A DNA stretch of 54,641 nt from a virus (Duplodnaviria > Caudoviricetes): the IMG/VR virus record IMGVR_UViG_3300007276_000061, positions 1 to 54,641 of that record. One strand, 5' to 3'. The notes below the pieces were generated by a model. That model had not been told where the DNA came from and made no database searches. It worked only from the letters and a program-made list of their open reading frames with translations. Made by a program: the position numbers and the translations under genes. This document shows positions 1 to 54,641 of the stretch, piece by piece. The stretch's first letter is position 1, and each line of letters begins with the position of its first letter.

Positions 1-1165
1 GATTGAATGACTTACCCTGAAACTCTTCGAACTGCTTGATAACGTCATGCTTGTATAGAGCCTCTGTAGCTGCATCAATATCGGTTTGCATCATGCGCTG
101 CGCTTTTAGCAGTCTATCACGATCGAAGGGAACACCGTTATCCTGCATGCCGATAAGCATCGTACAGCCAGGAATTAGCAGATTATCATATACCCAGAGA
201 AGTTTCTTATTCTTATTAATTGCTGGTTTAAACTTGCAATAGATAAGGAAAGTCACAACGGAGTCTAGTGCGGCATAAGGATACATAACATCAAAAGGAA
301 TTACTTCCCAACTGAAGTCATCTTTTAGAACACCATGCTTCTTTCGGTATTCTTCAATAAACTCGTACAGGGGACCTTCATAGTCGCCATACATAGTATG
401 TTTTAGTGCAAGTTGCTTTAGTCCGTGATTACCGGGATTTTCATCCAGAAGATAATGCAGAAGCATAGTATCTTCATATCTAGGGAATACCCAGCCAAAG
501 TGATAAGCGAACATGCTTAAATCGAACTTTGCGTTATGGAAGATAACAATCTTTTTATCAAATAGCTCCTGGAACTTCTCTTCTATTTCAGGAGTAAAAC
601 AGTTGGTGTCAATATAGGCACCGTGATCACGTTCATAACACAAAGAAACCCCGAGAACGTAAGCATTTCTCGGGTAAAGTCCGGATGTTTCGGAGTCGAT
701 AGCTACGAAAGGATTCGGTGAATCAATTGCAGCTTGAATGTAGGCTAGAGCTTGATCCGAATCTTGAATACCATAGAACTTATCAGTACTATAGGTTACG
801 GGCTTCAAATCGCCTAGAATGTATTTTGTAATGCTATCTCTTGATTCTTGCCAAAGCTTTTCTGCTTCAGGCTTAAAGGATAACATGGCCGGGTTAATAA
901 TCGGTAGGAATTTCTCATCTACGACTTTACCACTATAGTCACTAATTGAGCCATTCTTAGTGAAGTATTTGAATGCATCAGAGCCTACTAGGATGATCCA
1001 ATCATAATCATCAACATTAATTTCAATGTCAACGTCTTTCTTTAGAACTTTCTTTAGAGAAGGATCGGAGGCTAAGGAGTATCTATCGAACTCAAACTTA
1101 TTCTCGAAGGCCTCTGTAAACTTGGTTCTGCTTGGTTTAGTCTCAACCAAAGCAACTTTAACCAT
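1..1165 (-). CDS. T5-type family A DNA polymerase, N-terminal part with 3'-5' exonuclease domain (runs off window)
   Basis: Not in ORF track. Own translation from ATG at 1165: MVKVALVETKPS...AIDSETSGL...FHNAKFD...EDTMLLHYLLDE...YAALDS (Exo I/II/III motifs); open to position 2. Confidence 0.9.
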   Translation of the reverse strand, partial: MVKVALVETKPSRTKFTEAFENKFEFDRYSLASDPSLKKVLKKDVDIEINVDDYDWIILVGSDAFKYFTKNGSISDYSGKVVDEKFLPIINPAMLSFKPEAEKLWQESRDSITKYILGDLKPVTYSTDKFYGIQDSDQALAYIQAAIDSPNPFVAIDSETSGLYPRNAYVLGVSLCYERDHGAYIDTNCFTPEIEEKFQELFDKKIVIFHNAKFDLSMFAYHFGWVFPRYEDTMLLHYLLDENPGNHGLKQLALKHTMYGDYEGPLYEFIEEYRKKHGVLKDDFSWEVIPFDVMYPYAALDSVVTFLIYCKFKPAINKNKKLLWVYDNLLIPGCTMLIGMQDNGVPFDRDRLLKAQRMMQTDIDAATEALYKHDVIKQFEEFQGKSFN

Positions 1166-2015
1166 ATAATTTCTCCTTTAACTTGATCACTTGTAAGGCT
1201 GTCAATTCACCTGGGTCTTTGTCTCTGAATGTGATTATTCGTACGTCGAATTCTAGGCGTTCACATAAATCTTTTAAACTTGCTGCGGCACTCTGTCCCG
1301 CATCATCATTATCAAAGAAAATATCAATACCAACGACACCCTGTAATTTTAATAGGTTTAGCTTATTTTCAGCATCAGTTCGATCTTTAGCAAGTAGTTT
1401 TGTTACTCCAAATGTACAAACAGAATTCTTTAGTCCTTTATCATATAAGTTAAGCATATCAAAGATACCTTCAACTAGAATGATTCGACCACTATAAACT
1501 TCTGGTCGTGCAGGAAATAGCGGAAGCTTAGCACCTGCAGGATGAATAATGTACTTTGGATTATGATTCATGGTCATATGTCGACCATTAAATCCAGCAA
1601 TCTTGCCTGAGATAGTTCTAATAGGGAATACTACACGGCCGACGAAGTGTTTATCACTGTGTTGAAATGCCTCGAAATGCTTGTATGTTTCTGACGAAAT
1701 ATTACGCCAATCGCCTGTGTAAGGCACCGCATTTTCAGGTATATCAAAGCCAATGTTTTCACTAAACTTCTGATGGATTTTTGTTTGAAATGCCTTTCTC
1801 TTAGCCTGTAGAAAGTTTACTTTCTCACCGAAGTGATAGAATATGTTTCCACTAAACCCACATGAGAGACAGTTAAAAATACCGCTAATGCGATCAACCC
1901 TCAAACTAGGGTTCCTGTCCTCATGATCCGGGTTGAGGCACCGAATTTCGCAGTCCCCGCCTTTAGGCATATATGGAATATTCTTCTTGGTTAGTAGCTC
2001 TTCAACTGTTACCAT
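1158..2015 (-). CDS. DNA primase (CHC2 zinc finger + TOPRIM)
   Basis: CLNPDHEDRNPS...FNCLSCG zinc finger; LVEGIFD and FFDNDDAG TOPRIM motifs. Confidence 0.92.
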   Translation of the reverse strand: MVTVEELLTKKNIPYMPKGGDCEIRCLNPDHEDRNPSLRVDRISGIFNCLSCGFSGNIFYHFGEKVNFLQAKRKAFQTKIHQKFSENIGFDIPENAVPYTGDWRNISSETYKHFEAFQHSDKHFVGRVVFPIRTISGKIAGFNGRHMTMNHNPKYIIHPAGAKLPLFPARPEVYSGRIILVEGIFDMLNLYDKGLKNSVCTFGVTKLLAKDRTDAENKLNLLKLQGVVGIDIFFDNDDAGQSAAASLKDLCERLEFDVRIITFRDKDPGELTALQVIKLKEKLYG

Positions 2016-3412
2016 GGTGGAGTCATATTATCCATAATAGGGGTGTCATCATCGTAGATTTCAGGATTTACTTTCTTTTTACCGTTAGTAAAACCCTTAC
2101 CTCTCTTAGGAGCATCCTCTTCTTCCTTTTCAGGAATTTGACCATTTTCAGGACCAATTTGAAGATTATCCCAGTTCATAACTGAAACGAATGTAATCTC
2201 ATCATCAGCGTTACGCATCTTAGTTACGGTGAACTCGATGCAATCATCGTGCGCAGTTAGAGTAATAGCAGCATCAGCAGAGTCTAGAATACCTTTAGCG
2301 AAGCGAGCTTCATTTGTAGCATCTGTCTGATAAGGAGAGAATACTGGTATTTCGTAGTCTTGTGCAAGCTGCTTCAAACCTTTAGAAATCTCGATTTGAG
2401 TAATCCAGTCGTACATGCCGCCTGAACCATTAGGCCCTTCGACTTGGTTAATATAGTCGACAATAATTAGACCGATCTCAATACCTTGAGCAGTCAGTCT
2501 ATTAATGTGAGCCTTCATCTTAGCAATAGTTAAGTGTGGGTCGTACTTAATATCTAATGCTGGATACTTTAGGTCTTCCTTACTAAGTGCAGTATGGAAA
2601 CGCTCAAAATCGTGGTGTTCTTTATACGTTTGAAAATGTAGATCGCCATTGTGGTAGCGAGAAGCCCAGAACTTCGCTAGAACTTCCCATTCGCTTACAC
2701 TAAGATTTCTGTTACGAATCTTGTTGTATGGAATACCTGTCGCTACAGCAGCATAACGCTGCATGGTTTGACGAGCATCCATTTCGATTGAGAAGTAGAC
2801 AGCAGTCTTACCAGCCGTTACCGCCGCATGAGCGAGATTAATACAGGTAAGAGACTTACCAGAACCTCTGCGGCCACCCATAAGGATATAATCATTAGCA
2901 AGGAATTGGTACTGCTTATCAAAGTCTGCGTTAAGGCCTAGCGTAATACGCTTAGCCATTTGTTCTTCGGATTCAAATAGATTCATCTTTTGCATGGATT
3001 GTTCTTCAGGTTCTATCTCAACCTTCTTCTCAATATCCATTGCAATGTCTTGTAGGCTTCGAACTACCTCTTCAGCAGATTCAAATGCGATAGTCTTATC
3101 GACCCATTTATCTAGTTTAAATAATGCTTCTTTCTGAGCGAACTCATTCTTTAGATACTCTAGGAGTAGGAATGGTTCGGCATCTGTTTCAATGCCTTCA
3201 AGTGCATAAACTTTATCTAACGTAGCAGCATCACGTACCGCCAGTTTGAGTTCACCAACAGACGGTAGCTTATGATACTTATTAACGTGCTTTTCAATAG
3301 TATCATACAACTGATGATACTCTGTAGGCAGATAAATCTTACGCACTCTCGACCAAGTATCAAAATCTACTAGATCGAGTACTTGTTTAATTAGTGCGCT
3401 TGATAAATTCAA
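2009..3412 (-). CDS. DnaB-like replicative helicase
   Basis: Walker A GGRRGSGKS, YFSIEM, IIVDYINQ, SPYQ; adjacent to primase. Confidence 0.9.
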   Translation of the reverse strand: MNLSSALIKQVLDLVDFDTWSRVRKIYLPTEYHQLYDTIEKHVNKYHKLPSVGELKLAVRDAATLDKVYALEGIETDAEPFLLLEYLKNEFAQKEALFKLDKWVDKTIAFESAEEVVRSLQDIAMDIEKKVEIEPEEQSMQKMNLFESEEQMAKRITLGLNADFDKQYQFLANDYILMGGRRGSGKSLTCINLAHAAVTAGKTAVYFSIEMDARQTMQRYAAVATGIPYNKIRNRNLSVSEWEVLAKFWASRYHNGDLHFQTYKEHHDFERFHTALSKEDLKYPALDIKYDPHLTIAKMKAHINRLTAQGIEIGLIIVDYINQVEGPNGSGGMYDWITQIEISKGLKQLAQDYEIPVFSPYQTDATNEARFAKGILDSADAAITLTAHDDCIEFTVTKMRNADDEITFVSVMNWDNLQIGPENGQIPEKEEEDAPKRGKGFTNGKKKVNPEIYDDDTPIMDNMTPPW

Positions 3413-3486
3413 CTGTTCCCTCCAACAGAACTAGCCGGGCAGAGATCGCCCCTACCCGGCCATAAATTCTAGAGAAGAATCAGTTC

Positions 3487-4212
3487 TTAGGCAGCTTGAG
3501 CCTTCTCAGCCTTTGCCTTACCGTCATAGTCCTTCGCCGAAACGCCACGACGTGTCAGCATTGTCTTAACACCACGAGGAGTCTTGTCCAGCTTAGTAGC
3601 GATTTCTTCAACCGTTAGGCCGCTGACGTCACCCAGAGCTTCGAAGGCGTCAGGAGCAGCGCCCTTAACGTCACGTTGAGCAGGCATCGCGTCGATCAGA
3701 CCAGCGCGCAGCAGGCTCAGAGCCTTACCACGAATCGAAGGAACTTCACGGCCTAGGTCGGCAGCGATATCCTCGAAGTACTTACCGGCCTTAACCAGCT
3801 CGATAATACGGGCTTCTTCAGCATCCGTATAGCTCTTTTGAGTTTCAGCCTTAGGAGTAGGAGCGATAGCATCGGTCAGTTCCATCGACAGGATCTTACC
3901 TTGAATTTGCTTAGCGCTGAACGAACCGCCGTTAAACTGTTCTGCAACCTGTGCATAAGTCAGATTACCGCGGTTATCTTCAACGAAGTCACGCAGGGCG
4001 TCTGCTTGCTCGTCATTGAAGGCCTTAGGAGCCGAAGAAGCAGTTTCAACTTCAACGCCCAGCTTGCGGAGTTTCGAAGCGACCGAACGAGGAGTTGTTT
4101 CCAGTTCAGTTGCAAGACGTGCCACAGTGTCACGGCTAACTGGCGATTCATTGCCAACCGAGCTTTGCAGAGTTGCGGTACGTTCGTCAGTCCATTTGGG
4201 TAGGGTAGTCAT
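3487..4212 (-). CDS. T5 D5-like DNA-binding protein (repeated HTH)
   Basis: Repeats TPRSVASKLRKLG / KTPRGVKTMLTRRG; position between ligase B and helicase as in T5. Confidence 0.75.
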   Translation of the reverse strand: MTTLPKWTDERTATLQSSVGNESPVSRDTVARLATELETTPRSVASKLRKLGVEVETASSAPKAFNDEQADALRDFVEDNRGNLTYAQVAEQFNGGSFSAKQIQGKILSMELTDAIAPTPKAETQKSYTDAEEARIIELVKAGKYFEDIAADLGREVPSIRGKALSLLRAGLIDAMPAQRDVKGAAPDAFEALGDVSGLTVEEIATKLDKTPRGVKTMLTRRGVSAKDYDGKAKAEKAQAA

Positions 4213-4965
4213 TTAGTTTAATTCTCCAATAAAGGTTTGTAGATTATCTACGATTGTTACGCCAGATGCTCTGGCTTTTAAGGTTTTATCGGTCTCACGA
4301 CCAGATTCGTTAACTAGAATAGTAACATCTTTTGTCAAACTATCCTTTACTTTGAACCCAAGTTCCACTAGGATTTTTGTAGCTTCTGCTTTAGTTTTGA
4401 AACTACTCAGTTTACCTGTAATGCAGATGGTTCCTCGATCACTAGAGGTGGACTTGGATTTTTCAAATTCGAAATTAAAGGGCAGATGCGAGTATTTATC
4501 AAAGTCGCTATCCAGCCACGCAATTAAGTTCGAAGTAGCTTTTTCTCCCAGACCGGCTTCCTTACATATATCTGCGTCAATATCAAAGATACTTTCGCAA
4601 ACTTTAGAAAGCTTATCCGATGCTGTTTTCCCGATTAGAGAAATACCAAAGGCTGGCAGCACTGTGTTAAGCGGTTCTTTTTCAGATTTTATGATTTCTT
4701 CAAACAGCTTTACAGCAATTTTTGCTGACCCTAGGCGGATGGTAATATAAGCAATATCAAGTTCATAGATTTCTTCTATTCTATTGATATCTAACTTCTC
4801 AATCGCAGCAGGACCCAATCCTTTAATCTTCAAAGTCTTAGCGAAATGTTCTATTCGCTTTTGACCTGTAGCTGTACAGTCTGGGCCTCTACAATAAAGA
4901 GTATCGTTTGACCACTCGAGAGGATAATCACAGCTTGGACAATTTGTCGGTGGTTTAATCATCAA
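4213..4965 (-). CDS. NAD-dependent DNA ligase, C-terminal subunit (Zn finger, HhH, BRCT)
   Basis: CPSC...C Zn finger, IKGLG HhH, ICITGKL...LVNESG BRCT. Confidence 0.88.
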   Translation of the reverse strand: MMIKPPTNCPSCDYPLEWSNDTLYCRGPDCTATGQKRIEHFAKTLKIKGLGPAAIEKLDINRIEEIYELDIAYITIRLGSAKIAVKLFEEIIKSEKEPLNTVLPAFGISLIGKTASDKLSKVCESIFDIDADICKEAGLGEKATSNLIAWLDSDFDKYSHLPFNFEFEKSKSTSSDRGTICITGKLSSFKTKAEATKILVELGFKVKDSLTKDVTILVNESGRETDKTLKARASGVTIVDNLQTFIGELN

Positions 4966-5057
4966 TCTCTCGTGTCATTCAATATAAACATAATAGCCGG
5001 TTTTAGGGTCTGAGTCAAGAACCATTTTTTGGAAGGTCTGACCAAATGATCAATGAG

Positions 5058-5426
5058 TTAAATAGATTTAGGCAGCTCGGCCAATATATCATTTAACTTT
5101 TCAATTTGGAAGAGTTCAGTATGTCCACCAAAACGCCATGGAGACTTATATTTGTAATCTGAAAAACTCTCGTGCATCCATTGCTCTAGATGATATATAT
5201 CTTCTAGCGGACCAGGGACTACTTTCTGAATACGTATTTCATATCCAGTGAATCCTGCCGAACGTTTGATTACATCCTTCCAGTTCTTGCCTTTGGCTAT
5301 ACCAACTTTAACGCAGACTCTCTTCTGCGTTTTCTTCTCCACTAACACCACACAATAGAGGACCGCTGGCTTCTGGGTCTCCTCCGGGTTGTTCTTGAAA
5401 TACGTCTCGTTGTAAAGTCCAGGCAT
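5058..5426 (-). CDS. Stand-alone T5orf172/GIY-YIG-like domain protein
   Basis: PAVLY...KVGIA...LEQ..H...GHTELF pattern matches C-termini of the three Zn-ribbon endonucleases in this window. Confidence 0.5.
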   Translation of the reverse strand: MPGLYNETYFKNNPEETQKPAVLYCVVLVEKKTQKRVCVKVGIAKGKNWKDVIKRSAGFTGYEIRIQKVVPGPLEDIYHLEQWMHESFSDYKYKSPWRFGGHTELFQIEKLNDILAELPKSI

Positions 5427-5694
5427 ATGTAATAATTTCCTTAGGACCTACGTATCTTCCTAGTGGTTGGCCTAAAGCCAATGGAGCGTGAATAGGGTCA
5501 TTAACAACACCATCTTCAGCTACTAGCATAGTAGGTACGCCGAATACGCTCCATTCATCTGCTAATTGTTTACCATTAGGGTGTTCATCTACTACTACGG
5601 TTGAGTAATCGAGTCCTAACTTTTCTAATTCTGCTTTAACTGGAATACAGTTAGGGCAGCGGCTGGTCGTGAATAAAACTAGACTTTTAGGCAT
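5308..5694 (-). CDS. Glutaredoxin/thioredoxin-like protein
   Basis: CPNC active site and GVPT motif; start moved to MPKSLV; C-terminal tail overlaps next gene by 119 nt. Confidence 0.75.
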   Translation of the reverse strand: MPKSLVLFTTSRCPNCIPVKAELEKLGLDYSTVVVDEHPNGKQLADEWSVFGVPTMLVAEDGVVNDPIHAPLALGQPLGRYVGPKEIITYAWTLQRDVFQEQPGGDPEASGPLLCGVSGEENAEESLR

Positions 5695-5822
5695 TCCAGT
5701 TGTATTGCACTCCATAGGGGCCAACTACAAGGTTTACCGCTTTATACCTAAAGCTAATGCCGAAGCTAAGCACCCATGTTTGATAGTCAGCCCAATATTC
5801 AAATTTCTCTTGGGGCATCATT

Positions 5823-6686
5823 CTACTCTCCTAATACTGGCTTATTTATATAAACCGTAAATGTCTCAGTGTTACCAGATTTTAGCAACCCTGTATTCCG
5901 TGAAAATATACTATGTTCTTTTAATAATTTTTGTTCCATCTCTTTTGCCTCATAGCCTTTAGTAAAGTGTATTGACCATAGCTCTCTCATAGAGTACTTT
6001 AGCCAATCTCCCTTAAATCTAATCCTTAAGTCAGTTGATGTAATACCAAGTTTATAATACATGATCTCATCATGTATAAATGACACAAAATATAATACTG
6101 CTGCTTTGGTTGGGTTAAACCCATATTTTGCACATTTAGGGCACCCTCTTCCATTATACAGTTTAGAAGGAGATACTTTCCATATATTAGCACATTTCAA
6201 ACAACTATGATTTATAGGAGTATCTGTATTAATATATGATTCTAGCGGCTTGTATTGTAAATTAAGAGTTCTTAGTTTCTCTAAATAATTTTCATTACTT
6301 AATTTTTTAGATCCTCCGCACATGCTACACCGCTGCCCAGAGATAACTTTACTAGGACTAGCCATCCATTCTGTTTTGCAGCCTGAACATAAATGTTTAA
6401 TTTTGGTATTAATACCTTTGTAAGGCTCTAAAACTATATGCTTTATATTTAAGTATTCTAACTTTTCTCTATAAGACTCAGTAGTATAGGGCTTACATTT
6501 AGAACATTCAGGGCACCCCGTTCTTTTAGTGACTATTGAACTTGGTCTTACTTTCCAAATGTGCCCGTTAATACACTCATGTAAAATAGGCACATCTTTT
6601 CCGGTATAAGGTTCTAATGGTACAAAATCTATTTCATTTTCAAATAGTTGTAGCTCATATTCTTCATGGGTTTTCTTTTTCGTCAT
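5823..6686 (-). CDS. Putative homing endonuclease (Zn-ribbon repeats + GIY-YIG/T5orf172-like domain)
   Basis: Three H.C...W...P.....G..CxxC repeats, then GFNPTKAAVLY...YYKLGIT; AT-rich. Confidence 0.7.
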   Translation of the reverse strand: MTKKKTHEEYELQLFENEIDFVPLEPYTGKDVPILHECINGHIWKVRPSSIVTKRTGCPECSKCKPYTTESYREKLEYLNIKHIVLEPYKGINTKIKHLCSGCKTEWMASPSKVISGQRCSMCGGSKKLSNENYLEKLRTLNLQYKPLESYINTDTPINHSCLKCANIWKVSPSKLYNGRGCPKCAKYGFNPTKAAVLYFVSFIHDEIMYYKLGITSTDLRIRFKGDWLKYSMRELWSIHFTKGYEAKEMEQKLLKEHSIFSRNTGLLKSGNTETFTVYINKPVLGE

Positions 6687-7632
6687 CGAGCACTCGGCGT
6701 ACAATTCTAGGAATTATCTCCCCACTTCTAATAACCTCGACTTTGCAACCCACTTCTAAGTTAAGGTCACAAATATATTTATAGTTATGAAGTGTAGCCC
6801 TTTTAATTGTAGCTTCTCCAATTAATATTGGTTCTAAAATTCCTACAGGAGCAATTATTCCGGACCTAGATACTTGCCAGACCACGTCTTTGAGAACTGT
6901 AACAACGCCTTCCTGTCGCTCTTTGAGAGCATACGCTCCACGCGGATGTTTAGATGTATATCCTGCGGCTTCAAATGCTGCGTTGTCATTGAGACGAAAT
7001 ACCTTACCATCAGTTGGGAATTCTTTAGTAACCCAGCCTTGCTTAAGTTGAAATCCATAAGAACTAATATCAAAGAAACTCTGTGTTTCTAACCATCCCA
7101 TTTCTTCTAGCCAGGTCTTTTTAATCATAGGCTGAACGCCATAAGCAATAAAGGTCAAATCTCTTGATTTAACTTCTTCAATGTCTTTTAGATTTAAAGC
7201 ACCAGCTGCGTAGTTACGAGCATTTGGAATCGTTTTCGGAGCGACTACTTCACCAGTAATTTGTACTAGTTCAGTTCGGTCAATAGTTTCGGGAACAAGA
7301 TGTCTTACTTTTTCAGTAATATCTTGTCCACGCTTACCATCACCGCGTGTTAGTCCTAAAACATATCGCCCGTTAATATAAGTTACTGCAACAGCAGCAC
7401 CATCCAATTTAGGAGTTTCTTCAACATCACCATTTAGAATAACAGGCTTTTCGCCTACATAACACTTTTGGAGTGAATACATAGAAAAAGCGTGTGGAAC
7501 TCCATCTCTAACAGACGGAGTGCCCACACGCTCATAGTTGTGTGCTTCCGCTAGTTTATCGAACTCGTCATCCGAAATAATCGGTTGACCGGCATAATAC
7601 CGCTGGCTCGCATAATCTAGGAAAGCAATCAT
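6664..7632 (-). CDS. ligA: NAD-dependent DNA ligase, adenylation + OB subunit
   Basis: KLDG adenylation motif, TRGDG, GEV, RNYAAG, ATLHN, RSGEIIP. Confidence 0.92.
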   Translation of the reverse strand: MIAFLDYASQRYYAGQPIISDDEFDKLAEAHNYERVGTPSVRDGVPHAFSMYSLQKCYVGEKPVILNGDVEETPKLDGAAVAVTYINGRYVLGLTRGDGKRGQDITEKVRHLVPETIDRTELVQITGEVVAPKTIPNARNYAAGALNLKDIEEVKSRDLTFIAYGVQPMIKKTWLEEMGWLETQSFFDISSYGFQLKQGWVTKEFPTDGKVFRLNDNAAFEAAGYTSKHPRGAYALKERQEGVVTVLKDVVWQVSRSGIIAPVGILEPILIGEATIKRATLHNYKYICDLNLEVGCKVEVIRSGEIIPRIVRRVLDDEKENP

Positions 7633-7913
7633 TTATATGTATCCTCTAGGAGTTCTTTGAAGTGTTCTTTAATGAGATCTTTACTTTCTGCTAGAGACAG
7701 AATCTCTAACATACCAGCGAAAAGTTCTCTTGAGTTGTCAAGCGATAGAGGCATTGAGACACCCTTATTGGATGGCAACCAGACCTCTTCAAAATCTAGA
7801 TAGTATTCTCTTAAGTGTAGGTATTCAACATCGCGAAACTCGTTAATGGTCAGACGAATCTGTTTGTCTGGAGTTTCGTGAATCACTCTCCAAAAAACGT
7901 CTTCATCGGCCAT
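7629..7913 (-). CDS. PC4/p15-like ssDNA-binding protein
   Basis: INEFRDVEYLHLREYY...WLPSNKGVSM pattern. Confidence 0.7.
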   Translation of the reverse strand: MADEDVFWRVIHETPDKQIRLTINEFRDVEYLHLREYYLDFEEVWLPSNKGVSMPLSLDNSRELFAGMLEILSLAESKDLIKEHFKELLEDTYK

Positions 7914-8178
7914 TAAACCCTTCCTTCAGAGTATTCGATAGAGGCACAACTGTTGTGACTTTCGAAGCTCTGATTAGACGGAAGGCATCGACGTCCCAGC
8001 AAAACATTAGCAAGGTATCGTCAGTTTCGTTAGCGCGATTCTGTTTAGTCTTAATATATTCATTGTCAAAGTCTAGCGTACATACGTTATACTTTAACTT
8101 ATTAGACTCTTGGCTTCTGTAGGTAATAGTGGCTTCGCCATACTGAGCTACAAGCTCTTTTAAGTCATCTTTTGTCAA
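7903..8178 (-). CDS. Small phage protein, possibly WYL_2/SH3-like
   Basis: CTLD...CWDVDAFRLI resembles 12624..12848. Confidence 0.5.
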   Translation of the reverse strand: MTKDDLKELVAQYGEATITYRSQESNKLKYNVCTLDFDNEYIKTKQNRANETDDTLLMFCWDVDAFRLIRASKVTTVVPLSNTLKEGFNGR

Positions 8179-8238
8179 GGGTTACTCCGGGCAGGTTGGC
8201 TTACCAGCTTACGGAGTGGGGCCGAAGCCCCACTTTCT

Positions 8239-8607
8239 TTACTTAGATGCTTCTTCAATGACAGTGGCCAGATAGACCGCTGCCTTACCCGTCAGCTTAG
8301 AAACAATTTCTGAATCTACGGTTCCGCCAGCGGCTTCAATAGCTGCCGTTAGCTTAGCGTGAGCGTCTTCCTTGCTAACGCGGGTGCTGCCACCTTCCTT
8401 CGCGGAAGTGGAAGTCTTCTTGGCCGAAGCAGCTGCTTCCTTCTTGACGTAAACGCCAGCTTTAGAAAGAATCATACGAACGCCATTGGCAGTTTCGCCC
8501 AGCTTCTCAGCAATTTCTTTTACGATTTCCATCGAGTTTTCTGGAGTCGGCGACGCCGCCTCATACATCTCAATGGCACTCGCTTTAGTTTCGTCAGTCC
8601 AAGCCAT
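8239..8607 (-). CDS. T5 D3-like DNA-binding protein
   Basis: WTDE...IAEKLGETANGVRMILSKAGVY HTH; RBS AGGAGAG; own promoter; T5 synteny. Confidence 0.65.
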   Translation of the reverse strand: MAWTDETKASAIEMYEAASPTPENSMEIVKEIAEKLGETANGVRMILSKAGVYVKKEAAASAKKTSTSAKEGGSTRVSKEDAHAKLTAAIEAAGGTVDSEIVSKLTGKAAVYLATVIEEASK

Positions 8608-8637
8608 GTTTAGCTCTCCTTAATTAATTGAATATGT

Positions 8638-8666
8638 AGTATAGATGATTATAGCTTGCAAGTCAA
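8638..8666 (-). promoter_or_regulatory. sigma70-type promoter, representative of about 30 near-consensus minus-strand promoters
   Basis: TTGACT-17-TATACT; similar sites with -35 near 5015, 8830, 13563, 13808, 18478, 19795, 20156, 21378, 21470, 22568, 27354, 28953, 30857, 34648, 35695, 38349, 40198, 43821, 47983, 49976, 51910. Confidence 0.8.
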
Positions 8667-8693
8667 GTGTTATTTTTTGATTGCTTTGATTAT

Positions 8694-8798
8694 TTAGATA
8701 AGCTGCATAGCCCATAGGCCAAAGGCCCAACCGAAAATCCAGATTAGACCAAAAGGCAAAGCAAAGTTCAGCCAAAAGTTCTTTTTCTGTTTTCTCAT
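8694..8798 (-). CDS. 34-aa membrane peptide, probably leaderless
   Basis: MRKQKKNFWLNFALPFGLIWIFGWAFGLWAMQLI; ATG 6 nt after TATAGT of a TTGACT-17 promoter. Confidence 0.5.
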   Translation of the reverse strand: MRKQKKNFWLNFALPFGLIWIFGWAFGLWAMQLI

Positions 8799-8893
8799 TC
8801 TAATACTATACCGCGTCTGAGGATCGAAGTCAACACTTGAGTTAGGTAACGCGTAAAATTATCGCTGAAATGCGATGGTCGGCGCATGACGTG

Positions 8894-8925
8894 AAAAAGC
8901 CTGCTGATCGTAACCAGCAGGCTTT
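8894..8925 (-). terminator. Intrinsic terminator ending the tRNA cluster transcript
   Basis: AAAGCCTGCTG/CAGCAGGCTTT stem followed by a T run on minus. Confidence 0.7.
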
Positions 8926-8946
8926 AAAAACATATAACCGTTTTGT

Positions 8947-9046
8947 GCACTGACATTATATGTCGCACCCTTACTCTTCTGCTTATCCCGCTCACGCGTG
9001 GTCCCACACGGGGAGAGACTTACTCTTTTTCAAGGGTTCCGAGTAA
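8947..9046 (-). ncRNA. Unidentified pseudoknotted RNA 3' of tRNA-Gly
   Basis: TTACTC/GAGTAA stem whose loop ACCCTTG can pair with downstream TAAGGGT; extra hairpins; no ORF. Confidence 0.4.
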
Positions 9047-9050
9047 ATAT

Positions 9051-9124
9051 TGGAGCTTCCTAGGAGAATCCAACTCCTTTCATTAGCTTGGAAGGCTAAG
9101 GCACACGCAATATACCAAGGAAGC
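9051..9124 (-). tRNA. tRNA-Gly(TCC)
   Basis: Cloverleaf, loop CTTCCAA, variant T loop TTGGATT, encoded CCA. Confidence 0.85.
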
Positions 9125-9748
9125 TTAGATGTATTTGAATTTATGTTTTAGATAAGATTTTCTGTGTCCTTGACAAACTCTACGTATACCTTGCTGAGTT
9201 TGTTCATTACTTACTATAGAAATATTATTATCTATTAAATATTGCGCGCATTCTATAGTGCTTTTAAAAACTATGTTATTGTTTAACAGAATAGAATTAC
9301 TTAATAATTTCTTAGCTTCAGCTTTATCAATAACTTCCAATTTATTAGATATTAATACTTTCTTTACAGTATCTTCAGAAATACGTAAATTCCTAGCTAT
9401 ATGCGCAACAATTTTTGTTTTTAAATACTCTTTTAAAATGGCTTGATCGTTTATATAGCGTCTACCATCTCCGCCTAAAGTAGCGTTATAACCATTCTTA
9501 TATGTATCGTACTCAGAGATAGCTTCAATTTCTTTTAGTTCTAAATCGCCTTCAGGATAAGAATCTAATAAGTATATTTTAAAATTATCGCTACCATGAA
9601 ACCTAATAGCTTTATGTAATGGCGATTCTGAACCATTTTTAGCTTTAGAAATATGAGCTTTAAATCTATTATCTAGAGTATCGTAAGTTTTGCCTATATA
9701 CTCTTTTCCGGTTAATAGATTAACTATGGTGTATAAATGACCTATCAT
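9125..9748 (-). CDS. GIY-YIG homing endonuclease
   Basis: GHLYTIVN...EYIGKT...RFKAH...E...GYN; stop abuts tRNA-Gly. Confidence 0.85.
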   Translation of the reverse strand: MIGHLYTIVNLLTGKEYIGKTYDTLDNRFKAHISKAKNGSESPLHKAIRFHGSDNFKIYLLDSYPEGDLELKEIEAISEYDTYKNGYNATLGGDGRRYINDQAILKEYLKTKIVAHIARNLRISEDTVKKVLISNKLEVIDKAEAKKLLSNSILLNNNIVFKSTIECAQYLIDNNISIVSNEQTQQGIRRVCQGHRKSYLKHKFKYI

Positions 9749-9752
9749 AATA

Positions 9753-9831
9753 GTTGAAACCGATTTTACCTACTTCACATTTCTCAGTCTAACGACAGAG
9801 CGCAACTTAATCGGTGGCGCTAGACTTCAAC
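9753..9831 (-). ncRNA. Unidentified pseudoknotted RNA or leader
   Basis: GTTGAA/TTCAAC outer stem, GTCTAGCG/CGTTAGAC inner stem, ACCGATT/AATCGGT pseudoknot. Confidence 0.45.
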
Positions 9832-9861
9832 GAACGATAGGCCGGGCGATCGGGACCGGTA

Positions 9862-10029
9862 TTACTTAAATTCTACTAAAGAGTCAGCGACTTGATAAAG
9901 CTTATATTTCACTAGATTAAGATGCTTAATAAAATTAGTAGCATCTGTCTTAGTATCAAAGTAGGCAACAGTAGGACTATCCGATTCTACTCTCCACCGA
10001 GTGTTATCATTGGGATGTTGATCAGTCAT
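9862..10029 (-). CDS. Hypothetical protein (55 aa)
   Basis: RBS AGGAG + ATG; MTDQHPNDNTRWRV... Confidence 0.5.
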   Translation of the reverse strand: MTDQHPNDNTRWRVESDSPTVAYFDTKTDATNFIKHLNLVKYKLYQVADSLVEFK

Positions 10030-10045
10030 ATTGTTCTCCTTAATT

Positions 10046-10120
10046 TGGAGCAGGATACCGGGATCGAACCGGTGACCTAGACGTTGGCAACGTCTCGCTC
10101 TACCGCTGAGCTAAACCTGC
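10046..10120 (-). tRNA. tRNA-Gly(GCC)
   Basis: Canonical cloverleaf, loop TTGCCAA, CCA. Confidence 0.95.
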
Positions 10121-10384
10121 TTAATACTGTTTTAGAAGTTCTCTAACGTTATATTGAGTGTTATTAACAATTACGTTAGCATTAGTGATTAGTTCTCTAA
10201 CCGAATCTTTATTGTCAAGCTCAACGTTCTTTAGCTTCGTTAACCGTTGACGCATAGCTTCTACCCTAGAAAGAGCTTCTTCAATTTCGCCTTCGATATA
10301 AACTATATCTTGAGCAATGATCTTAGCAACAGTGCGTTGGTTTTCTTCACGTAGTTTACAAATTTCAGTAGCAATAATGGTCAT
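10121..10384 (-). CDS. Hypothetical coiled-coil protein
   Basis: Fills gap between tRNAs; RBS AAGGA. Confidence 0.6.
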   Translation of the reverse strand: MTIIATEICKLREENQRTVAKIIAQDIVYIEGEIEEALSRVEAMRQRLTKLKNVELDNKDSVRELITNANVIVNNTQYNVRELLKQY

Positions 10385-10403
10385 TAATGATCCTTAGTTA
10401 AAA

Positions 10404-10493
10404 TGGCGGTGAGTCGGGGAATTGAACCCCGTCAACCGTTTTACGGGTTGTACACATTAGCAGTGTGCTGCATTACCGGCCTGCCCACTCACC
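10404..10493 (-). tRNA. tRNA-Ser(GCT)
   Basis: Loop CTGCTAA, long variable arm, G73, CCA. Confidence 0.93.
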
Positions 10494-10598
10494 CAAATAA
10501 AATGTCTTTAATAGAAATACAAGATGCTAGAATAAGCACTAGAAACATTACGAAGAAAGGCCAGATTGGTGGTTGCCAGTTACGAGGAAAATTCATCG

Positions 10599-10796
10599 TT
10601 ATCCGGTTGCTTTCTTATTTTTGTTTACTAGATCAATAATCGCATAGACTAAGAACCACGGCCAGAATAGGCCTAGCGCGAGAATCCAAGGATTAGAACT
10701 AAATCCTCTACGATTATCGTCAAATATATTATATGTCAGTAAGGTAACACCGACAAAAGCCCAAATGGAACCTAGAATAATAGCAATAATAAACAT
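10599..10796 (-). CDS. Small membrane protein
   Basis: Two hydrophobic segments; RBS AAGGA. Confidence 0.6.
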   Translation of the reverse strand: MFIIAIILGSIWAFVGVTLLTYNIFDDNRRGFSSNPWILALGLFWPWFLVYAIIDLVNKNKKATG

Positions 10797-10810
10797 GATT
10801 TTCCTTGAAA

Positions 10811-10886
10811 TGGCGAACCCACTAGGAATCGAACCTAGGTATATCTGTTTAGAAGACAGATGCGTTATCCACTACGCTATGGGTCC
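10811..10886 (-). tRNA. tRNA-Arg(TCT)
   Basis: Loop CTTCTAA, CCA. Confidence 0.95.
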
Positions 10887-10896
10887 TGAAATTAGA

Positions 10897-10990
10897 CTCA
10901 ATAAGAGAGCGAGGGTTGCGCTAGTGGACTCGAACCACCCGCACCAGCTATCAGCCAGCACGCCTATCCAAGGCCCTCGTTCTTATTGAG
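10897..10990 (-). ncRNA. Long-stem RNA enclosing a tRNA T arm
   Basis: CTCAATAAGA..CGAGGG / CCCTCG..TCTTATTGAG closes a domain containing GTGGTTCGAGTCCAC. Confidence 0.55.
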
Positions 10991-11044
10991 CTACGAGACT
11001 GCGTAGGCTGGCCGCGTATCCAACCGTTAATCGCTAGTCAAGAG

Positions 11045-11120
11045 TGGCGTCCCGCACAGGGCTCGAACCTGTAACCTACTGATTCGTAATCAGTTGCTCC
11101 TCCAATTGAGCTTCCGGGAC
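11045..11120 (-). tRNA. tRNA-Arg(ACG)
   Basis: Loop TTACGAA, CCA. Confidence 0.93.
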
Positions 11121-11126
11121 ATTAGC

Positions 11127-11576
11127 TTAGTTTAGTGGCTTCTGCCTAGCGCAATGGTCGGAAGCGTGTGAAGCTGCCCATGCGTCCGGCTTTAGCATTG
11201 GTTGAATTCCAGTGTTACCCAGAACATATCCCATTGCTTCCTTCATAGCCACGTTTGACTTATGTTTAGGGCTAGGATTAATGTCCAGGTGGATTTCCAT
11301 ATGTCGGCCTTCCAGGAAATCAACGATTTCTAGTGCGGCATTCGTAGCGAACATAACTTCGTTCATCATACGAGTTTTGATGTTACGGAAATCAGGTAGA
11401 ACCTGAAGATCGTGATAGATTGAAGCACCATGCCGAGTAGCGTGGTGAAGGATTACTACAGTAGCATATCGTGCATACCATATTCCATTCTTCTTGAAGC
11501 AGACACTGTCGCAACCAACATAGACAGAACTGTCTTTGCTAGATTCGATGATCGCTTCGATCGCTTTCTCAAACAT
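11127..11576 (-). CDS. RNase H-like YkuK-family protein
   Basis: VYVGCDS...RMMNEV...EIHLDIN...KPDAWAAS..SDH. Confidence 0.8.
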   Translation of the reverse strand: MFEKAIEAIIESSKDSSVYVGCDSVCFKKNGIWYARYATVVILHHATRHGASIYHDLQVLPDFRNIKTRMMNEVMFATNAALEIVDFLEGRHMEIHLDINPSPKHKSNVAMKEAMGYVLGNTGIQPMLKPDAWAASHASDHCARQKPLN

Positions 11577-11600
11577 TGGGTTTCTCTTGGTTTATGAACT

Positions 11601-11678
11601 TGGGTGCAGGAGCAGTGCTCGCATCTGCCAGATTGCTTGGTTATGAGCCAAGTGACTAACTTTCTTGTCCTTCCTGCG
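11601..11678 (-). tRNA. tRNA-Met(CAT), initiator-like, aberrant T loop
   Basis: C1:A72 mismatch, loop CTCATAA, T arm GCAGATGCGAGCACTGC. Confidence 0.7.
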
Positions 11679-11689
11679 TCAAAATGTAG

Positions 11690-11803
11690 TTAGTACAAGC
11701 CGGTGAGGTATCCACAGGTTGTCTCGCCAGAGGCCTGTTGCCCATTCTCCGTTTAGGGTTAATTACTCCCTTCCTGCGTCCAGGCTTTCCTTACTTGTAC
11801 TAA
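11690..11803 (-). ncRNA. Unidentified structured RNA
   Basis: 10-bp closing stem TTAGTACAAG/CTTGTACTAA with internal hairpins. Confidence 0.45.
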
Positions 11804-11805
11804 TA

Positions 11806-11850
11806 TGGTGCGGATGAGCACTACTGCTGTTGCTACTTTTAAGCTCCGCA
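11806..11850 (-). ncRNA. CCA-ended minihelix
   Basis: TGCGGA...TCCGCA-CCA, 45 nt, loop contains AACAGCA. Confidence 0.4.
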
Positions 11851-11852
11851 TT

Positions 11853-11949
11853 TGCCGGAACTCCGCGTAAATGGTCCCTGATGCCTACGTTTTTACGCAA
11901 ACAGGGGTAATCTAAGATTGCGACGTCCAGCTGGCACGTACTTAGATTA
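11853..11949 (-). ncRNA. Unidentified hairpin + pseudoknot RNA
   Basis: TAATCTAAG/CTTAGATTA hairpin; CCCTG/CAGGG crossed with GCGTAAA/TTTACGC. Confidence 0.4.
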
Positions 11950-11952
11950 AAT

Positions 11953-12026
11953 TGGCAGGCGTGCAAGGTATCGAACCCTGTTCTGCGGGTTTGGAATCCG
12001 CTGCTTCACCTTAAAGCTTCACACCC
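11953..12026 (-). tRNA. tRNA-Trp(CCA)
   Basis: Loop TTCCAAA, G73, CCA. Confidence 0.9.
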
Positions 12027-12027
12027 A

Positions 12028-12098
12028 TGGCGTCCCCACCAGTAATCGAAACTGGCCACCCAGCTTCGAAGGCCGGAGTCGCATCCTCGCGTAGGGAC
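12028..12098 (-). tRNA. tRNA-Arg(TCG), reduced D arm
   Basis: Loop CTTCGAA, 71 nt, CCA. Confidence 0.8.
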
Positions 12099-12107
12099 TA
12101 AAATTCG

Positions 12108-12180
12108 TGTAGCAGTTTCACTAGCTATATCTGTCCCCAATGCCTGCTTTCGGCCACCGCAATGCAGAATGACTCCTACA
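12108..12180 (-). ncRNA. Possible structured RNA
   Basis: TGTAG/CTACA closing stem, GAAA-loop hairpin, no ORF on minus. Confidence 0.3.
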
Positions 12181-12190
12181 AAGCTGAATA

Positions 12191-12261
12191 TGGTGGAATT
12201 CCTGAGAGTTTAACTCAGCTTGACGCAGCGTTAGCCACGCACCTCACCCGAGGAGAATCCC
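12191..12261 (-). ncRNA. tRNA-Ala-like RNA with degenerate anticodon arm
   Basis: Acceptor GGGATTC/GAATTCC with G3:U70, A73, CCA; T loop TTAAACT; no canonical 7-nt anticodon loop. Confidence 0.55.
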
Positions 12262-12266
12262 GTAAT

Positions 12267-12339
12267 TGGTGGAGAATATGGGACTCGAACCCATCACTGT
12301 CTGCGTGCAAGGCAAACGCGCTTTCCCTGAGCATTCCCC
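12267..12339 (-). tRNA. tRNA-Ala(TGC)
   Basis: G3:U70, loop CTTGCAC, CCA. Confidence 0.9.
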
Positions 12340-12342
12340 GTA

Positions 12343-12528
12343 TTATTCTTCGTCCTCATCCTCATCATAGATAGCATACTGCTCACCTACAGGAAGGGGT
12401 CCGATATTATCTCGATACCATTCTTTCATACCTTGATAGATATCCCCATCCGCTGGTCCCATATAGGTTCCTGCGTCTTCATAGAAATATCTAAGAAACT
12501 TTAACTCGGCATGTTCAGCTTCAGTCAT
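12343..12528 (-). CDS. Hypothetical acidic protein
   Basis: Fills gap between tRNAs. Confidence 0.55.
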   Translation of the reverse strand: MTEAEHAELKFLRYFYEDAGTYMGPADGDIYQGMKEWYRDNIGPLPVGEQYAIYDEDEDEE

Positions 12529-12545
12529 TTTCTGCTTTCAAAGTT

Positions 12546-12622
12546 TGGAGTAATCGGTGAGAATCGAACTCACATAAAGGGGATTTGCAGTCCCCTGCCT
12601 AAGCCATTCGAGCCACGATTAC
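12546..12622 (-). tRNA. tRNA-Cys(GCA)
   Basis: Loop CTGCAAA, U73, CCA. Confidence 0.93.
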
Positions 12623-12623
12623 G

Positions 12624-12848
12624 TTATTCTTCTAGCGATTCAAAGCTAAGAACCTTGGAGGGTTTAAAGCTTCTCCAAGCATCTACTTCAATATCCCATA
12701 CAGTAATCTGATCTTCAACTGGTACAGATGATGAACCCTCAAATTCACCTAAAATATCAGGTGAAAGCGTACAAAACATAGTACGTTCGTCACCATTAGC
12801 TTTCAGAAAAACAACTTCACAGATACTAGTTTTCAGAGCATCATACAT
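12624..12848 (-). CDS. WYL_2/DUF2693-like SH3-barrel protein
   Basis: VVFLKANGDERTM.CTL...VWDIEVDAWRSF. Confidence 0.7.
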   Translation of the reverse strand: MYDALKTSICEVVFLKANGDERTMFCTLSPDILGEFEGSSSVPVEDQITVWDIEVDAWRSFKPSKVLSFESLEE

Positions 12849-12995
12849 AGTTACAAACTTTCAATAAGCCAAACAATTGCATCATCTTCTGTGATACCTT
12901 CAAAATCTGATGCACATTCACGCGCATCAATCAGATAACCTTCTTTAACCTTAGTTAGCTGAGCTACGAGCTTATCGTAAGCCGCTTCAATTGCT

Positions 12996-13226
12996 TCAGT
13001 CGGCGTAGTCACAGATGCCTCCCCAATCCCATTCCCACATCAAATAATTGATTGCAGAGATTTCAAGTTCAGTTGGCTCATGAGCTAGACTAGGACGTTC
13101 CCAATCATAACCATTTACAAGTTTGTAACCTTGATTAAGCAAATACATTTGAGCATTGATATCAGCATAACCATGTTCATCATAGTTAGACCAAAACTCA
13201 TGTAGTTCAGGAGGGCCACTTGGCAT
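12996..13226 (-). CDS. Hypothetical protein
   Basis: ORF track; co-oriented. Confidence 0.5.
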   Translation of the reverse strand: MPSGPPELHEFWSNYDEHGYADINAQMYLLNQGYKLVNGYDWERPSLAHEPTELEISAINYLMWEWDWGGICDYAD

Positions 13227-13255
13227 TTAGATTGCTTTCTTTTGGTTAATAAATA

Positions 13256-13329
13256 TGGTGCCCCGTGAAGGAATCGAACCCTCATCTCCTGATTACAAAA
13301 CAGACGCTAGACCTTCCAGCTAACGAGGC
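13256..13329 (-). tRNA. tRNA-Thr(TGT)
   Basis: Loop TTTGTAA, CCA. Confidence 0.88.
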
Positions 13330-13341
13330 ATAATTTCGGGT

Positions 13342-13433
13342 CGTGTAGATGTGATACTCAGCTGTGGATGGATAGTCCACGATATCTCACTAATCCCTTA
13401 GTAAGCCACTGATTGCTATCAGCACTCTACACG
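13342..13433 (-). ncRNA. Multibranched structured RNA
   Basis: CGTGTAGA/TCTACACG closing stem with three internal hairpins (CTGAT/ATCAG, ACTAA/TTAGT, GTGGA/TCCAC). Confidence 0.5.
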
Positions 13434-13447
13434 GTTTTCTTGAATTA

Positions 13448-13524
13448 TGGCGGCCTATAGGGAGATCGAATCCCTCATTTGACTGATCGACAATCAGTTC
13501 CCGTCACCAGCTGGGTCATAAGCC
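13448..13524 (-). tRNA. tRNA-Asp(GTC)
   Basis: Loop TTGTCGA, G73, CCA. Confidence 0.88.
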
Positions 13525-13573
13525 TTATTGAATAAGTAGTGTATCAAATCTAAGGACCGAAGTCAAGAACTTT

Positions 13574-13759
13574 TTAATGTCTTGGCCCTTTATGATTATT
13601 GTTCTTTAGTTCATGCAATGTGCCAACTATATAATTGGACTTTGCTACAGGAATCACGACAGGTTTAAAAACTGGTGATCCGCAATCTAGACAGGTTCTA
13701 TATCCGAGCTGCGCACGCTTCTCGTTATAGCTTTCATTACACTCTACACACTTTGCCAT
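13574..13759 (-). CDS. Small zinc-finger protein
   Basis: CVEC...CLDC; RBS GAGG. Confidence 0.6.
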   Translation of the reverse strand: MAKCVECNESYNEKRAQLGYRTCLDCGSPVFKPVVIPVAKSNYIVGTLHELKNNNHKGPRH

Positions 13760-13957
13760 CTCTTTCCTCTCACCGTTTAAACAGTATAGAAGAGTCAGGC
13801 TTCAAAGTCAAGAGATATTTCAGAATCTCGTGGTTCAAGATGCTCTGCGAAATACTTGTTTAGATGTTCGTCGAAACAATCAGAGCAACTGCCCCAATTA
13901 ACAACGTATTCATCCCAAGTGATTTTCTTTAAGCACTCACCACATTCTTGCAAATCA

Positions 13958-14209
13958 TTATCCAGCATATAGGTGTACCACAGGATGTGTCACGCCATGG
14001 ATACCTAGAAATACATGACCTCCTGAGTTAAGGATTTCTAATTCCTCTTTACTAGGCTGCCATGCAGAGGTCATAATGTTATGAGTAGCCTCTGGATCGC
14101 CCCATGCACTATCATTAATAGATAGCGCGTCACAAGGGCCTAAGGAATCGTCCCAATCTACGGGAGCTCCTGGCTTACGAGTTTCATTTAATAAAGTAAC
14201 TGGTTTCAT
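13958..14209 (-). CDS. Hypothetical protein
   Basis: Start moved to MKPV to avoid overlap with tRNA-Glu. Confidence 0.6.
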   Translation of the reverse strand: MKPVTLLNETRKPGAPVDWDDSLGPCDALSINDSAWGDPEATHNIMTSAWQPSKEELEILNSGGHVFLGIHGVTHPVVHLYAG

Positions 14210-14215
14210 AGTAGT

Positions 14216-14293
14216 TGGAAGGGCGAACGAGATTCGAACTCGCATTGTCCACATTGAAAGTGTGGTTTCCTAGGCCAATTAGAAGACCGCCCC
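14216..14293 (-). tRNA. tRNA-Glu(TTC)
   Basis: Loop CTTTCAA, CCA. Confidence 0.92.
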
Positions 14294-14299
14294 AAAACC

Positions 14300-14581
14300 T
14301 TAGTTGATTACCAACTCGTTATATTCTTCACGAGTGGTGAAATATTGAAGAACTGTATGCGCTGCACGATTCAGTTCACGATTATAACGAATATCCTCAC
14401 GAATAGACGATTGCATATCTTCGTGAATGAAAGTATTCAAGCTTTCTTTGGTATCTTCGATAGTCTTTACTAGCTCATTGATGATAATTTGACGATGCGC
14501 TTCATGCACATCTTCGTCATTAACTTCATCGTCAACCAGATGTTCAGATTGATTAGAAACTAGAATAATAGAAACGTTCAT
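14300..14581 (-). CDS. Hypothetical protein
   Basis: RBS GGAG; fills gap between tRNAs. Confidence 0.6.
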   Translation of the reverse strand: MNVSIILVSNQSEHLVDDEVNDEDVHEAHRQIIINELVKTIEDTKESLNTFIHEDMQSSIREDIRYNRELNRAAHTVLQYFTTREEYNELVIN

Positions 14582-14607
14582 TGGTATTCTCCATTTGATA
14601 AAATAAT

Positions 14608-14683
14608 TGGCTCCTGCACTAGGATTCGAACCCAGCTTCGTCGGTTAACGGCCGACTGCCCTCACCAAGATGGCTCTACAGGA
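14608..14683 (-). tRNA. tRNA-Asn(GTT)
   Basis: Loop CCGTTAA (C at position 33), G73, CCA. Confidence 0.88.
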
Positions 14684-14812
14684 ATAATTAAAGTTGTGAT
14701 GAAGAGAGACTCTACTCTCGCTCTCTTCTATCACGTTCTTCTCGAAAAGTATATCGGACTCTGAGAGATTAGCCAACGTTAGGAAGGGTTTAGTCTCAGA
14801 GTCCAATATGAC

Positions 14813-16300
14813 CTACCAGTCGTACCGCGGTACATTAACTGTTTGCAGCATGATTGCTTCAGGGCTAAACTTATCTAGGTCAGCTGCAAGAATCGCCTTC
14901 ATAGTTGATGGCGAGAAACCTGAAACCAGAGCAACACCCTTCTCATTGAAGCGAACAGGTTGACGGTCGCCCGTCGCGTTGAGGTTCCAGAACACAACCG
15001 CAGGCATTTGATACCCAGCAGCTTCATACTTCCGACGAATCATCTGCAAAGCAGTATCATCGTAGGCTACGCAACCGTTAAATTGCATATCCGAGAAGAT
15101 CAGAAGAATTTTGGGCATGTCTGCCTCAGCTACGTTACCCCGAAGAGCTGTAGTCAGAAGTAGATCGAATGCGGCGTGCAGGTTCGTACCGAAATCCCAA
15201 TGCAGTTTTGACATTGCATTAAGACGCTCAGAAAGAGAACCACTGATCTTTTCCAGCTTCGGAGAAGCAGAGAAAGTCATAACAAGGTCCTTGAAAGCTC
15301 CCTTGTTCTTACCTGAAGTATACAGTCCCAGAGAAACTGCAACGTCAAGTCCAGTTACAGAACCAGCAACAGGCGTACCCATTGAACCGGAAGTATCTAC
15401 AACTGGTAGAACTGAGGCACCATTCATATAGTCCGGCAGAGCTTCCCACATCGCATCAGCCACCGTAGTGTCCTTATTTGCGTAGTGGTTAATATCGCCG
15501 TAGTATGAAGAATAATAGCTTCTAGCACCATAGTTATTAGAAGCACGAGCACCGCCAAGCATACGAACTATGTCGTATGGGTAAACAGCCGAAGCGTTTA
15601 CCTTCGCAATCTTAGGATCGCCCTTTTTCAGAGCTTCCTTATAAGCTGCAAATGCTTCTGGAGCGCGCTTATGGAAGGCAGTCATGTAACGAGACATAGC
15701 TACCGAAGGAACGTGCGAGAAGTTGATTGACTCGAATTCACGAGCACACATCTTCGTTTCAACAACGTCAGTCAGCTTAACTAGAAGCTTACGATAACGC
15801 TTAGGCGTAAGCCCAAGGAAGTTACGCAGTTCTGCTGCAACCACACCCTTACGAGGCGACCACTTAGCTGCAAGACCGTTGCCTTCCGACAGCGCCTTAG
15901 CAACAATAGTATAAGCACGTTGCTTAACTTCGTAGTTAGTGAAGATGAACAGGTCGTCGAAACGACCAATTTCAGCAACATTATCTAGAATGTGTGAATC
16001 AACCAGAATATCTGGATTCGTTAGTTCAAGATGCTTCAGAATGTTGCGGAAGATTTGGCGTTCACCTTGCCCACTACGAACATCACGAGCATATTGTGCG
16101 ATACGAAGCGCTACATCGGGGTTTTCCCGGAAAGCTGCTTCAAACATCGGAACGACATTCTTACCACGTTGGAGCGAGCCAAAAAGGTCCACGTTAGCGT
16201 TAAGAGTCGACTTTAGAGTGCGCATACCATTGTCAGTACGCGCGTAAGCGCGTTGAGCTTGGTTAGCAGTTGCTTGAACTGCATCAGCGAAAGTATTCAT
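14813..16300 (-). CDS. DUF2828-type, TROVE/Ro60-like protein with C-terminal vWA domain
   Basis: RDVRSGQGERQIF, AAKWSPR, SHVPSVAM, VYPYDIV, MIDAS DTSGSM, GTNLHAAFDLLL, FSDMQF, VFWNL, LVSGFS; RBS AAGGA. Confidence 0.85.
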   Translation of the reverse strand: MNTFADAVQATANQAQRAYARTDNGMRTLKSTLNANVDLFGSLQRGKNVVPMFEAAFRENPDVALRIAQYARDVRSGQGERQIFRNILKHLELTNPDILVDSHILDNVAEIGRFDDLFIFTNYEVKQRAYTIVAKALSEGNGLAAKWSPRKGVVAAELRNFLGLTPKRYRKLLVKLTDVVETKMCAREFESINFSHVPSVAMSRYMTAFHKRAPEAFAAYKEALKKGDPKIAKVNASAVYPYDIVRMLGGARASNNYGARSYYSSYYGDINHYANKDTTVADAMWEALPDYMNGASVLPVVDTSGSMGTPVAGSVTGLDVAVSLGLYTSGKNKGAFKDLVMTFSASPKLEKISGSLSERLNAMSKLHWDFGTNLHAAFDLLLTTALRGNVAEADMPKILLIFSDMQFNGCVAYDDTALQMIRRKYEAAGYQMPAVVFWNLNATGDRQPVRFNEKGVALVSGFSPSTMKAILAADLDKFSPEAIMLQTVNVPRYDW

Positions 16301-16328
16301 TGTATTTCTTCCTTTTCTATGAAAATGT

Positions 16329-16390
16329 CAGATTCGTTTGAGTCGCTAGACATCCAAAGTTAAGCGGTTTTTGTTTGCTGAACCGAATCT
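16329..16390 (-). ncRNA. Array unit 1 (Y-RNA-like)
   Basis: AGATTCG-GT-TCAGCAA...CGAATCT-G. Confidence 0.7.
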
Positions 16391-16400
16391 ATAAATGTGT

Positions 16401-16486
16401 CAGAATGAATTGGTGAGCCTTTTAGCAACGTACTCAAGTTCTGGTAACGGGGCAACCCCGTCTGTTTGGTTTGCAGTCTTCATTCT
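16401..16486 (-). ncRNA. Array unit 2
   Basis: AGAATGAA-G-ACTGCAA...TTCATTCT-G; internal ACGGGG/CCCCGT hairpin. Confidence 0.7.
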
Positions 16487-16495
16487 TAATAATAA

Positions 16496-16667
16496 CGGGA
16501 TAATGGCTTTATCGCTGCCGCGACTTCCTAGCATTTTGTACTTTCGATCATGTCGAAAACCAGATGCTTAGCAAGCTTATCAAAACTGGGCGTTACAAGT
16601 CTCGAAAGACGTAACTCGTTTTAATGATCCGCCGAAGCGGAGCTATTGGTTTGCTGTTGCTTATCCC
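16496..16667 (-). ncRNA. Array unit 3
   Basis: GGGATAA-GCA-ACAGCAA...TTATCCC-G; several internal hairpins, two with TTCG loops. Confidence 0.7.
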
Positions 16668-16681
16668 TAAGTCTTAAAAGT

Positions 16682-16710
16682 AGTATAATTGACTTTACCA
16701 TGAAAGTCAA
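16682..16710 (-). promoter_or_regulatory. sigma70 promoter for units 1-3 and the DUF2828 gene
   Basis: TTGACT-17-TATACT; -35 lies in a TTGACTTT/AAAGTCAA inverted repeat. Confidence 0.8.
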
Positions 16711-16721
16711 GAGAAATTTAA

Positions 16722-16939
16722 CAGGTTCCCGTTTTTCGTGCTCTACCATTGAGCTAACCCTCCATGGTTGGATACATACTTTAAGAACCTTCACTTCTAT
16801 AGAAGCTACTCCGCGCCCGGTTTTAGCTGTAGCCAGCCCCAAAGCCCTTCTTCGTAATATGTATCCAATGGTGGAGGATATTGGAATCGAACCAATAACA
16901 ACGAGCTTCGTAGGCTAATTGAGTTGCGGTTGAGAACCT
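16722..16939 (-). ncRNA. Array unit 4, containing a circularly permuted tRNA
   Basis: AGGTTCTC-A-ACCGCAA...GGGAACCT-G; internal order T arm, acceptor 3' + CCA, insert, acceptor 5', D arm. Confidence 0.8.
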
Positions 16940-16949
16940 AAGAATTACA

Positions 16950-17040
16950 CAGGATACTATAAAACGGATTTGAACCGCACTGTTTGATTAAGAGTCAAAT
17001 GCTCTACCATTGAGCTATAATGGGTTGCTGTGAGTATCCT
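16950..17040 (-). ncRNA. Array unit 5, containing D/anticodon(CTT)/T arms
   Basis: AGGATACT-C-ACAGCAA...TAGCTCAATGGTAGAGC..TTTGA-CTCTTAA-TCAAA..GCGGTTCAAATCCG...AGTATCCT-G; no CCA. Confidence 0.8.
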
Positions 17041-17050
17041 AAATTATACA

Positions 17051-17105
17051 CAGAGTAGCATTTTGGTTTTCATTGGAAGTGAAAAGTTTTTGCTGTTACT
17101 ACTCT
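17051..17105 (-). ncRNA. Array unit 6
   Basis: AGAGTAGT-A-ACAGCAA...GCTACTCT-G. Confidence 0.7.
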
Positions 17106-17113
17106 AATTAGAA

Positions 17114-17169
17114 CAGGCTAGTGCTCTAGGAGCGTTCATATATGCCATGGTGGTATGCTGAACTAGCCT
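17114..17169 (-). ncRNA. Array unit 7
   Basis: AGGCTAGT-TCAGCA...ACTAGCCT-G. Confidence 0.7.
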
Positions 17170-17175
17170 TAAACT

Positions 17176-17246
17176 TGGAACTAGAGTAGGTAATCGAAAC
17201 CTATAGACCAGGGACACAACCCAGTCTCCGTCCTCCGGACTCTAGC
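17176..17246 (-). tRNA. tRNA-His(GTG), atypical
   Basis: Loop TTGTGTC, short D arm, extended anticodon stem, no encoded G-1, CCA. Confidence 0.75.
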
Positions 17247-17250
17247 AAAT

Positions 17251-17334
17251 TGGTGGGCAGTACAGGGTTCGAACCTGTCATGCTTACGCGGCGGATTTAC
17301 AGTCCGCTGTCCGTCCACTCGGAACATACTACCC
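17251..17334 (-). tRNA. tRNA-Tyr(GTA)
   Basis: Loop CTGTAAA, variable arm, CCA. Confidence 0.92.
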
Positions 17335-17514
17335 GTATTGTGGAATTGGATGAAACTTGAAGCCTTTACGCTTTCTCATTTCTTTGTGAAGATAATCATA
17401 CATCTTAATGCGCTCCTCTTGTGTACAGCGAGGCATTGAAATATAACTGCGTGAGCGTTGTCCTGGATGAATTTCGTAAGAAAACGCAACTCTAAATGAA
17501 CTCGGCTCTAGCAT
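17329..17514 (-). CDS. Hypothetical protein
   Basis: RBS AGGA; last 6 nt overlap tRNA-Tyr. Confidence 0.45.
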   Translation of the reverse strand: MLEPSSFRVAFSYEIHPGQRSRSYISMPRCTQEERIKMYDYLHKEMRKRKGFKFHPIPQYG

Positions 17515-17534
17515 TTTTTATCCTATAAGTTAAT

Positions 17535-17626
17535 TGGTAGGGACAGTGGGATTCGAACCCACAATGTGAACTTATCAGTAACAGATTTTAAGTCTGCCGC
17601 GTTTCAACCAGTTTCGCCATGCCCCC
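17535..17626 (-). tRNA. tRNA-Leu(TAA)
   Basis: Loop CTTAAAA, long variable arm, A73, CCA. Confidence 0.92.
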
Positions 17627-18298
17627 AAACTCTTCCGGCAATTTATTTCCTTTACTAAGGTTTGCTTCTGCCGTTAAATATTGTAAGTTATCTAATACAT
17701 GTAATCCGCATACATTCTCTCCCTGTAAAGGATAATAGTGGTCTACATGGTGTCCTTTAGGACAATCTTCATAGAATTTTAGTATAGCTAGTTCGTCAGA
17801 CCACTGCACGGTTCGCTTCAATAATAGCGCTCTACGTTTAGCATTTCTAGCGTTGAAACTAGCTCTATTGTCTATTAAATATTGTTCATGGTAATTCTTA
17901 TTTTTAGCGTACCAATCTTTATTACTTATTTGTCTACATGCTTTACACTGGTGGTAATAATTATCAGCAGACGAACGATCCTGTGAAAAGCTATTCTTTA
18001 GCAGAAAGCTTTTGCATGAAGAGCATTTTTTATAGTCTGATTGCTTTATAAACCAGTGCTCCCAGCTTTCACCACCACCAGTCAAAGAAATATTTGGAAA
18101 AAGCTTCTTTATGTTTCCTATAAATGTCTTTTCTGACCGCCCTAATAAATTCATCGCTTTAGGGCTTGAATGTGCGATAAACAAAGCATCTAAAAGTTCG
18201 TCTATAGTTATTGCCGGTTTATTCCCCCATTTTTTAGCAAAAATAGTTTCTGGCGTTAAACCTAAATTTTTATATATGCTTTTCTTAACTTCAATCAT
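17588..18298 (-). CDS. HNH homing endonuclease
   Basis: CSSC...CKAC; HVDHYYPL...GLHVLDNLQYL...NLSKGN; own promoter 18304-18332. Confidence 0.85.
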   Translation of the reverse strand: MIEVKKSIYKNLGLTPETIFAKKWGNKPAITIDELLDALFIAHSSPKAMNLLGRSEKTFIGNIKKLFPNISLTGGGESWEHWFIKQSDYKKCSSCKSFLLKNSFSQDRSSADNYYHQCKACRQISNKDWYAKNKNYHEQYLIDNRASFNARNAKRRALLLKRTVQWSDELAILKFYEDCPKGHHVDHYYPLQGENVCGLHVLDNLQYLTAEANLSKGNKLPEEFGGMAKLVETRQT

Positions 18299-18343
18299 CC
18301 AATATTATAACAAATTGGAGGACACAAGTCAAGAACTATTTAT

Positions 18344-18421
18344 TGGTAGCCCTACTCGGACTCGAACCGAGATAACTTCCGGACCTAAACCGGACGACTT
18401 TGCCAATTTGCCCATAGGGCC
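18344..18421 (-). tRNA. tRNA-Leu(TAG), short variable loop
   Basis: Loop TTTAGGT, A73, CCA. Confidence 0.88.
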
Positions 18422-18638
18422 ACTAATAAATAGCTCTTTTCATCATTTAAGTATTATATGCCATCTAAGCTTCAAAGTCAAGAACTAAAAACAACAAAGC
18501 CCCTTAACAGAGTCAAGGGGCTTTTGTCAACGACAAAATGTTACGGTTTTAACTAATATTTAGTTAAAACCGTGCCCTTTAGACAAGCATTATTACCCTC
18601 TACGAGGTTATAATTTTCAGTGCTGGCTAATAGATGGA

Positions 18639-18956
18639 TCATAATTTAATCAATGGAAGTCCTTTAAAGACTTCTCTCTGACTACGTTCAGTAATTGGGA
18701 ACGTAGCAATTGCTGTAATTTCGTTGTAGAAACCTTCGTGGTACTCAACGTATTCAATATCGTTAATATGCAGTAAATGTTTTACTGCTTCTAGCGTCTC
18801 CAAGTTGCTTACTGCAAGGTTGCAGAAGTGAAGCTGATTAGCTTCTCTCGGAGTTAATTTATTACCAAGTTCTAGAGCTACATGTGCCGTCTGCACTAAT
18901 TGCTGCGACTTGCTTATGTCAGTTCTAGTAACAAAGTAGGCATATTTCTTTGCCAT
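18639..18956 (-). CDS. Peptidyl-tRNA hydrolase 2 (PTH2)-like protein
   Basis: YFVTRTDI...VQTAHVA...E....EITAIA..P...KGLPL. Confidence 0.65.
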   Translation of the reverse strand: MAKKYAYFVTRTDISKSQQLVQTAHVALELGNKLTPREANQLHFCNLAVSNLETLEAVKHLLHINDIEYVEYHEGFYNEITAIATFPITERSQREVFKGLPLIKL

Positions 18957-18973
18957 TGTAATTCTTTCAAAAA

Positions 18974-19047
18974 TGGTGCGGGTATCGACGGCAGGGGATA
19001 CCCCGATCGTCGCTTGAGCACCCTACTATCACATAGGATACCCGCAC
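18974..19047 (-). ncRNA. tRNA-sized CCA-ended RNA without D/T consensus
   Basis: GTGCGGGTATC/GATACCCGCAC stem ending ...GCACCA; two internal hairpins. Confidence 0.55.
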
Positions 19048-19103
19048 ATATTTGGACGATGAGGGGCTTGCTTATGCAAGGCGTGTCTCAAAGCCACTAA
19101 TAT

Positions 19104-19162
19104 TGGTTGGGTGCTATGCTGTTTCTCAGCGATAGTTAAATTAACCTCTGTGGGACACTCCA
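19104..19162 (-). ncRNA. Possible CCA-ended mini RNA
   Basis: TGGAGTGT/GCACCCA-ACCA; internal GCTG-AGAAA-CAGC hairpin. Confidence 0.3.
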
Positions 19163-19166
19163 TAAA

Positions 19167-19245
19167 TGGTCTCGGAGGTGAGATTCGAACTCACGACTTC
19201 TCGGTCCCAAACCGAGCGACTTAGACCAGACTAGCCCACACCGAG
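19167..19245 (-). tRNA. tRNA-Pro(TGG)
   Basis: C1:G72, A73, loop TTTGGGA, CCA. Confidence 0.93.
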
Positions 19246-19256
19246 ATTATTTGAAT

Positions 19257-19335
19257 TGGTCGAGCGGGGTGGACTACTTATTACCACCACTGTGATCACT
19301 TATCATGGCGTCTCTTAAGATTGGACTACCGCTCG
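19257..19335 (-). ncRNA. Degenerate tRNA-like RNA with Pro-type acceptor
   Basis: CGAGCGG/CCGCTCG-A-CCA; T stem GGTGG/CCACC with 11-nt loop; no canonical anticodon loop. Confidence 0.55.
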
Positions 19336-19341
19336 ATGAAT

Positions 19342-19428
19342 TGGCCGGAACAAAACTGCGGGCGACTTAAATAAAGATTAGTCACCTCAACTTTCATGTG
19401 TTTTGCGCCCGAATGAAAAGTTCCAGCC
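19342..19428 (-). ncRNA. Pseudoknotted RNA
   Basis: GGCTGGAAC/GTTCCGGCC outer stem, TTTCAT/ATGAAA inner stem, CGGGCG/CGCCCG pseudoknot. Confidence 0.5.
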
Positions 19429-19434
19429 AAACTT

Positions 19435-19510
19435 TGGAGCGCGGAGCGGGATTTGAACCCGCAACCCTGGGATTAAAAGGCCCGTACTCTACCTATTGAG
19501 CTACCCGCGC
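19435..19510 (-). tRNA. tRNA-Lys(TTT)
   Basis: Loop CTTTTAA, CCA. Confidence 0.92.
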
Positions 19511-19808
19511 ATTTTGTTAGTTTTTCTTAGAAATCATTGCTTCGAGACGGGCAACTGCCCAATTCCAGCCCGCAACGATTTGATTTTTAACAAGGTATCC
19601 GAAGAACGTACCGGCTAGAAAGCCGAAGATAAAGCTAAGCATATTTGAAATCCACGTCTGCTCTCATAAGAGCCTGTGCCATATTCATGGCTTCATAGTT
19701 TGAAAAGTGTTTGGGAATGTAGAAGATCATCCTAGTCCGCTATCGCCTTCTTTTCTCATTTGATTATCCATCATACGCCGGTTCAGGACCAAAGTCAAGA
19801 ACTAAATT

Positions 19809-19896
19809 TGGAGGACGTGGTCGGGTTCGAACCGACAAGTTCCGTTAGGAAAGCAGATTAAGAGTCTGGTGGGCCAACCAATTGCCCAACACGTCC
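19809..19896 (-). tRNA. tRNA-Lys(CTT) with long variable arm
   Basis: Loop CTCTTAA; extra TTCC-TAAC-GGAA arm; 88 nt; CCA. Confidence 0.85.
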
Positions 19897-19897
19897 A

Positions 19898-20125
19898 TTA
19901 TTCGTAGTCTTCATCTTCAATTTCAATGCTATCAATGCAAGAACTGAGATAAGAAATGTGGTTTACAACTTCATTGACTTCATGAAATAGATCATTCCAT
20001 TCATCGGAGTCTTCATGATTTTCTGGATCGGCACGTTCTAGAGCATCTAGCTCTTGATACATACTTTCCAGGTCACTTTCCGCATCATTGCGGTCATCAA
20101 TAAGTCTTCGAAGTTCATCTTCCAC
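19898..20125 (-). CDS. Acidic hypothetical protein
   Basis: ORF directly after a promoter, fills gap between tRNAs. Confidence 0.55.
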   Translation of the reverse strand: MEDELRRLIDDRNDAESDLESMYQELDALERADPENHEDSDEWNDLFHEVNEVVNHISYLSSCIDSIEIEDEDYE

Positions 20126-20175
20126 AATGTATGATAGCCTTTTCAGCTTAAGAAGTCAAGAAAGATTTAAAGAAT

Positions 20176-20246
20176 TGGTCGTATAAGGTAGGATCGAACT
20201 ACCCAAGCCGAAGTTATGAGCCTCAGCTGCGCCCAGCGCTTATACG
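20176..20246 (-). tRNA. tRNA(CAT), Met or Ile2, atypical
   Basis: D arm GCGC-TGG-GCGC joined directly to acceptor; 7-bp anticodon stem; CCA. Confidence 0.75.
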
Positions 20247-20247
20247 A

Positions 20248-20583
20248 TTAATATCTACGTCCGAACTCACGATAGAATTGTCTATGCTGATCACGATTAG
20301 CACATACCATACGGTTTGTGTAAGGATCGCGCACTACAATATCGTAGCCTCGGCAACGCCCGCGCCAATAGGTCGGTTGTTGTGAATAAAATCTACGCTC
20401 TCGACGTTCATAGTCACGTCGATCGTAGCGGTGATGATCTCGTCTATCGTAACGAGGATGATCTCGACGCTGTTCGTAGCGGTGATCTTGCGTTCCGATT
20501 GTCACTGAAAGTGACTGAGCTTGTACTGGAGTGCTACTGATTAGAAGTAGGGATGCCATTGTGGCAATTGCTAGTTTCTTCAT
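20248..20583 (-). CDS. Secreted protein with RYDRRD repeats
   Basis: Signal peptide ending VQA; Arg/Asp-rich repeats; two Cys; RBS AAGGAG. Confidence 0.7.
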   Translation of the reverse strand: MKKLAIATMASLLLISSTPVQAQSLSVTIGTQDHRYEQRRDHPRYDRRDHHRYDRRDYERRERRFYSQQPTYWRGRCRGYDIVVRDPYTNRMVCANRDQHRQFYREFGRRY

Positions 20584-20600
20584 AATATCTCCTTAAATTA

Positions 20601-20686
20601 TGGCGGTTGATGAAGTAATCGAAACCTCAAGACTCTCACCTTGGCAGGGATTTCAAGTCCCCTTTGACACCTTGCCGCCATCAACC
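20601..20686 (-). tRNA. tRNA-Ser(TGA)
   Basis: Loop CTTGAAA, variable arm, G73, CCA. Confidence 0.88.
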
Positions 20687-20691
20687 GTAAG

Positions 20692-20767
20692 TGGTGCAAC
20701 CCGTCGGGATCGAACCGACATCCTGGGCTTTTCAGACCCGTGCGTGAACCATCATTGCTAGAGTTGC
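20692..20767 (-). tRNA. tRNA-Phe(GAA)
   Basis: Loop CTGAAAA, CCA. Confidence 0.92.
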
Positions 20768-20926
20768 GTTATCTGTAATTATTGAGTTTAAAGCTTCTAC
20801 CCATTTGATAGCCTTTTTGCCAAGCACAATTTGAGCTTTTAAAAATACCTTCACCTTTTAGGCCTGCTTCATACCCTAATTCTAATTGAGTTTTAGGTTT
20901 TATAAACATATATTTACTTTATAGTT

Positions 20927-21011
20927 TGGATGCGGAGGTAGGACTCGAACCTACAGGTATCTTTCGAAACTGGTACCAAAAACCAGCGCCTTACCATTAG
21001 ACTACTCCGCA
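20927..21011 (-). tRNA. tRNA-Gln(TTG) with enlarged variable region
   Basis: U1:A72, loop TTTTGGT, about 15-nt variable region, CCA. Confidence 0.88.
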
Positions 21012-21018
21012 AAACTTG

Positions 21019-21093
21019 TGGTGCGCCGAGCCGGACTCGAACCGACAATCCGGTCATTATGAGTGACAAGCTTTACCATTAAGCTATCAGCGC
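21019..21093 (-). tRNA. tRNA(CAT), elongator Met or Ile2
   Basis: Loop CTCATAA, CCA. Confidence 0.9.
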
Positions 21094-21100
21094 AAAATAT

Positions 21101-21174
21101 TGGTAGCAGATACAAGAATCGAACTTGTGATGGGCGATTATCAGTCGCACGTTATACCATTTAACTAATCTGCC
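21101..21174 (-). tRNA. tRNA-Ile(GAT)
   Basis: Loop CTGATAA, CCA. Confidence 0.92.
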
Positions 21175-21186
21175 ATAAGAACTTAA

Positions 21187-21259
21187 TGGTACCCCTAGTC
21201 GGAATCGAACCGACCGCGACAACCGTGTAAAAGTCGTCTGCTATCCCAGAGCCAGAGGC
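21187..21259 (-). tRNA. tRNA-Val(TAC), atypical D arm
   Basis: Loop TTTACAC, 7-bp anticodon stem, CCA. Confidence 0.82.
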
Positions 21260-21481
21260 ACAATGAAGTGCTTACGTGATGAGAAAGATCAATAGTTCTT
21301 CGGATCGCGCTTAAGCGGTTTTCGGAAGGCTAACTTTCTCATCACTTTAAGTATTATAAATGATTCGGAAGGCAAAGTCAAGAACTATTTTAAGGCTCTC
21401 GAACACTCGCGAAGCGGCTTTGCTTTCCGTCTCACTATTTATATAGTATATGCGATCCGAGGATCAAAGTCAAGAACTTTT

Positions 21482-21841
21482 TTACAATAGCTTGATAAGA
21501 TCATTTGATCTATCGAGCAACTTGTAGTCAATAGTAACAGGCTCAAACACTTCAATGTGGTTTAGCACTGTTTTTATATTGAACGGAGCACAGGAATACA
21601 CATCCAACTGAAGCAGCCCATCTGTCCATAAGTGCAGACAAATATGACTAGTTTCAATTACTGCCATAACTGTAGTACCCTCATTGCCCTCCATATTGCA
21701 GTATTTTGCGTATGGACCAATAAATACTTTCATATCTATTGCATTTATAAGATCTAGCATCCACCATTCTAGGAAGCTTTCGTCTTTAATAGGGTTCTTG
21801 ATCGTAGCGCGAATAATTACGTGATCATGATGCTTGATTAT
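21482..21841 (-). CDS. S-adenosylmethionine decarboxylase proenzyme-like protein
   Basis: GTTVMAVIETSHICLHLW...QLDVYSC; start uncertain (ATA at 21841 or ATG at 21760). Confidence 0.75.
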   Translation of the reverse strand: MIKHHDHVIIRATIKNPIKDESFLEWWMLDLINAIDMKVFIGPYAKYCNMEGNEGTTVMAVIETSHICLHLWTDGLLQLDVYSCAPFNIKTVLNHIEVFEPVTIDYKLLDRSNDLIKLL

Positions 21842-22515
21842 TGAACTGCCCTCTCTACATCGACACCATATTCTTTCAGGTGTGCGAGGCTGCCCAGCTC
21901 ATAAGCTGGTTGTGAAGCGTAATACCCCGGCTGCCCCCAACTTGATAGGTACAGTTTGTCTGGAGCTTCGAAAGGTTCGAGAACGTAAACACGATAAAGT
22001 TTTGACGCCTTATCCTTTGTTTCACCCAAGTCTCGATCAATAATGCATACCGATTGGAACCTTGCGGACCAAGCTAGGTCATTGACTTTAAACTCGTCTG
22101 TGATACATTGGTCAGGAAGCGGAGAATACTCAAAGTAGTTTTCACCGACGCCGCGCTGTGGAACTCCCACAGTTTCAATAATGTTCCGTACGAACGTTGT
22201 TGACCGATAGAGACCCTCAGCAATCTCTGAAACAGAAATACCTTTAAGGTAATCTAGAACAGTGCTGCGAATTTCTTCGGGCGATGCCGGCTTACCACGA
22301 TTGGCAGCCCTACGCTTTTGATCAAGAGCCAAACGACTCTTGTAACCCTCAATGATATTATTCAATCGAGTAGTATTATATGCAATGTTAAGGACTTCGC
22401 AAGCTTCCTTTTTAGTAATAGGTTTTGCTTGCTCTAGAAGCTTTACTACACGCTCGATATTTGCATCAGTCAGGTTCTCACCTGCTTTTGCTTTAACACG
22501 CTTAGCTAACGCCAC
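21838..22515 (-). CDS. T5 D2-like HTH DNA-binding protein
   Basis: ITKKEACEVLNIAYNTTRL; second HTH SVSEIAEGLYRS; RBS GGAGG. Confidence 0.6.
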   Translation of the reverse strand: MALAKRVKAKAGENLTDANIERVVKLLEQAKPITKKEACEVLNIAYNTTRLNNIIEGYKSRLALDQKRRAANRGKPASPEEIRSTVLDYLKGISVSEIAEGLYRSTTFVRNIIETVGVPQRGVGENYFEYSPLPDQCITDEFKVNDLAWSARFQSVCIIDRDLGETKDKASKLYRVYVLEPFEAPDKLYLSSWGQPGYYASQPAYELGSLAHLKEYGVDVERAVQ

Positions 22516-22584
22516 TTAATCCTCCATTGATCTTGAATACATATTCTATAAACTTTGGGATCAAAAGTCAAGTACTTTTTTAGG

Positions 22585-22878
22585 CTATCCTCCGAAAACA
22601 CTACTTGTATCGTTAATCCAATTCTTTTCCTTAAGAAGATGCCAAACCAGTTGAGTGCTATCAACTACAGTGGAGACATGCTCCCATTCGCATTCATAGT
22701 CCCAACCCGTCCCAACAATTAGAAGGGCCATTTCTCGGTTTTTCTTATCTTCCTTATCAAGTTCAGCCCAGACGTACAATCCATGACCTTGCTGATCAAA
22801 GTGTACGACTTTTCTAATATTCTCAATACGGATAACCTCATGAGGTTGAAATGGGCCAAATTTATAGATTACTCGCAT
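22585..22878 (-). CDS. Hypothetical phage protein
   Basis: Start overlaps thyX end; VWAE...IVGTG...LVWHL. Confidence 0.6.
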   Translation of the reverse strand: MRVIYKFGPFQPHEVIRIENIRKVVHFDQQGHGLYVWAELDKEDKKNREMALLIVGTGWDYECEWEHVSTVVDSTQLVWHLLKEKNWINDTSSVFGG

Positions 22879-23522
22879 TCTAGTGCTTTCATAATGTTAG
22901 GGAAATGTTCTCGCATAACTTCACCTGCTGCAACCGCAACTTCTTGATGTTCTAGTTGGGTCCCATTAGCAGAGCGTAAGTCGATATAATGAATCCAACT
23001 ACGAAGAGTACCAGCCATATACATGTTCGTAACGGTGAGCCCTTCAGGCAATACTGCGCGAGCTTGTTCCTTAGCGATTCCATTTGCTAGCGCCCATTCG
23101 TATGCCTCTTTTGCTTCTGTCAATACATTTAGTTGTTTAGCTTCCCAAACACCTTTTAGGTTATCGCTAGCAGTATTTAAACTGTTTTGGCGGTTTTTAG
23201 GATCCTGCATGCGGGCATCACGAGTAATAAAGTTCGTAGACACAGCATAGCGCTGACTAAATTCTTGGAAACTAAAGCTACGGTGACGCAGAATCTGTCT
23301 ACCAATATCACGCGTAGTCTCAATCTCTAGTGTCATGCTCACCATTTCGAACGGTGACCAATGTTGATTGCGAATAAGATAACGAATCAGCTTATCTGCT
23401 GTTTCATTATTTACTTGATTCTCAGGATTGCTAACACGAGCACAATATGCAATAAATTGCTCGGCTGTTTCAATGCCTTCAATGTCGATTGGGTATGTGA
23501 TACCCTTTAATTCTACTTTCAA
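22869..23522 (-). CDS. thyX: FAD-dependent thymidylate synthase
   Basis: HWSPFE, RHRSFSFQEFSQRY, EQARAVLP; probable TTG start coupled to upstream stop. Confidence 0.93.
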   Translation of the reverse strand: MKVELKGITYPIDIEGIETAEQFIAYCARVSNPENQVNNETADKLIRYLIRNQHWSPFEMVSMTLEIETTRDIGRQILRHRSFSFQEFSQRYAVSTNFITRDARMQDPKNRQNSLNTASDNLKGVWEAKQLNVLTEAKEAYEWALANGIAKEQARAVLPEGLTVTNMYMAGTLRSWIHYIDLRSANGTQLEHQEVAVAAGEVMREHFPNIMKALECE

Positions 23523-24064
23523 AACCACTCCGGTTGTTGTCGACGTTTCCATGTAGCAATATCAGCTTTATCATTTTTATAATAAGTGCGATAAGCTGTC
23601 ACAACATCGTCTGATTTATACTCGTCAGGCATAGCCTGTGCGAATGGCGTTAAGCCAATAGACTTGAGCCTGAAAGGCTCGGGCATGCGGTTAACTTCGA
23701 TACAACTAGCGTGAGGCTTGTTACCTCGCCACTGTGATTCTTCATTAAGCGCGTTTACATAAACTTGAGTCCACTCGAAGTTATCAAAGCTCTGACGCAT
23801 CCAAATTGTACATGGATGGTTAATGTGTGCGGCTTTGTAACGAAGGAAGTCACGTTCATCAATAGGTGGAAGTTCAGCCATTGCTTCTTTAACAACAGCT
23901 AATTCAGCTTTCTCTAAACCTCTCGGAATATATCCTAGAAGCTTATCAATCCATACCGTAGTTGCAAGCATCTGTGCAGCCTCTAGCTGCATCTTACCAA
24001 CATGTTTGTCGATATGATATTCAGCATTACGGTCTAGATCGTAGTCTAGAATAAATAAATTCAT
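23519..24064 (-). CDS. Pyrimidine-dimer DNA glycosylase/endonuclease V-like protein
   Basis: MNLFILD...DKHVGKMQLEAAQML...NHPCTIW...QAMPDEYK..AYRTYY. Confidence 0.75.
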   Translation of the reverse strand: MNLFILDYDLDRNAEYHIDKHVGKMQLEAAQMLATTVWIDKLLGYIPRGLEKAELAVVKEAMAELPPIDERDFLRYKAAHINHPCTIWMRQSFDNFEWTQVYVNALNEESQWRGNKPHASCIEVNRMPEPFRLKSIGLTPFAQAMPDEYKSDDVVTAYRTYYKNDKADIATWKRRQQPEWF

Positions 24065-24252
24065 TTAGGCATCCAGAATCTGCCTGAAGATCCGCAATCA
24101 CTCATATACTTACTTTCACGTTGATCATTACAACGTTTGATAGGTCCAGTTCTTTTAGTTCCTCCATTGACAAGATCAGGAATAGCTATCGTATTAGCTA
24201 GACATCTAGCTAACGGAGCGATGAACTTACAATCTTTACATAATTTTGTCAT
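24061..24252 (-). CDS. Small Cys-rich protein
   Basis: CKDC...C...C...CG. Confidence 0.55.
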   Translation of the reverse strand: MTKLCKDCKFIAPLARCLANTIAIPDLVNGGTKRTGPIKRCNDQRESKYMSDCGSSGRFWMPK

Positions 24253-24352
24253 GTTTTATGATAGCAATCTTTCAGGTAAAAGTCAAGAAAGAAATAGACT
24301 TGCGCACATGGTACACAAGCCTATTTTATGGTGTGGTCGGCGCATGAAGCGT

Positions 24353-24832
24353 TTACCAATACGCGTGGGCTCCTATAACGCGGTATCCTCTACCGCCACC
24401 CAATCGTGCAACTCTAAAGTTTCGTGCTCCTCCAGTGGGGTCTGCGACCTCTTCAGCCATTACTTGGCGAGAGATACGCACCGCTCTATTCCACGCTGCC
24501 ATTTCGTGCGGAATTAAACTGGAGACGGACCGGACAGTCCAGGTAAATTGTCCTGGCGCCCAAATAGTACGGCAGTAAGAATGGCCACTCCGGGCTACTC
24601 TATTTTTTGTGACCCATGCAACACCTATTTGGTCTTGTCTTGTTGAGCCTCTTGCTTCGTGATATACATTGAGAGCTAAACAAAGTGCCTGTCGCCTCTC
24701 TGGATGTTCTAGTAAGTATTCTGTATACCTGGTTATATTTACTCTATCTAATAAGGAATTAACTGGTGCTGCTTGCGTAGGAGTACTACACATAAATAAC
24801 GCAGCTACTATTCCTAGTAGCCATTTTCTCAT
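24353..24832 (-). CDS. SleB-like cell wall hydrolase (Hydrolase_2) with signal peptide
   Basis: CLALNVYHEARG, VTKNRV, GQFTW, DPTGGA, IGAH. Confidence 0.88.
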   Translation of the reverse strand: MRKWLLGIVAALFMCSTPTQAAPVNSLLDRVNITRYTEYLLEHPERRQALCLALNVYHEARGSTRQDQIGVAWVTKNRVARSGHSYCRTIWAPGQFTWTVRSVSSLIPHEMAAWNRAVRISRQVMAEEVADPTGGARNFRVARLGGGRGYRVIGAHAYW

Positions 24833-24859
24833 ATTTTCTCCAAAGAAAAAGAGGAGCTG

Positions 24860-25297
24860 TTAAGCCCCTCTCTCTTGCTTGATCCGGTCTTCTACTAACT
24901 TAGCGTAACCTTGAATGTCATGCCAGTTATCATCGTAGTATGGATCACCATTTAGGATACGAGCCATTTTATCTGCAATAACAGATAATGCTTGTCTCAT
25001 ATCAGGATCGAGCTTATCCCAATTGGGAGCCGATCTTAAGACGTCTTGTACGCCTTGTGCAATTTTCGCATGATCTTTAAACTGACCATAGCGTCCACCA
25101 CGTTGTGCTAGTGTAGCGGAAATATCATCTTGAACTTCTGGTTCAATAATTTTAGTTATATTTTTATTAGAGTTTAGAATATCCCTAATATTTGCGTTTC
25201 TTTTATCTAACGTTATTTCTGAAGGAGCTCTTGATGAGAAATAAGTTTCAGAAACGCCGTCAGGATAGTCCCAATCAATTTCAATTTGTTCCGACAA
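24860..25297 (-). CDS. DUF6378-like protein
   Basis: RGGRYG.F...KMARILNGDP..DNWHDIQGYA. Confidence 0.7.
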   Translation of the reverse strand: MSEQIEIDWDYPDGVSETYFSSRAPSEITLDKRNANIRDILNSNKNITKIIEPEVQDDISATLAQRGGRYGQFKDHAKIAQGVQDVLRSAPNWDKLDPDMRQALSVIADKMARILNGDPYYDDNWHDIQGYAKLVEDRIKQERGA

Positions 25298-25442
25298 TTG
25301 GTTTAGGTCTCACTGCTGGCACCATAAGCTCTGCTGGAGCTTTAGGGTATGGTGCGATTGTAGGATCTGGTAGCTTAGGAGTGCTACCACACGATGCTAG
25401 CAAAATACTAGCGGTTGTTAGTAGGATTGCTAGTCGCTTCAA
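25281..25442 (-). CDS. Outer-membrane spanin (lipoprotein)
   Basis: TTG start, lipobox LASC, Pro-rich mature part, overlaps i-spanin end. Confidence 0.7.
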   Translation of the reverse strand: MKRLAILLTTASILLASCGSTPKLPDPTIAPYPKAPAELMVPAVRPKPIVGTN

Positions 25443-25956
25443 TTTCTCTATTCCATTGTTGTAATGCATCTAATCTATCTGCATTTGCAATACATTGTGC
25501 ATAATTGCTATCAACTGTACCAAGCGCCTCTCTATCTGTAACCATTGCAGGATCAGTATTGGCTGCAAGAGCCGGATCAATAGCACGTCCTAGTGCGGAT
25601 TGATTGTGGGCGTATACCCATCCCTTAGATAAAACATATTGTTCTGGTACGTTATTTACGATAACATCGCGGTTTACGTAAACGATCTTTTCGTGTTCTA
25701 TAATGCGGTCTCTATACTGGACTAGAACGCTTTCAGTGACTTTGCTTTGTGCAAGCTTAACTTCGTCACCTAGTTTTCTAACTTGCAACTCATAACGCGC
25801 AATAGCCGCTTTACCTGTTGCTTCTCCATTGCCATAACCTTTGTTATAAACAATGATAGTACCAACTGATAAAACGGCTAAAGCACCGAGTCCTCCAATA
25901 AGCCACCATTTGATGGAAGCAAAAAAGCTTCCAACTTTAGCTAGTCGGGTTATCAT
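25408..25956 (-). CDS. Inner-membrane spanin
   Basis: N-terminal TM, coiled coil, C-terminal NY.QC...LDALQQW. Confidence 0.7.
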   Translation of the reverse strand: MITRLAKVGSFFASIKWWLIGGLGALAVLSVGTIIVYNKGYGNGEATGKAAIARYELQVRKLGDEVKLAQSKVTESVLVQYRDRIIEHEKIVYVNRDVIVNNVPEQYVLSKGWVYAHNQSALGRAIDPALAANTDPAMVTDREALGTVDSNYAQCIANADRLDALQQWNREIEATSNPTNNR

Positions 25957-26117
25957 TAGTCTCCTTGGGAGGTTCGATAACTCGGTAAATCATCTTACCG
26001 AATGTATCTAACTTTTCGCAGCGTTGAAACGCTTCTTTATATGTATCATAGATTTCTGCGTAGAATTCTAATTCATTGTCTACTTTGTAGCATACAGCAT
26101 AAGGTCCATTAAAGAAC

Positions 26118-26561
26118 TCAGCTTTTGAACTTCTCTTCAAGGTCCACCTGTGATTGCTTAGACTTAGGAGCTTCCGTAAAAGCACTAAGCGGGATTGTAT
26201 GCTGCTCAATATCAGCATCTAGAATTTCAGGATGCTCGTCAATTGAATCTACACGAGTAAGAATGTCATAAATCAGTTGGTAGCGGTCATCAATATGCAT
26301 AGCATAGAATCCGACTTGCTTATTGATATGAATCTTCTTCACATCAACTAGCGCTGCTTTGATCTTTTCTTCTAGCTCTAAACCTCGTTCAGTGACTGGA
26401 TCATCATTGTAATCCATTTCAACGATTTCTTCCGCACACATAAGAGCAACCATAGGCTCTTTTTCAAGATATGCCTCTAGTTCCTCTCGATTTTGGTGAA
26501 CAACGTGTACTTCACCATCAATGCCAACTATGGCGAATACCTTAATCATTAGCGTGCTCAT
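26118..26561 (-). CDS. Hypothetical protein
   Basis: ORF track; overlapping operon arrangement. Confidence 0.55.
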   Translation of the reverse strand: MSTLMIKVFAIVGIDGEVHVVHQNREELEAYLEKEPMVALMCAEEIVEMDYNDDPVTERGLELEEKIKAALVDVKKIHINKQVGFYAMHIDDRYQLIYDILTRVDSIDEHPEILDADIEQHTIPLSAFTEAPKSKQSQVDLEEKFKS

Positions 26562-26823
26562 TACAAAGAGTTTTGATCCAACCTCGATCTGACCGAGAGC
26601 GTCCTGGGTTACCGCATACTTCGCAGGTAATCTCCGACAGTTCTTCTGCTCTAGCTACTTCTGAGCTAAAGTGCTGATCGCCTCCGTTATAATAGAAACG
26701 AAGAGTTCCGAATTTTTCTTTAATTTGTTCAACTACAACAGGAGTCTCACACTGACCTGCAGTTTCTTCAAGCTCATCTAGGATGCTCTTCCATCCTCGG
26801 CCAACATAATCAGCATATGCCAT
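26542..26823 (-). CDS. Conserved phage protein with Zn ribbon
   Basis: QIKEKFGTLRFY...CEVCG...LC..H; RBS AAGGA. Confidence 0.7.
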   Translation of the reverse strand: MAYADYVGRGWKSILDELEETAGQCETPVVVEQIKEKFGTLRFYYNGGDQHFSSEVARAEELSEITCEVCGNPGRSRSDRGWIKTLCNEHAND

Positions 26824-26844
26824 TCTAGTTCCTTTAAAAGTTAA

Positions 26845-27240
26845 GTGGCCCGTTCTGTTGCCAGGTGGAACCCATACCCCGGAAACTCAAGCCGCTAGGC
26901 GGAGTTCCGATACAAAGTTATCGTTTGCATTTATAAAGTGACACTTTGTCAGGCAATAATCTCAAACTATCTCATTTCACGTCAGTCGATTGCCAAAACG
27001 CCCACATCATAAATTCTATCAGGTCTTTACACTACAGCTAGTATCACCTATGCGACGATTGCCCTAAATCGCTCCCTCCGAGTTATGAGTCGGCCGTGCT
27101 TGGAGGCTTACAAGACCTCAGGACTAAACTTTTCGATATAGGGACAAGTCCTTGTAAAACCAGCCTATATCTAGATAGAATTTATGGTGTAGGCGAGGAG
27201 AGTCGAACTCCTGTCCTGCACGTCTTTTGATAATCGTCAC
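26845..27240 (-). ncRNA. ssrA: Circularly permuted two-piece tmRNA
   Basis: Acceptor piece (T arm, CGCCTAC-A-CCA, ends 27185) precedes coding piece (starts GTGGGCG at 27005); G3:U70; tag 26928-26887 reads ANDNFVSELRLAA*. Confidence 0.93.
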
Positions 27241-27353
27241 CGATTATAATGTAACTCTCTACAGAGAGTATTATTTAACGAATCACTCGAAGAGCACTCA
27301 TTATTTAGTCCTTTCATTTGATTTAGATATAATATCAAAATCCGGGACTAAAG

Positions 27354-27596
27354 TCAAGAACTTTTTTCAGCCAATCTATTTGTCTTTTCCACCCAATGAT
27401 CTTTGACACTCATGCCATAGTCTGGATGGTTACGACTTAGATTAGCAGGAATATAGGAAGGGCCAGATTGACGAGTATATCGTTGAGATCGTAGTTCGCG
27501 CTTCGCAATCATACGAGCTTTATGAGCAGCTTCGCGCTCTTCCTTAGTAGAGCCTTTTTCTAGCATTTCACATGCACGAGCGTTCTTAAACGTCAT
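27354..27596 (-). CDS. Hypothetical basic protein
   Basis: ATGA-coupled to upstream ORF. Confidence 0.55.
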   Translation of the reverse strand: MTFKNARACEMLEKGSTKEEREAAHKARMIAKRELRSQRYTRQSGPSYIPANLSRNHPDYGMSVKDHWVEKTNRLAEKSS

Positions 27597-27805
27597 ACTG
27601 CAACAGGCTCCTTGCCGTAACGAGTACGGAAGTAATCAATGCTGAGGAATAGAATATTACGGTTATTCTTAGGCCACTTTGACTCTACGAGTACTCGGTC
27701 GCCTACAACAGCCATAACTTTAGCTTCGCATTTACCGTCTTTACGTTTGTGAAACATTTTCACCCTTTTCGTTATATGAGATAAATTTAGCAATTGCATC
27801 AGCAA
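27593..27805 (-). CDS. Hypothetical protein (start probably MFHKRK)
   Basis: ORF track. Confidence 0.45.
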   Translation of the reverse strand: MLMQLLNLSHITKRVKMFHKRKDGKCEAKVMAVVGDRVLVESKWPKNNRNILFLSIDYFRTRYGKEPVAV

Positions 27806-27953
27806 TATCTAAAAAGGTACCCATAGTCAATTCACGATTAGCTCTCATAGGCATCGTAAGACTAAGGGCATGTTCTACTGCTTTTGCTCTTACTACTGTA
27901 TCATCCATTAATAAGAACCTTCCGTTCTGCATCAGCCTTACGCTGACGTACAA
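27741..27953 (-). CDS. Hypothetical protein (start probably MDDT)
   Basis: ORF track. Confidence 0.45.
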   Translation of the reverse strand: MYVSVRLMQNGRFLLMDDTVVRAKAVEHALSLTMPMRANRELTMGTFLDIADAIAKFISYNEKGENVSQT

Positions 27954-28104
27954 TACCAGCGCGCTTCACACGCCGACGCTTTTCGCTAGGCTTTTCATAC
28001 GCCTGCTTTTCTTGTAGCTTACGGAACATACCGTCGTCTGCAAGCTTACGCTTTAGAACTTTAATAGCACGGTCTACGTTACCGTTGCGTACTTCAATAA
28101 TCAC
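27901..28104 (-). CDS. rpsU: Ribosomal protein bS21
   Basis: VRNGNVDRAIKVLKRK...YEKPSEKRRR. Confidence 0.9.
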   Translation of the reverse strand: MIIEVRNGNVDRAIKVLKRKLADDGMFRKLQEKQAYEKPSEKRRRVKRAGIVRQRKADAERKVLING

Positions 28105-28529
28105 TTATATTTCTCAATCTGTTTGTTGATTTCAGCTTCTAGTAGCGGTTCAGGAGCTACCCATCCTTCTGGTTTAATCCACTTTCCATCATGTTCTCTA
28201 ACACGAGGTTTACCATCTGGCCAAAGCTTAGCAAACTGTGAATCCATCACAATGCTATAAAGCTTACCAGGAGCGACTCCGCACTCCACCAGACCACCTA
28301 AAGCGAACACGATTACATCTAGATAGCCATCTACTTGGCCTACTAGGTCGTCTCCTGCTTCTAGGATTTCATCAGCTTCTTCTTTAATCCACAGTGCTCG
28401 ACGTTCACGATGGAACTGATCTTGAGCAGTCGGACTTCTAGGGGCAGGCGTTCCGAATGTCAAGTGTACGTCACGCATCACCTGCCAAGCTTCGTTAAGG
28501 CCTAAACCTGCATTTTCTGTATTTTTCAT
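28101..28529 (-). CDS. MazG/PRA-PH-like NTP pyrophosphohydrolase
   Basis: EEADEI...VDGYLDVIV...DGKP..R..DGKWIKPEGW. Confidence 0.75.
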   Translation of the reverse strand: MKNTENAGLGLNEAWQVMRDVHLTFGTPAPRSPTAQDQFHRERRALWIKEEADEILEAGDDLVGQVDGYLDVIVFALGGLVECGVAPGKLYSIVMDSQFAKLWPDGKPRVREHDGKWIKPEGWVAPEPLLEAEINKQIEKYK

Positions 28530-28744
28530 TTATTCACCTTAAAGAGCATACCCTGAACTACAGCCATAATCGTTGCTGATTCATATTTGAAGTCACTACC
28601 TTCAAGATCAACACCATTTTCTAGCGCCCAAGGATACAAATATTCTGAGATGAATTCCATTGCTTCAACGGATCTATTGGTAGGTAGTTCAACTACCGGA
28701 GGTACTGGCTTACGATATGCTGCCAGGCTTACAACTTTACTCAT
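28526..28744 (-). CDS. Hypothetical protein
   Basis: Coupled in operon. Confidence 0.55.
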   Translation of the reverse strand: MSKVVSLAAYRKPVPPVVELPTNRSVEAMEFISEYLYPWALENGVDLEGSDFKYESATIMAVVQGMLFKVNK

Positions 28745-28921
28745 TTATTTCCTTTTATTAAACGTCCATCCGCGTTTACGTAAGTTATGAACTTGAGAAT
28801 AGATGGATTGTTCGGTACGACCTGGCAACTTCAAGAGGAGCGCATCTATTGTTATGGCACCATAATATTTCTTGAGCGTATAGCGCTCCTCTTGAGTCCA
28901 TGGCTTCAATTTGTATACCAT
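28745..28921 (-). CDS. Myb/HTH-like small protein, probably leaderless
   Basis: PWTQEERYTLKKYY...LPGRTEQSIY; ATG 6 nt after TATACT. Confidence 0.65.
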   Translation of the reverse strand: MVYKLKPWTQEERYTLKKYYGAITIDALLLKLPGRTEQSIYSQVHNLRKRGWTFNKRK

Positions 28922-29047
28922 TTAAACAGTATAGATTAGTTCAGGACAAATGTCAAGAACTAAATCACATGAAGCTGTGGTAGATTGCTCCGAAGCCCCA
29001 GAAGACTAGAGAGACACCAGATCATCAATCCTGCGGCAGTAAAATCA

Positions 29048-29335
29048 TTATCCATACGCCATTTCGTGCTGTCCGCACGCCTTATGATTTAAAAGAAAAA
29101 TGTTTTCAGTCATACAGTGTACTTCATCAGTACCCATATCTTTGTACCACATTAGTACTAGTTCGTCGACGTTACCTTCGTCATCCTCGATCTCTTGTAG
29201 TTCCATGTCAATGACACGAACTAACCTTTGATTTTTTAAACTCATCCAAGTGAGATCATAGATATCAATATGCACGTTATCTCCCCATGCGATCTGGATT
29301 ATCTTTCCAGCTTTGAAGAATAGCAGTTTCTTCAA
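29048..29335 (-). CDS. Hypothetical protein
   Basis: ORF track. Confidence 0.5.
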   Translation of the reverse strand: MKKLLFFKAGKIIQIAWGDNVHIDIYDLTWMSLKNQRLVRVIDMELQEIEDDEGNVDELVLMWYKDMGTDEVHCMTENIFLLNHKACGQHEMAYG

Positions 29336-29338
29336 TAA

Positions 29339-29575
29339 TTAATCGTAGAATTTCTTACTAGAAATATACATCCAAACAACAATTGCAGTAATAATATTAA
29401 GAAACGGGAATATTCCGAATCCTGCACACATTATAAGAGCAAATGTGGGAACTTTCCAGTTAGGCATATATAATCCTCTATATTCAGAAGACATATAAAA
29501 TGCAGTAAAAATTCCTGCATAAGTAATTAATACTGGTATAATATAGAAAATCCAGAGTGCAATTCTATCTGTCAT
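29339..29575 (-). CDS. Membrane protein
   Basis: Two hydrophobic segments. Confidence 0.55.
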   Translation of the reverse strand: MTDRIALWIFYIIPVLITYAGIFTAFYMSSEYRGLYMPNWKVPTFALIMCAGFGIFPFLNIITAIVVWMYISSKKFYD

Positions 29576-29907
29576 GTTACTGTATTATCACGATCTAACC
29601 GTTCGATTTCGGCGACGATCAGAGCGCCAGCCCGAACGAGATCAGAACGTCGATCCTTAGGTTTCCACCACGATCGATCCCATGGCCATGAATGGCTGAT
29701 GGCTACGCTCGATACACTGTCGAAAAAATCTTCATCCGTATGGTGTCCGCCTGCGTTGAGAGCATAGCAGGCTGCCGCTCGCGCCATTTGATAGTCGTCG
29801 TGTTCGTCGTCATGTCCACTAGACCAACCTTCTACTTCAATTTGTCGTTGACGCTCAATAGCTATTGCATTCAGCGCAGAATTACGTATTTCATTTATAT
29901 TTGTCAT
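29572..29907 (-). CDS. Conserved phage protein
   Basis: ERQRQIEVEGW...HDDEH...WPW...RRSDLVRAGALIVAEIERLDR. Confidence 0.7.
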   Translation of the reverse strand: MTNINEIRNSALNAIAIERQRQIEVEGWSSGHDDEHDDYQMARAAACYALNAGGHHTDEDFFDSVSSVAISHSWPWDRSWWKPKDRRSDLVRAGALIVAEIERLDRDNTVT

Positions 29908-30581
29908 GTTATATCCACAATTGTAAAGTAACCACCATCATCAAAGCAAGCACCAGTATCAATCCAGCTTTGATTACCACTAGTGAAAGGCTTATTCATC
30001 ACGTTATGCCCGTAATACACATGGTCAATACCTGGAACGATATTAGGATCGCCCTGCATATCGTTGATCATAGCTTTCTTCAAATGAGAACGCCCCCAAA
30101 TCATTTCTGTTTGATAGAAATCAACGAAGGTTGCTGCCATATCCCAATGATGGCCAACAAAGCAAGAATGGATAACTCCAATTCTCTTACCAGAAGGCAC
30201 ATGCACTTCTAGGATAATAGGTAGCGTACTCAGCTTGGCCGAAATATCATAGTGTAATTGAGAATTTCCACTATAATATAACTTCCAGAACCATTTACCA
30301 CCATGCTTCTTATGAGTCTTACGATCTTGTCTAGTTGCTGCCCATTCATCATGGTTTCCAAGAACCGCATGAAACCATGGCTTATTTAACCACTTAAGAA
30401 CTTGCTCGCTTTCGGGACCACGATCAATTAGATCACCTGTTGACACCAGATGGTCTTGGGTAGGGTCAAACCCTAGTTTATCTAGTTCAGCTTGAAGCTT
30501 AGAAAAGCAACCATGGATATCACCAACAACGTAAACTTTACGTGCCTGCGTTAGGTCTAAAATTTTGAACTTGTCGGCCAT
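29904..30581 (-). CDS. Ser/Thr protein phosphatase (lambda NinI/PphA-like)
   Basis: GDIHG, GDLIDRG, GNHD, GHN, IDTGA. Confidence 0.88.
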   Translation of the reverse strand: MADKFKILDLTQARKVYVVGDIHGCFSKLQAELDKLGFDPTQDHLVSTGDLIDRGPESEQVLKWLNKPWFHAVLGNHDEWAATRQDRKTHKKHGGKWFWKLYYSGNSQLHYDISAKLSTLPIILEVHVPSGKRIGVIHSCFVGHHWDMAATFVDFYQTEMIWGRSHLKKAMINDMQGDPNIVPGIDHVYYGHNVMNKPFTSGNQSWIDTGACFDDGGYFTIVDIT

Positions 30582-30807
30582 TAAGCAATTCCCATTTATC
30601 TTCTTCAAATTTAACCCAGACTTCCGCAGAGTTTACTTGTTTCTTTTTCTCACGCAAACTCATAATAGTCATAGGATCTTGTTCAAACTTAAACAGTGTT
30701 CGTAGAATGCCTAGGAAGTTGAAATATTGCTCAGAGCCAAAATAACGTACATCAGGCGAATAAGAGTTTCGCGAGATATGTTTCTGCATTTCTGTGTTGG
30801 TTTTCAT
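30538..30807 (-). CDS. Hypothetical protein
   Basis: RBS GAGG; downstream of promoter. Confidence 0.5.
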   Translation of the reverse strand: MKTNTEMQKHISRNSYSPDVRYFGSEQYFNFLGILRTLFKFEQDPMTIMSLREKKKQVNSAEVWVKFEEDKWELLNGRQVQNFRPNAGT

Positions 30808-30922
30808 TCTCTACCTCTTTAACTTGTATTTATATTAGCAAAATTCAGGACTAAAGTCAAGAAACATTTTTAAGGAAGCGCGTAATTTTAGGAAAATTTA
30901 AGGCGAGATCGGCGCGAACATC

Positions 30923-30955
30923 AAAAAAGGGAGCGTTTTACGGCTCCCTTCTTTT
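30923..30955. terminator. Intrinsic terminator, possibly bidirectional
   Basis: AAGGGAGC/GCTCCCTT stem flanked by A and T runs. Confidence 0.65.
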
Positions 30956-31008
30956 CCCACGAAGTGGGATGTCGGCTGTTTATACATTTACACCTGCACC
31001 CGTGACCG

Positions 31009-31479
31009 TTAAACCCAGCCACGTTCTCTACGGTGAGCCTCTAGCTCTGCGTAGAAAACCATATACTTAGCCATACGCTTCGTATCTTTCTCTGTGACGC
31101 CCTTTAGACGTCTAAAGTCACCGTTATGCTTCAAGTCTGCCATTTTTACAATGCAAGCAGCAGGATCTTCCTTAATAGCCTTTTTATAGGCCTCATAGGA
31201 CTGACCGGGCATCTTAGTGAGAGCCATTACTGCACGAATAACTTTATCCGTAGCACCAGCTTCAATAAGCTCGTCCCAAGTTACGTTACAATCTTCAATA
31301 ACGTCATGAAGAACAGCAGTAGCTAGAACTTCTTCGTCTTCGGACTCGCACAAACCCATTACTGCTAGAGGATGCAGAATATAGGGGCGACCACCTTTAT
31401 CAAATTGTCCAGCGTGAGCGTTCGTAGCAAGAACGATCATTTTTCCAAGCATTTCACCGCGTTTCATATCTTCCCTCAC
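31009..31479 (-). CDS. HD-domain hydrolase (SpoT/Mesh1-like)
   Basis: AHAGQ.DKGGRPYILHP...LHDVIED...LTK...VKMADLKHN. Confidence 0.8.
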   Translation of the reverse strand: MREDMKRGEMLGKMIVLATNAHAGQFDKGGRPYILHPLAVMGLCESEDEEVLATAVLHDVIEDCNVTWDELIEAGATDKVIRAVMALTKMPGQSYEAYKKAIKEDPAACIVKMADLKHNGDFRRLKGVTEKDTKRMAKYMVFYAELEAHRRERGWV

Positions 31480-31515
31480 TTTCTATATTTATCTTAAGGG
31501 ATAACGGGCTAAAAG

Positions 31516-31698
31516 TCAAGAATGTTTTTCAACATCATTGTCATAATCTTCTGCGTAAACGCGTACTTGAGCGACAAAATATTCAGGACCCTTAATATTG
31601 CCTAGAAGAACGTCATAGACGTCCTCTGCACAATCAGGATCACCCATTTGTTCAGCTATCCATAGCGCTTTCGCGTAGCGATGTGTCGTCAGTCTCAT
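31516..31698 (-). CDS. Hypothetical protein
   Basis: ORF track. Confidence 0.4.
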   Translation of the reverse strand: MRLTTHRYAKALWIAEQMGDPDCAEDVYDVLLGNIKGPEYFVAQVRVYAEDYDNDVEKHS

Positions 31699-31999
31699 AA
31701 ATTTCTCTCAATGCTGTGTGTAGAGCTTTTAGATCCAATTTGCCAGTTTTAGCTAGCGTTGGAATCTCTTTGCCAATCCATCGACCAATATCTTCCACCA
31801 AGTCTTCTTTTTTGACAATGGCGTCTCCAGTTTTTGTTGTTCTAACCGGAGTGATGTAGACTCCTTCGCCCGCAAGCTTTGCAATAACAGAGCGTGTCGA
31901 TTTCCCAATACGCGCGGAGATTTTGTCGACCGTTTCTCGACTGGGTGATGCGGTGTATTCATCGACAATCTCCTGCGTTAATTCATCAGAATAACTCAT
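31652..31999 (-). CDS. A2/D3-like HTH DNA-binding protein
   Basis: ISARIGKSTRSVIAKLAGEGVY; RBS GGAGG. Confidence 0.6.
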   Translation of the reverse strand: MSYSDELTQEIVDEYTASPSRETVDKISARIGKSTRSVIAKLAGEGVYITPVRTTKTGDAIVKKEDLVEDIGRWIGKEIPTLAKTGKLDLKALHTALREIYETDDTSLRESAMDS

Positions 32000-32000
32000 G

Positions 32001-32396
32001 TTATTCCTCCTTATACCTAATATACAATCCTAGCTGCCTGCCGAAAGCCTCGATCTCCCATGGTGAATCCCAGTATTCGTCATCAGTAGTTTCCTTATAA
32101 GAAACACCTTCCCAAATAACTGTGTCACCAACTGAACTCATTTGTCCAGTTACGTATTGCTTTATATGCACCATTTCATGTGCTAGAATACTAAGAATTG
32201 GTTCTGCGTGATTTCTAGGATCAAGTTGGATGATTCCAACTCTTTCTTCAGCGTCCCAATCACAGGAGCCAATCAAACCTTTACCAACTTTAGTGCGTTC
32301 AATTAAAACGGTAAAATCCTCATTGTCGATACCCAACTTCTTAGCGTAGAAGCAAGCCGCTTTAGCTAATCCTTCGGGTCCGACAATGAGGGCCAT
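32001..32396 (-). CDS. Zincin-like metallopeptidase
   Basis: LAHEMVHIKQ...PWEIEA. Confidence 0.75.
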   Translation of the reverse strand: MALIVGPEGLAKAACFYAKKLGIDNEDFTVLIERTKVGKGLIGSCDWDAEERVGIIQLDPRNHAEPILSILAHEMVHIKQYVTGQMSSVGDTVIWEGVSYKETTDDEYWDSPWEIEAFGRQLGLYIRYKEE

Positions 32397-32414
32397 TTTA
32401 TTACCTTATAGTTT

Positions 32415-32627
32415 CTAGAAAAACGTGAATTTGTCTTCGTTGTTAGGTTCATCCTCTACAACAACAATATCTGCACCATTATTAAGTGCTGTGATAAAGT
32501 CTTGAAGAGTATCATCTTGCTGTCCACGATAAACTAGCAAGTTATAATGAGCCTTTAGAATTTCCGCGATGTAGTCATATTCACTTTCTTCGAAAGCGCA
32601 AATGTTGTCTTCTTCATCATAGTCCAT
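32415..32627 (-). CDS. Acidic hypothetical protein
   Basis: RBS AGGAG; promoter upstream. Confidence 0.55.
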   Translation of the reverse strand: MDYDEEDNICAFEESEYDYIAEILKAHYNLLVYRGQQDDTLQDFITALNNGADIVVVEDEPNNEDKFTFF

Positions 32628-32691
32628 AAGGGTGTCTCCTACTATTGAATAACTATACTACATGATTTCAGGGGAGAAGTCAAGTAAATTT

Positions 32692-32958
32692 TTAATCTTT
32701 GGTCTTCTGGACCTCCGAAAATTTATCCAATACCTTACGAAGAAGTTCATAGACGCTTTGATTACGTTCATGGCCTTCGATGCGAAATTGCTCATAAACT
32801 TCAGGAACGCCTAATCGTGGTTCGCCTCTTTGTTCAACAGCAAAAGAATAATCACTAGTATCTGCTAGATTAGAGATATTAGCTCCAGTAATACGACCAA
32901 TTTCAAACTGACGCGTTACATCGCCACCCGGCCAAACTTCAATCTTTACAACTAGCAT
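32692..32958 (-). CDS. Hypothetical protein
   Basis: ORF track; coupled. Confidence 0.6.
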   Translation of the reverse strand: MLVVKIEVWPGGDVTRQFEIGRITGANISNLADTSDYSFAVEQRGEPRLGVPEVYEQFRIEGHERNQSVYELLRKVLDKFSEVQKTKD

Positions 32959-32959
32959 T

Positions 32960-33550
32960 TTAGTCCTTTGTATACCAATCTGTGCGTTCAGGGACTCCGC
33001 GAGAAACAGCTTCTTGCAGAGTTAGTGGGAAGTAGTTTGTCTGTTCTACGGAAACGCAAACATAGCGTTTGTCTTCCTTAAAACGATTCTTAGCTTGCAT
33101 AACTTTGTGAGCATGCAGGTGGCCATGAATGTTCAGACCCCAACGACCCAGACTTTCTTCATGGATCGGGATATGAGACAGAATCAGTTTACCACCTTCT
33201 TCTGTTTTCTTCACGACATAGGCACGAATATCATCGAAGTAAGGCAGATAATCTTTCAGAGCAAATATATCATGGTTACCTTTCACTAGAACCATACGAC
33301 CATTCAGTCGACTTAGAACGTGTAGAGCCTTACGATTAATAGCAACATCACCCAGGTGATAAACTCGATCTGAAGGACCAACTACACTATTCCAGTTTTG
33401 GATCATAGCTTCATCCATTTCCTGAGTATCATCCCACGGACGCAGCTTATCTACACCATTAGGGGCCATGAACCGGCAAACACCAGCATGACCAAAGTGT
33501 GTATCACTAATTACCCAACTTTGATTTTTCATATCTTTTTGTCTCTTCAT
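32960..33550 (-). CDS. Calcineurin-like metallophosphoesterase
   Basis: SDTHFGH, HLGD, GNHD, SHIP, HGHLH. Confidence 0.88.
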   Translation of the reverse strand: MKRQKDMKNQSWVISDTHFGHAGVCRFMAPNGVDKLRPWDDTQEMDEAMIQNWNSVVGPSDRVYHLGDVAINRKALHVLSRLNGRMVLVKGNHDIFALKDYLPYFDDIRAYVVKKTEEGGKLILSHIPIHEESLGRWGLNIHGHLHAHKVMQAKNRFKEDKRYVCVSVEQTNYFPLTLQEAVSRGVPERTDWYTKD

Positions 33551-33742
33551 AAACAGCTTTTGCTGCGTAATAGCCCATCATAAATGATTTGCTTTTAAAA
33601 TGAGGATCAAATCCATAACCTATTTGAAACGCATTCCAGCCTTCCTCATAGTCACTTTTCATTTTGATCAATCCAAGTTAGCACATTATTGAGTGCGTGT
33701 TTATAGCCCAACTGATATTCAGTTAGTTCATTACTATCTTCA

Positions 33743-33943
33743 TCACCTATTACAGGGTGAGGCTGAATTGCCATTATGTTTGCTTTCAGCATTGTCTTCA
33801 GTTTCTCTACTTCCATTACCCTCACCCTCCATATACCAACTCGGCATTTCTAACGCCTTTGGGTCCTCCCACCACTTAGGAATCTCTTCCACTGTGATCG
33901 AAGGACCCTCACGTTCTCGCCATTTTTCGTAGAACTTAACCAC
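33743..33943 (-). CDS. Hypothetical protein
   Basis: ORF track. Confidence 0.4.
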   Translation of the reverse strand: MVKFYEKWREREGPSITVEEIPKWWEDPKALEMPSWYMEGEGNGSRETEDNAESKHNGNSASPCNR

Positions 33944-34259
33944 GTGCTTTCACAACGAACTTACAGTAGGCTGGAGAACTATCATTATAGCCACCATATG
34001 TAGCAGCTCTATAGTCGCCGGTAACATCTTTTGTAGTAACCATCTTATCAAACGTTTCTCGCACATATTGTGCTAGAATTTGTTTGACTTGTTCTTCTGT
34101 AAATGTGTAGGTAACTTCTACGTTTACAGTTGGCTTGTCACTATCAAAAGATTCTCTAACAGAACTGGTTTCTCGCATATCTAGGTAGCTACGTCCCGAG
34201 CCAAAACGATCAGATTGAGTTTCGTAGCTACCACCATTAGGATGATCATTAGCGGGCAA
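33936..34259 (-). CDS. Hypothetical protein
   Basis: ORF track. Confidence 0.5.
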   Translation of the reverse strand: MPANDHPNGGSYETQSDRFGSGRSYLDMRETSSVRESFDSDKPTVNVEVTYTFTEEQVKQILAQYVRETFDKMVTTKDVTGDYRAATYGGYNDSSPAYCKFVVKARG

Positions 34260-34572
34260 TTGCAGCCTCCAGCAGCTTAAGGTCAGGCACAGTCATCTTG
34301 CTCAGAGACGGGATAGGAGTTTCAAGACGCTCATATAGCCGAGCCACAATGTCATCCTTCGAATCGCCCTTGGCCTTACCAGTAGCCTTTTCACGAGGGT
34401 CTTTAGCTTGATAAGGCACATCCAGTGCGCGAGCCTTAGCTACAACGCTACGCGAGGTAATACCCGGCGAAACATCCTTATACTTCTCAGCAAATGCTAC
34501 AGCTAGACCGTGGTTCAAAACTTCGATAGACCGCAGTTCGGATAGCATAGTTTCAGTGTATTTAACAGCCAT
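34249..34572 (-). CDS. A2/D3-like DNA-binding protein
   Basis: TSRSVVAKARAL...Y...K.DIV...IPSLSK resembles 31652..31999. Confidence 0.55.
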   Translation of the reverse strand: MAVKYTETMLSELRSIEVLNHGLAVAFAEKYKDVSPGITSRSVVAKARALDVPYQAKDPREKATGKAKGDSKDDIVARLYERLETPIPSLSKMTVPDLKLLEAAIAR

Positions 34573-34801
34573 ATTATCTTTTTCTTTCCTAGTTGCGGAC
34601 TATTCCGCTCATTTAATGCCTCAATATAAGGCATTTGAGCCTTAAAGTCAAGATTTGTTTTTCAGGTAGTTATATTCAATATGCATGATTGCGCTGATAA
34701 CAAATGCGCCAGCAGCAAAAGGAGCACTATCTCCAGTTTTTAGTATAAGATGTAGTGCAGCTAAAATAAGACAAGCCCACCAACCAAGCCAGATACTATT
34801 T

Positions 34802-35161
34802 TTAAATAAGCCCACGATACCACTCCTTAGCAGCAGCTTCAGTTCTAAAGGTTGAAGGATAGTCTAGGCCGTACTCTACGATCCAGCAATCCAGTCGAGA
34901 GTTAAACATACCATAACCACGCTCTTCATCATTATACTTGACAGTAATATGAGAAGGGATTTCCTTGAGTTTAACTTGAGCTTCACGAAACTTCTCATTG
35001 CGCTTCGCTTGAGCAACCATTTGTTCCATTCGAACATTAATCGGATGATCTCGGAAGTTCATCCGATTAATCTTAGATGCCACTGGAGTAGGATCAGGCT
35101 CAAGCCCCACAAACATTCGGAAGTCCGGAACAACAGTCATTTCGATTTCGTTAAGCTTCAT
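34802..35161 (-). CDS. Hypothetical protein
   Basis: ORF track. Confidence 0.55.
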   Translation of the reverse strand: MKLNEIEMTVVPDFRMFVGLEPDPTPVASKINRMNFRDHPINVRMEQMVAQAKRNEKFREAQVKLKEIPSHITVKYNDEERGYGMFNSRLDCWIVEYGLDYPSTFRTEAAAKEWYRGLI

Positions 35162-35163
35162 AT

Positions 35164-35457
35164 TTAGTTTTCTTCCTCTTCTTCATCTGGCCCACAGTCT
35201 GAGCAAACATCACCGTCTGGATTGTCTTCTTGGACTTCCGCATAATCACCAGCTTCACACCACCAGCCACATTCAGCGCACATAAAGATAATGTTATCTA
35301 GAACATCACAAAACTGCATCCAATTTGCGACTTCATTTAGTCCATTGGCAGCACCTTCAGTTACATCATAAATAACTTTATCAAGAGATTGACAAGTTCC
35401 TTGCAAATCACTGATAATCTCATTAATTTGTTCTTGAGTTAGAGTAATCAGTCCCAT
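35164..35457 (-). CDS. Zinc-finger hypothetical protein
   Basis: CAECGWW...CSDC. Confidence 0.6.
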   Translation of the reverse strand: MGLITLTQEQINEIISDLQGTCQSLDKVIYDVTEGAANGLNEVANWMQFCDVLDNIIFMCAECGWWCEAGDYAEVQEDNPDGDVCSDCGPDEEEEEN

Positions 35458-35639
35458 TGAGTAACCTCCACTTTGCGAGCTGACGCCGACAGAGTATAAA
35501 CATACACAGCAGAAACGTCAACACTAGAATTCATGTAGTCCAGTGCACGTTGCTTAGCTTCAGCTTCTGAATCTGCAATAAAGGTAGAAAACGTATTAGG
35601 CTTATTGGACTTGAACGACTGTTCGATTACAAAATTCAT
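35448..35639 (-). CDS. Hypothetical protein
   Basis: RBS GAGGA; promoter upstream. Confidence 0.55.
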   Translation of the reverse strand: MNFVIEQSFKSNKPNTFSTFIADSEAEAKQRALDYMNSSVDVSAVYVYTLSASARKVEVTQWD

Positions 35640-35705
35640 TGAATGTTCCTCTCTCTCATTTGATTATTCATAATACACTGAGAGAGGAACAAAGTCAAGT
35701 CTTAA

Positions 35706-37208
35706 TTAAAGGCCTGCTCGCGCACGCTCTTTGATTTCATCCCACAGATCACAGAATGCATCAATGCCGTCATGCTCAAAGTCAAACTCGACAAAAGCGC
35801 TTTCCGGGTGGTTACTAGCTTCTTCGAACGTCAAACCGTCCGTAGTGAAAAACGAACCGTCTTCAGCTTCAAAGGTGTTAACGAAGCCACGGAACGAGCG
35901 CTTGATGCCATCATCCGTGATAGGGTCTTTGAATAGAGCTTGCTCTTCACCGCCGAAGATACCACCTGTAGCCTTCATGGCGAAGCCATAAGTGTCGCGA
36001 GTGTTATGTTGGTATGTGAACGAACCAATACCCAGAACAACGTTCGAGCTAGCAAAGCCATTCTTGGCCAGGCGATCAAAGATGTCGCTAGCGCGTTCCA
36101 GAGTGATCGAGTCACCATAGATCAGGCCAATATGCGAATCAAGAACCTTGAAACCCTTCGAGTTGGTTGTACCACCGAATACTTCCCACAGGAGTTGGAT
36201 AGCACCCTTATATTCCGGCGAGCCAGGCTCTGCATCCAGATTACCGGCAATAATATCAACCGGATTACCAGAATCGGGACGAATAACAGCCTTACCATCA
36301 CGGCTCATAATCTGAGACTTAAGAGTCGGTAGGGTCTTAGTCAAAACGTCCCAGAAGTTCCACGTATCGGACACAATGCTAACAATACCACTAGGATAGT
36401 GCTTCAGCAGGCGTTCAAAAGTTTCCAGCTCGGAAGCTTGACCGCCAGCACACATAACGCTGTGTTCCGCAGCCGGAACCGAGCCATAATCAGCGATTTG
36501 GAAGCCCGGATAGTTGGCACGTGCGCCGAAGAGCGCAGGCAAGGTATCAGTACCATTGAAGTACAGCAGATGGCCGACTTGGCCAGCTTCAGCCGCTTCA
36601 AAAGCATCTAGACCACGCAGCGAGAAATCATGGCACTGCCAGTCAACGTGCAGATTGTCATCGCACGTACGAGTTGCCCACTTTTCGCATTCCTTACGGT
36701 AGTTTCGCGCGATAGACGCGATAACTTGCGACTTCCACAGTAACAGCGACAGCAGCGATTCAACGTAGTTAGTTACCCACGCAAAATCTTCATGCGTGTT
36801 ATAAACGGCCAGTTGAACAACGCCAGTCTTAGTAACCGTACCTTCTGGCAGGTACAGAACCTTAATCGGCAGATAGCCTAGCGTATGCAAATGATCAATG
36901 CGATCAAGTTGCACTTGAGTAGCAGGAACCTTCAGGAAGTCCTTATGGAACTGAGCATACTCCTCTAGAACATCTTCAACATCCTGGCCGAACCACTCAT
37001 TCCACATATTCTGCATTTGAATAAGTGCAGTAGAAATACCGAAGAATACGACAGAGTTGTCGCCATCAAGTTGACGACCCGATTGACGAGCAATCTTGTC
37101 CGAGCGCGGAACCCAAGTCGAGAACAGGAGTTCCATGTTCTCAGGGTACATGTCAGCGTGAGCCAGCTTGTAAGAGTCAGCAGCGAAAAGAGCGGGAGTG
37201 TTATACAT
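35706..37208 (-). CDS. Nicotinamide phosphoribosyltransferase-family protein (NadV/Namat-like)
   Basis: DSYKLAH, HDFSLRG, GTDT, PAAEHSVM, VSDTW, IRPDSG, YGDSIT, RDTYGFAMK, KDPITD; start at MYNTP. Confidence 0.9.
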   Translation of the reverse strand: MYNTPALFAADSYKLAHADMYPENMELLFSTWVPRSDKIARQSGRQLDGDNSVVFFGISTALIQMQNMWNEWFGQDVEDVLEEYAQFHKDFLKVPATQVQLDRIDHLHTLGYLPIKVLYLPEGTVTKTGVVQLAVYNTHEDFAWVTNYVESLLSLLLWKSQVIASIARNYRKECEKWATRTCDDNLHVDWQCHDFSLRGLDAFEAAEAGQVGHLLYFNGTDTLPALFGARANYPGFQIADYGSVPAAEHSVMCAGGQASELETFERLLKHYPSGIVSIVSDTWNFWDVLTKTLPTLKSQIMSRDGKAVIRPDSGNPVDIIAGNLDAEPGSPEYKGAIQLLWEVFGGTTNSKGFKVLDSHIGLIYGDSITLERASDIFDRLAKNGFASSNVVLGIGSFTYQHNTRDTYGFAMKATGGIFGGEEQALFKDPITDDGIKRSFRGFVNTFEAEDGSFFTTDGLTFEEASNHPESAFVEFDFEHDGIDAFCDLWDEIKERARAGL

Positions 37209-37209
37209 A

Positions 37210-37467
37210 TTAGTTAGTTTCCTCAACGAGTTCATAAGTTTTAGCGAAAATACTTGGTTTAATAGGCCAATGCTCACCAGTTACTCCGGTTGCGATCCAG
37301 TCTCCAGGAGATACAATATGGCCACCCTCTAGAGTGTCTACCCAGCCATAGGGTCCAATCCCTTTAATAATACCGTTACGATTATCATATTTAATAACAG
37401 CTGGATGATCCCCGGACTTAAACCACTGGGTTGCCTCAATCAAGGCAGTTTTTCTATATTTAGGCAT
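37210..37467 (-). CDS. Conserved phage protein
   Basis: IEATQW...TLEG...VSPGDWI..G..GE.WPIKP.IF.KTYE. Confidence 0.7.
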   Translation of the reverse strand: MPKYRKTALIEATQWFKSGDHPAVIKYDNRNGIIKGIGPYGWVDTLEGGHIVSPGDWIATGVTGEHWPIKPSIFAKTYELVEETN

Positions 37468-38299
37468 TTTGCTCCGAACGATCGAAAAGAGAGTGGATTT
37501 CAGTATAGTGCTTGAAGAGTTCTTCCTTACCACGAGAGAAGAGACCGTGAGTTACGTAAAGCTTCAACTCGCCAAAAGTATAGCGCTCGCGCAGGGCTTT
37601 AGCAATACTAATAAAGGTAGCGCCGCCATCGCAAAGATCGTCTACAACCCAGATAGTATCTGTAGGCAAAACTGCATCAGGTTTGTATACAATCTCATGA
37701 CCATTGATTTTACCGTCAACACGCGTTTTATCCGCGTAGATTACGCCAGCGCTGTATTCATGCGCAACAGCTTCTGCACGTTCGACCGCACCCTTGTCAA
37801 CTGCAACAACATGATCAATTTTATCATACGCAGGATTAAATTCTACTGCACGATTGAAGCATTCCAAAGGCTTCACAACTAGAACCGGAACGTCAAAGTC
37901 TTTCAGGCAATCAACCAAAACATGACTGTGCGGGTCGTAAACCGTTACCATATTAATCATCATACCAGCAATCATAGCGGCAGTAGCTTGAGCCGGAAGG
38001 CTCATACCGTCTTGCTCAATACGATCAGCACGTTGATCGGGCAGGGTCTCAATGACCAGATTGATCGTAGATCCACAGCAGTAACCGTCAATGGCACTGA
38101 TGACTTGATAAACGGCCATAATAGCTTCCGGCAAAGTGGTCTTCAGCGTAATAGTGAAGATCAAATTGCTAATACGAGAATACTTGATCTGTTCCAGACC
38201 ATCCAGATTAAATCGGAAGGAACCATCCGGGAACTCGTCCACGCGAACAGTGCAATCCGAAACTGTGAGCCAAGTCGTGGGGTCAGTGCGTTGTTTCAT
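37460..38299 (-). CDS. Ribose-phosphate pyrophosphokinase-family protein (Prs/Adps-like)
   Basis: FPDG, QRADR, DPHS, DKGA, VVDDLCDGGATF, YVTHG. Confidence 0.88.
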   Translation of the reverse strand: MKQRTDPTTWLTVSDCTVRVDEFPDGSFRFNLDGLEQIKYSRISNLIFTITLKTTLPEAIMAVYQVISAIDGYCCGSTINLVIETLPDQRADRIEQDGMSLPAQATAAMIAGMMINMVTVYDPHSHVLVDCLKDFDVPVLVVKPLECFNRAVEFNPAYDKIDHVVAVDKGAVERAEAVAHEYSAGVIYADKTRVDGKINGHEIVYKPDAVLPTDTIWVVDDLCDGGATFISIAKALRERYTFGELKLYVTHGLFSRGKEELFKHYTEIHSLFDRSEQNA

Positions 38300-38402
38300 T
38301 CATATCTCTCCTAATCTTTAAATAGTATAGGCCCTTGACAGGTAAATGTCAAGGGCCTTTTTCAGATGTGGTTAATCTTCTAGGAAACGTTCGATGTAGT
38401 TA

Positions 38403-38627
38403 TCAATGAGAGGAAATGCCATTTTCGAAAGTTACGCCTTCTGCTTGCAAAGCTTTTTCTGCTGTTCTAATAAGAACCCGATTTTCATATACGATATCTG
38501 CATCTTCCGTGTCCATATCTTCAAGCTTACCAGAAGCGCCTCTAGAGCAGCATTCTGCATAAGACTCTACATCTTCCTTAAACTTCGGAAGAATTTGCAT
38601 AAGTACTCTAGTGACGTCAGTAGTCAT
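38403..38627 (-). CDS. Hypothetical protein
   Basis: ORF track. Confidence 0.5.
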   Translation of the reverse strand: MTTDVTRVLMQILPKFKEDVESYAECCSRGASGKLEDMDTEDADIVYENRVLIRTAEKALQAEGVTFENGISSH

Positions 38628-39157
38628 TATATGTAACAGCTCTCTTGTTGTTGTGGGAGTTTAAGATACTCCATTGTTGTAGTATGCACATAGGACGGTC
38701 CTAGAGTGCTTTTAGATTTCTTAACACCATGCTTTAACTCAAGCATCGCAATATCACGATCGACAGCAGCATTCAATTCACGTGCACGCCGTGTAAGGGC
38801 ATTTTCTTCTGATCGCTCAAGATAGCCTTTAACTTTAAGAGCACCTAAAAGCTTAGGATGATCTTCGGTAATAGTTTTCCAAAGAATTTTATGATCTTTA
38901 GAGGGGTTACTTACACTATCACTTTTGTCAAAAACGAGCATTCTATCAATATAGATTTGTAGTGCCCAAGCACCTGTAGATACCCAAATTTTCATACCAC
39001 TACTATGAGTCATATGGTAGGTATCACGCTTCCATTGATCTGGCTCTTTGTGCATCAGATCAATAGCTGCTTTTACAACAGGTGTAGGTTCATATTCAAC
39101 CTTAACCATTGCTTCAGGAGCCGTAGCCCTGAACAGTTTCTTGATCCAATTCCACAT
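38627..39157 (-). CDS. Hypothetical protein
   Basis: ORF track. Confidence 0.6.
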   Translation of the reverse strand: MWNWIKKLFRATAPEAMVKVEYEPTPVVKAAIDLMHKEPDQWKRDTYHMTHSSGMKIWVSTGAWALQIYIDRMLVFDKSDSVSNPSKDHKILWKTITEDHPKLLGALKVKGYLERSEENALTRRARELNAAVDRDIAMLELKHGVKKSKSTLGPSYVHTTTMEYLKLPQQQESCYI

Positions 39158-39159
39158 TC

Positions 39160-39522
39160 TTATTCGGGTTCCTCGACCACAACTAGAGCTTCGTAAATCG
39201 CAATAAGAGCGCCCTTTACAGCCTGATTAGCAGCTGCATAAGTGGAGAATCGGAATTTAGTTTCATCCCATTCACCATTGATTCGAGCATGAACTACGAA
39301 TCGCCCGCTCATTTCTTGTGTAGTATCTTTTCCTCGCACCATTAGAGTACGAACAAGCATACCGGTATCTTCGTTAGTTAGTTTACTGGTCTCTTTATCG
39401 AGATACTTAGTGCCGCCTTGAATAGTAGCGTCCTTACGGTATTTTTCTGCCTGATCCTTCTTAGAATAAGAAGTGATTAGGCGATTTCCTTCTTTATCAT
39501 GTCCGTCAGCATAATAGAACAT
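39160..39522 (-). CDS. Hypothetical protein
   Basis: RBS GGAGG; TAATG coupling. Confidence 0.6.
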   Translation of the reverse strand: MFYYADGHDKEGNRLITSYSKKDQAEKYRKDATIQGGTKYLDKETSKLTNEDTGMLVRTLMVRGKDTTQEMSGRFVVHARINGEWDETKFRFSTYAAANQAVKGALIAIYEALVVVEEPE

Positions 39523-39821
39523 TAAGCTACCCTCCTCTTTTGTTCTTGATCTTCATCGTCATTAGCAAGCGGAACTTCCAGCTTTGCACGATCCAGTGGG
39601 TCGATAGGATCACCACGTTTGAAGTCAAGAGTGAAAGCCCAATCAGCATACTGACCGGCTTCATTTGGTTTATAATAAACACCAGCATACTCAGCAGGCA
39701 GATTTACGTTTTGCAAAACAAACGCCAGAGCGACGTCTTCTTGAGTAGCATTCTCGAATGCCTCAATCACATCTGCGTGATAATGGTGGCGGCTATAAGT
39801 CTTAACACCTTCAAATCGCAT
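39522..39821 (-). CDS. Hypothetical protein
   Basis: Start moved to MRFEG to reduce overlap. Confidence 0.55.
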   Translation of the reverse strand: MRFEGVKTYSRHHYHADVIEAFENATQEDVALAFVLQNVNLPAEYAGVYYKPNEAGQYADWAFTLDFKRGDPIDPLDRAKLEVPLANDDEDQEQKRRVA

Positions 39822-40110
39822 ATTTACTTTCCAGTTCGGGGCAGAATTTAATAAAGTCATGGGCAGTTTGCCAGCCACGGTCGTCTTGGTACCAGAGCCA
39901 ATGCTGTTGAATGCATTCACACTCTACCATCTGACGAAGCATTTCAATGTGCTTACAGTTTGGTACGTGGGCTGGACAATCGCACTTATATACATTTCGT
40001 TTGCGTACTATATTAAAAGTAGCTAGTGGATAAGAACGGTATTCTTCCCATTTTGTTACTTCGTAGTCTTCTGTAGTTGTTTGTCTAAATGTATAATACA
40101 TGATCACCAA
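39811..40110 (-). CDS. SWIM-type zinc-finger protein
   Basis: CDCP...CKH. Confidence 0.6.
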   Translation of the reverse strand: MVIMYYTFRQTTTEDYEVTKWEEYRSYPLATFNIVRKRNVYKCDCPAHVPNCKHIEMLRQMVECECIQQHWLWYQDDRGWQTAHDFIKFCPELESKYAI

Positions 40111-40209
40111 TCGTAAATGAAACCTTGTCGTCCGTCTTGAAGAACTGTGTCTCTTCTCCCTAATGTCTGAATATAATAGACGGCTCGGACTGCAAAGTCA
40201 AGTCACATT

Positions 40210-40548
40210 TTAACGGATCGTCAGATCATATACCTGACTAGCACCACGGAAAGTATAAGAGCAGCGAACATAATCTGTAAATGCTTGGCAATACCCACTT
40301 GCAGGCACTGTGGGTCCATCGCCAACAGAAAGAGCTTCTACTTGGAACTTAGAGTTATCAACGGTATGTCCTGCTACAATCATCTTACCGTCAAAAGTAA
40401 GGAATTGAACAGCAAGAGCAGTAATACCATTTTCACGATGTACAAGTGCTAGGCAATCTTCAGCCGGAGCATTATTGATACTACATTGCTTGATAGCAGG
40501 TTCAGGAGCGCTAGAAATAGCGAGTGCCATAATAAGGGCGGTTAGCAT
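40210..40548 (-). CDS. Secreted hypothetical protein
   Basis: Signal-like N-terminus, four Cys; RBS AAGGA. Confidence 0.6.
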   Translation of the reverse strand: MLTALIMALAISSAPEPAIKQCSINNAPAEDCLALVHRENGITALAVQFLTFDGKMIVAGHTVDNSKFQVEALSVGDGPTVPASGYCQAFTDYVRCSYTFRGASQVYDLTIR

Positions 40549-40702
40549 AGAGTTAAGTCCTTTAATTTAAAAATATAAGTTTCGCCCTTGAAAGAGCTGT
40601 TAACGGCTTGAATCCAAGCCTCTTCGCCATAGCATTCTATGACAGCGTATTCGTAGTTAAACCAGTTCTTTCCATTAGGTGTAAACTAGCTACCGTTTGT
40701 TA

Positions 40703-41014
40703 CTATCGTACCTCTTTCAAACATTTTCCTGTCCATGCAAAATAGTGGGCGTTGAAGCGGCGTAGAAGTTCTACCGCATCTGAATCATTGAGAGGAATAG
40801 TAACTTGTCTACCAGTTCTAGAAGCAAGTTCTAGCGGAGTAAATTGTTCAATCAAACTAGTATTAGCTCGTTTTACAGATTCGCTCAACCAGCCTTTATC
40901 ATTTGACACAGGGACAGGTGATCTTGGTACTGGAATCTCTGATTTTTCAGTAGGCCAGTTATCTTTTCGAGCTTCAGCTAAAACTTCTCGTTGATCGTAA
41001 ACTTTGTCATTCAT
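40703..41014 (-). CDS. Hypothetical protein
   Basis: RBS GAGGA. Confidence 0.55.
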   Translation of the reverse strand: MNDKVYDQREVLAEARKDNWPTEKSEIPVPRSPVPVSNDKGWLSESVKRANTSLIEQFTPLELASRTGRQVTIPLNDSDAVELLRRFNAHYFAWTGKCLKEVR

Positions 41015-41076
41015 ATAAATTTTTTATCCTCTATAATTTAATTTGACATTTCATGAAATTGTGATATAATAATTTT

Positions 41077-41859
41077 ATGAGTAAAATTTGGACAGAACAT
41101 GAAATTAATTTTTTAACCCTCAATTATGCAAATAAGGGTGGTAAACACTGTGGCAATATTCTAAATAGATCAAGTCAATCTGTTATTAACAAAGCGGGAA
41201 GACTAGGATTAAAGTATAATCATTGGAAGAAAACTAATGAACAATATTTAGAAGAGCTATTAGAAAAAGAGATAGATTTACTACCTTTAGAACCTTATAT
41301 AGATAGTAAGACAAAAATAAAACATGAGTGTTTAAATGAGCATATTATAAGTATAAAACCCAATGATGTGTTAAACGGAGTAGGCTGCCCTATTTGTAGA
41401 GTTAGAACTCATGAAGACTATCAATCTTTAACTAAGTATAAAGTACTAGATACATATATAAATGCAAAAACTAATATAAGGCATGAATGCATTAAAGGTC
41501 ATGTTTGGTCAGCCAGACCCCAGTCTATATTGAGTGGTTCTGGCTGCCCTTCTTGTGCAACTCACGGCTTTAATCAGAATAAGCCTGGCATACTTTATTA
41601 TTTAAAAATAACTAAAAATAATCAAACTTACTATAAACTAGGTATTACTAATAGAACAGTAGCTGAAAGATTTGAGCGGGATAAAGATAAACAAATTAGT
41701 ATTATTCATCAAATATACTATAATAAAGGATTAGATGCAAAAGAACACGAGCAAAAACTGTTATTTAAATTTAAGCATAAACGAGTATTTGTACCTGGAT
41801 TTCTTAAGTCTGGCGGCAACTCTGAGCTCTTTGAGTATGATATTCAACCGTTTCAATAA
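41077..41859 (+). CDS. Putative homing endonuclease (HTH + Zn-ribbon + GIY-YIG/T5orf172-like), inverted orientation
   Basis: Paralog of 5823..6686 and 52887..53516; promoter TTGACA-16-TATAAT at 41043-41070, ATG 6 nt later. Confidence 0.75.
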   Translation: MSKIWTEHEINFLTLNYANKGGKHCGNILNRSSQSVINKAGRLGLKYNHWKKTNEQYLEELLEKEIDLLPLEPYIDSKTKIKHECLNEHIISIKPNDVLNGVGCPICRVRTHEDYQSLTKYKVLDTYINAKTNIRHECIKGHVWSARPQSILSGSGCPSCATHGFNQNKPGILYYLKITKNNQTYYKLGITNRTVAERFERDKDKQISIIHQIYYNKGLDAKEHEQKLLFKFKHKRVFVPGFLKSGGNSELFEYDIQPFQ

Positions 41860-42331
41860 CTTCACTGTCTGATAGCTCATCTAAGTCTATTCTAGATTGC
41901 CATCCTCCGAATCGTCTAACGAACTGTGCACCTTCTTCATCGGCATCACCGACCGCAAAATATGGACGACCCGTAAGATAAAGTTGGTGAAGTAGAGCCA
42001 TAGGATTAACATTAGAGACATGAAGGCTAGTATAGCCAAGTCGGTTAAGTGTAGCAGCTTTAAACATACCTCCAGTTAGATATACGGGTTTAGTAAAGTC
42101 CCAGGATTCCATTCCAAATACTGCAACTTCGTTCTTTACTACGAAGGAGTAATATCGCCCCAATTTAGGATGATTATCCATACCTTTCTTGGGAGCACCT
42201 GGACGATATTGATTGAAACCCGTCATACGCTTTCCAAAGTTATACATTGGAAAGGTGGCCACATCTTCAGTTAACGAGGCGTGTGGATACAGGTCCAGTC
42301 TTAGACCCCTGGACTGTACGTGCTCTTTCAT
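41804..42331 (-). CDS. TOPRIM/primase-like protein
   Basis: FPMYN..MTGFNQYRP...VFGME...YLTGGMFKA...GDADEEG; the usual catalytic Glu position reads Gly. Confidence 0.5.
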   Translation of the reverse strand: MKEHVQSRGLRLDLYPHASLTEDVATFPMYNFGKRMTGFNQYRPGAPKKGMDNHPKLGRYYSFVVKNEVAVFGMESWDFTKPVYLTGGMFKAATLNRLGYTSLHVSNVNPMALLHQLYLTGRPYFAVGDADEEGAQFVRRFGGWQSRIDLDELSDSEVIETVEYHTQRAQSCRQT

Positions 42332-42572
42332 ATTCATCTTTGACAGTAAGCTCACGGTACACCTTCAGTCTTTCAATTTCTAGTTTAACTTTGACTTTAA
42401 TGTCATTGAACTCAATAACTCGGTATGTTTTATCTTTAGCCTCATAAGTAATCCAATCCATCAACTGTTTCTGATCATCGAATTCCTTAATACTAGGAAT
42501 AGCTTTCTTGATGTAGCCTCCATAGGTATCTTCTTCTACGAAGATTTCTTCGAATAATGCTGCATATTTCAT
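42267..42572 (-). CDS. Hypothetical protein
   Basis: ORF track. Confidence 0.5.
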   Translation of the reverse strand: MKYAALFEEIFVEEDTYGGYIKKAIPSIKEFDDQKQLMDWITYEAKDKTYRVIEFNDIKVKVKLEIERLKVYRELTVKDEYERARTVQGSKTGPVSTRLVN

Positions 42573-42602
42573 AAAATTTTAACTTCCTTCGAGTGATCAA
42601 TT

Positions 42603-42628
42603 AAAAGGCGGGTTTAATCGCCTTTTTC
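42603..42628. terminator. Intrinsic terminator
   Basis: AAAAGGCG/CGCCTTTT hairpin. Confidence 0.55.
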
Positions 42629-42638
42629 GATTGAGAGA

Positions 42639-42881
42639 TCAGTAAGTATCAGTAACCGGTTTAAAAAGCATAACTCCTAGAAGACCGAATACTACGATAA
42701 GGAATAGGATCAAGGCTCCTAGAAAGGCAGCGCTAAACCAATCAGAAGTACCCCAAGGCACTACATGAGTTGCACCGGAGCAAATGTTATGGTAAACCGT
42801 TTCACCAATATTAGATTGTGGGGCAATACATTCAGCGGAATTAATATTTAGGTCAGTCAATGGGGTTTCCTTGTTCGTCAA
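42639..42881 (-). CDS. Membrane protein
   Basis: C-terminal TM. Confidence 0.5.
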   Translation of the reverse strand: MTNKETPLTDLNINSAECIAPQSNIGETVYHNICSGATHVVPWGTSDWFSAAFLGALILFLIVVFGLLGVMLFKPVTDTY

Positions 42882-43371
42882 AATGGGTTACTTTATCTTC
42901 TGGACGCTTACATAGTCGCTTAATATAGGCTACTGCGTCTTCGTAGATGTTAAATTTAAGTACTGGGTAAGATGAGTTTACCTGGCCTTTGCTATCATAA
43001 GTATAGTATACTGAGTCTGACTTAATAGTGTCGTACTTTACTTCCGGTTCAATAGGCATAGCTTGTACTTCTTCTGGCGAGTAAATTCGGTAATGACTTC
43101 CATAACCACCACCCCAACTACGATACTCTCTTGCGTCAATATTACGACATTTAATTCTACGCGTAGCAATTGTGAAGGTACCATACCGGTCTTCCTCAAT
43201 CTTATACATGGGATCGACAGGAACGTAATCTTCAAAAGCTTTCTTCGCAAGTTTATTACGTTCTATTGCGATTGCGTTTGCGCGTTGGAACTTTTCTTCT
43301 TCTACACGTTCTTCTTCTCGCTTTTTAGCAGTCATTTCTTCATACATTGGATCATATTTCATAGCTTCCAT
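42853..43371 (-). CDS. Hypothetical protein
   Basis: ORF track. Confidence 0.6.
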   Translation of the reverse strand: MEAMKYDPMYEEMTAKKREEERVEEEKFQRANAIAIERNKLAKKAFEDYVPVDPMYKIEEDRYGTFTIATRRIKCRNIDAREYRSWGGGYGSHYRIYSPEEVQAMPIEPEVKYDTIKSDSVYYTYDSKGQVNSSYPVLKFNIYEDAVAYIKRLCKRPEDKVTHFDEQGNPID

Positions 43372-43619
43372 TCTTTCCTAAGCTTTTGAATACCTTGTAG
43401 GATTTCTTTACGATCGGCTGTGCGATAATGGTAAGCCATCTTTCGTTCTGCAATCGCTAGTTCGCGACGTGCTTGCCCACGTTCTTGTGCGTCATCGCTA
43501 TTTTTAGCGATAAACTGAAGATATAGTTGATTGCTATAATGGCGAAGGTATGCTTTGGTAGGGTCGACTTCGACAGGGCCACCTGGCCCTCGCGGCTCGT
43601 TATCTGAATAAAGGATCAT
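43359..43619 (-). CDS. Hypothetical protein
   Basis: RBS GGAG. Confidence 0.6.
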   Translation of the reverse strand: MILYSDNEPRGPGGPVEVDPTKAYLRHYSNQLYLQFIAKNSDDAQERGQARRELAIAERKMAYHYRTADRKEILQGIQKLRKEWKL

Positions 43620-44046
43620 TTCAAGTCTCCAAATAGATAGTTAATCCATTCCAACTCTTTTGCTTCCATTCTTTCCCGCAACTTTGCCCAAGTAATAATC
43701 TCGCCGCTTTTAAGTTTGACTAGACTATCATCTTCTGGCATTGCGATCGGCATAAATGGTTCTTGCTTAGTCATGTGTTCCTCCGATTAAGCCTTATCAT
43801 AGCCTGCCTCAGCCCAAAAGTCAAGTCTTATTTACACGCCTGTTTGCAGGGTCTAGTAGGATTTTCCATGTCTTCTTGGATGCTTTGCTCAACTCTTCCC
43901 AACTAGGATAACGATTACAATGAACAATATCATCGTTACTTGTATATTCTATATATCGACGTTTAGCTTCTGCATCAGTCATAGTATTCTCTCTTTGCGT
44001 GTCAATTGTAAAATCTTCTTATGAAGATAGGCTAGAAATTCACCAA

Positions 44047-44319
44047 TCATTTTGACTTCTTACCAAAACGGATTACATCAAAAGCACATAAAGTCCAAAA
44101 TGCAAATGCAATAAGCCAGAACCATAGAACTACAGAAGGGGCAATATCAATAGGTATAAAGCTAAATAGTTTAGCAATAAGCCACATTACTCCTACAGCT
44201 ACACCACCTATTACAGCGGAAATACCTACCACAATAGGAGCTGCAATACAGAAAATTTTAGCTGCACGCCAATCAATATACATGTTTATTAGTCCCCACA
44301 CATTCTCGTAAGTGTCCAA
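44047..44319 (-). CDS. Membrane protein
   Basis: Two TM segments. Confidence 0.55.
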   Translation of the reverse strand: MDTYENVWGLINMYIDWRAAKIFCIAAPIVVGISAVIGGVAVGVMWLIAKLFSFIPIDIAPSVVLWFWLIAFAFWTLCAFDVIRFGKKSK

Positions 44320-44548
44320 TAGCTTGATCGAGTTCCAATTTATGATATCGTGTTAAGCTTTTGCCATAATGCTGCGCAGCTTCGATTAGGTTTTCAATCG
44401 CGTCCTGAGCCTCCGGAGTTAGCTCTACTGTTTTTGAAGTTTTCATTCGCCTCCTGGAAGACTTTATCTAGCAAGCATAGCTCACAGTAAAGCTTATTAT
44501 CTGTTTTAATTAGTGATACTATAGTTAGGCAGGTTTCACAGGTTTGCA

Positions 44549-45804
44549 TTACTCTACAACTGTAAGTGCTCGTTTAACTGGCTTTTTAATCTCTGTTGGA
44601 TATTCAGGGCTACCAAAACCTTTCAGATACTTGTCAATCTTATCTAGGATAGGAATGTTTTGCTCGGTATTACCTAGTTGCATAGTACAAAGCATTAGCT
44701 GTGCATACACAGCTTCCCATTCAGTTTTCGTCAAGATAGGCATATCAATCCTCAATCACGTCACAGAAATACTGAGTAGCTTGCTCAATAGGAATATTAT
44801 GAATCTTCATCAGCTGCTTAATAACGTAATTCTTAGCTTGCACATATTGATAGTCAAACTGACTGCTACCACGCCACAACTTAAGTACGTTAGCTCTAAT
44901 AGCTTGATGCTCTAGATACATTTCAGTCATCGCGACAATATCAATATCACTAAGATTAATATCTTTAGTAGTGACTTTTACTTCTATTAGCATACGGTTA
45001 AGTAGGTCTAGTAGAATATCTTCACGGTTTGTCATGAAAATCTACCTCCACCAGGCTTTAGGTACTCACCAGCGGGAGTAGCATTAAACATCTTATTCCA
45101 ACTCACAACTAGCGACATAATGAGGTCTTCCTCACCGCCGCCTTCACAAACTCGTACCACATAAGGAGCAAATTTGGGGTCATTCAGCATGTATTCAACG
45201 TTTTCACGCCATTGTTTAACCTCATGCAGAGATTTAATGATCGAGTCTTCATCGTAGGTTTCATTAGCAATTTGGACGGTTCTCATTCTGATACCAGTCT
45301 TGTTCTTGTCAGACTTACATGAGCAGGTTCGTACCAGTTACCCGCTAGGCTATCGTGATCTTCACCTTCTTGAATATGAATTACACAATCTTCAGGACTA
45401 ATTCCAGCCGCTTCAGCTAGAAGCTTACGAAGACTTTCCTCGTTCCAAGTGTAAGTTTCTTTAACTGTAGTTTTTGATGTAAATTTCATGTGAAGCACAC
45501 AAACTTAACTACCATCCAATCTAGTTCATCAAGGTCTCTAGCATACTGAATGGCTTCTTCAATGGTATCAAACGTCATACAATTGTATTCGTCGTCCTCT
45601 ACGAGTTTGCCATTATGATCAATTAGTAGAAACATTTGTATTTTCCTCTTGTGTGTAAACAACTTTCCTTTTAAACCAAATTGAATGTGCGACAGGTCCA
45701 ACCATTTCCCAGCCTTGTGCTCCAAGAATATTAGCCATATCTACATCCATTGCTTTATGGTATACGGGGATTTTCTTATATTCCCATTTAATCATGAAGA
45801 TCAC
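44549..45804 (-). other. Run of six small overlapping hypothetical ORFs (44549-44755, 44745-45035, 45032-45286, 45283-45498, 45486-45725, 45619-45804)
   Basis: Stop/start overlaps; last one has WEYK...LGAQGWEMV (DUF4177-like); some starts uncertain. Confidence 0.55.
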
Positions 45805-46080
45805 CCGTTCGCAGTTTGATTTGATCTAGAATGATATTAAGACGCCCTGCTTCTAGAAACTGATGGTTACTCATATGCATAGCAACTACTGTTTCGAGTG
45901 TGATTACGAGGATTTGACCCTCCTCTGGGGTCAGGTTTCGTCGCTCAATGTACATAAGACTCTAGTTCCTCAATTGTTTCTAGCAGGTGGAGACGATATT
46001 CGGTTGTGTAGTGTTCTGACCCATGATCGTAGAATTCGTGCAATGCTTGCAGAATGTTTGCGATAAGTTCTTCATTGTCT

Positions 46081-46539
46081 TCAAGCATGTTCTAGCCTAT
46101 ATGCAAAATCTGCCGCTTCTTGATCGGCAAGTTCTTTACGAAGTTGAGCAATACGTGCCACTCGCAGTGTTTGCGCATCCTGTGTGATGCGGTTCATTTC
46201 TGCTTGCGCGGCGTCAGCGCGCTTCCTAGCAAAATACTGTCTACGCTTTTTAAGCGCTCGCTTAAGCCTGCTGCGACTTACTGGTAGATCGTGGCCATTA
46301 CGCTTCACTTCTTTAGTGAAGGTTTCATAATCTACATTCGTGAGTTCAATATCTAGATCCTTATGGAAAAGGCTACTAGAATCGTAGTACCTATACCAGA
46401 GACGCTCGCTACCAGGCTTATCAAACTTATACCGCTTATATTCAGTAGCACCAACCCATATATCAGGCTCATTTTCCAGCGAATCAATCACTGGGCAGTA
46501 AGTCTTAGCTCTGTACCAAAGCATCAAATACTTAATCAC
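46081..46539 (-). CDS. Hypothetical protein
   Basis: ORF track; promoter upstream. Confidence 0.55.
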   Translation of the reverse strand: MIKYLMLWYRAKTYCPVIDSLENEPDIWVGATEYKRYKFDKPGSERLWYRYYDSSSLFHKDLDIELTNVDYETFTKEVKRNGHDLPVSRSRLKRALKKRRQYFARKRADAAQAEMNRITQDAQTLRVARIAQLRKELADQEAADFAYRLEHA

Positions 46540-47142
46540 TTGATATTTCCCTTATTAAGAGCTAAGAATACTACAGTTCAGGTCGGAAGTCAAGAACTGG
46601 ATTCAATATACTTTATATTGATCGACCTTCTCTAAGAACTTGAAGCGAAGAGTCCAGTACTTATTAGAGGCTTCCTCGTCTGCACTCCAACCATCTACAT
46701 AGTCATTATGATCTAGAAAAGCGTACAAAAGTTCATCTAGTTGTTCTTCAATCGTCTGCATATTCAGCCTTCAATTCTTCCCATTCTTGGAGATACTCTT
46801 CATCAGCAATAGGGTCACCATCAGAATATTTAGCACCTAGTTAACACATAATGAAACTTGAGAGTAGTCCGTAGTCATCTACAAAGCTAGGAACTTCTAC
46901 GTCCATAGCTTTAAGTGCAGACCAAATTTCATTGCCACCCTGTTCATCAGCCGCTAGCGACCACAGGGTATTGATTAGAATTTGTCTATAATCAGGCCAG
47001 GTCAGGCCACCGATCTTGAATAAGCTTCAGCACACGTGCATTTTCTGCAACTTCGAAAGTATCCATTTCAGGACCCCAATCATCGAGGTTTTGTTGCAAA
47101 GCAACCATAATAGTTCTAGCCTCGATTTTAGTAATTAGCATA

Positions 47143-47568
47143 TTATCCATAGTAGTTCTCTAAGTCCTTTAATCCTGTTAACTTCTGTTTTTCTCGATTA
47201 GCTTCAGTCTCTGATTTAAAAGGCTTTGTCCAAACTATAGAACCTCTTAAATCTCGTACACGACGTACTGGGTTTGTGCTAACTACCAGTTCATTTGCGT
47301 CAGTATAGATTAGAAAATAAGGTTTTGGCAGGTTCTTATTATGTGGCCAGATACCATTTACAATATCTACTTTATACACAAAATGTTTACGTTTAAGCCC
47401 ATCTTCTACAAATACGCGATCATCATCTACATTACCCATAAACTTATATTCTGTAGAGCCTAGTAAAGCTCGTGCAACTTCTACTGCAGAGTAACCATGG
47501 CACCTAGCACAACGTTCTGATGAGTGCCAATGCCCGTTAGGGCACAAATTAAAAGCTGATGTCTTCAT
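47143..47568 (-). CDS. Hypothetical protein
   Basis: N-terminal CPNGH...CARC. Confidence 0.5.
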   Translation of the reverse strand: MKTSAFNLCPNGHWHSSERCARCHGYSAVEVARALLGSTEYKFMGNVDDDRVFVEDGLKRKHFVYKVDIVNGIWPHNKNLPKPYFLIYTDANELVVSTNPVRRVRDLRGSIVWTKPFKSETEANREKQKLTGLKDLENYYG

Positions 47569-47950
47569 TAATGTCCATTACTTCTCTAAAGCCATGTCTA
47601 TGATCTTTTACCACGTATACACTATCATAAACTAAAGATAGTCCAGGTAAATAAGTTGCTGCTTTAGTTTTGTTGTTAAACTTTTCAGGTAACAATTTCA
47701 ACTCATTGTCTTTTATACACAATAGTCTATAAACTCCAGAGTTATTTATTTCTATAGATTCCTGGCCCGCATATACTACGTAACCCGACTTACTAGATAC
47801 TGTTTTGTGACTAGTATGCCATGATCCATCTTCTAGAATTGATACAAACTTATCATCTTTAAGCTTATCAAGTCCACGCTTTTCTGATTCAGGTCCATAC
47901 TTTTCAAAAGTTCTTAGCGATCCAGTCGCTTTATCTTTATAATAATACAT
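47549..47950 (-). CDS. Hypothetical protein, probably leaderless
   Basis: ATG 7 nt after TATATT of a TTGACT-17 promoter; the longer TTG start coincides with the -35 box. Confidence 0.55.
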   Translation of the reverse strand: MYYYKDKATGSLRTFEKYGPESEKRGLDKLKDDKFVSILEDGSWHTSHKTVSSKSGYVVYAGQESIEINNSGVYRLLCIKDNELKLLPEKFNNKTKAATYLPGLSLVYDSVYVVKDHRHGFREVMDINEDISF

Positions 47951-48086
47951 AATAATTAATATAGCACAGGCAGAAACCAAAGTCAACACCTTTTTTATAG
48001 GTTCTTATCGGCAGCTCAAAACAATCTTTTACGTTTCAAAAAGCCTACAACAAAGATAAATCATCCTAACCTTCGAAAATTAGTTG

Positions 48087-48115
48087 TTGACTTTTGGCAT
48101 GACAACATATATAAT
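48087..48115 (+). promoter_or_regulatory. Plus-strand sigma70 promoter, divergent from 47950 gene
   Basis: TTGACT-17-TATAAT. Confidence 0.8.
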
Positions 48116-48120
48116 ATATG

Positions 48121-48270
48121 AAATAGCCGAGAACGAAGTTATTATGGCTACAGGGTGTTCCCTGAAGTGTTTAGATATGATTTTTAAATTACAGTAGAGC
48201 GGACGGAATTAAGGGAGGAAGCCACTGTATAGAAATCAGTCGTTATCTGAATTCTTCAGAGGGAACACCT
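48121..48270 (+). ncRNA. Rod-like structured RNA
   Basis: Nested stems GGTGTTCCCT/AGGGAACACC, GAAG/CTTC, TTTAGATA/TATCTGAA, TGATTT/AAATCA, TACAGT/ACTGTA around a purine-rich loop. Confidence 0.55.
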
Positions 48271-48642
48271 AGATTTTAATAAAGCTTCTACGAAGTTATT
48301 AAGTCGTTTTAATCAACTTAAAGCGCTGTAATCAATAAGTTTTCTAACTTATTTAATTCATTATATCAAGATTCTTAAGTGGTATTGTGTTTAAAAATCT
48401 GCAATAATTTCTGGTTCGCTAATGAAGAACTGATTAATGCACACTACTAATCAAGAGCGATTCGGACCAAATTTGGGCGGAACCTCTATAAGGATCTCTC
48501 CCGCCCCGTGCTAGAGCCTTCCTAGCAGATTAATCTTCCTAGTTTCGAAAACGATAAAACCCACACCGGCCTTTCGGTTGTTGAACGACGTTCAACAAGC
48601 CTTGGCTAGTGTGGGTTAATTTGTATCTATTGCGTGCCTCTG

Positions 48643-48921
48643 CTAGTGCCACACGGACCCGTGAGGGTCCAGGCCTGCCTTAGCAAATGCGACCCATTTC
48701 GAGGCCTCGTCTTCCATTAGCGACTTCATTGGACTGAAGACAAACTCTGTAGCACAACTTCGACATTTATACTTTGGAACAAGAAAGTCAAACTCGGCTA
48801 CGCGTTCCTCGTCTAGTGGAACTTCTAGGTGCTCCCATTCTCCAATGTGAGTGAGCGCATCTTTTTTGCACGAAGTGCAATGGCTTGCTGCTGTTATCTG
48901 ATAGAAGTCATGTGTTGACAA
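48643..48921 (-). CDS. Zinc-ribbon protein
   Basis: CTSC...CRSC. Confidence 0.55.
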   Translation of the reverse strand: MSTHDFYQITAASHCTSCKKDALTHIGEWEHLEVPLDEERVAEFDFLVPKYKCRSCATEFVFSPMKSLMEDEASKWVAFAKAGLDPHGSVWH

Positions 48922-49102
48922 TTATTCTCCTCGTGACCCAACCTAGGGGCCACGCTAGTATTAGTGTAATCACTAAAAATAGACTATTTTTAGCTAGTAG
49001 GACAATGCCACCGAGGATGGCAAAGAATGCAAAAATCAGTAGGAAGCCAATTAGAAAGTTCTCTAGAAATTCGTCAGTAATCATCGAAAATGTCTCTAGC
49101 AA
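48908..49102 (-). CDS. Membrane protein
   Basis: Two hydrophobic segments. Confidence 0.5.
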   Translation of the reverse strand: MLETFSMITDEFLENFLIGFLLIFAFFAILGGIVLLAKNSLFLVITLILAWPLGWVTRRIIVNT

Positions 49103-49395
49103 TAAGTCCTACAAAGAGAACAACTAGGAGCCCAAGCAGGCTGAGTCCAATAATACTCATTACTTGTGGGTAAATATTGAATAGGGCAATCAATACCAGA
49201 ATAGGTATGATTGCCGCAAGCCCTGCTAGGAAAGTTTTAATAAGTTCTACCATTGAGGTACAGGTCCTTGAATTGTGTAACGTTGAACTGGGCCCTCTAG
49301 AAAATCTAGAACAAAGTCCTCTACGGCAATCTCGACTTCACGTCGTGTTTCGCCGAAAAACAGCTTGTCATACACAAGCGCATAATAATACTTAA

Positions 49396-49701
49396 TCATT
49401 TCTTCGCCTTAAACTTAAAGAAAGCACTATAAGTTTCATAGCACCCAGGCTTATCATACTCGACCTTCCAGCCTTGCCCCCGATAAACATCTTCAATATT
49501 AAGCCAGCCTTTGTCAAAAATCTCTTGTCGACTTAGAAAGCCAGACTTTGACAGGATCAAGTTAATAACATCTTCCTGCTTTACCTTGGCCGAACCTTCA
49601 GTAAAATTATCAGCAATCAGTTCATTGAATGCTTCAAATACAATTTCAGGAATGTTCTTCTGCTTCTGAGCAACTACTTCGTTAGGACTAATCGCGGGCA
49701 T
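49396..49701 (-). CDS. Conserved phage protein
   Basis: IP..VFEAFNELI...WLNIE.VYR..GWKVEYDKP. Confidence 0.65.
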   Translation of the reverse strand: MPAISPNEVVAQKQKNIPEIVFEAFNELIADNFTEGSAKVKQEDVINLILSKSGFLSRQEIFDKGWLNIEDVYRGQGWKVEYDKPGCYETYSAFFKFKAKK

Positions 49702-49925
49702 TACTCACCTTCTTCCATAATAGCAACAAGCATAGAATCTGCCCGAACGTCGTGGAATTCCTCGAATTCACCACCACCAGTCCACCTATCCCACACTACA
49801 GTGTAAGAAGGCTCACCATAATACTTAATATCATAGGGACCTGCAGCGATATAGCCTTCCCAACGTGCATCAGGGTCTGCGCCAGCTTCGCCGGCCATAT
49901 ATACTTCATCGTTAATGTCGAACAT
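49701..49925 (-). CDS. Hypothetical protein
   Basis: Purine-rich RBS; promoter upstream. Confidence 0.55.
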   Translation of the reverse strand: MFDINDEVYMAGEAGADPDARWEGYIAAGPYDIKYYGEPSYTVVWDRWTGGGEFEEFHDVRADSMLVAIMEEGE

Positions 49926-50092
49926 ATCTCTCTTTCCTTATTCTCATAAAAGTATAGCCCCTGACACGTCAAATGTCAAGGGCTATTTTCATTTTCGGTA
50001 CTCAAGCCAGTTCACAATATGCGCTACCATAGAGCCAATACCAAATCCCGCGCAAACATCCCAAAGAAAGTCTCCAATAAGAGTCCAATTCA

Positions 50093-50665
50093 TTAGTCTT
50101 TCCACCCACTTAATTGTGTACGAAGCATGATACCCGGAAGCTGGCAATTGTCCCAGTATTCTTTAACAGCCTGTTGTAGTACTCCATGAGCATTACACAG
50201 CTCATCTACGTACTTGATCATCAAGCGATTAGGAATCATAGTAGGTCGCGCTTCAGCAACCAAACGAACAGCTTCACGTGCTTCATTAAGTTCATCATTG
50301 CCAGGTGATTTAGAATGGTCGAAGAGGATACCAATAAGCATCGCAGCACTTCGGCTGCGTCCTGCGTGGCAGTGAATCAACAGTCGATCTGAGTCGTCCA
50401 AATCCCAGCAGAACTTGAGAACATCACATACATCTTCTCGCGTAGGAAGAATAAGCGGATGCTTAAGCTCCCACACAGTATCTTCTAGCGTCTCTGGCTC
50501 TACATGACCTTCAAAATCATGAAAAACCTTGATCAAGTGATGATCACCCTGGCTAGGAAGGTCGAAGTTCAAATCCGGGCCAACCAGCGAAACGATTCGC
50601 GTAGGCCAACCCTCCTGCATAATCTCATAAGCACGATGTGCATTATCAATCTTAAATTCAAACAT
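50093..50665 (-). CDS. Protein tyrosine/dual-specificity phosphatase-like protein
   Basis: CX5R motif IHCHAGRSRS; RP..IPN. Confidence 0.85.
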   Translation of the reverse strand: MFEFKIDNAHRAYEIMQEGWPTRIVSLVGPDLNFDLPSQGDHHLIKVFHDFEGHVEPETLEDTVWELKHPLILPTREDVCDVLKFCWDLDDSDRLLIHCHAGRSRSAAMLIGILFDHSKSPGNDELNEAREAVRLVAEARPTMIPNRLMIKYVDELCNAHGVLQQAVKEYWDNCQLPGIMLRTQLSGWKD

Positions 50666-50892
50666 TATGCTTTCTCCATTGCACGATGCACATATCGTAG
50701 TGCATTAACCATATAAGCCGCATCAGTGTTACCTTCATCAGCCAGCTTCTCGAAATCTGCGAACAGTGTACAAATCTTTAGAAACTTAGTTCCGTCAGCA
50801 CCGACCCAAATCGTCATGTCACTTAGCTGTTCTCTAGATTTAGTCACTCGATCCGATCTCCGTAAATACTTCTTGTGCTTTTTCACGATCAA
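50665..50892 (-). CDS. Hypothetical protein
   Basis: TAATG coupling. Confidence 0.5.
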   Translation of the reverse strand: MIVKKHKKYLRRSDRVTKSREQLSDMTIWVGADGTKFLKICTLFADFEKLADEGNTDAAYMVNALRYVHRAMEKA

Positions 50893-51006
50893 TCAGACCC
50901 AGATCAAAAAGCTGACGATACACTTCACAGGCCTCTGTATTAGAGACGCCTATAGTATCAGCGATAACTTCAAAAACTATAGACTGACCCCTGTCAAACA
51001 TAGTCA

Positions 51007-51246
51007 TTAGAATTCCTTCTCAAAATCAATTTGATGAGCTTCTTCGTCGTTAACCCACCGATGATAACGCTCAGCATCGATATCATCCTTAATCGCTAGA
51101 ACTTGTCCTAGCATAAAAGCATAACCAAAAGCTTCATAGTCAAAAATAGCAGTATCTAGTGGATATTCATCCGAAAAGTCTGCTCCATACTCGTCGGCAT
51201 GTTGCTCCCAGAGATTTTCTGCGTCGTCGATCGTGTACTCGCTCAT
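51007..51246 (-). CDS. Acidic hypothetical protein
   Basis: Start at MSEYT. Confidence 0.55.
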   Translation of the reverse strand: MSEYTIDDAENLWEQHADEYGADFSDEYPLDTAIFDYEAFGYAFMLGQVLAIKDDIDAERYHRWVNDEEAHQIDFEKEF

Positions 51247-52282
51247 ATTCTTCTCTTTCATAAAAATTAAGTGGATATTCGGGATGATCAAAAGCTAGGA
51301 AGTAAGCCATTGCAGTTGGGTAGTCTTCGAACTCTGTAACTACTTGATCAGTCTTGTGCTCAGTAACAACGTATTTAGTCGTTGCCCTCAGGGAGATATT
51401 CTTCGTAGCGAATATCGTAGAGATCGCTATGGTCACCGCAGCCACGAATCCACTTCCAAGCATCTTCTTCATTGTCAAAAATCTTCTCTACTTCCCCGGT
51501 ATACGCTCTAATTACTTCAAATTGCATGTATTATCCGACCCCTTGTCTTGATCCTCCGCCACTCTAAATGATAGGTTAACATTATTGTAAAGCTCTAGAA
51601 TCTTACGCACATTCAGCAATCCGCGAACGCTAATAAAAGCCCAACCGTTATTACGGTCATAGATTTCGTACTTAATCTGTCTCATTTATCTAGCCTTTCC
51701 ATTCGACGATTCCAGAATACCTCTTTCTCAGTATCGTAGTCGATCAAACCTTGTTCAGCCAACCACGAGTACACAGCGCGGAAAGAGTCTTCATCTACGC
51801 CAGTAACTTCAACACCCTCATTACGAAGGTGAATATGTTCCACATCAAACCAATCGCTCATGTCATTTCCCTTATTGAATGTATACTATACGCCAACCCA
51901 GATCAAAAGTCAAGACACATTTTCAGGAACTCTGTTCAAAAAACGTGTGGAGCGGACCACAGCGGGTTTTCGGCGCTTTTTCTACTGCTTCGGTGCAATA
52001 AATCGTATCAAACCAGAATAAATCCGCTTAAATCCAGACAAATAACCTTAACCCATAATAACTTGACCAGCTACTCAAATTAGACTCAATCTGGGCGAAA
52101 AATGCGACGATTCACTCAAATTTACTCTTGACACTGTACTTACAAAAGTGTAAAATCGGCGCAGCGCGCTTGAAAGAGGAGAAATTTAAGGAAAAGCTGA
52201 AAAAGTACTTGAATTGAGCTTAAATCTATGCTAATATACCAGGGTGGGGAGGGGCCAGGCCTCAGCTTACAATTTAGACACG

Positions 52283-52312
52283 AAAAACCCAGCTAGTTGC
52301 AACTAGCTGGGT
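52283..52312 (-). terminator. Intrinsic terminator ending the large-RNA block
   Basis: ACCCAGCTAGTT/AACTAGCTGGGT stem followed by T run on minus. Confidence 0.75.
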
Positions 52313-52329
52313 AAAACGTTTTAAATTAT

Positions 52330-52780
52330 TTCATGTGCCGCAAGAATCGAACTTGCAGGGTTTGCAATCCCTTCGCCAGAAGGTCACACCTAGGAATCGA
52401 ACCCGTTCTGCCCATTAAGTGGCAGCCCACCAGGGTGTTTTATGTTTGCGACGGGACTTTATTAACCCGCACCTTCCCATAGGGACGACCATTCATCTTA
52501 GTCTACGCCTTGAGGTTCTCACTCATACGCCTCGCGACGTAATCACAGCGACCGGCACCATCTTCCGGATTAGCATATCGTGGTTTACTCACGCTCACGT
52601 CTATCCCATGACGGAGAGGGCCAACAATTGCTTGCTGAATTTTATCGGGATATTAGCTGCCTGTTAAGACCCGTAGCAGCACCTTTCACGCTCTAGAAAC
52701 GCGGCCATTGGCTCATGACTTCCAATAGCTCCCGGGCTCATAATGTGCGCACTCGCGCCCGGTAGACAAATACACACTAT
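52330..52780 (-). ncRNA. About 450-nt structured RNA ending in two tRNA-like domains
   Basis: No minus-strand ORF, many hairpins, two GTTCGATTC T arms; bounded by hammerhead cleavage site and terminator. Confidence 0.6.
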
Positions 52781-52821
52781 GACCTAAACAGGTTTCGCTC
52801 CTATGAGCTCATCAGATAGTG
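52775..52821 (-). ncRNA. Type I hammerhead ribozyme
   Basis: CACTAT-CTGATGA-GCTC(ATAG)GAGC-GAAA-CCT(GTTT)AGG-TC-ATAGTG; full core, GUC cleavage triplet. Confidence 0.88.
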
Positions 52822-52886
52822 ATATAAATTTTTGTATACTAAAAATAATTATTGACACTCATATGAGTCTATGCTATAATCTTTAA

Positions 52887-53516
52887 ATGATAAGAAAATA
52901 TTGGACCCCCGAAGAGATCGAATTCCTAAAAATAAATTACCCCAGTAAGGGGGTAGACTATTGCATGCAGTTTCTTAATAGAGAGCGAAAAGCCTTAACT
53001 TTAAAAGCAAACAGACTAGGCTTACGAGTAGAAAACTATAGTAGTAAGTTTAAAAGAACAAATGAACAGTATGACTTAGACTTATTTGACCGAGAGATTG
53101 ATGCTGTTGCAGTAGAAGACTATATTGATAACAAAACTCCTATTTTACATGAGTGCCCCAAAAATCACCGGTGGAAAGCCAGACCTATCGATATACTACA
53201 CGGATCAACCTGCCCTAGTTGTGCAGAATACGGATTTAACTTAGAAAAGCCTGCTATAGTTTATCATATTAGCTTCGAATACGAGGATATTGAGTACTAT
53301 AAGCTAGGCATCACTAATAGGACAGTTCAAGAGCGTTTTGCTAGTGACTGGAAAAGATATAACATGAAAGTTATATGGATTAAGCAGTTCAATTGGGGGC
53401 TAGAAGCTAGAGAGCTAGAAAAGCTCTTATTGGCTAAATACTCAAATTACTTAATTAATACCGGAGCACTTATAAGCGGTAACTCAGAGACTTTAACTGT
53501 TAAAGTCTCTGAGTAA
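52887..53516 (+). CDS. Putative homing endonuclease (HTH + Zn-ribbon + GIY-YIG/T5orf172-like), inverted orientation
   Basis: Paralog of 41077..41859; promoter TTGACA-17-TATAAT at 52852-52880, ATG 6 nt later. Confidence 0.75.
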   Translation: MIRKYWTPEEIEFLKINYPSKGVDYCMQFLNRERKALTLKANRLGLRVENYSSKFKRTNEQYDLDLFDREIDAVAVEDYIDNKTPILHECPKNHRWKARPIDILHGSTCPSCAEYGFNLEKPAIVYHISFEYEDIEYYKLGITNRTVQERFASDWKRYNMKVIWIKQFNWGLEARELEKLLLAKYSNYLINTGALISGNSETLTVKVSE

Positions 53517-53517
53517 A

Positions 53518-53974
53518 TTTCGTGGCACAGTCGGGCCTTCTGGACTCGTCAGATAGTGTTTGAGCAAAAGGTTCAGTAGAGATCCGCTGGTGGCCAAACC
53601 AGTTTCCCATAACATCCGCTAATCTAAGGCCTTTGCAAGCGGCGATAGTACAGTAGATCGGTCAATTTTCCAGCATCTTGCAATATCCGGATATTTGGTT
53701 CTGATCAATACCTGTAGCTCAAATTTTGTTATCCCGAAGCTATGCCGTTCGGGACCACACGACGCCAGGTCTAATCCTTTAAGCTGCGCCTGGTCATGCA
53801 TTACTTAGAGGGAGGTATATTGGTTGCTAGTCTACAGCCAGAGGACCGTCGGATGCGCATCCTAGATCTATAACTCTTACCAGGTACACCGCCGCTATCG
53901 GGATCAATTCGATAACCGTGCCTCACAGTAAGTTAACCTAGTTCGACCAAATTTTCGTGACACAGTCGGGCCTT
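53518..53974. repeat. 22-nt direct repeat TTTCGTGRCACAGTCGGGCCTT (53518-53539, 53953-53974)
   Basis: 21/22 identity. Confidence 0.9.
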
Positions 53975-54158
53975 ACGAGCACCGAGCCATTTTATTCGAG
54001 AGCCTCAAGCCCTCAGGTTAATCCGTGCCACCCGCTATCGCGGATCTTGTTAGACAGCATTTCACTGTCCTGGAGACATCACGGGTCTCTATCCGGAAGT
54101 TCTTCACGGGCTCAACTCCGGCCCAACCGCTCCTATTACCCGAGCTAGTCATCGCTGG
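53518..54158 (-). ncRNA. Two tandem structured RNA domains (about 210 and 430 nt) with a shared 3' motif
   Basis: Promoter TTGACA-17-TATAAT at 54193-54165; 22-nt repeat at both 3' ends pairs with upstream partners; no credible ORF. Confidence 0.55.
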
Positions 54159-54201
54159 CTTTCCATTATAGCCTATTTGGGGAGGCTTGTCAAGAACTAA
54201 T

Positions 54202-54337
54202 TTGAGGGAAACCTGATTTCTTCCTCCAGGCTCATCGTGCTTACTAAAGCAGTTTTACCCAGGCGGACCCTGGCTACTCGTTCGCCGCTTAAGTGCGCCT
54301 CCGACACCTTTCGGGTGGTTGCCGCCACTTCCCTCAA
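54202..54337 (-). ncRNA. About 135-nt structured RNA with its own promoter
   Basis: TTGAGGGAA/TTCCCTCAA closing stem; promoter TTGACT-17-TATACT at 54375-54347. Confidence 0.6.
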
Positions 54338-54384
54338 TCTTTATATAGTATAGCCCAGTCAGCTGGCAAAGTCAAGAACTTTTT

Positions 54385-54484
54385 TGGCGACTCCTAAGAG
54401 CGAGCATTTTCCATTAGGAAAACCTTGGTCTTTCGGGGTTACTCGTTTGAGCCGCGGTACTGTTAACCCTTATTCCCCTGACTC
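54385..54484 (-). ncRNA. About 100-nt structured RNA with its own promoter
   Basis: Promoter TTGACT-17-TATACT at 54520-54492; CGAGTA/TGCTCG stem with hairpins; no ORF. Confidence 0.45.
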
Positions 54485-54641
54485 TTTAAATAGTATAGAA
54501 TGGCTCAGGGTGAAAGTCAAGAACTTTTTTCAGTATTGGCCTGGTACTAATTGTTTTAGCACTTGGTAATAAATTGACTTGACACTGTACTGCCGGCGCA
54601 CGTGAAAATATAAGTTGCATTGATACTCTACTCCGGCGCAA

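Follow-up and report, generated by a model that had tools for sequence, protein, structure and literature searches.

Bacterial YrlA RNAs (Rfam family RF02553) are Y RNAs that mimic tRNA. Their handle carries the Ro60-binding motif GNCGAAN0-1G, and Y RNAs lie beside Ro60 in bacteria and in some phages (Chen et al. 2014, PMC4201824). The YrlA of Mycobacterium smegmatis, which has a 7-bp acceptor stem, was cleaved in vitro by RNase P, and in cells it occurred as two halves, both recovered with Rsr, with CCA at the end of the 5' half (Chen et al. 2014, PMC4201824). Among phages, Thermus phage phiLo encodes a Ro60 that binds the host PNPase and two Y-like RNAs encoded upstream of it, Yrl1 and Yrl2 (PMC12135203). 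The phiLo Yrls were chosen by a CGAA motif and a stem-bulge-stem shape, and a tRNA-like module is not described in the passages on that choice. A survey of jumbo phages reported TROVE proteins with a tRNA-like partner (PMC7824862). In Listeria phage CKA15, abundant RNAs near an Rsr-like gene were proposed as possible Y RNAs (PMC12282133). In the PhageMaP preprint, the Bas63 protein gp130 was described as Ro60-like in structure and as countering the Ppl defence system, and some annotated Bas63 tRNAs were guessed to be Y RNAs, with no RNA named in the passages concerned (PMC11482910).

For proteins of the DUF2828 type, Y RNA partners had thus been only guessed at, in the relevant passages of these last two recent papers (PMC12282133, PMC11482910). 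A full-text literature search for 'DUF2828' returned nothing on phages or RNA, and the literature on DUF2828-type proteins and Y RNAs, taken without the supplementary phage list of Chen et al. 2014, yielded guesses only.

Here we analyzed a 54.6-kb fragment of a virus record (54,641 nucleotides; the window). Its minus strand bears 24 tRNA calls (CCA is encoded in 23) and a permuted tmRNA gene (26844-27294). Between tRNA-Tyr (17251-17334) and a 495-amino-acid open reading frame (14813-16300) lie about 950 nucleotides of non-coding DNA, all on the minus strand, and a nucleotide search of the phage collection with this stretch of about 1 kb gave no match. The original prediction held that the fourth unit of an array in this stretch is a circularly permuted tRNA that retains an internal CCA and has the topology of YrlA. 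From the analyses below, we consider it likely that unit 4 belongs to the YrlA class of Y RNAs and stands fourth in a tandem series of seven Y-like RNAs beside a gene for a Ro60-fold DUF2828/vWA protein.

Layout of the array and of unit 4

From tRNA-Tyr to the protein gene we counted seven handle-bearing units, all on the strand that carries the tRNA island, which bears out the numbering of unit 4. Five of the seven were counted by a covariance model, R1 (four handle matches plus the core of unit 4), while unit e and the handle of unit 4 were identified by reading. The features of the locus are as follows.

17111-17172, minus strand: unit a, a handle with a short module (R1, 18.2 bits)
17048-17108, minus strand: unit b (R1, 24.3 bits; 64 of 65 positions the same in L006)
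16947-17043, minus strand: unit c, a handle around a tRNA-like module in normal order (R1, 30.7 bits)
16720-16942, minus strand: unit 4, a permuted tRNA-like RNA (sequence reading)
16682-16710, minus strand: promoter-like element of the sigma-70 type, located between units 4 and e (10 of 12 consensus positions matched)
16493-16671, minus strand: unit e, a 7-bp handle with a CAGCAA motif, about 175 nt (reading only; R1 gives 3.2 and 6.9 bits to parts)
16398-16489, minus strand: unit f (R1, 12.3 bits, and reading)
16326-16393, minus strand: unit g (R1, 19.6 bits)
14813-16300, minus strand: gene for a 495-amino-acid DUF2828 and DUF7788 (vWA) protein of predicted Ro60 fold, the presumed partner (Pfam, PHROGs, Foldseek)

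Common to all seven units are a handle with the lead-in U-U-A-G-G, a variable 5-bp covarying core and the return strand C-C-U-G-U, and a single-stranded CAGCAA-type motif beside the handle; the modules differ. CAGCAA occurs 4 times in the 716 nt of the array and 15 times on the same strand in the rest of the window. Each CAGCAA is preceded by a short strand with its complement 50 to 220 nt downstream, and the paired sequences vary from unit to unit. The module of unit c was called by ARAGORN as tRNA-Lys(ctt), the sole one among the 24 tRNA calls without an encoded CCA. Rfam marked several acceptor-stem mispairs in it, and the module is replaced in L006, a contig whose DUF2828 protein is 98% identical to that of the window. 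Units c, e and f are only 68 to 77% identical to their L006 counterparts, and the region is visibly mosaic. In the promoter downstream of unit 4 both hexamers are conserved in L006 and in a further relative, L086, and the spacer varies; sigma-70-like promoters in the region show no excess over shuffled sequences.

Read from 5' to 3', unit 4 consists of an 8-bp handle, a small hairpin, a T arm, the acceptor 3' strand with ACCA, a 105-nt insert, the acceptor 5' strand, a D arm and the return strand of the handle. Its parts are as follows.

16932-16942, minus strand: handle 5' strand (8 nt, 16939-16932) with a conserved 5' U-U-(C)-U lead-in (reading; MFE fold)
16917-16931, minus strand: single-stranded linker with the family motif CCGCAA, which is CAGCAA in most relatives (motif comparison)
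16904-16916, minus strand: small hairpin, 3-bp stem and 7-nt loop (reading and relatives)
16897-16904, minus strand: inner-stem strand (16904-16901) and 4-nt equivalent of the variable loop (16900-16897) (Rfam YrlA alignment of the L086 orthologue)
16880-16896, minus strand: T arm, 5-bp stem and canonical 7-nt T loop (reading; R1)
16869-16879, minus strand: acceptor 3' strand (7 nt), discriminator A and encoded CCA (reading)
16764-16868, minus strand: 105-nt insert in the loop of the acceptor stem (MFE fold, relatives)
16757-16763, minus strand: acceptor 5' strand (reading), with a predicted RNase P site 5' of G16763
16739-16756, minus strand: U8-A9 equivalent and D arm (18 nt; 4-bp stem, 7-nt loop with GG) (reading; R1)
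16720-16738, minus strand: 3' linker rich in A, then the handle 3' strand (16730-16723) and G-U-U (reading; MFE fold)

The positions originally given for the T arm, the acceptor strands with A and CCA, the inverted repeat of the insert (16868-16768), the D arm and the handle proved exact when read base by base. The handle strands (16939-16932 with 16730-16723) form 8 bp including one G-U pair and are paired in the MFE fold, and the handle helix covaries across the RNA family described below. In the linker motif, the bases C, G, C and A are invariant in all 11 seed RNAs of that family. The two acceptor strands pair at 7 of 7 positions, with one G-U pair that is A-U in both L006 and L086. The T arm, acceptor 3' strand and ACCA are the same in L006 at 28 of 28 bases. 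The 18 nt of the D arm (16756-16739) are found again in unit c (repeat D1). A Levitt pair is present as A16749 with U16897.

The handle had been described as replacing the anticodon loop. It does stand at that place; however, a 3-bp hairpin and a 4-bp inner stem (16904-16901 with 16739-16736) lie between the handle and the tRNA-like core, so that the handle replaces the lower anticodon arm and not the loop alone. When the L086 orthologue is aligned to the Rfam YrlA model, it is this inner stem that is paired. Neither the hairpin nor the inner stem had been part of the earlier description. We also considered whether the hairpin at 16916-16904 is a true anticodon arm and rejected this, since its stem is only 3 bp and its loop differs among near-identical relatives in which the acceptor stem is constant (contigs of runs X5, X9 and X24 differ at the loop positions 16907-16913).

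Comparison with YrlA and an RNA family beside DUF2828 genes

Unit 4 has the element order of YrlA: terminal stem, T arm, closed acceptor-like stem, D arm. As in YrlA, its T-arm-like and D-arm-like stem-loops carry tRNA-like loop bases, and the Levitt pair covaries among its relatives. The gene beside it codes for a protein of predicted Ro60 fold that Pfam assigns to DUF2828/DUF7788. Its acceptor stem is 7 bp long, like that of M. smegmatis YrlA, with the loop enlarged by 105 nt. Unit 4 differs from YrlA in that its CCA is encoded rather than added, in the acceptor-loop insert, in being one of seven units, and in its presumed partner, a DUF2828 rather than a Pfam TROVE protein. Its terminal stem is likewise present, but CAGCAA or CCGCAA stands in place of GNCGAAN0-1G.

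The Rfam YrlA model gave no match in the window at E<=10. On the other hand, the insert-free L086 orthologue aligned along the full length of RF02553 with 37.7 bits (E 4.5e-7 when 261 nt are searched; gathering score 69), with a poor fit in the outer helices, and this agrees with the topology claimed for unit 4. Sub-threshold matches were found in L086, L014, L018, L066, L076 and Mycobacterium phage Enceladus, and the tested relatives scored 31.6 to 40.9 bits, always under the gathering score of 69. Unit 4 can be placed in the YrlA class of tRNA mimics as a divergent member, and the comparison supports a relation to YrlA in architecture and predicted function, outside strict Rfam membership. 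RNAs of the YrlA type are already known as a kind; an extra domain of 105 bases is unusual among them.

Other known layouts resemble unit 4 in part. The red alga Cyanidioschyzon merolae has permuted tRNA genes with the 3' half encoded upstream of the 5' half, and these yield complete decoding tRNAs via a circular intermediate. Unit 4 shares the 3'-half-first order and lacks a full anticodon arm. With two-piece tmRNA genes it shares the succession of T arm, acceptor 3' strand, ACCA, intervening segment and acceptor 5' strand, but it has neither a tag reading frame nor pseudoknots, and a D arm and a handle stand where those genes have a coding piece. The resemblance to permuted tmRNA precursors that had been pointed out was borne out by the window's own tmRNA gene, where a T arm, the acceptor 3' strand and ACCA are separated by about 200 intervening nt from the acceptor 5' strand. 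The phiLo locus is similar to the window in that Y-like RNAs lie directly upstream of the gene for a phage Ro60-fold protein (PMC12135203).

RNAs related to unit 4 were sought in 85 loci, which were collected via the protein gene and then motif-scanned, with the co-occurrence of RNA and gene controlled within the window only. The scan showed the same permuted order beside DUF2828 genes in many contigs, mostly with a short acceptor loop. Eleven RNAs beside DUF2828 genes shared 25 consensus pairs, of which 20 had compensatory changes. With model R1, 54 of the 86 sources had matches at E<=0.01, and all 73 of these matches were on the strand of the gene; the weak rows among them are partly ordinary adjacent tRNAs, as in L026. 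Twenty-one rows scored at least 45 bits, and 11 of these are the seeds.

An alignment of 19 sequences, which was fitted to R1 and contains the 11 seeds, had 95.1% of its cells paired, compared with 34 to 45% in slid controls, and none of 500 shuffles was as good on any of five measures; one of its rows (L004 4905-5030) is two adjacent RNAs and not one permuted RNA. Compensatory changes occur at all 8 pairs of the acceptor helix in the family. The tertiary signatures of tRNA are also kept: U8 is found in 18 of the 19 sequences, A14 in all 19, and the T loop in 18. The Levitt pair 15:48 covaries, being A:U in 10 relatives and G:C in 7 (17 of 19), and is A:U in the window as well. NCCA follows the acceptor 3' strand in 9 of the 19 aligned members, and also in the window and L006; the other 10 have no CCA, and several of them end the acceptor stem in a tetraloop.

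Unit 4 itself was scored by a covariance model made from RNAs of other contigs only. Its site ranked first among the R1 matches in the 54.6 kb, at 37 bits (E 3.5e-5) over model positions 45-114, and the alignment places 102 extra nt in the acceptor loop; the layout of unit 4 is thus beyond chance. Because of the insert, the default filters of R1 miss both unit 4 and its L006 copy, and the two were recovered only with the filters off. L006 has the same RNA with the insert present. In L086, a viral contig of 87 kb, the orthologue is without the insert and has an 8-nt acceptor loop starting with ACCA; it scored 112.9 bits with R1, of which it is itself a seed.

Several members of the family belong to tractable phages. 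Mycobacterium phage Enceladus has the same type of RNA beside a gene annotated 'Ro-like RNA binding protein' (L087 3525-3653; R1, 69.5 bits; Rfam YrlA, 39.8 bits). In E. coli phage Bas63, R1 found an unannotated element (L088 5924-6056, 51.6 bits) among tRNA genes, about 1 kb from bas63_0130. That gene adjoins a tRNA array, and its product shares 40% identity with the protein of the window across 96% of its length. Unlike unit 4, the Bas63 element has neither CCA nor insert. Downstream of its DUF2828 gene, Cronobacter phage S13 carries three tRNA-like RNAs, CCA-type forms among them: one is permuted, and the other two are un-permuted, their acceptor end being open with a 3' CCA and their handle closed by a tetraloop. 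These un-permuted RNAs point to a free CCA end together with a handle as a natural state of the RNA family. R1 therefore points to concrete unannotated RNAs in Bas63, S13 and Enceladus, and a defined, covariation-backed RNA family with a search model for the very common phage DUF2828 proteins is of more interest than unit 4 alone.

The Ro60-like neighboring protein

The 495-amino-acid protein matched only DUF7788, DUF2828 and VWA_2 in Pfam at E<=0.01, with no match to TROVE at that threshold, and in PHROGs it matched phrog_850, 'RNA-binding protein'. A profile search of PDB sequences returned Ro60 alone, and weakly (E 0.085), while the single-sequence search gave a chance match only. An AlphaFold model from the single sequence was unusable (pLDDT 40.7); with a 49-sequence alignment, a model of moderate quality was obtained (pLDDT 74.2, pTM 0.60). 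Among the relatives of the protein, P0002-P0009 are 71 to 92% identical to it. Foldseek with this model against the PDB gave 13 matches at E<=0.001, all of them Ro60/TROVE proteins and each over about 520 columns, the best being the Ro60 of Thermus phage phiLo (E 6e-7, TM 0.52-0.55). In the AlphaFold model and its Foldseek alignments, a helical-repeat ring is followed by a vWA domain. The predicted structure thus has the Ro60 fold, even though Pfam places the protein in DUF2828/DUF7788 and not in TROVE. Mycobacteriophage members had already been named 'Ro-like RNA binding protein' by SEA-PHAGES annotators. Using tblastn, we found DUF2828 proteins in 711 of 50,697 phage records, the carriers including Felix-O1-like, T4-like, Listeria P100-like, Staphylococcus and mycobacterial phages.

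Taken with the anatomy of unit 4, the predicted fold suggests a mechanism by analogy with Ro60 and its Y RNAs. If the array is expressed, the Ro60-like protein may bind the handle common to the units. The core of unit 4 would mimic the elbow and acceptor arm of a tRNA, with the acceptor stem closed at its top and the chain ends lying in the handle, at the position of the anticodon arm. Such an L-shaped module could show a tRNA look-alike to a host or phage factor that recognizes tRNA, acting as a tether or a decoy; by analogy, an exoribonuclease, a defence nuclease or an enzyme of tRNA processing might be the target. The insert would be an independently folding, lineage-specific extension of the acceptor loop, just 3' of the encoded ACCA.

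The acceptor-loop insert and the fate of unit 4

The insert is predicted to fold into a 13-bp closing stem (16868-16856 with 16780-16768), an asymmetric internal loop, a second stem and three small hairpins. Its MFE is -34.6 kcal/mol (z -3.69), and none of 200 shuffles was equally stable. R1 gave nothing on the minus strand of the insert that would indicate a nested canonical handle; the internal loop contains ACGAAG, and the presence of the word CGAA in 105 nt is within chance. The contigs of runs X5, X9 and X24 are of the L006 type. In L086, however, the orthologous loop has no insert, and two X9 contigs lack it too, so it is not a core part of the RNA class. Judged from these sequences it is lineage-specific, being present in one close relative and absent from another.

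Between the window and L006, 104 of the 105 insert positions are the same, while in the neighboring protein gene 40 of 496 third codon positions have changed; this compares two haplotypes only, in a mosaic region. That the insert is better conserved than synonymous sites speaks for its being kept under constraint, and it probably adds a further functional domain. Unit 4 shows that the acceptor loop of these tRNA mimics tolerates whole extra domains.

An alternative is that the insert is a small mobile or recombinational insertion, for example a miniature inverted-repeat element, which landed in a tolerant loop and is functionless or even disables unit 4. Its absence from L086 and the two X9 contigs is what such an element would leave behind, and the insert has 13-nt terminal inverted repeats and is flanked by a near-direct repeat (16872-16866 and 16769-16764). 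Against this reading, no second copy was found in the window or in the 86 loci, nor, by exact 28-mer match, in IMG/VR beyond the window's own records. The conservation at 104 of 105 positions, against about 8% change at third codon positions, also argues against a functionless insertion. In L020, moreover, an unrelated insert of about 79 nt stands at the same place after ACCA, which suggests a permissive or selected site rather than one element. We regard a mobile origin as quite unlikely.

It could also be asked whether unit 4 is an RNA of this type at all, or whether it consists of two decayed tRNA halves (a 3' half followed by the next 5' half), or is a permuted tRNA or tmRNA gene that gives a decoding tRNA or a tmRNA. 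The location in an island of tRNA calls that nearly all encode CCA would suit such readings, as would the weak false R1 matches to ordinary adjacent tRNAs, for example in L026, and the Rfam model tmRNA_permuted matched 16837-16896 at 12.8 bits (E 4.5). That score is to be set against a threshold of 47 and covers the T arm and part of the insert only; unit 4 has no tag reading frame, and the window has its real tmRNA at 26844-27294. Two unrelated halves would hardly have fully complementary acceptor strands in which the change from G-U to A-U in relatives keeps the pairing, and the whole unit lies inside the covarying handle. As for a decoding tRNA, the order is permuted, a 5-bp anticodon stem is lacking, the 7-nt hairpin loop varies in near-identical relatives while the acceptor stem is constant, and neither ARAGORN nor Rfam calls a tRNA at 16720-16942. 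These readings are very improbable, and we keep to the assignment of unit 4 to the YrlA class.

Within that assignment, unit 4 may be further processed. It was originally suggested that the insert is excised, leaving a two-piece and possibly aminoacylatable tRNA mimic and a released small RNA. In such a process RNase P would cut 5' of G16763 and trimming would proceed to the CCA at 16869, giving a two-piece mimic held together by the handle, with a free CCA and the insert released or degraded. This maturation would add a step to the YrlA-class reading and does not exclude it. Permuted tmRNA genes mature by excision, and the window's own permuted tmRNA gene likewise carries about 200 nt of intervening sequence after its ACCA. 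The 7-bp acceptor stem of unit 4 is followed by A-CCA, with U at position -1 of the predicted site, and both long inserts (that of the window and L006, and that of L020) stand directly after ACCA. Retention of NCCA in 9 of the 19 family members, the window and L006, although the stems covary, points the same way, as do the S13 versions with an open CCA end and a handle. The two halves of M. smegmatis YrlA described by Chen et al. (PMC4201824) offer a precedent.

Other observations speak for an intact RNA. A contig of 236 nt from metatranscriptome run X24 covers 16747 to 16945, and with it both predicted cut sites, without a break at a depth of 3.1; it may derive from DNA. Cleavage cannot be general in the family, since 10 of the 19 aligned members have no CCA and several are closed by tetraloops. 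The insert is conserved like a functional part and unlike a discarded spacer, and its 13-bp stem would hinder 3' exonucleases. By analogy with YrlA and tmRNA, excision of the insert at the RNase P and CCA sites is plausible, and we consider two-piece maturation of unit 4 possible but doubtful. Aminoacylation found no support, and we rate it considerably lower still because unit 4 has neither G3:U70 nor an anticodon arm.

A wider proposal would join these steps. After maturation like that of a tmRNA, unit 4 would be carried on the Ro60-like protein as a two-piece mimic with a free CCA, serving as a decoy or sponge for host defence enzymes directed at the acceptor ends or bodies of tRNAs, or being charged; the excised 105 nt would act as a separate small RNA, and the array as a whole would form a set of different decoys on a single protein platform. 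We consider this combination unlikely. If the array did act as decoys, that role would agree with the reported activity of the Bas63 homologue against a defence system.

The encoded CCA is often kept in the family, and permuted and un-permuted forms of one RNA architecture coexist. Together with the tolerance of the acceptor loop for extra domains, this makes CCA-exposing cleavage of tRNA-mimic Y RNAs directly testable.

Family members in other loci

Members of the family (YrlA-type tRNA-mimic RNAs beside DUF2828 genes) were found in other loci as follows.

L004 (Cronobacter phage S13) 4857-4977: RNA annotated 'tRNA-Ser', 121 nt
L004 4987-5099: RNA annotated 'tRNA-OTHER', 113 nt
L004 5112-5253: permuted family form, after the un-permuted pair
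L015 3245-3360: family member with a full anticodon-like arm
L088 (E. coli phage Bas63) 5924-6056: match to R1, the covariance model built from the family, 51.6 bits

The 'tRNA-Ser' and 'tRNA-OTHER' of phage S13 are tRNA-likes in which the family linkers and a tetraloop-closed handle, the closing stem of each unit, replace the anticodon arm, and both are an un-permuted version of the family architecture. In the L015 member, an anticodon-like arm (5-bp stem, 7-nt loop) is placed after the D arm. Since this member keeps that arm and has no small 5' hairpin, the permutation break point varies within the family. The Bas63 match overlaps two small annotated ORFs, bas63_0137 and bas63_0138, that lie on the other strand and may be mis-annotations of an RNA gene.

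tRNA-like features of unit 4 and unit c

16907-16913, minus strand: 7-nt loop of the unit 4 small hairpin
16955-17024, minus strand: 'tRNA-Lys(ctt)' inside the unit c handle (ARAGORN/Rfam)

The loop resembles an anticodon loop, with U at position 2 and A at position 6. Among the window, the relatives L006 and L086, and contigs from the sequencing runs X5, X9 and X24, it was the most strain-variable spot in unit 4, while the stem of the hairpin was conserved.

The 'tRNA-Lys(ctt)' shares an 18-nt D arm with unit 4. Its acceptor stem contains mispairs, and it is the only one of the 24 tRNA calls in the window without CCA; in L006, another tRNA-like module is found at this position. The 'tRNA-Lys(ctt)' probably serves as a Y-RNA module rather than as a decoding tRNA.

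Surroundings of the array

16682-16710, minus strand: predicted near-consensus sigma-70-type promoter, immediately after unit 4
17588-18298, minus strand: 236-aa ORF, HNH/endonuclease VII-like (PHROG matches)

Because the predicted promoter lies directly past unit 4, units e-g may be transcribed together with the DUF2828 gene as a separate unit. Sigma-70-type sites in the region were no more numerous than in shuffles. The 236-aa ORF sits within the tRNA island, and its 3' end overlaps tRNA-Leu(taa) (17535-17626).

Permuted tmRNA and GOLLD RNA

26844-27294, minus strand: tmRNA gene of the permuted (two-piece) type (79.5 bits with Rfam tmRNA_permuted, 64.7 bits with alpha_tmRNA)
L086 8382-8832: GOLLD RNA (171.8 bits in Rfam, above the gathering score of 150)

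The tmRNA gene, which was missed by ARAGORN in the window scan, has about 200 nt of intervening sequence after ACCA, and its tag frame ends in L-A-A. GOLLD had no match in the window. In the insert-free relative L086, a tRNA is embedded in the GOLLD RNA (8446-8519), and 7237-7311 weakly matches a standard tmRNA.

Follow-up and report, generated by a model that had tools for sequence, protein, structure and literature searches.

A probable operon of non-coding RNAs in a tRNA-rich phage: a predicted hammerhead ribozyme and a small RNA from a widespread family

Introduction

To our knowledge, large non-coding RNAs of phages are few, and we know of none with an established function. Like the RNA described here, GOLLD and ROOL (presumably Rfam RF01998 and RF03087) are large, phage-encoded and found in tRNA-rich phages. 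Phages and prophages also host type I hammerhead ribozymes (HH9, RF02275), which are thought to split long transcripts, as stated in the available part of Perreault et al. 2011 (PMC3088659). In phage T4 the free-standing homing endonuclease gene segB sits between tRNA genes, and the same tRNA cluster gives the stable RNAs rnaC and rnaD.

We analysed a stretch of 54,641 nt, called the window throughout (positions 1 to 54,641 of IMG/VR record IMGVR_UViG_3300007276_000061; Caudoviricetes). Some 2.2 kb of this phage form a strongly promoted minus-strand block with no protein-coding role apart from one inverted endonuclease gene. As read from its sequence signals, the block of this tRNA-rich phage is probably an operon for non-coding RNAs, on which the sigma-70 RNA polymerase of the host would start from strong promoters in tandem.

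Results

Signals and layout of the block

The signals that would delimit the transcripts are listed below; L005 and L062 are two related loci.

54492–54520, minus strand: promoter P1 (TTGACT, 17 nt, TATACT), with an A tract before it and the same extended context as the L005 and L062 promoters
54347–54375, minus strand: promoter P2 (TTGACT, 17 nt, TATACT)
54165–54193, minus strand: promoter P3 (TTGACA, 17 nt, TATAAT; 12/12)
52282–52312, minus strand: intrinsic terminator, with a counterpart kept in L005 at 6371–6396

The three consensus minus-strand promoters of the original prediction, at 54520, 54375 and 54193, were recovered with matches of 10/12, 10/12 and 12/12 and a 17-nt spacer in every case, as was its strong terminator, in which 11 pairs (6 of them G-C; 52312–52287) are followed by a T run. 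Generic promoter-like sites show a modest excess in 48000–54641 (19 versus 12.8 in shuffles, sd 3.3), while L005 and L062 have 7 and 8 such sites versus 1.6 and 1.5 in shuffles, four of them tandem and on the same strand in each. Since the three window promoters share an extended context and tandem arrays are kept in the relatives, we regard them as convincing. The start of the long RNA, GAAAGCC after P3, is the same in all three loci. P3, together with read-through from P1 and P2, would produce a precursor of ~1.87 kb (54158 to ~52285).

The inverted endonuclease gene had been named as the sole protein gene, and the only sizeable ORF is indeed its 209-aa frame at 52887–53516 (plus strand); the remaining ORFs of the block reach at most 82 aa and none is common to the three homologous loci, in agreement with the earlier view that nothing else there is a credible gene. 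By folding energy the hairpin-rich character of the block does not exceed chance: z was −1.44 for the 3' RNA, −1.26 for the 5' RNA, −2.15 for RNA2 and −0.26 for RNA1, and the two long-RNA values (−1.4 and −1.3) are not significant. Among the five RNA sizes proposed, ~100, ~135 and ~450 nt correspond to RNA1, RNA2 and the 3' RNA. The partition into five fails at the 210/430 split, which is the position of a 22-nt direct repeat within one long transcript, so that both pieces belong to a single RNA; this had been missed, as had the hammerhead, the later insertion of the endonuclease gene into that RNA and the wide distribution of the RNA1 family. The broader claim of a multi-RNA non-coding locus is supported by a syntenic non-coding block in two relatives, a ribozyme and a small RNA that covaries across 37 sequences.

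Searches of Rfam, proposed as a check by the original prediction, turned up an HH9 hammerhead and left every other tested family without a match. No match fell within the block when the whole window was searched at gathering cut-offs, and at E up to 10 HH9 was the single hit in 51500–54641, the next matches having E >3; group I and II introns, RNase P, GOLLD, ROOL, twister, pistol and hatchet gave none. The prediction had itself doubted a match to GOLLD or ROOL, correctly up to this E value, and neither family nor any other matched L005 and L062 at E up to 1. Separately, the window encodes a DUF2828/VWA protein at 14813–16300, for which the small RNAs might conceivably serve as Y RNAs. Y RNA families had no Rfam match in the window.

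The block in two relatives

L005 and L062 carry the same block minus the endonuclease gene: four tandem promoters, small RNAs and then a non-coding RNA of 1.0–1.4 kb. The latter, with its internal type I hammerhead, is a long ORF-poor stretch that runs to terminators, and comparison shows the locus to be kept and non-coding in both. L005 was reached via a 64%-identical phosphatase-like neighbour and L062 via a 23-base RNA pattern; an alignment of the two spans 1159 columns at 61% identity. Further long-RNA homologues were sought in several ways. The pattern GTCATGAGC..GCCGCGTT gave 4 loci, 3 of them chance matches in high-GC coding DNA, CCGGAAGATGGTGCCG gave 50 loci, none related by blastn, and CAGGTTTCC..TAGTTCTTGAC found the contig of L005 alone. 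Protein anchors likewise led to L005 alone, two further contigs having the neighbouring 107-aa protein without the RNA block, and genome contigs yielded 0 matches. RNA2 and the 3' RNA had no match among GenBank phages. The long-RNA comparison consists of three sequences (window, L005 and L062), and its covariation is anecdotal for that reason.

RNA1 belongs to a widespread family

Two small RNAs precede the long one.

54386–54485, minus strand: RNA1, from a widespread family of pseudoknotted RNAs, in the circularly permuted form ('type B')
54477–54476 with 54457–54456, minus strand: RNA1 helix P2-inner, paired 2/2
54475–54458, minus strand: RNA1 loop GAAUAAGGGUUAACAGUA
54455–54450 with 54392–54387, minus strand: RNA1 helix P2-outer, paired 6/6
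54444–54442 and 54441–54436, minus strand: RNA1 GAG and UAACCC
54422–54407, minus strand: RNA1 P1 hairpin
54402–54393, minus strand: RNA1 CGCUCUUAGG
54200–54341, minus strand: RNA2, a lineage-specific small RNA (folding z −2.15)

RNA2 has a terminal stem (54337–54329 with 54211–54202) and is conserved with L062 2245–2375 and partly with L005 4618–4732. RNA1 holds all three conserved blocks of its family (CUCUUAGG; GAAUAAGGGUUNNNAGUA; GAGUAACCCCGAAA), with P2-inner and P2-outer in register. Across 37 sequences P2-outer is canonical in 185/185 cells with 4–6 pair types per position, which 0 of 1000 shuffles reached, and P2-inner in 73/74; in type A members the P1 helix averages 8.1 bp versus 3.4 bp when shuffled. 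By this pattern of pairing RNA1 is shown to be structured and to belong to a widespread family. At least 46 GenBank records, of phages in several families, contain the conserved core of ~50 nt, and few of them annotate it. It takes three forms: type A, closed by P1 and found in phage tRNA islands (the Mosigvirus phage mogra is one carrier); type B, circularly permuted and stand-alone, as in locus L106, where the gene has a promoter and a U tail to itself; and a tRNA-like scaffold in Patescibacteria. RNA1 had no match in Rfam 15 at E up to 10, the motif had none at 7 type A loci and 4 genome loci, and the main texts covered by literature searches with core strings and keywords contained no description of it.

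Nine cores sit in tRNA scaffolds, namely 8 of the 13 genome-contig hits and the IMG/VR locus L104. These copies pair 5–7 of 7 positions in the acceptor stem, their D arm is Leu-like, their T arm has 5 bp, and one of them ends in CCA. At six Patescibacteria loci the core lies directly upstream of a reading frame beginning M-(R/K/I)-I-L-S-I; in the single locus whose ORF was read, this frame looks by eye to be tsaD. T4 rnaC/rnaD were considered as members of the family and ruled out, as the sequences differ. Our best guess is that RNA1 would function as a module of its own and bind some factor related to tRNA or to transcription.

A different reading of RNA1 would make it a boxA processive antitermination element that loads Nus factors on RNA polymerase, so that the long untranslated operon of the window, and tRNA arrays of other phages, escape Rho. 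The string CGCUCUUA at 54402–54395 is identical to lambda boxA as printed in the available part of PMC2724277, RNA1 is transcribed first in a ~2.2 kb untranslated unit with no terminator before 52312, and type A copies lie within untranslated tRNA arrays. We nonetheless consider this improbable. The exact 8-mer occurs in 11/37 family members, CUC(U/A)UA alone being invariant, Patescibacteria copies read GCUCAUA, and the string is partly inside a proposed helix (CUC with GAG); moreover, the existence of closing stems, of permuted forms and of tRNA-like scaffolds speaks for an RNA with a discrete fold and not for a nut site.

A predicted hammerhead and a conserved 3' domain in the long RNA

The features of the long RNA, apart from the endonuclease cassette and what adjoins it, are the following.

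53517–54158, minus strand: 5' part of the long RNA, variable and lying before the endonuclease cassette (folding z −1.26)
53953–53974, minus strand: direct repeat copy 1, AAGGCCCGACUGUGUCACGAAA, homologous to L005 ~5405–5436 and L062 ~2852–2880
53518–53539, minus strand: direct repeat copy 2, unlike copy 1 at 1/22 positions and overlapping a decayed hammerhead
52775–52821, minus strand: intact compact type I hammerhead, predicted to cut between 52781 and 52780
52821–52816 with 52780–52775, minus strand: hammerhead stem I, 6 bp
52815–52809, 52796–52793 and 52781, minus strand: hammerhead CUGAUGA, GAAA and C17
52808–52797 and 52792–52782, minus strand: hammerhead stems II and III, 4 bp each
52313–52780, minus strand: conserved 3' domain RNA (predicted hammerhead product), with conserved islands and covarying hairpins versus L005 and L062
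52687–52729, minus strand: twin hairpins, 5/18 pairs changed on both sides

The HH9 model matches 52833–52760 with 33.1 bits (E 9e-6), below its gathering cut-off of 52, and its outer stem I extension finds no counterpart in the window hammerhead. CUGAUGA, GAAA, the A15.1-U16.1 pair and a non-G nucleotide at the cleavage site (C17) are all in place, and the minimum-energy fold yields the three stems. L005 (5592–5678) and L062 (2959–3050) have the same core with inserts of 60–70 nt in stem III. The sequence of the three stems varies among the loci while pairing is kept, stem I being CACUAU/AUAGUG, CGCUUU/AAAGCG or CGCUUA/UAAGCG. Stem II of the L062 ribozyme opens with a U-U mispair, so that this copy is perhaps slow or dead. 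These alignments show that in all three loci the hammerhead occupies one position of the long RNA and has its full catalytic core. The core pattern occurs 11 times in the window versus 5.1 expected, and the two occurrences in the block are the only relevant ones; no further hammerhead was found in 8000–45000 at E up to 0.01. Related assembled contigs occur in runs X7, X8 and X12, and one from X7 resembles the window down to 52783, 3 bases upstream of the predicted cut, and then diverges. Cleavage between 52781 and 52780 would leave a 5' piece of ~1.38 kb that spans the antisense of the endonuclease gene, and would free a 3' RNA of ~470–500 nt with a 5'-OH end.

Little of the 5' part is conserved, short islands being all that aligns to L005 and L062, and the 3' RNA would be the conserved, functional part of the transcript. 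In the three loci the loops of its hairpins are kept while the stems change with compensation. Besides the twin hairpins, hairpins are proposed at ~52585–52570 and ~52570–52552. Hairpin H-a (52729–52704) has a covarying 8-bp stem and the invariant loop AAGUCAUGAG, and H-b (52703–52687) has the loop UUCUAGA in the window versus UACUAGU in both relatives, so that the palindrome UCUAGA becomes ACUAGU with both ends altered together. Such a double-end change is counted as support for symmetric kissing loops in the available part of a cryo-EM paper on GOLLD, ROOL and OLE (bioRxiv 10.1101/2024.12.08.627333). The 3' RNA may self-associate through its two adjacent hairpin loops with 6-nt palindromes, UCAUGA and UCUAGA. 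Palindromic-loop hairpins are not enriched over shuffles (4 versus 2.4, 9 versus 6.8, 3 versus 4.8 and 1 versus 3.1), and the idea of self-association therefore rests on one conserved loop pair, noticed post hoc. A tRNA or tmRNA at the 3' end was considered and rejected, since neither ARAGORN nor Rfam made a call within 52283–54520; T-loop-like strings near 52400–52340 are not kept in L005 or L062. By analogy with what is thought of GOLLD and ROOL, our best guess is that the 3' RNA would be a structural RNA working in trans during infection.

The block might instead be mainly regulatory DNA, a bank of strong early promoters with flanking repeats or an origin, whose RNAs are functionless by-products of read-through. 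Its tandem promoters, 145 and 182 nt apart, would suit such a role, as would the GCGCCG...GTCAAG repeats that flank the block (54641–54580 and 52190–52125) and likewise lie beside the L005 block, and the weak folding z-scores and poor conservation of the 5' part point the same way. Regulatory DNA does not, however, account for a complete hammerhead retained at one place in three diverged loci, for RNA1, whose helices covary perfectly and which elsewhere is a separate gene with promoter and U tail of its own, or for a conserved dedicated terminator and 3' domain loops that stay constant between changing stems. We regard it as unlikely and retain the non-coding RNA operon.

An endonuclease cassette inside the long RNA

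The part of the long RNA that distinguishes the window from its relatives is laid out as follows.

52852–53517, plus strand: endonuclease cassette, which the L005 and L062 homologues of the RNA lack
52852–52880, plus strand: cassette promoter (12/12, with TG)
53479–53517: cassette hairpin
53526–53558, minus strand: apparent relic of the 5' half of an ancestral hammerhead (CACUAU, CUGACGA, what is left of stem II, and CGAC in the position expected for GAAA)

The 209-aa ORF matches PHROG 681 'endonuclease' (E 1e-25) and falls short of the Pfam cut-offs of MUG113 (17.3 bits versus 22.3) and DUF4379 (22.1 versus 24.5). A second endonuclease at 41077–41859 is 36% identical to it, matches T5orf172 weakly (17.2 versus a cut-off of 20) and DUF4379 above cut-off. 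The endonuclease gene interrupts the RNA in the window phage alone and is not in the RNAs of the two relatives; in L062 an endonuclease-like ORF lies immediately downstream of the block and is more remote in sequence (53% identity over 30 aa). The relic aligns with the L005 hammerhead (5592–5625) and its stems are unformed in the predicted fold. The string CACUAUCUGA(C/U)GAG stands on either side of the cassette, at 53558–53545 and 52821–52808. A putative T5orf172-type homing endonuclease cassette may have entered the long stem III or linker of an ancestral hammerhead and disabled it; a compact replacement, re-using the stem I strand CACUAU, would now supply cleavage while the old core decayed. 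We infer this order of events as a reconstruction rather than an observation.

It is distinctly unlikely that the whole block consists of selfish-element debris (a homing endonuclease and its associated ribozyme, together with relics of introns or earlier insertions) tolerated in a dispensable region. The cassette itself, the second endonuclease of the same family, the ORF downstream of the L062 block, the decayed hammerhead copy and the 22-nt direct repeat would all be at home in such a region, yet the relatives retain the long RNA and hammerhead with no internal endonuclease, conserved islands lie outside the cassette, and no group I or II intron model matches at E up to 10. That the block codes for small proteins overlooked by ORF rules is scarcely credible: ORFs of 40–82 aa exist on both strands and L005 and L062 have one antisense pair at 43% identity, but no ORF of at least 40 aa is shared by the window and both relatives, 16 of the 23 L005/L062 indels are not multiples of 3, and mismatches show no three-base periodicity (141, 143 and 137 per codon phase).

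Discussion

The non-coding RNA operon that we favour may, more tentatively, hold two new RNA classes in one locus, the RNA1 core module and a self-cleaving 'ornate' long phage RNA; we put this forward as a possibility, on the doubtful side. The RNA1 core, common to many phage families and Patescibacteria chromosomes, would combine a pseudoknot with a GAA/AGUA motif resembling a loop-E motif, and in Patescibacteria it replaces the anticodon and variable arms of a Leu-like tRNA scaffold. On this two-class reading the core would act either as a ribozyme or, linked to tRNA, as a regulator or mimic, the 3' domain would self-assemble via palindromic kissing loops, and a replacement ribozyme would have rescued the hammerhead after invasion by a homing endonuclease.

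The long RNA would add a family to the large RNAs of phages, with a maturation step, hammerhead cleavage, that is directly testable. The locus also offers a natural case of endonuclease insertion into a ribozyme, seemingly repaired by a second ribozyme. The wider result is the RNA1 family, whose three architectures, one of them a tRNA-like Patescibacteria gene, tie phage tRNA islands to a further piece of tRNA-related biology.

Among described systems, the lambda nut and rrn boxA sites have the 8-mer CGCUCUUA in common with RNA1 and, like it, stand at the head of an untranslated operon; in RNA1 the 8-mer sits within a conserved pseudoknotted fold. The scaffold copies resemble type II tRNAs in acceptor stem, Leu-like D arm and T arm (T loop UGCAAAU in 7/9, UGCAAUU in L115 and UUCGAAU in L104), but lack an anticodon arm and are called neither by ARAGORN nor by the Rfam tRNA model, and the window RNA1 itself has no tRNA-like scaffold. 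T4 rnaC and rnaD are, like the type A copies, small RNAs between or beside phage tRNA genes; they lack the conserved blocks of the RNA1 family, and the window RNA1 is promoter-driven and far from tRNAs. In having a free-standing gene with its own promoter among RNA genes, the window resembles the segB arrangement. Its endonuclease differs in family, being probably T5orf172/MUG113-like with a treble-clef zinc finger, and in lying on the opposite strand within an RNA gene and adjoining a ribozyme.

GOLLD, in the available part of bioRxiv 10.1101/2024.12.08.627333, and the window long RNA are both conserved at the 3' and variable at the 5' side, and palindromic loops may serve as symmetric contacts in GOLLD, ROOL and the window RNA. 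The latter differs from GOLLD and ROOL in sequence and structure (no match at E up to 10 in 51500–54641 or at E up to 1 in the relatives), in the distance of ~31 kb between its block and the tRNA island, and in its predicted hammerhead cut. That hammerhead is like the phage and prophage HH9 ribozymes in its catalytic core, three stems and open stem I. It scores under the family cut-off, however, and lies within a long non-coding RNA rather than between genes; its relatives carry the 60–70 nt stem III inserts, and the window itself has what appear to be a dead and a live copy on the two sides of the endonuclease gene.

The block and its surroundings

The promoter-driven multi-RNA block put forward in the original prediction is real and holds more of interest than first described: it unites a long phage RNA putatively matured by a hammerhead ribozyme, an endonuclease insertion and a small RNA whose family is widespread. 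Its structural description is well supported; every statement on its function is inferred. The window, 54.6 kb long, is part of a viral contig in IMG/VR; the block forms the right end of that contig, which ends 121 bases past the first promoter. Elsewhere the window carries 24 tRNA genes (9051-21259, all minus strand), a permuted (two-piece) tmRNA gene (26844-27294, minus strand; Rfam RF04321 79.5 bits, alpha_tmRNA 64.7 bits), and replication and NAD-salvage genes. Within the tRNA island, a 495-aa ORF (14813-16300, minus strand) matches PHROG 850 'RNA-binding protein' and Pfam DUF2828, DUF7788 and VWA; we take its domain make-up to resemble the Ro60/TROVE architecture.

Features of the window
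35706-38299, minus strand: nicotinamide phosphoribosyltransferase and ribose-phosphate pyrophosphokinase (NAD salvage; PHROG 448, PHROG 619)
52312-52287, minus strand: strong terminator, 11 pairs
52780 to the terminator, minus strand: 3' RNA
52887-53516, plus strand: endonuclease ORF
54193, minus strand: third promoter (12/12)
54200-54341, minus strand: RNA2
54375, minus strand: second promoter (10/12)
54386-54485, minus strand: RNA1
54520, minus strand: first promoter (10/12)

The promoter scan recovered the three predicted minus-strand promoters, each with a 17-nt spacer, and the terminator scan recovered the strong terminator; the one substantial ORF is indeed the inverted endonuclease, as claimed. 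The number of promoter-like sites across the region is weak evidence by itself: the region has 19, and shuffles average 12.8 (sd 3.3). The three promoters have in common an extended context, an A tract followed by GTTCTTGAC, which is seen again in the two related contigs L005 and L062. The description 'hairpin-rich' did not fare as well and is unproven by energy, because folding energies are not clearly under those of shuffles (z-scores of -1.44 for the 3' RNA, -1.26 for the 5' RNA, -2.15 for RNA2 and -0.26 for RNA1).

Relatives of the block

L005 was reached through a neighbouring 190-aa ORF (50093-50665, minus strand; 64% identity with its L005 counterpart), whose HCHAGRSRS string reads like a Cys-X5-Arg phosphatase motif, and the metagenome contig L062 through a 23-base pattern drawn from a conserved island. 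Both carry the same block, its orientation relative to neighbours unchanged, in the order promoter array, short RNAs, long ORF-poor stretch, terminators.

Tandem promoters in the relatives
L005: four, at 4585, 4736, 4846 and 4984
L062: four, at 2061, 2214, 2380 and 2499

Promoter-like sites in these two regions number 7 and 8, against 1.6 and 1.5 in shuffles. The long stretch is 61% identical between L005 and L062; 16 of 23 indels in the alignment are out of frame, mismatches are spread evenly over the three phases (141, 143, 137), and no ORF of at least 40 aa is common to the window block, L005 and L062. The block is best read as a conserved non-coding RNA operon. Other searches (sequence patterns, protein anchors, bacterial genome contigs, GenBank phages) gave no long-RNA relatives beyond these two, and further relatives of the block exist, since run contigs from wastewater, shale and freshwater match parts of it at 80-99% identity.

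The ends of RNA2 pair in a terminal stem (54337-54329 with 54211-54202) for which comparison with L005 shows covariation. RNA2 has internal blocks in common with L062 2245-2375 and had no match in GenBank phages. RNA1 is absent from the available L005 and L062 stretches, so the small RNAs of the block are interchangeable modules.

Sequence around the block also recurs. Just past the block terminator, near 52240, lies a conserved extended -10, TGGTATATT, with an L005 counterpart near 6440; it is followed by about 285 nt that are ORF-poor and carry GATTTA-type short repeats up to a terminator at 51961-51946. This stretch (51940-52245, minus strand) may give rise to a further RNA or serve as a binding region for protein. 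GCGCCG ... AGT ... GTCAAG repeats flank the block on both sides (54580-54641 and 52125-52190 in the window; 3900-4080 and 6490-6530 in L005), and one of them reads as a promoter when taken on the opposite strand (52128-52156, 11/12).

A hammerhead ribozyme in the long RNA

A cmscan-type Rfam check of the block at permissive thresholds, a step suggested with the original prediction, gave one match only: HH9 at 52833-52760 (33.1 bits, under the Rfam cut-off of 52; E 9e-6). The core is complete, with CUGAUGA at 52815-52809, GAAA at 52796-52793, stem II as GCUC/GAGC, stem III with an A-U closing pair, C17 at 52781, and stem I formed by CACUAU with AUAGUG; the minimum-energy fold of the region recovers the three-stem structure. 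The same core stands in the homologous place in L005 (5592-5678) and L062 (2959-3050), where 60-70 nt inserted in stem III explain why Rfam misses it. All three stems differ in sequence between the window, L005 and L062 and keep their pairing. In the L062 copy the first pair of stem II is a U-U mismatch, and this ribozyme may be impaired. A contig from sequencing run X7 is related to the window down to 52783 and divergent beyond, which fits another stem III ahead of the same cleavage site.

The predicted transcript from the third promoter is a new phage RNA that the hammerhead would mature. Its precursor would be about 1.87 kb, and cleavage would split it into a 5' part (about 1.38 kb), which includes the antisense of the endonuclease gene, and the 3' RNA (about 0.5 kb). 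The 3' RNA is better conserved with respect to L005 and L062 than the 5' part, and its hairpins have constant loops on changing stems. Hairpin H-a (52729-52704) has the loop AAGUCAUGAG on an 8-bp stem with several compensated pairs; in the alignment 5 of 18 predicted pairs show two-sided changes. Hairpin H-b (52703-52687) follows directly, and there are two more constant-loop hairpins. The H-a loop contains the palindrome UCAUGA and the H-b loop UCUAGA in the window and ACUAGU in L005 and L062, both ends changed and the palindrome retained. A cryo-EM study of GOLLD, ROOL and OLE takes palindrome-preserving loop changes as support for symmetric kissing contacts from one copy to another (bioRxiv 10.1101/2024.12.08.627333). 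Weighing against that reading here, palindromic-loop hairpins show no excess over shuffles and the pair was spotted after the fact.

Probable insertion of the endonuclease cassette

The endonuclease ORF has its own promoter (52852-52880, 12/12) and matches PHROG 681 'endonuclease' (E 1e-25), with sub-threshold Pfam matches to a treble-clef zinc finger and MUG113. The long RNAs of L005 and L062 contain no endonuclease gene; in L062 an endonuclease-like ORF, distantly related, sits directly past the block. Upstream of the cassette, a relic (53558-53526) can be aligned to the L005 hammerhead over its 5' half: CACUAU and CUGACGA are there, stem II is weakened, CGAC occupies the GAAA position, and the predicted fold of the relic lacks the hammerhead. 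The 14-mer CACUAUCUGA(C/U)GAG is present on either side of the cassette. A 22-nt repeat (53539-53518) overlaps the relic and is near-identical to 53974-53953; the corresponding elements of L005 and L062 are far less alike. In the simplest history, the cassette would have inserted into an ancestral ribozyme, in its linker or its long stem III, and, in the reconstructed order of events, a compact hammerhead beside the unchanged cleavage site would then have taken over. Gene conversion between the two 22-nt repeats probably contributed to the loss of the old core. On this reconstruction, the insertion seems to have made a switch of ribozyme necessary.

Another member of this endonuclease family (41077-41859, plus strand; 36% identity) also lies on the strand opposite to its neighbours; hammerhead searches of the window detected no ribozyme near it.

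The RNA1 family

RNA1 is a member of a widespread RNA family of which we found no published description. A 50-nt stretch is 90% identical in RaK2-like Klebsiella phages, and an RNA1-only search found 46 phage records, including Stephanstirmvirinae, Vequintavirinae, Demerecviridae, Mosigvirus and Rhizobium phages; barring a few, the match lies outside any annotated feature. In six of eight records fetched the element sits between tRNA genes. It is beside tRNA genes in RaK2 and has its nearest tRNA about 220 nt downstream in phage My1; the Rhizobium phage stretch has no annotated tRNA. The core matched no Rfam family in the block, in seven type A loci (defined below) or in four genome loci, and its sequence strings did not occur in the literature searched.

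In RaK2 (L003), a stretch of about 1.9 kb (1130-3020) adjoining the tRNA genes resembles the block as a multi-RNA region: it holds one small annotated gene only, several promoter-like sites and other hairpin-rich stretches, and its RNA1-family copy comes right behind a tRNA-Gly-like sequence that lacks annotation.

A degenerate RNA1 pattern retrieved 41 loci from IMG/VR and 13 from bacterial genomes or MAGs. We typed 39 sequences, 37 of them unique, excluding L077 and L103 as untypable. Across the 37 unique sequences the outer part of helix P2 is canonical in 185/185 cells, with four to six pair types at each of five positions; sliding the partner left 29-40% paired and 0/1000 shuffles reached the observed value, with a slight bias toward pairing from picking the register among four spacer lengths. 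The inner part is canonical in 73/74 cells, and we take the GAA and AGUA strands beside it to resemble a loop-E motif. The GGGUUN/NAACCC pairing is invariant save the sixth pair (A-U 25, U-A 2, G-C 1, U-U 9) and is plausible, if weakly tested by these sequences. The family is circularly permuted: in type A (n=16) helix P1 is open (mean 8.1 bp versus 3.4 bp shuffled) and P2 closed, and in type B (n=21, the window copy among them) a loop or short linker caps P1 and the RNA begins and ends within P2. tRNA genes are present in 15 of 17 type A loci; among the type B loci scanned, 17 of 20 lack them. A number of type B copies have the look of genes in their own right, such as L106 with its consensus promoter and U tail. 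The lambda boxA 8-mer, as printed in PMC2724277, is in the window RNA1 and in 11/37 family sequences only.

Four IMG/VR loci (L077, L078, L091, L112) have, within a tRNA island and immediately behind tRNA-Leu(CAA), a divergent copy with a longer P2 that the typing rules could not place.

A tRNA-like setting for the core

tRNA-like flanks surround the RNA1 core in 8 of the 13 genome loci (L113-L117, L120-L122) and in IMG/VR locus L104. These copies have 5-7 of 7 acceptor-stem pairs, a Leu-like D arm and a covarying 5-bp T arm whose loop is UGCAAAU in seven copies, UGCAAUU in L115 and UUCGAAU in L104; one has a CCA end. Neither ARAGORN nor Rfam called them. Seven are on Patescibacteria or related MAG contigs of at most 184 kb, and in six of the seven the RNA ends 8-12 nt ahead of a reading frame whose first residues are M-(R/K/I)-I-L-S-I. 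ORFs were listed for L121 alone; there the frame is a 390-aa ORF, presumably TsaD (tsaD), and the next ORF presumably valyl-tRNA synthetase (valS); the other five loci show a similar start. A tRNA-Val(GAC) lies about 1.2 kb from the RNA in five Patescibacteria-type loci. Compared with a type II tRNA, the RNA1 core occupies the positions of two arms, the anticodon arm and the long variable one.
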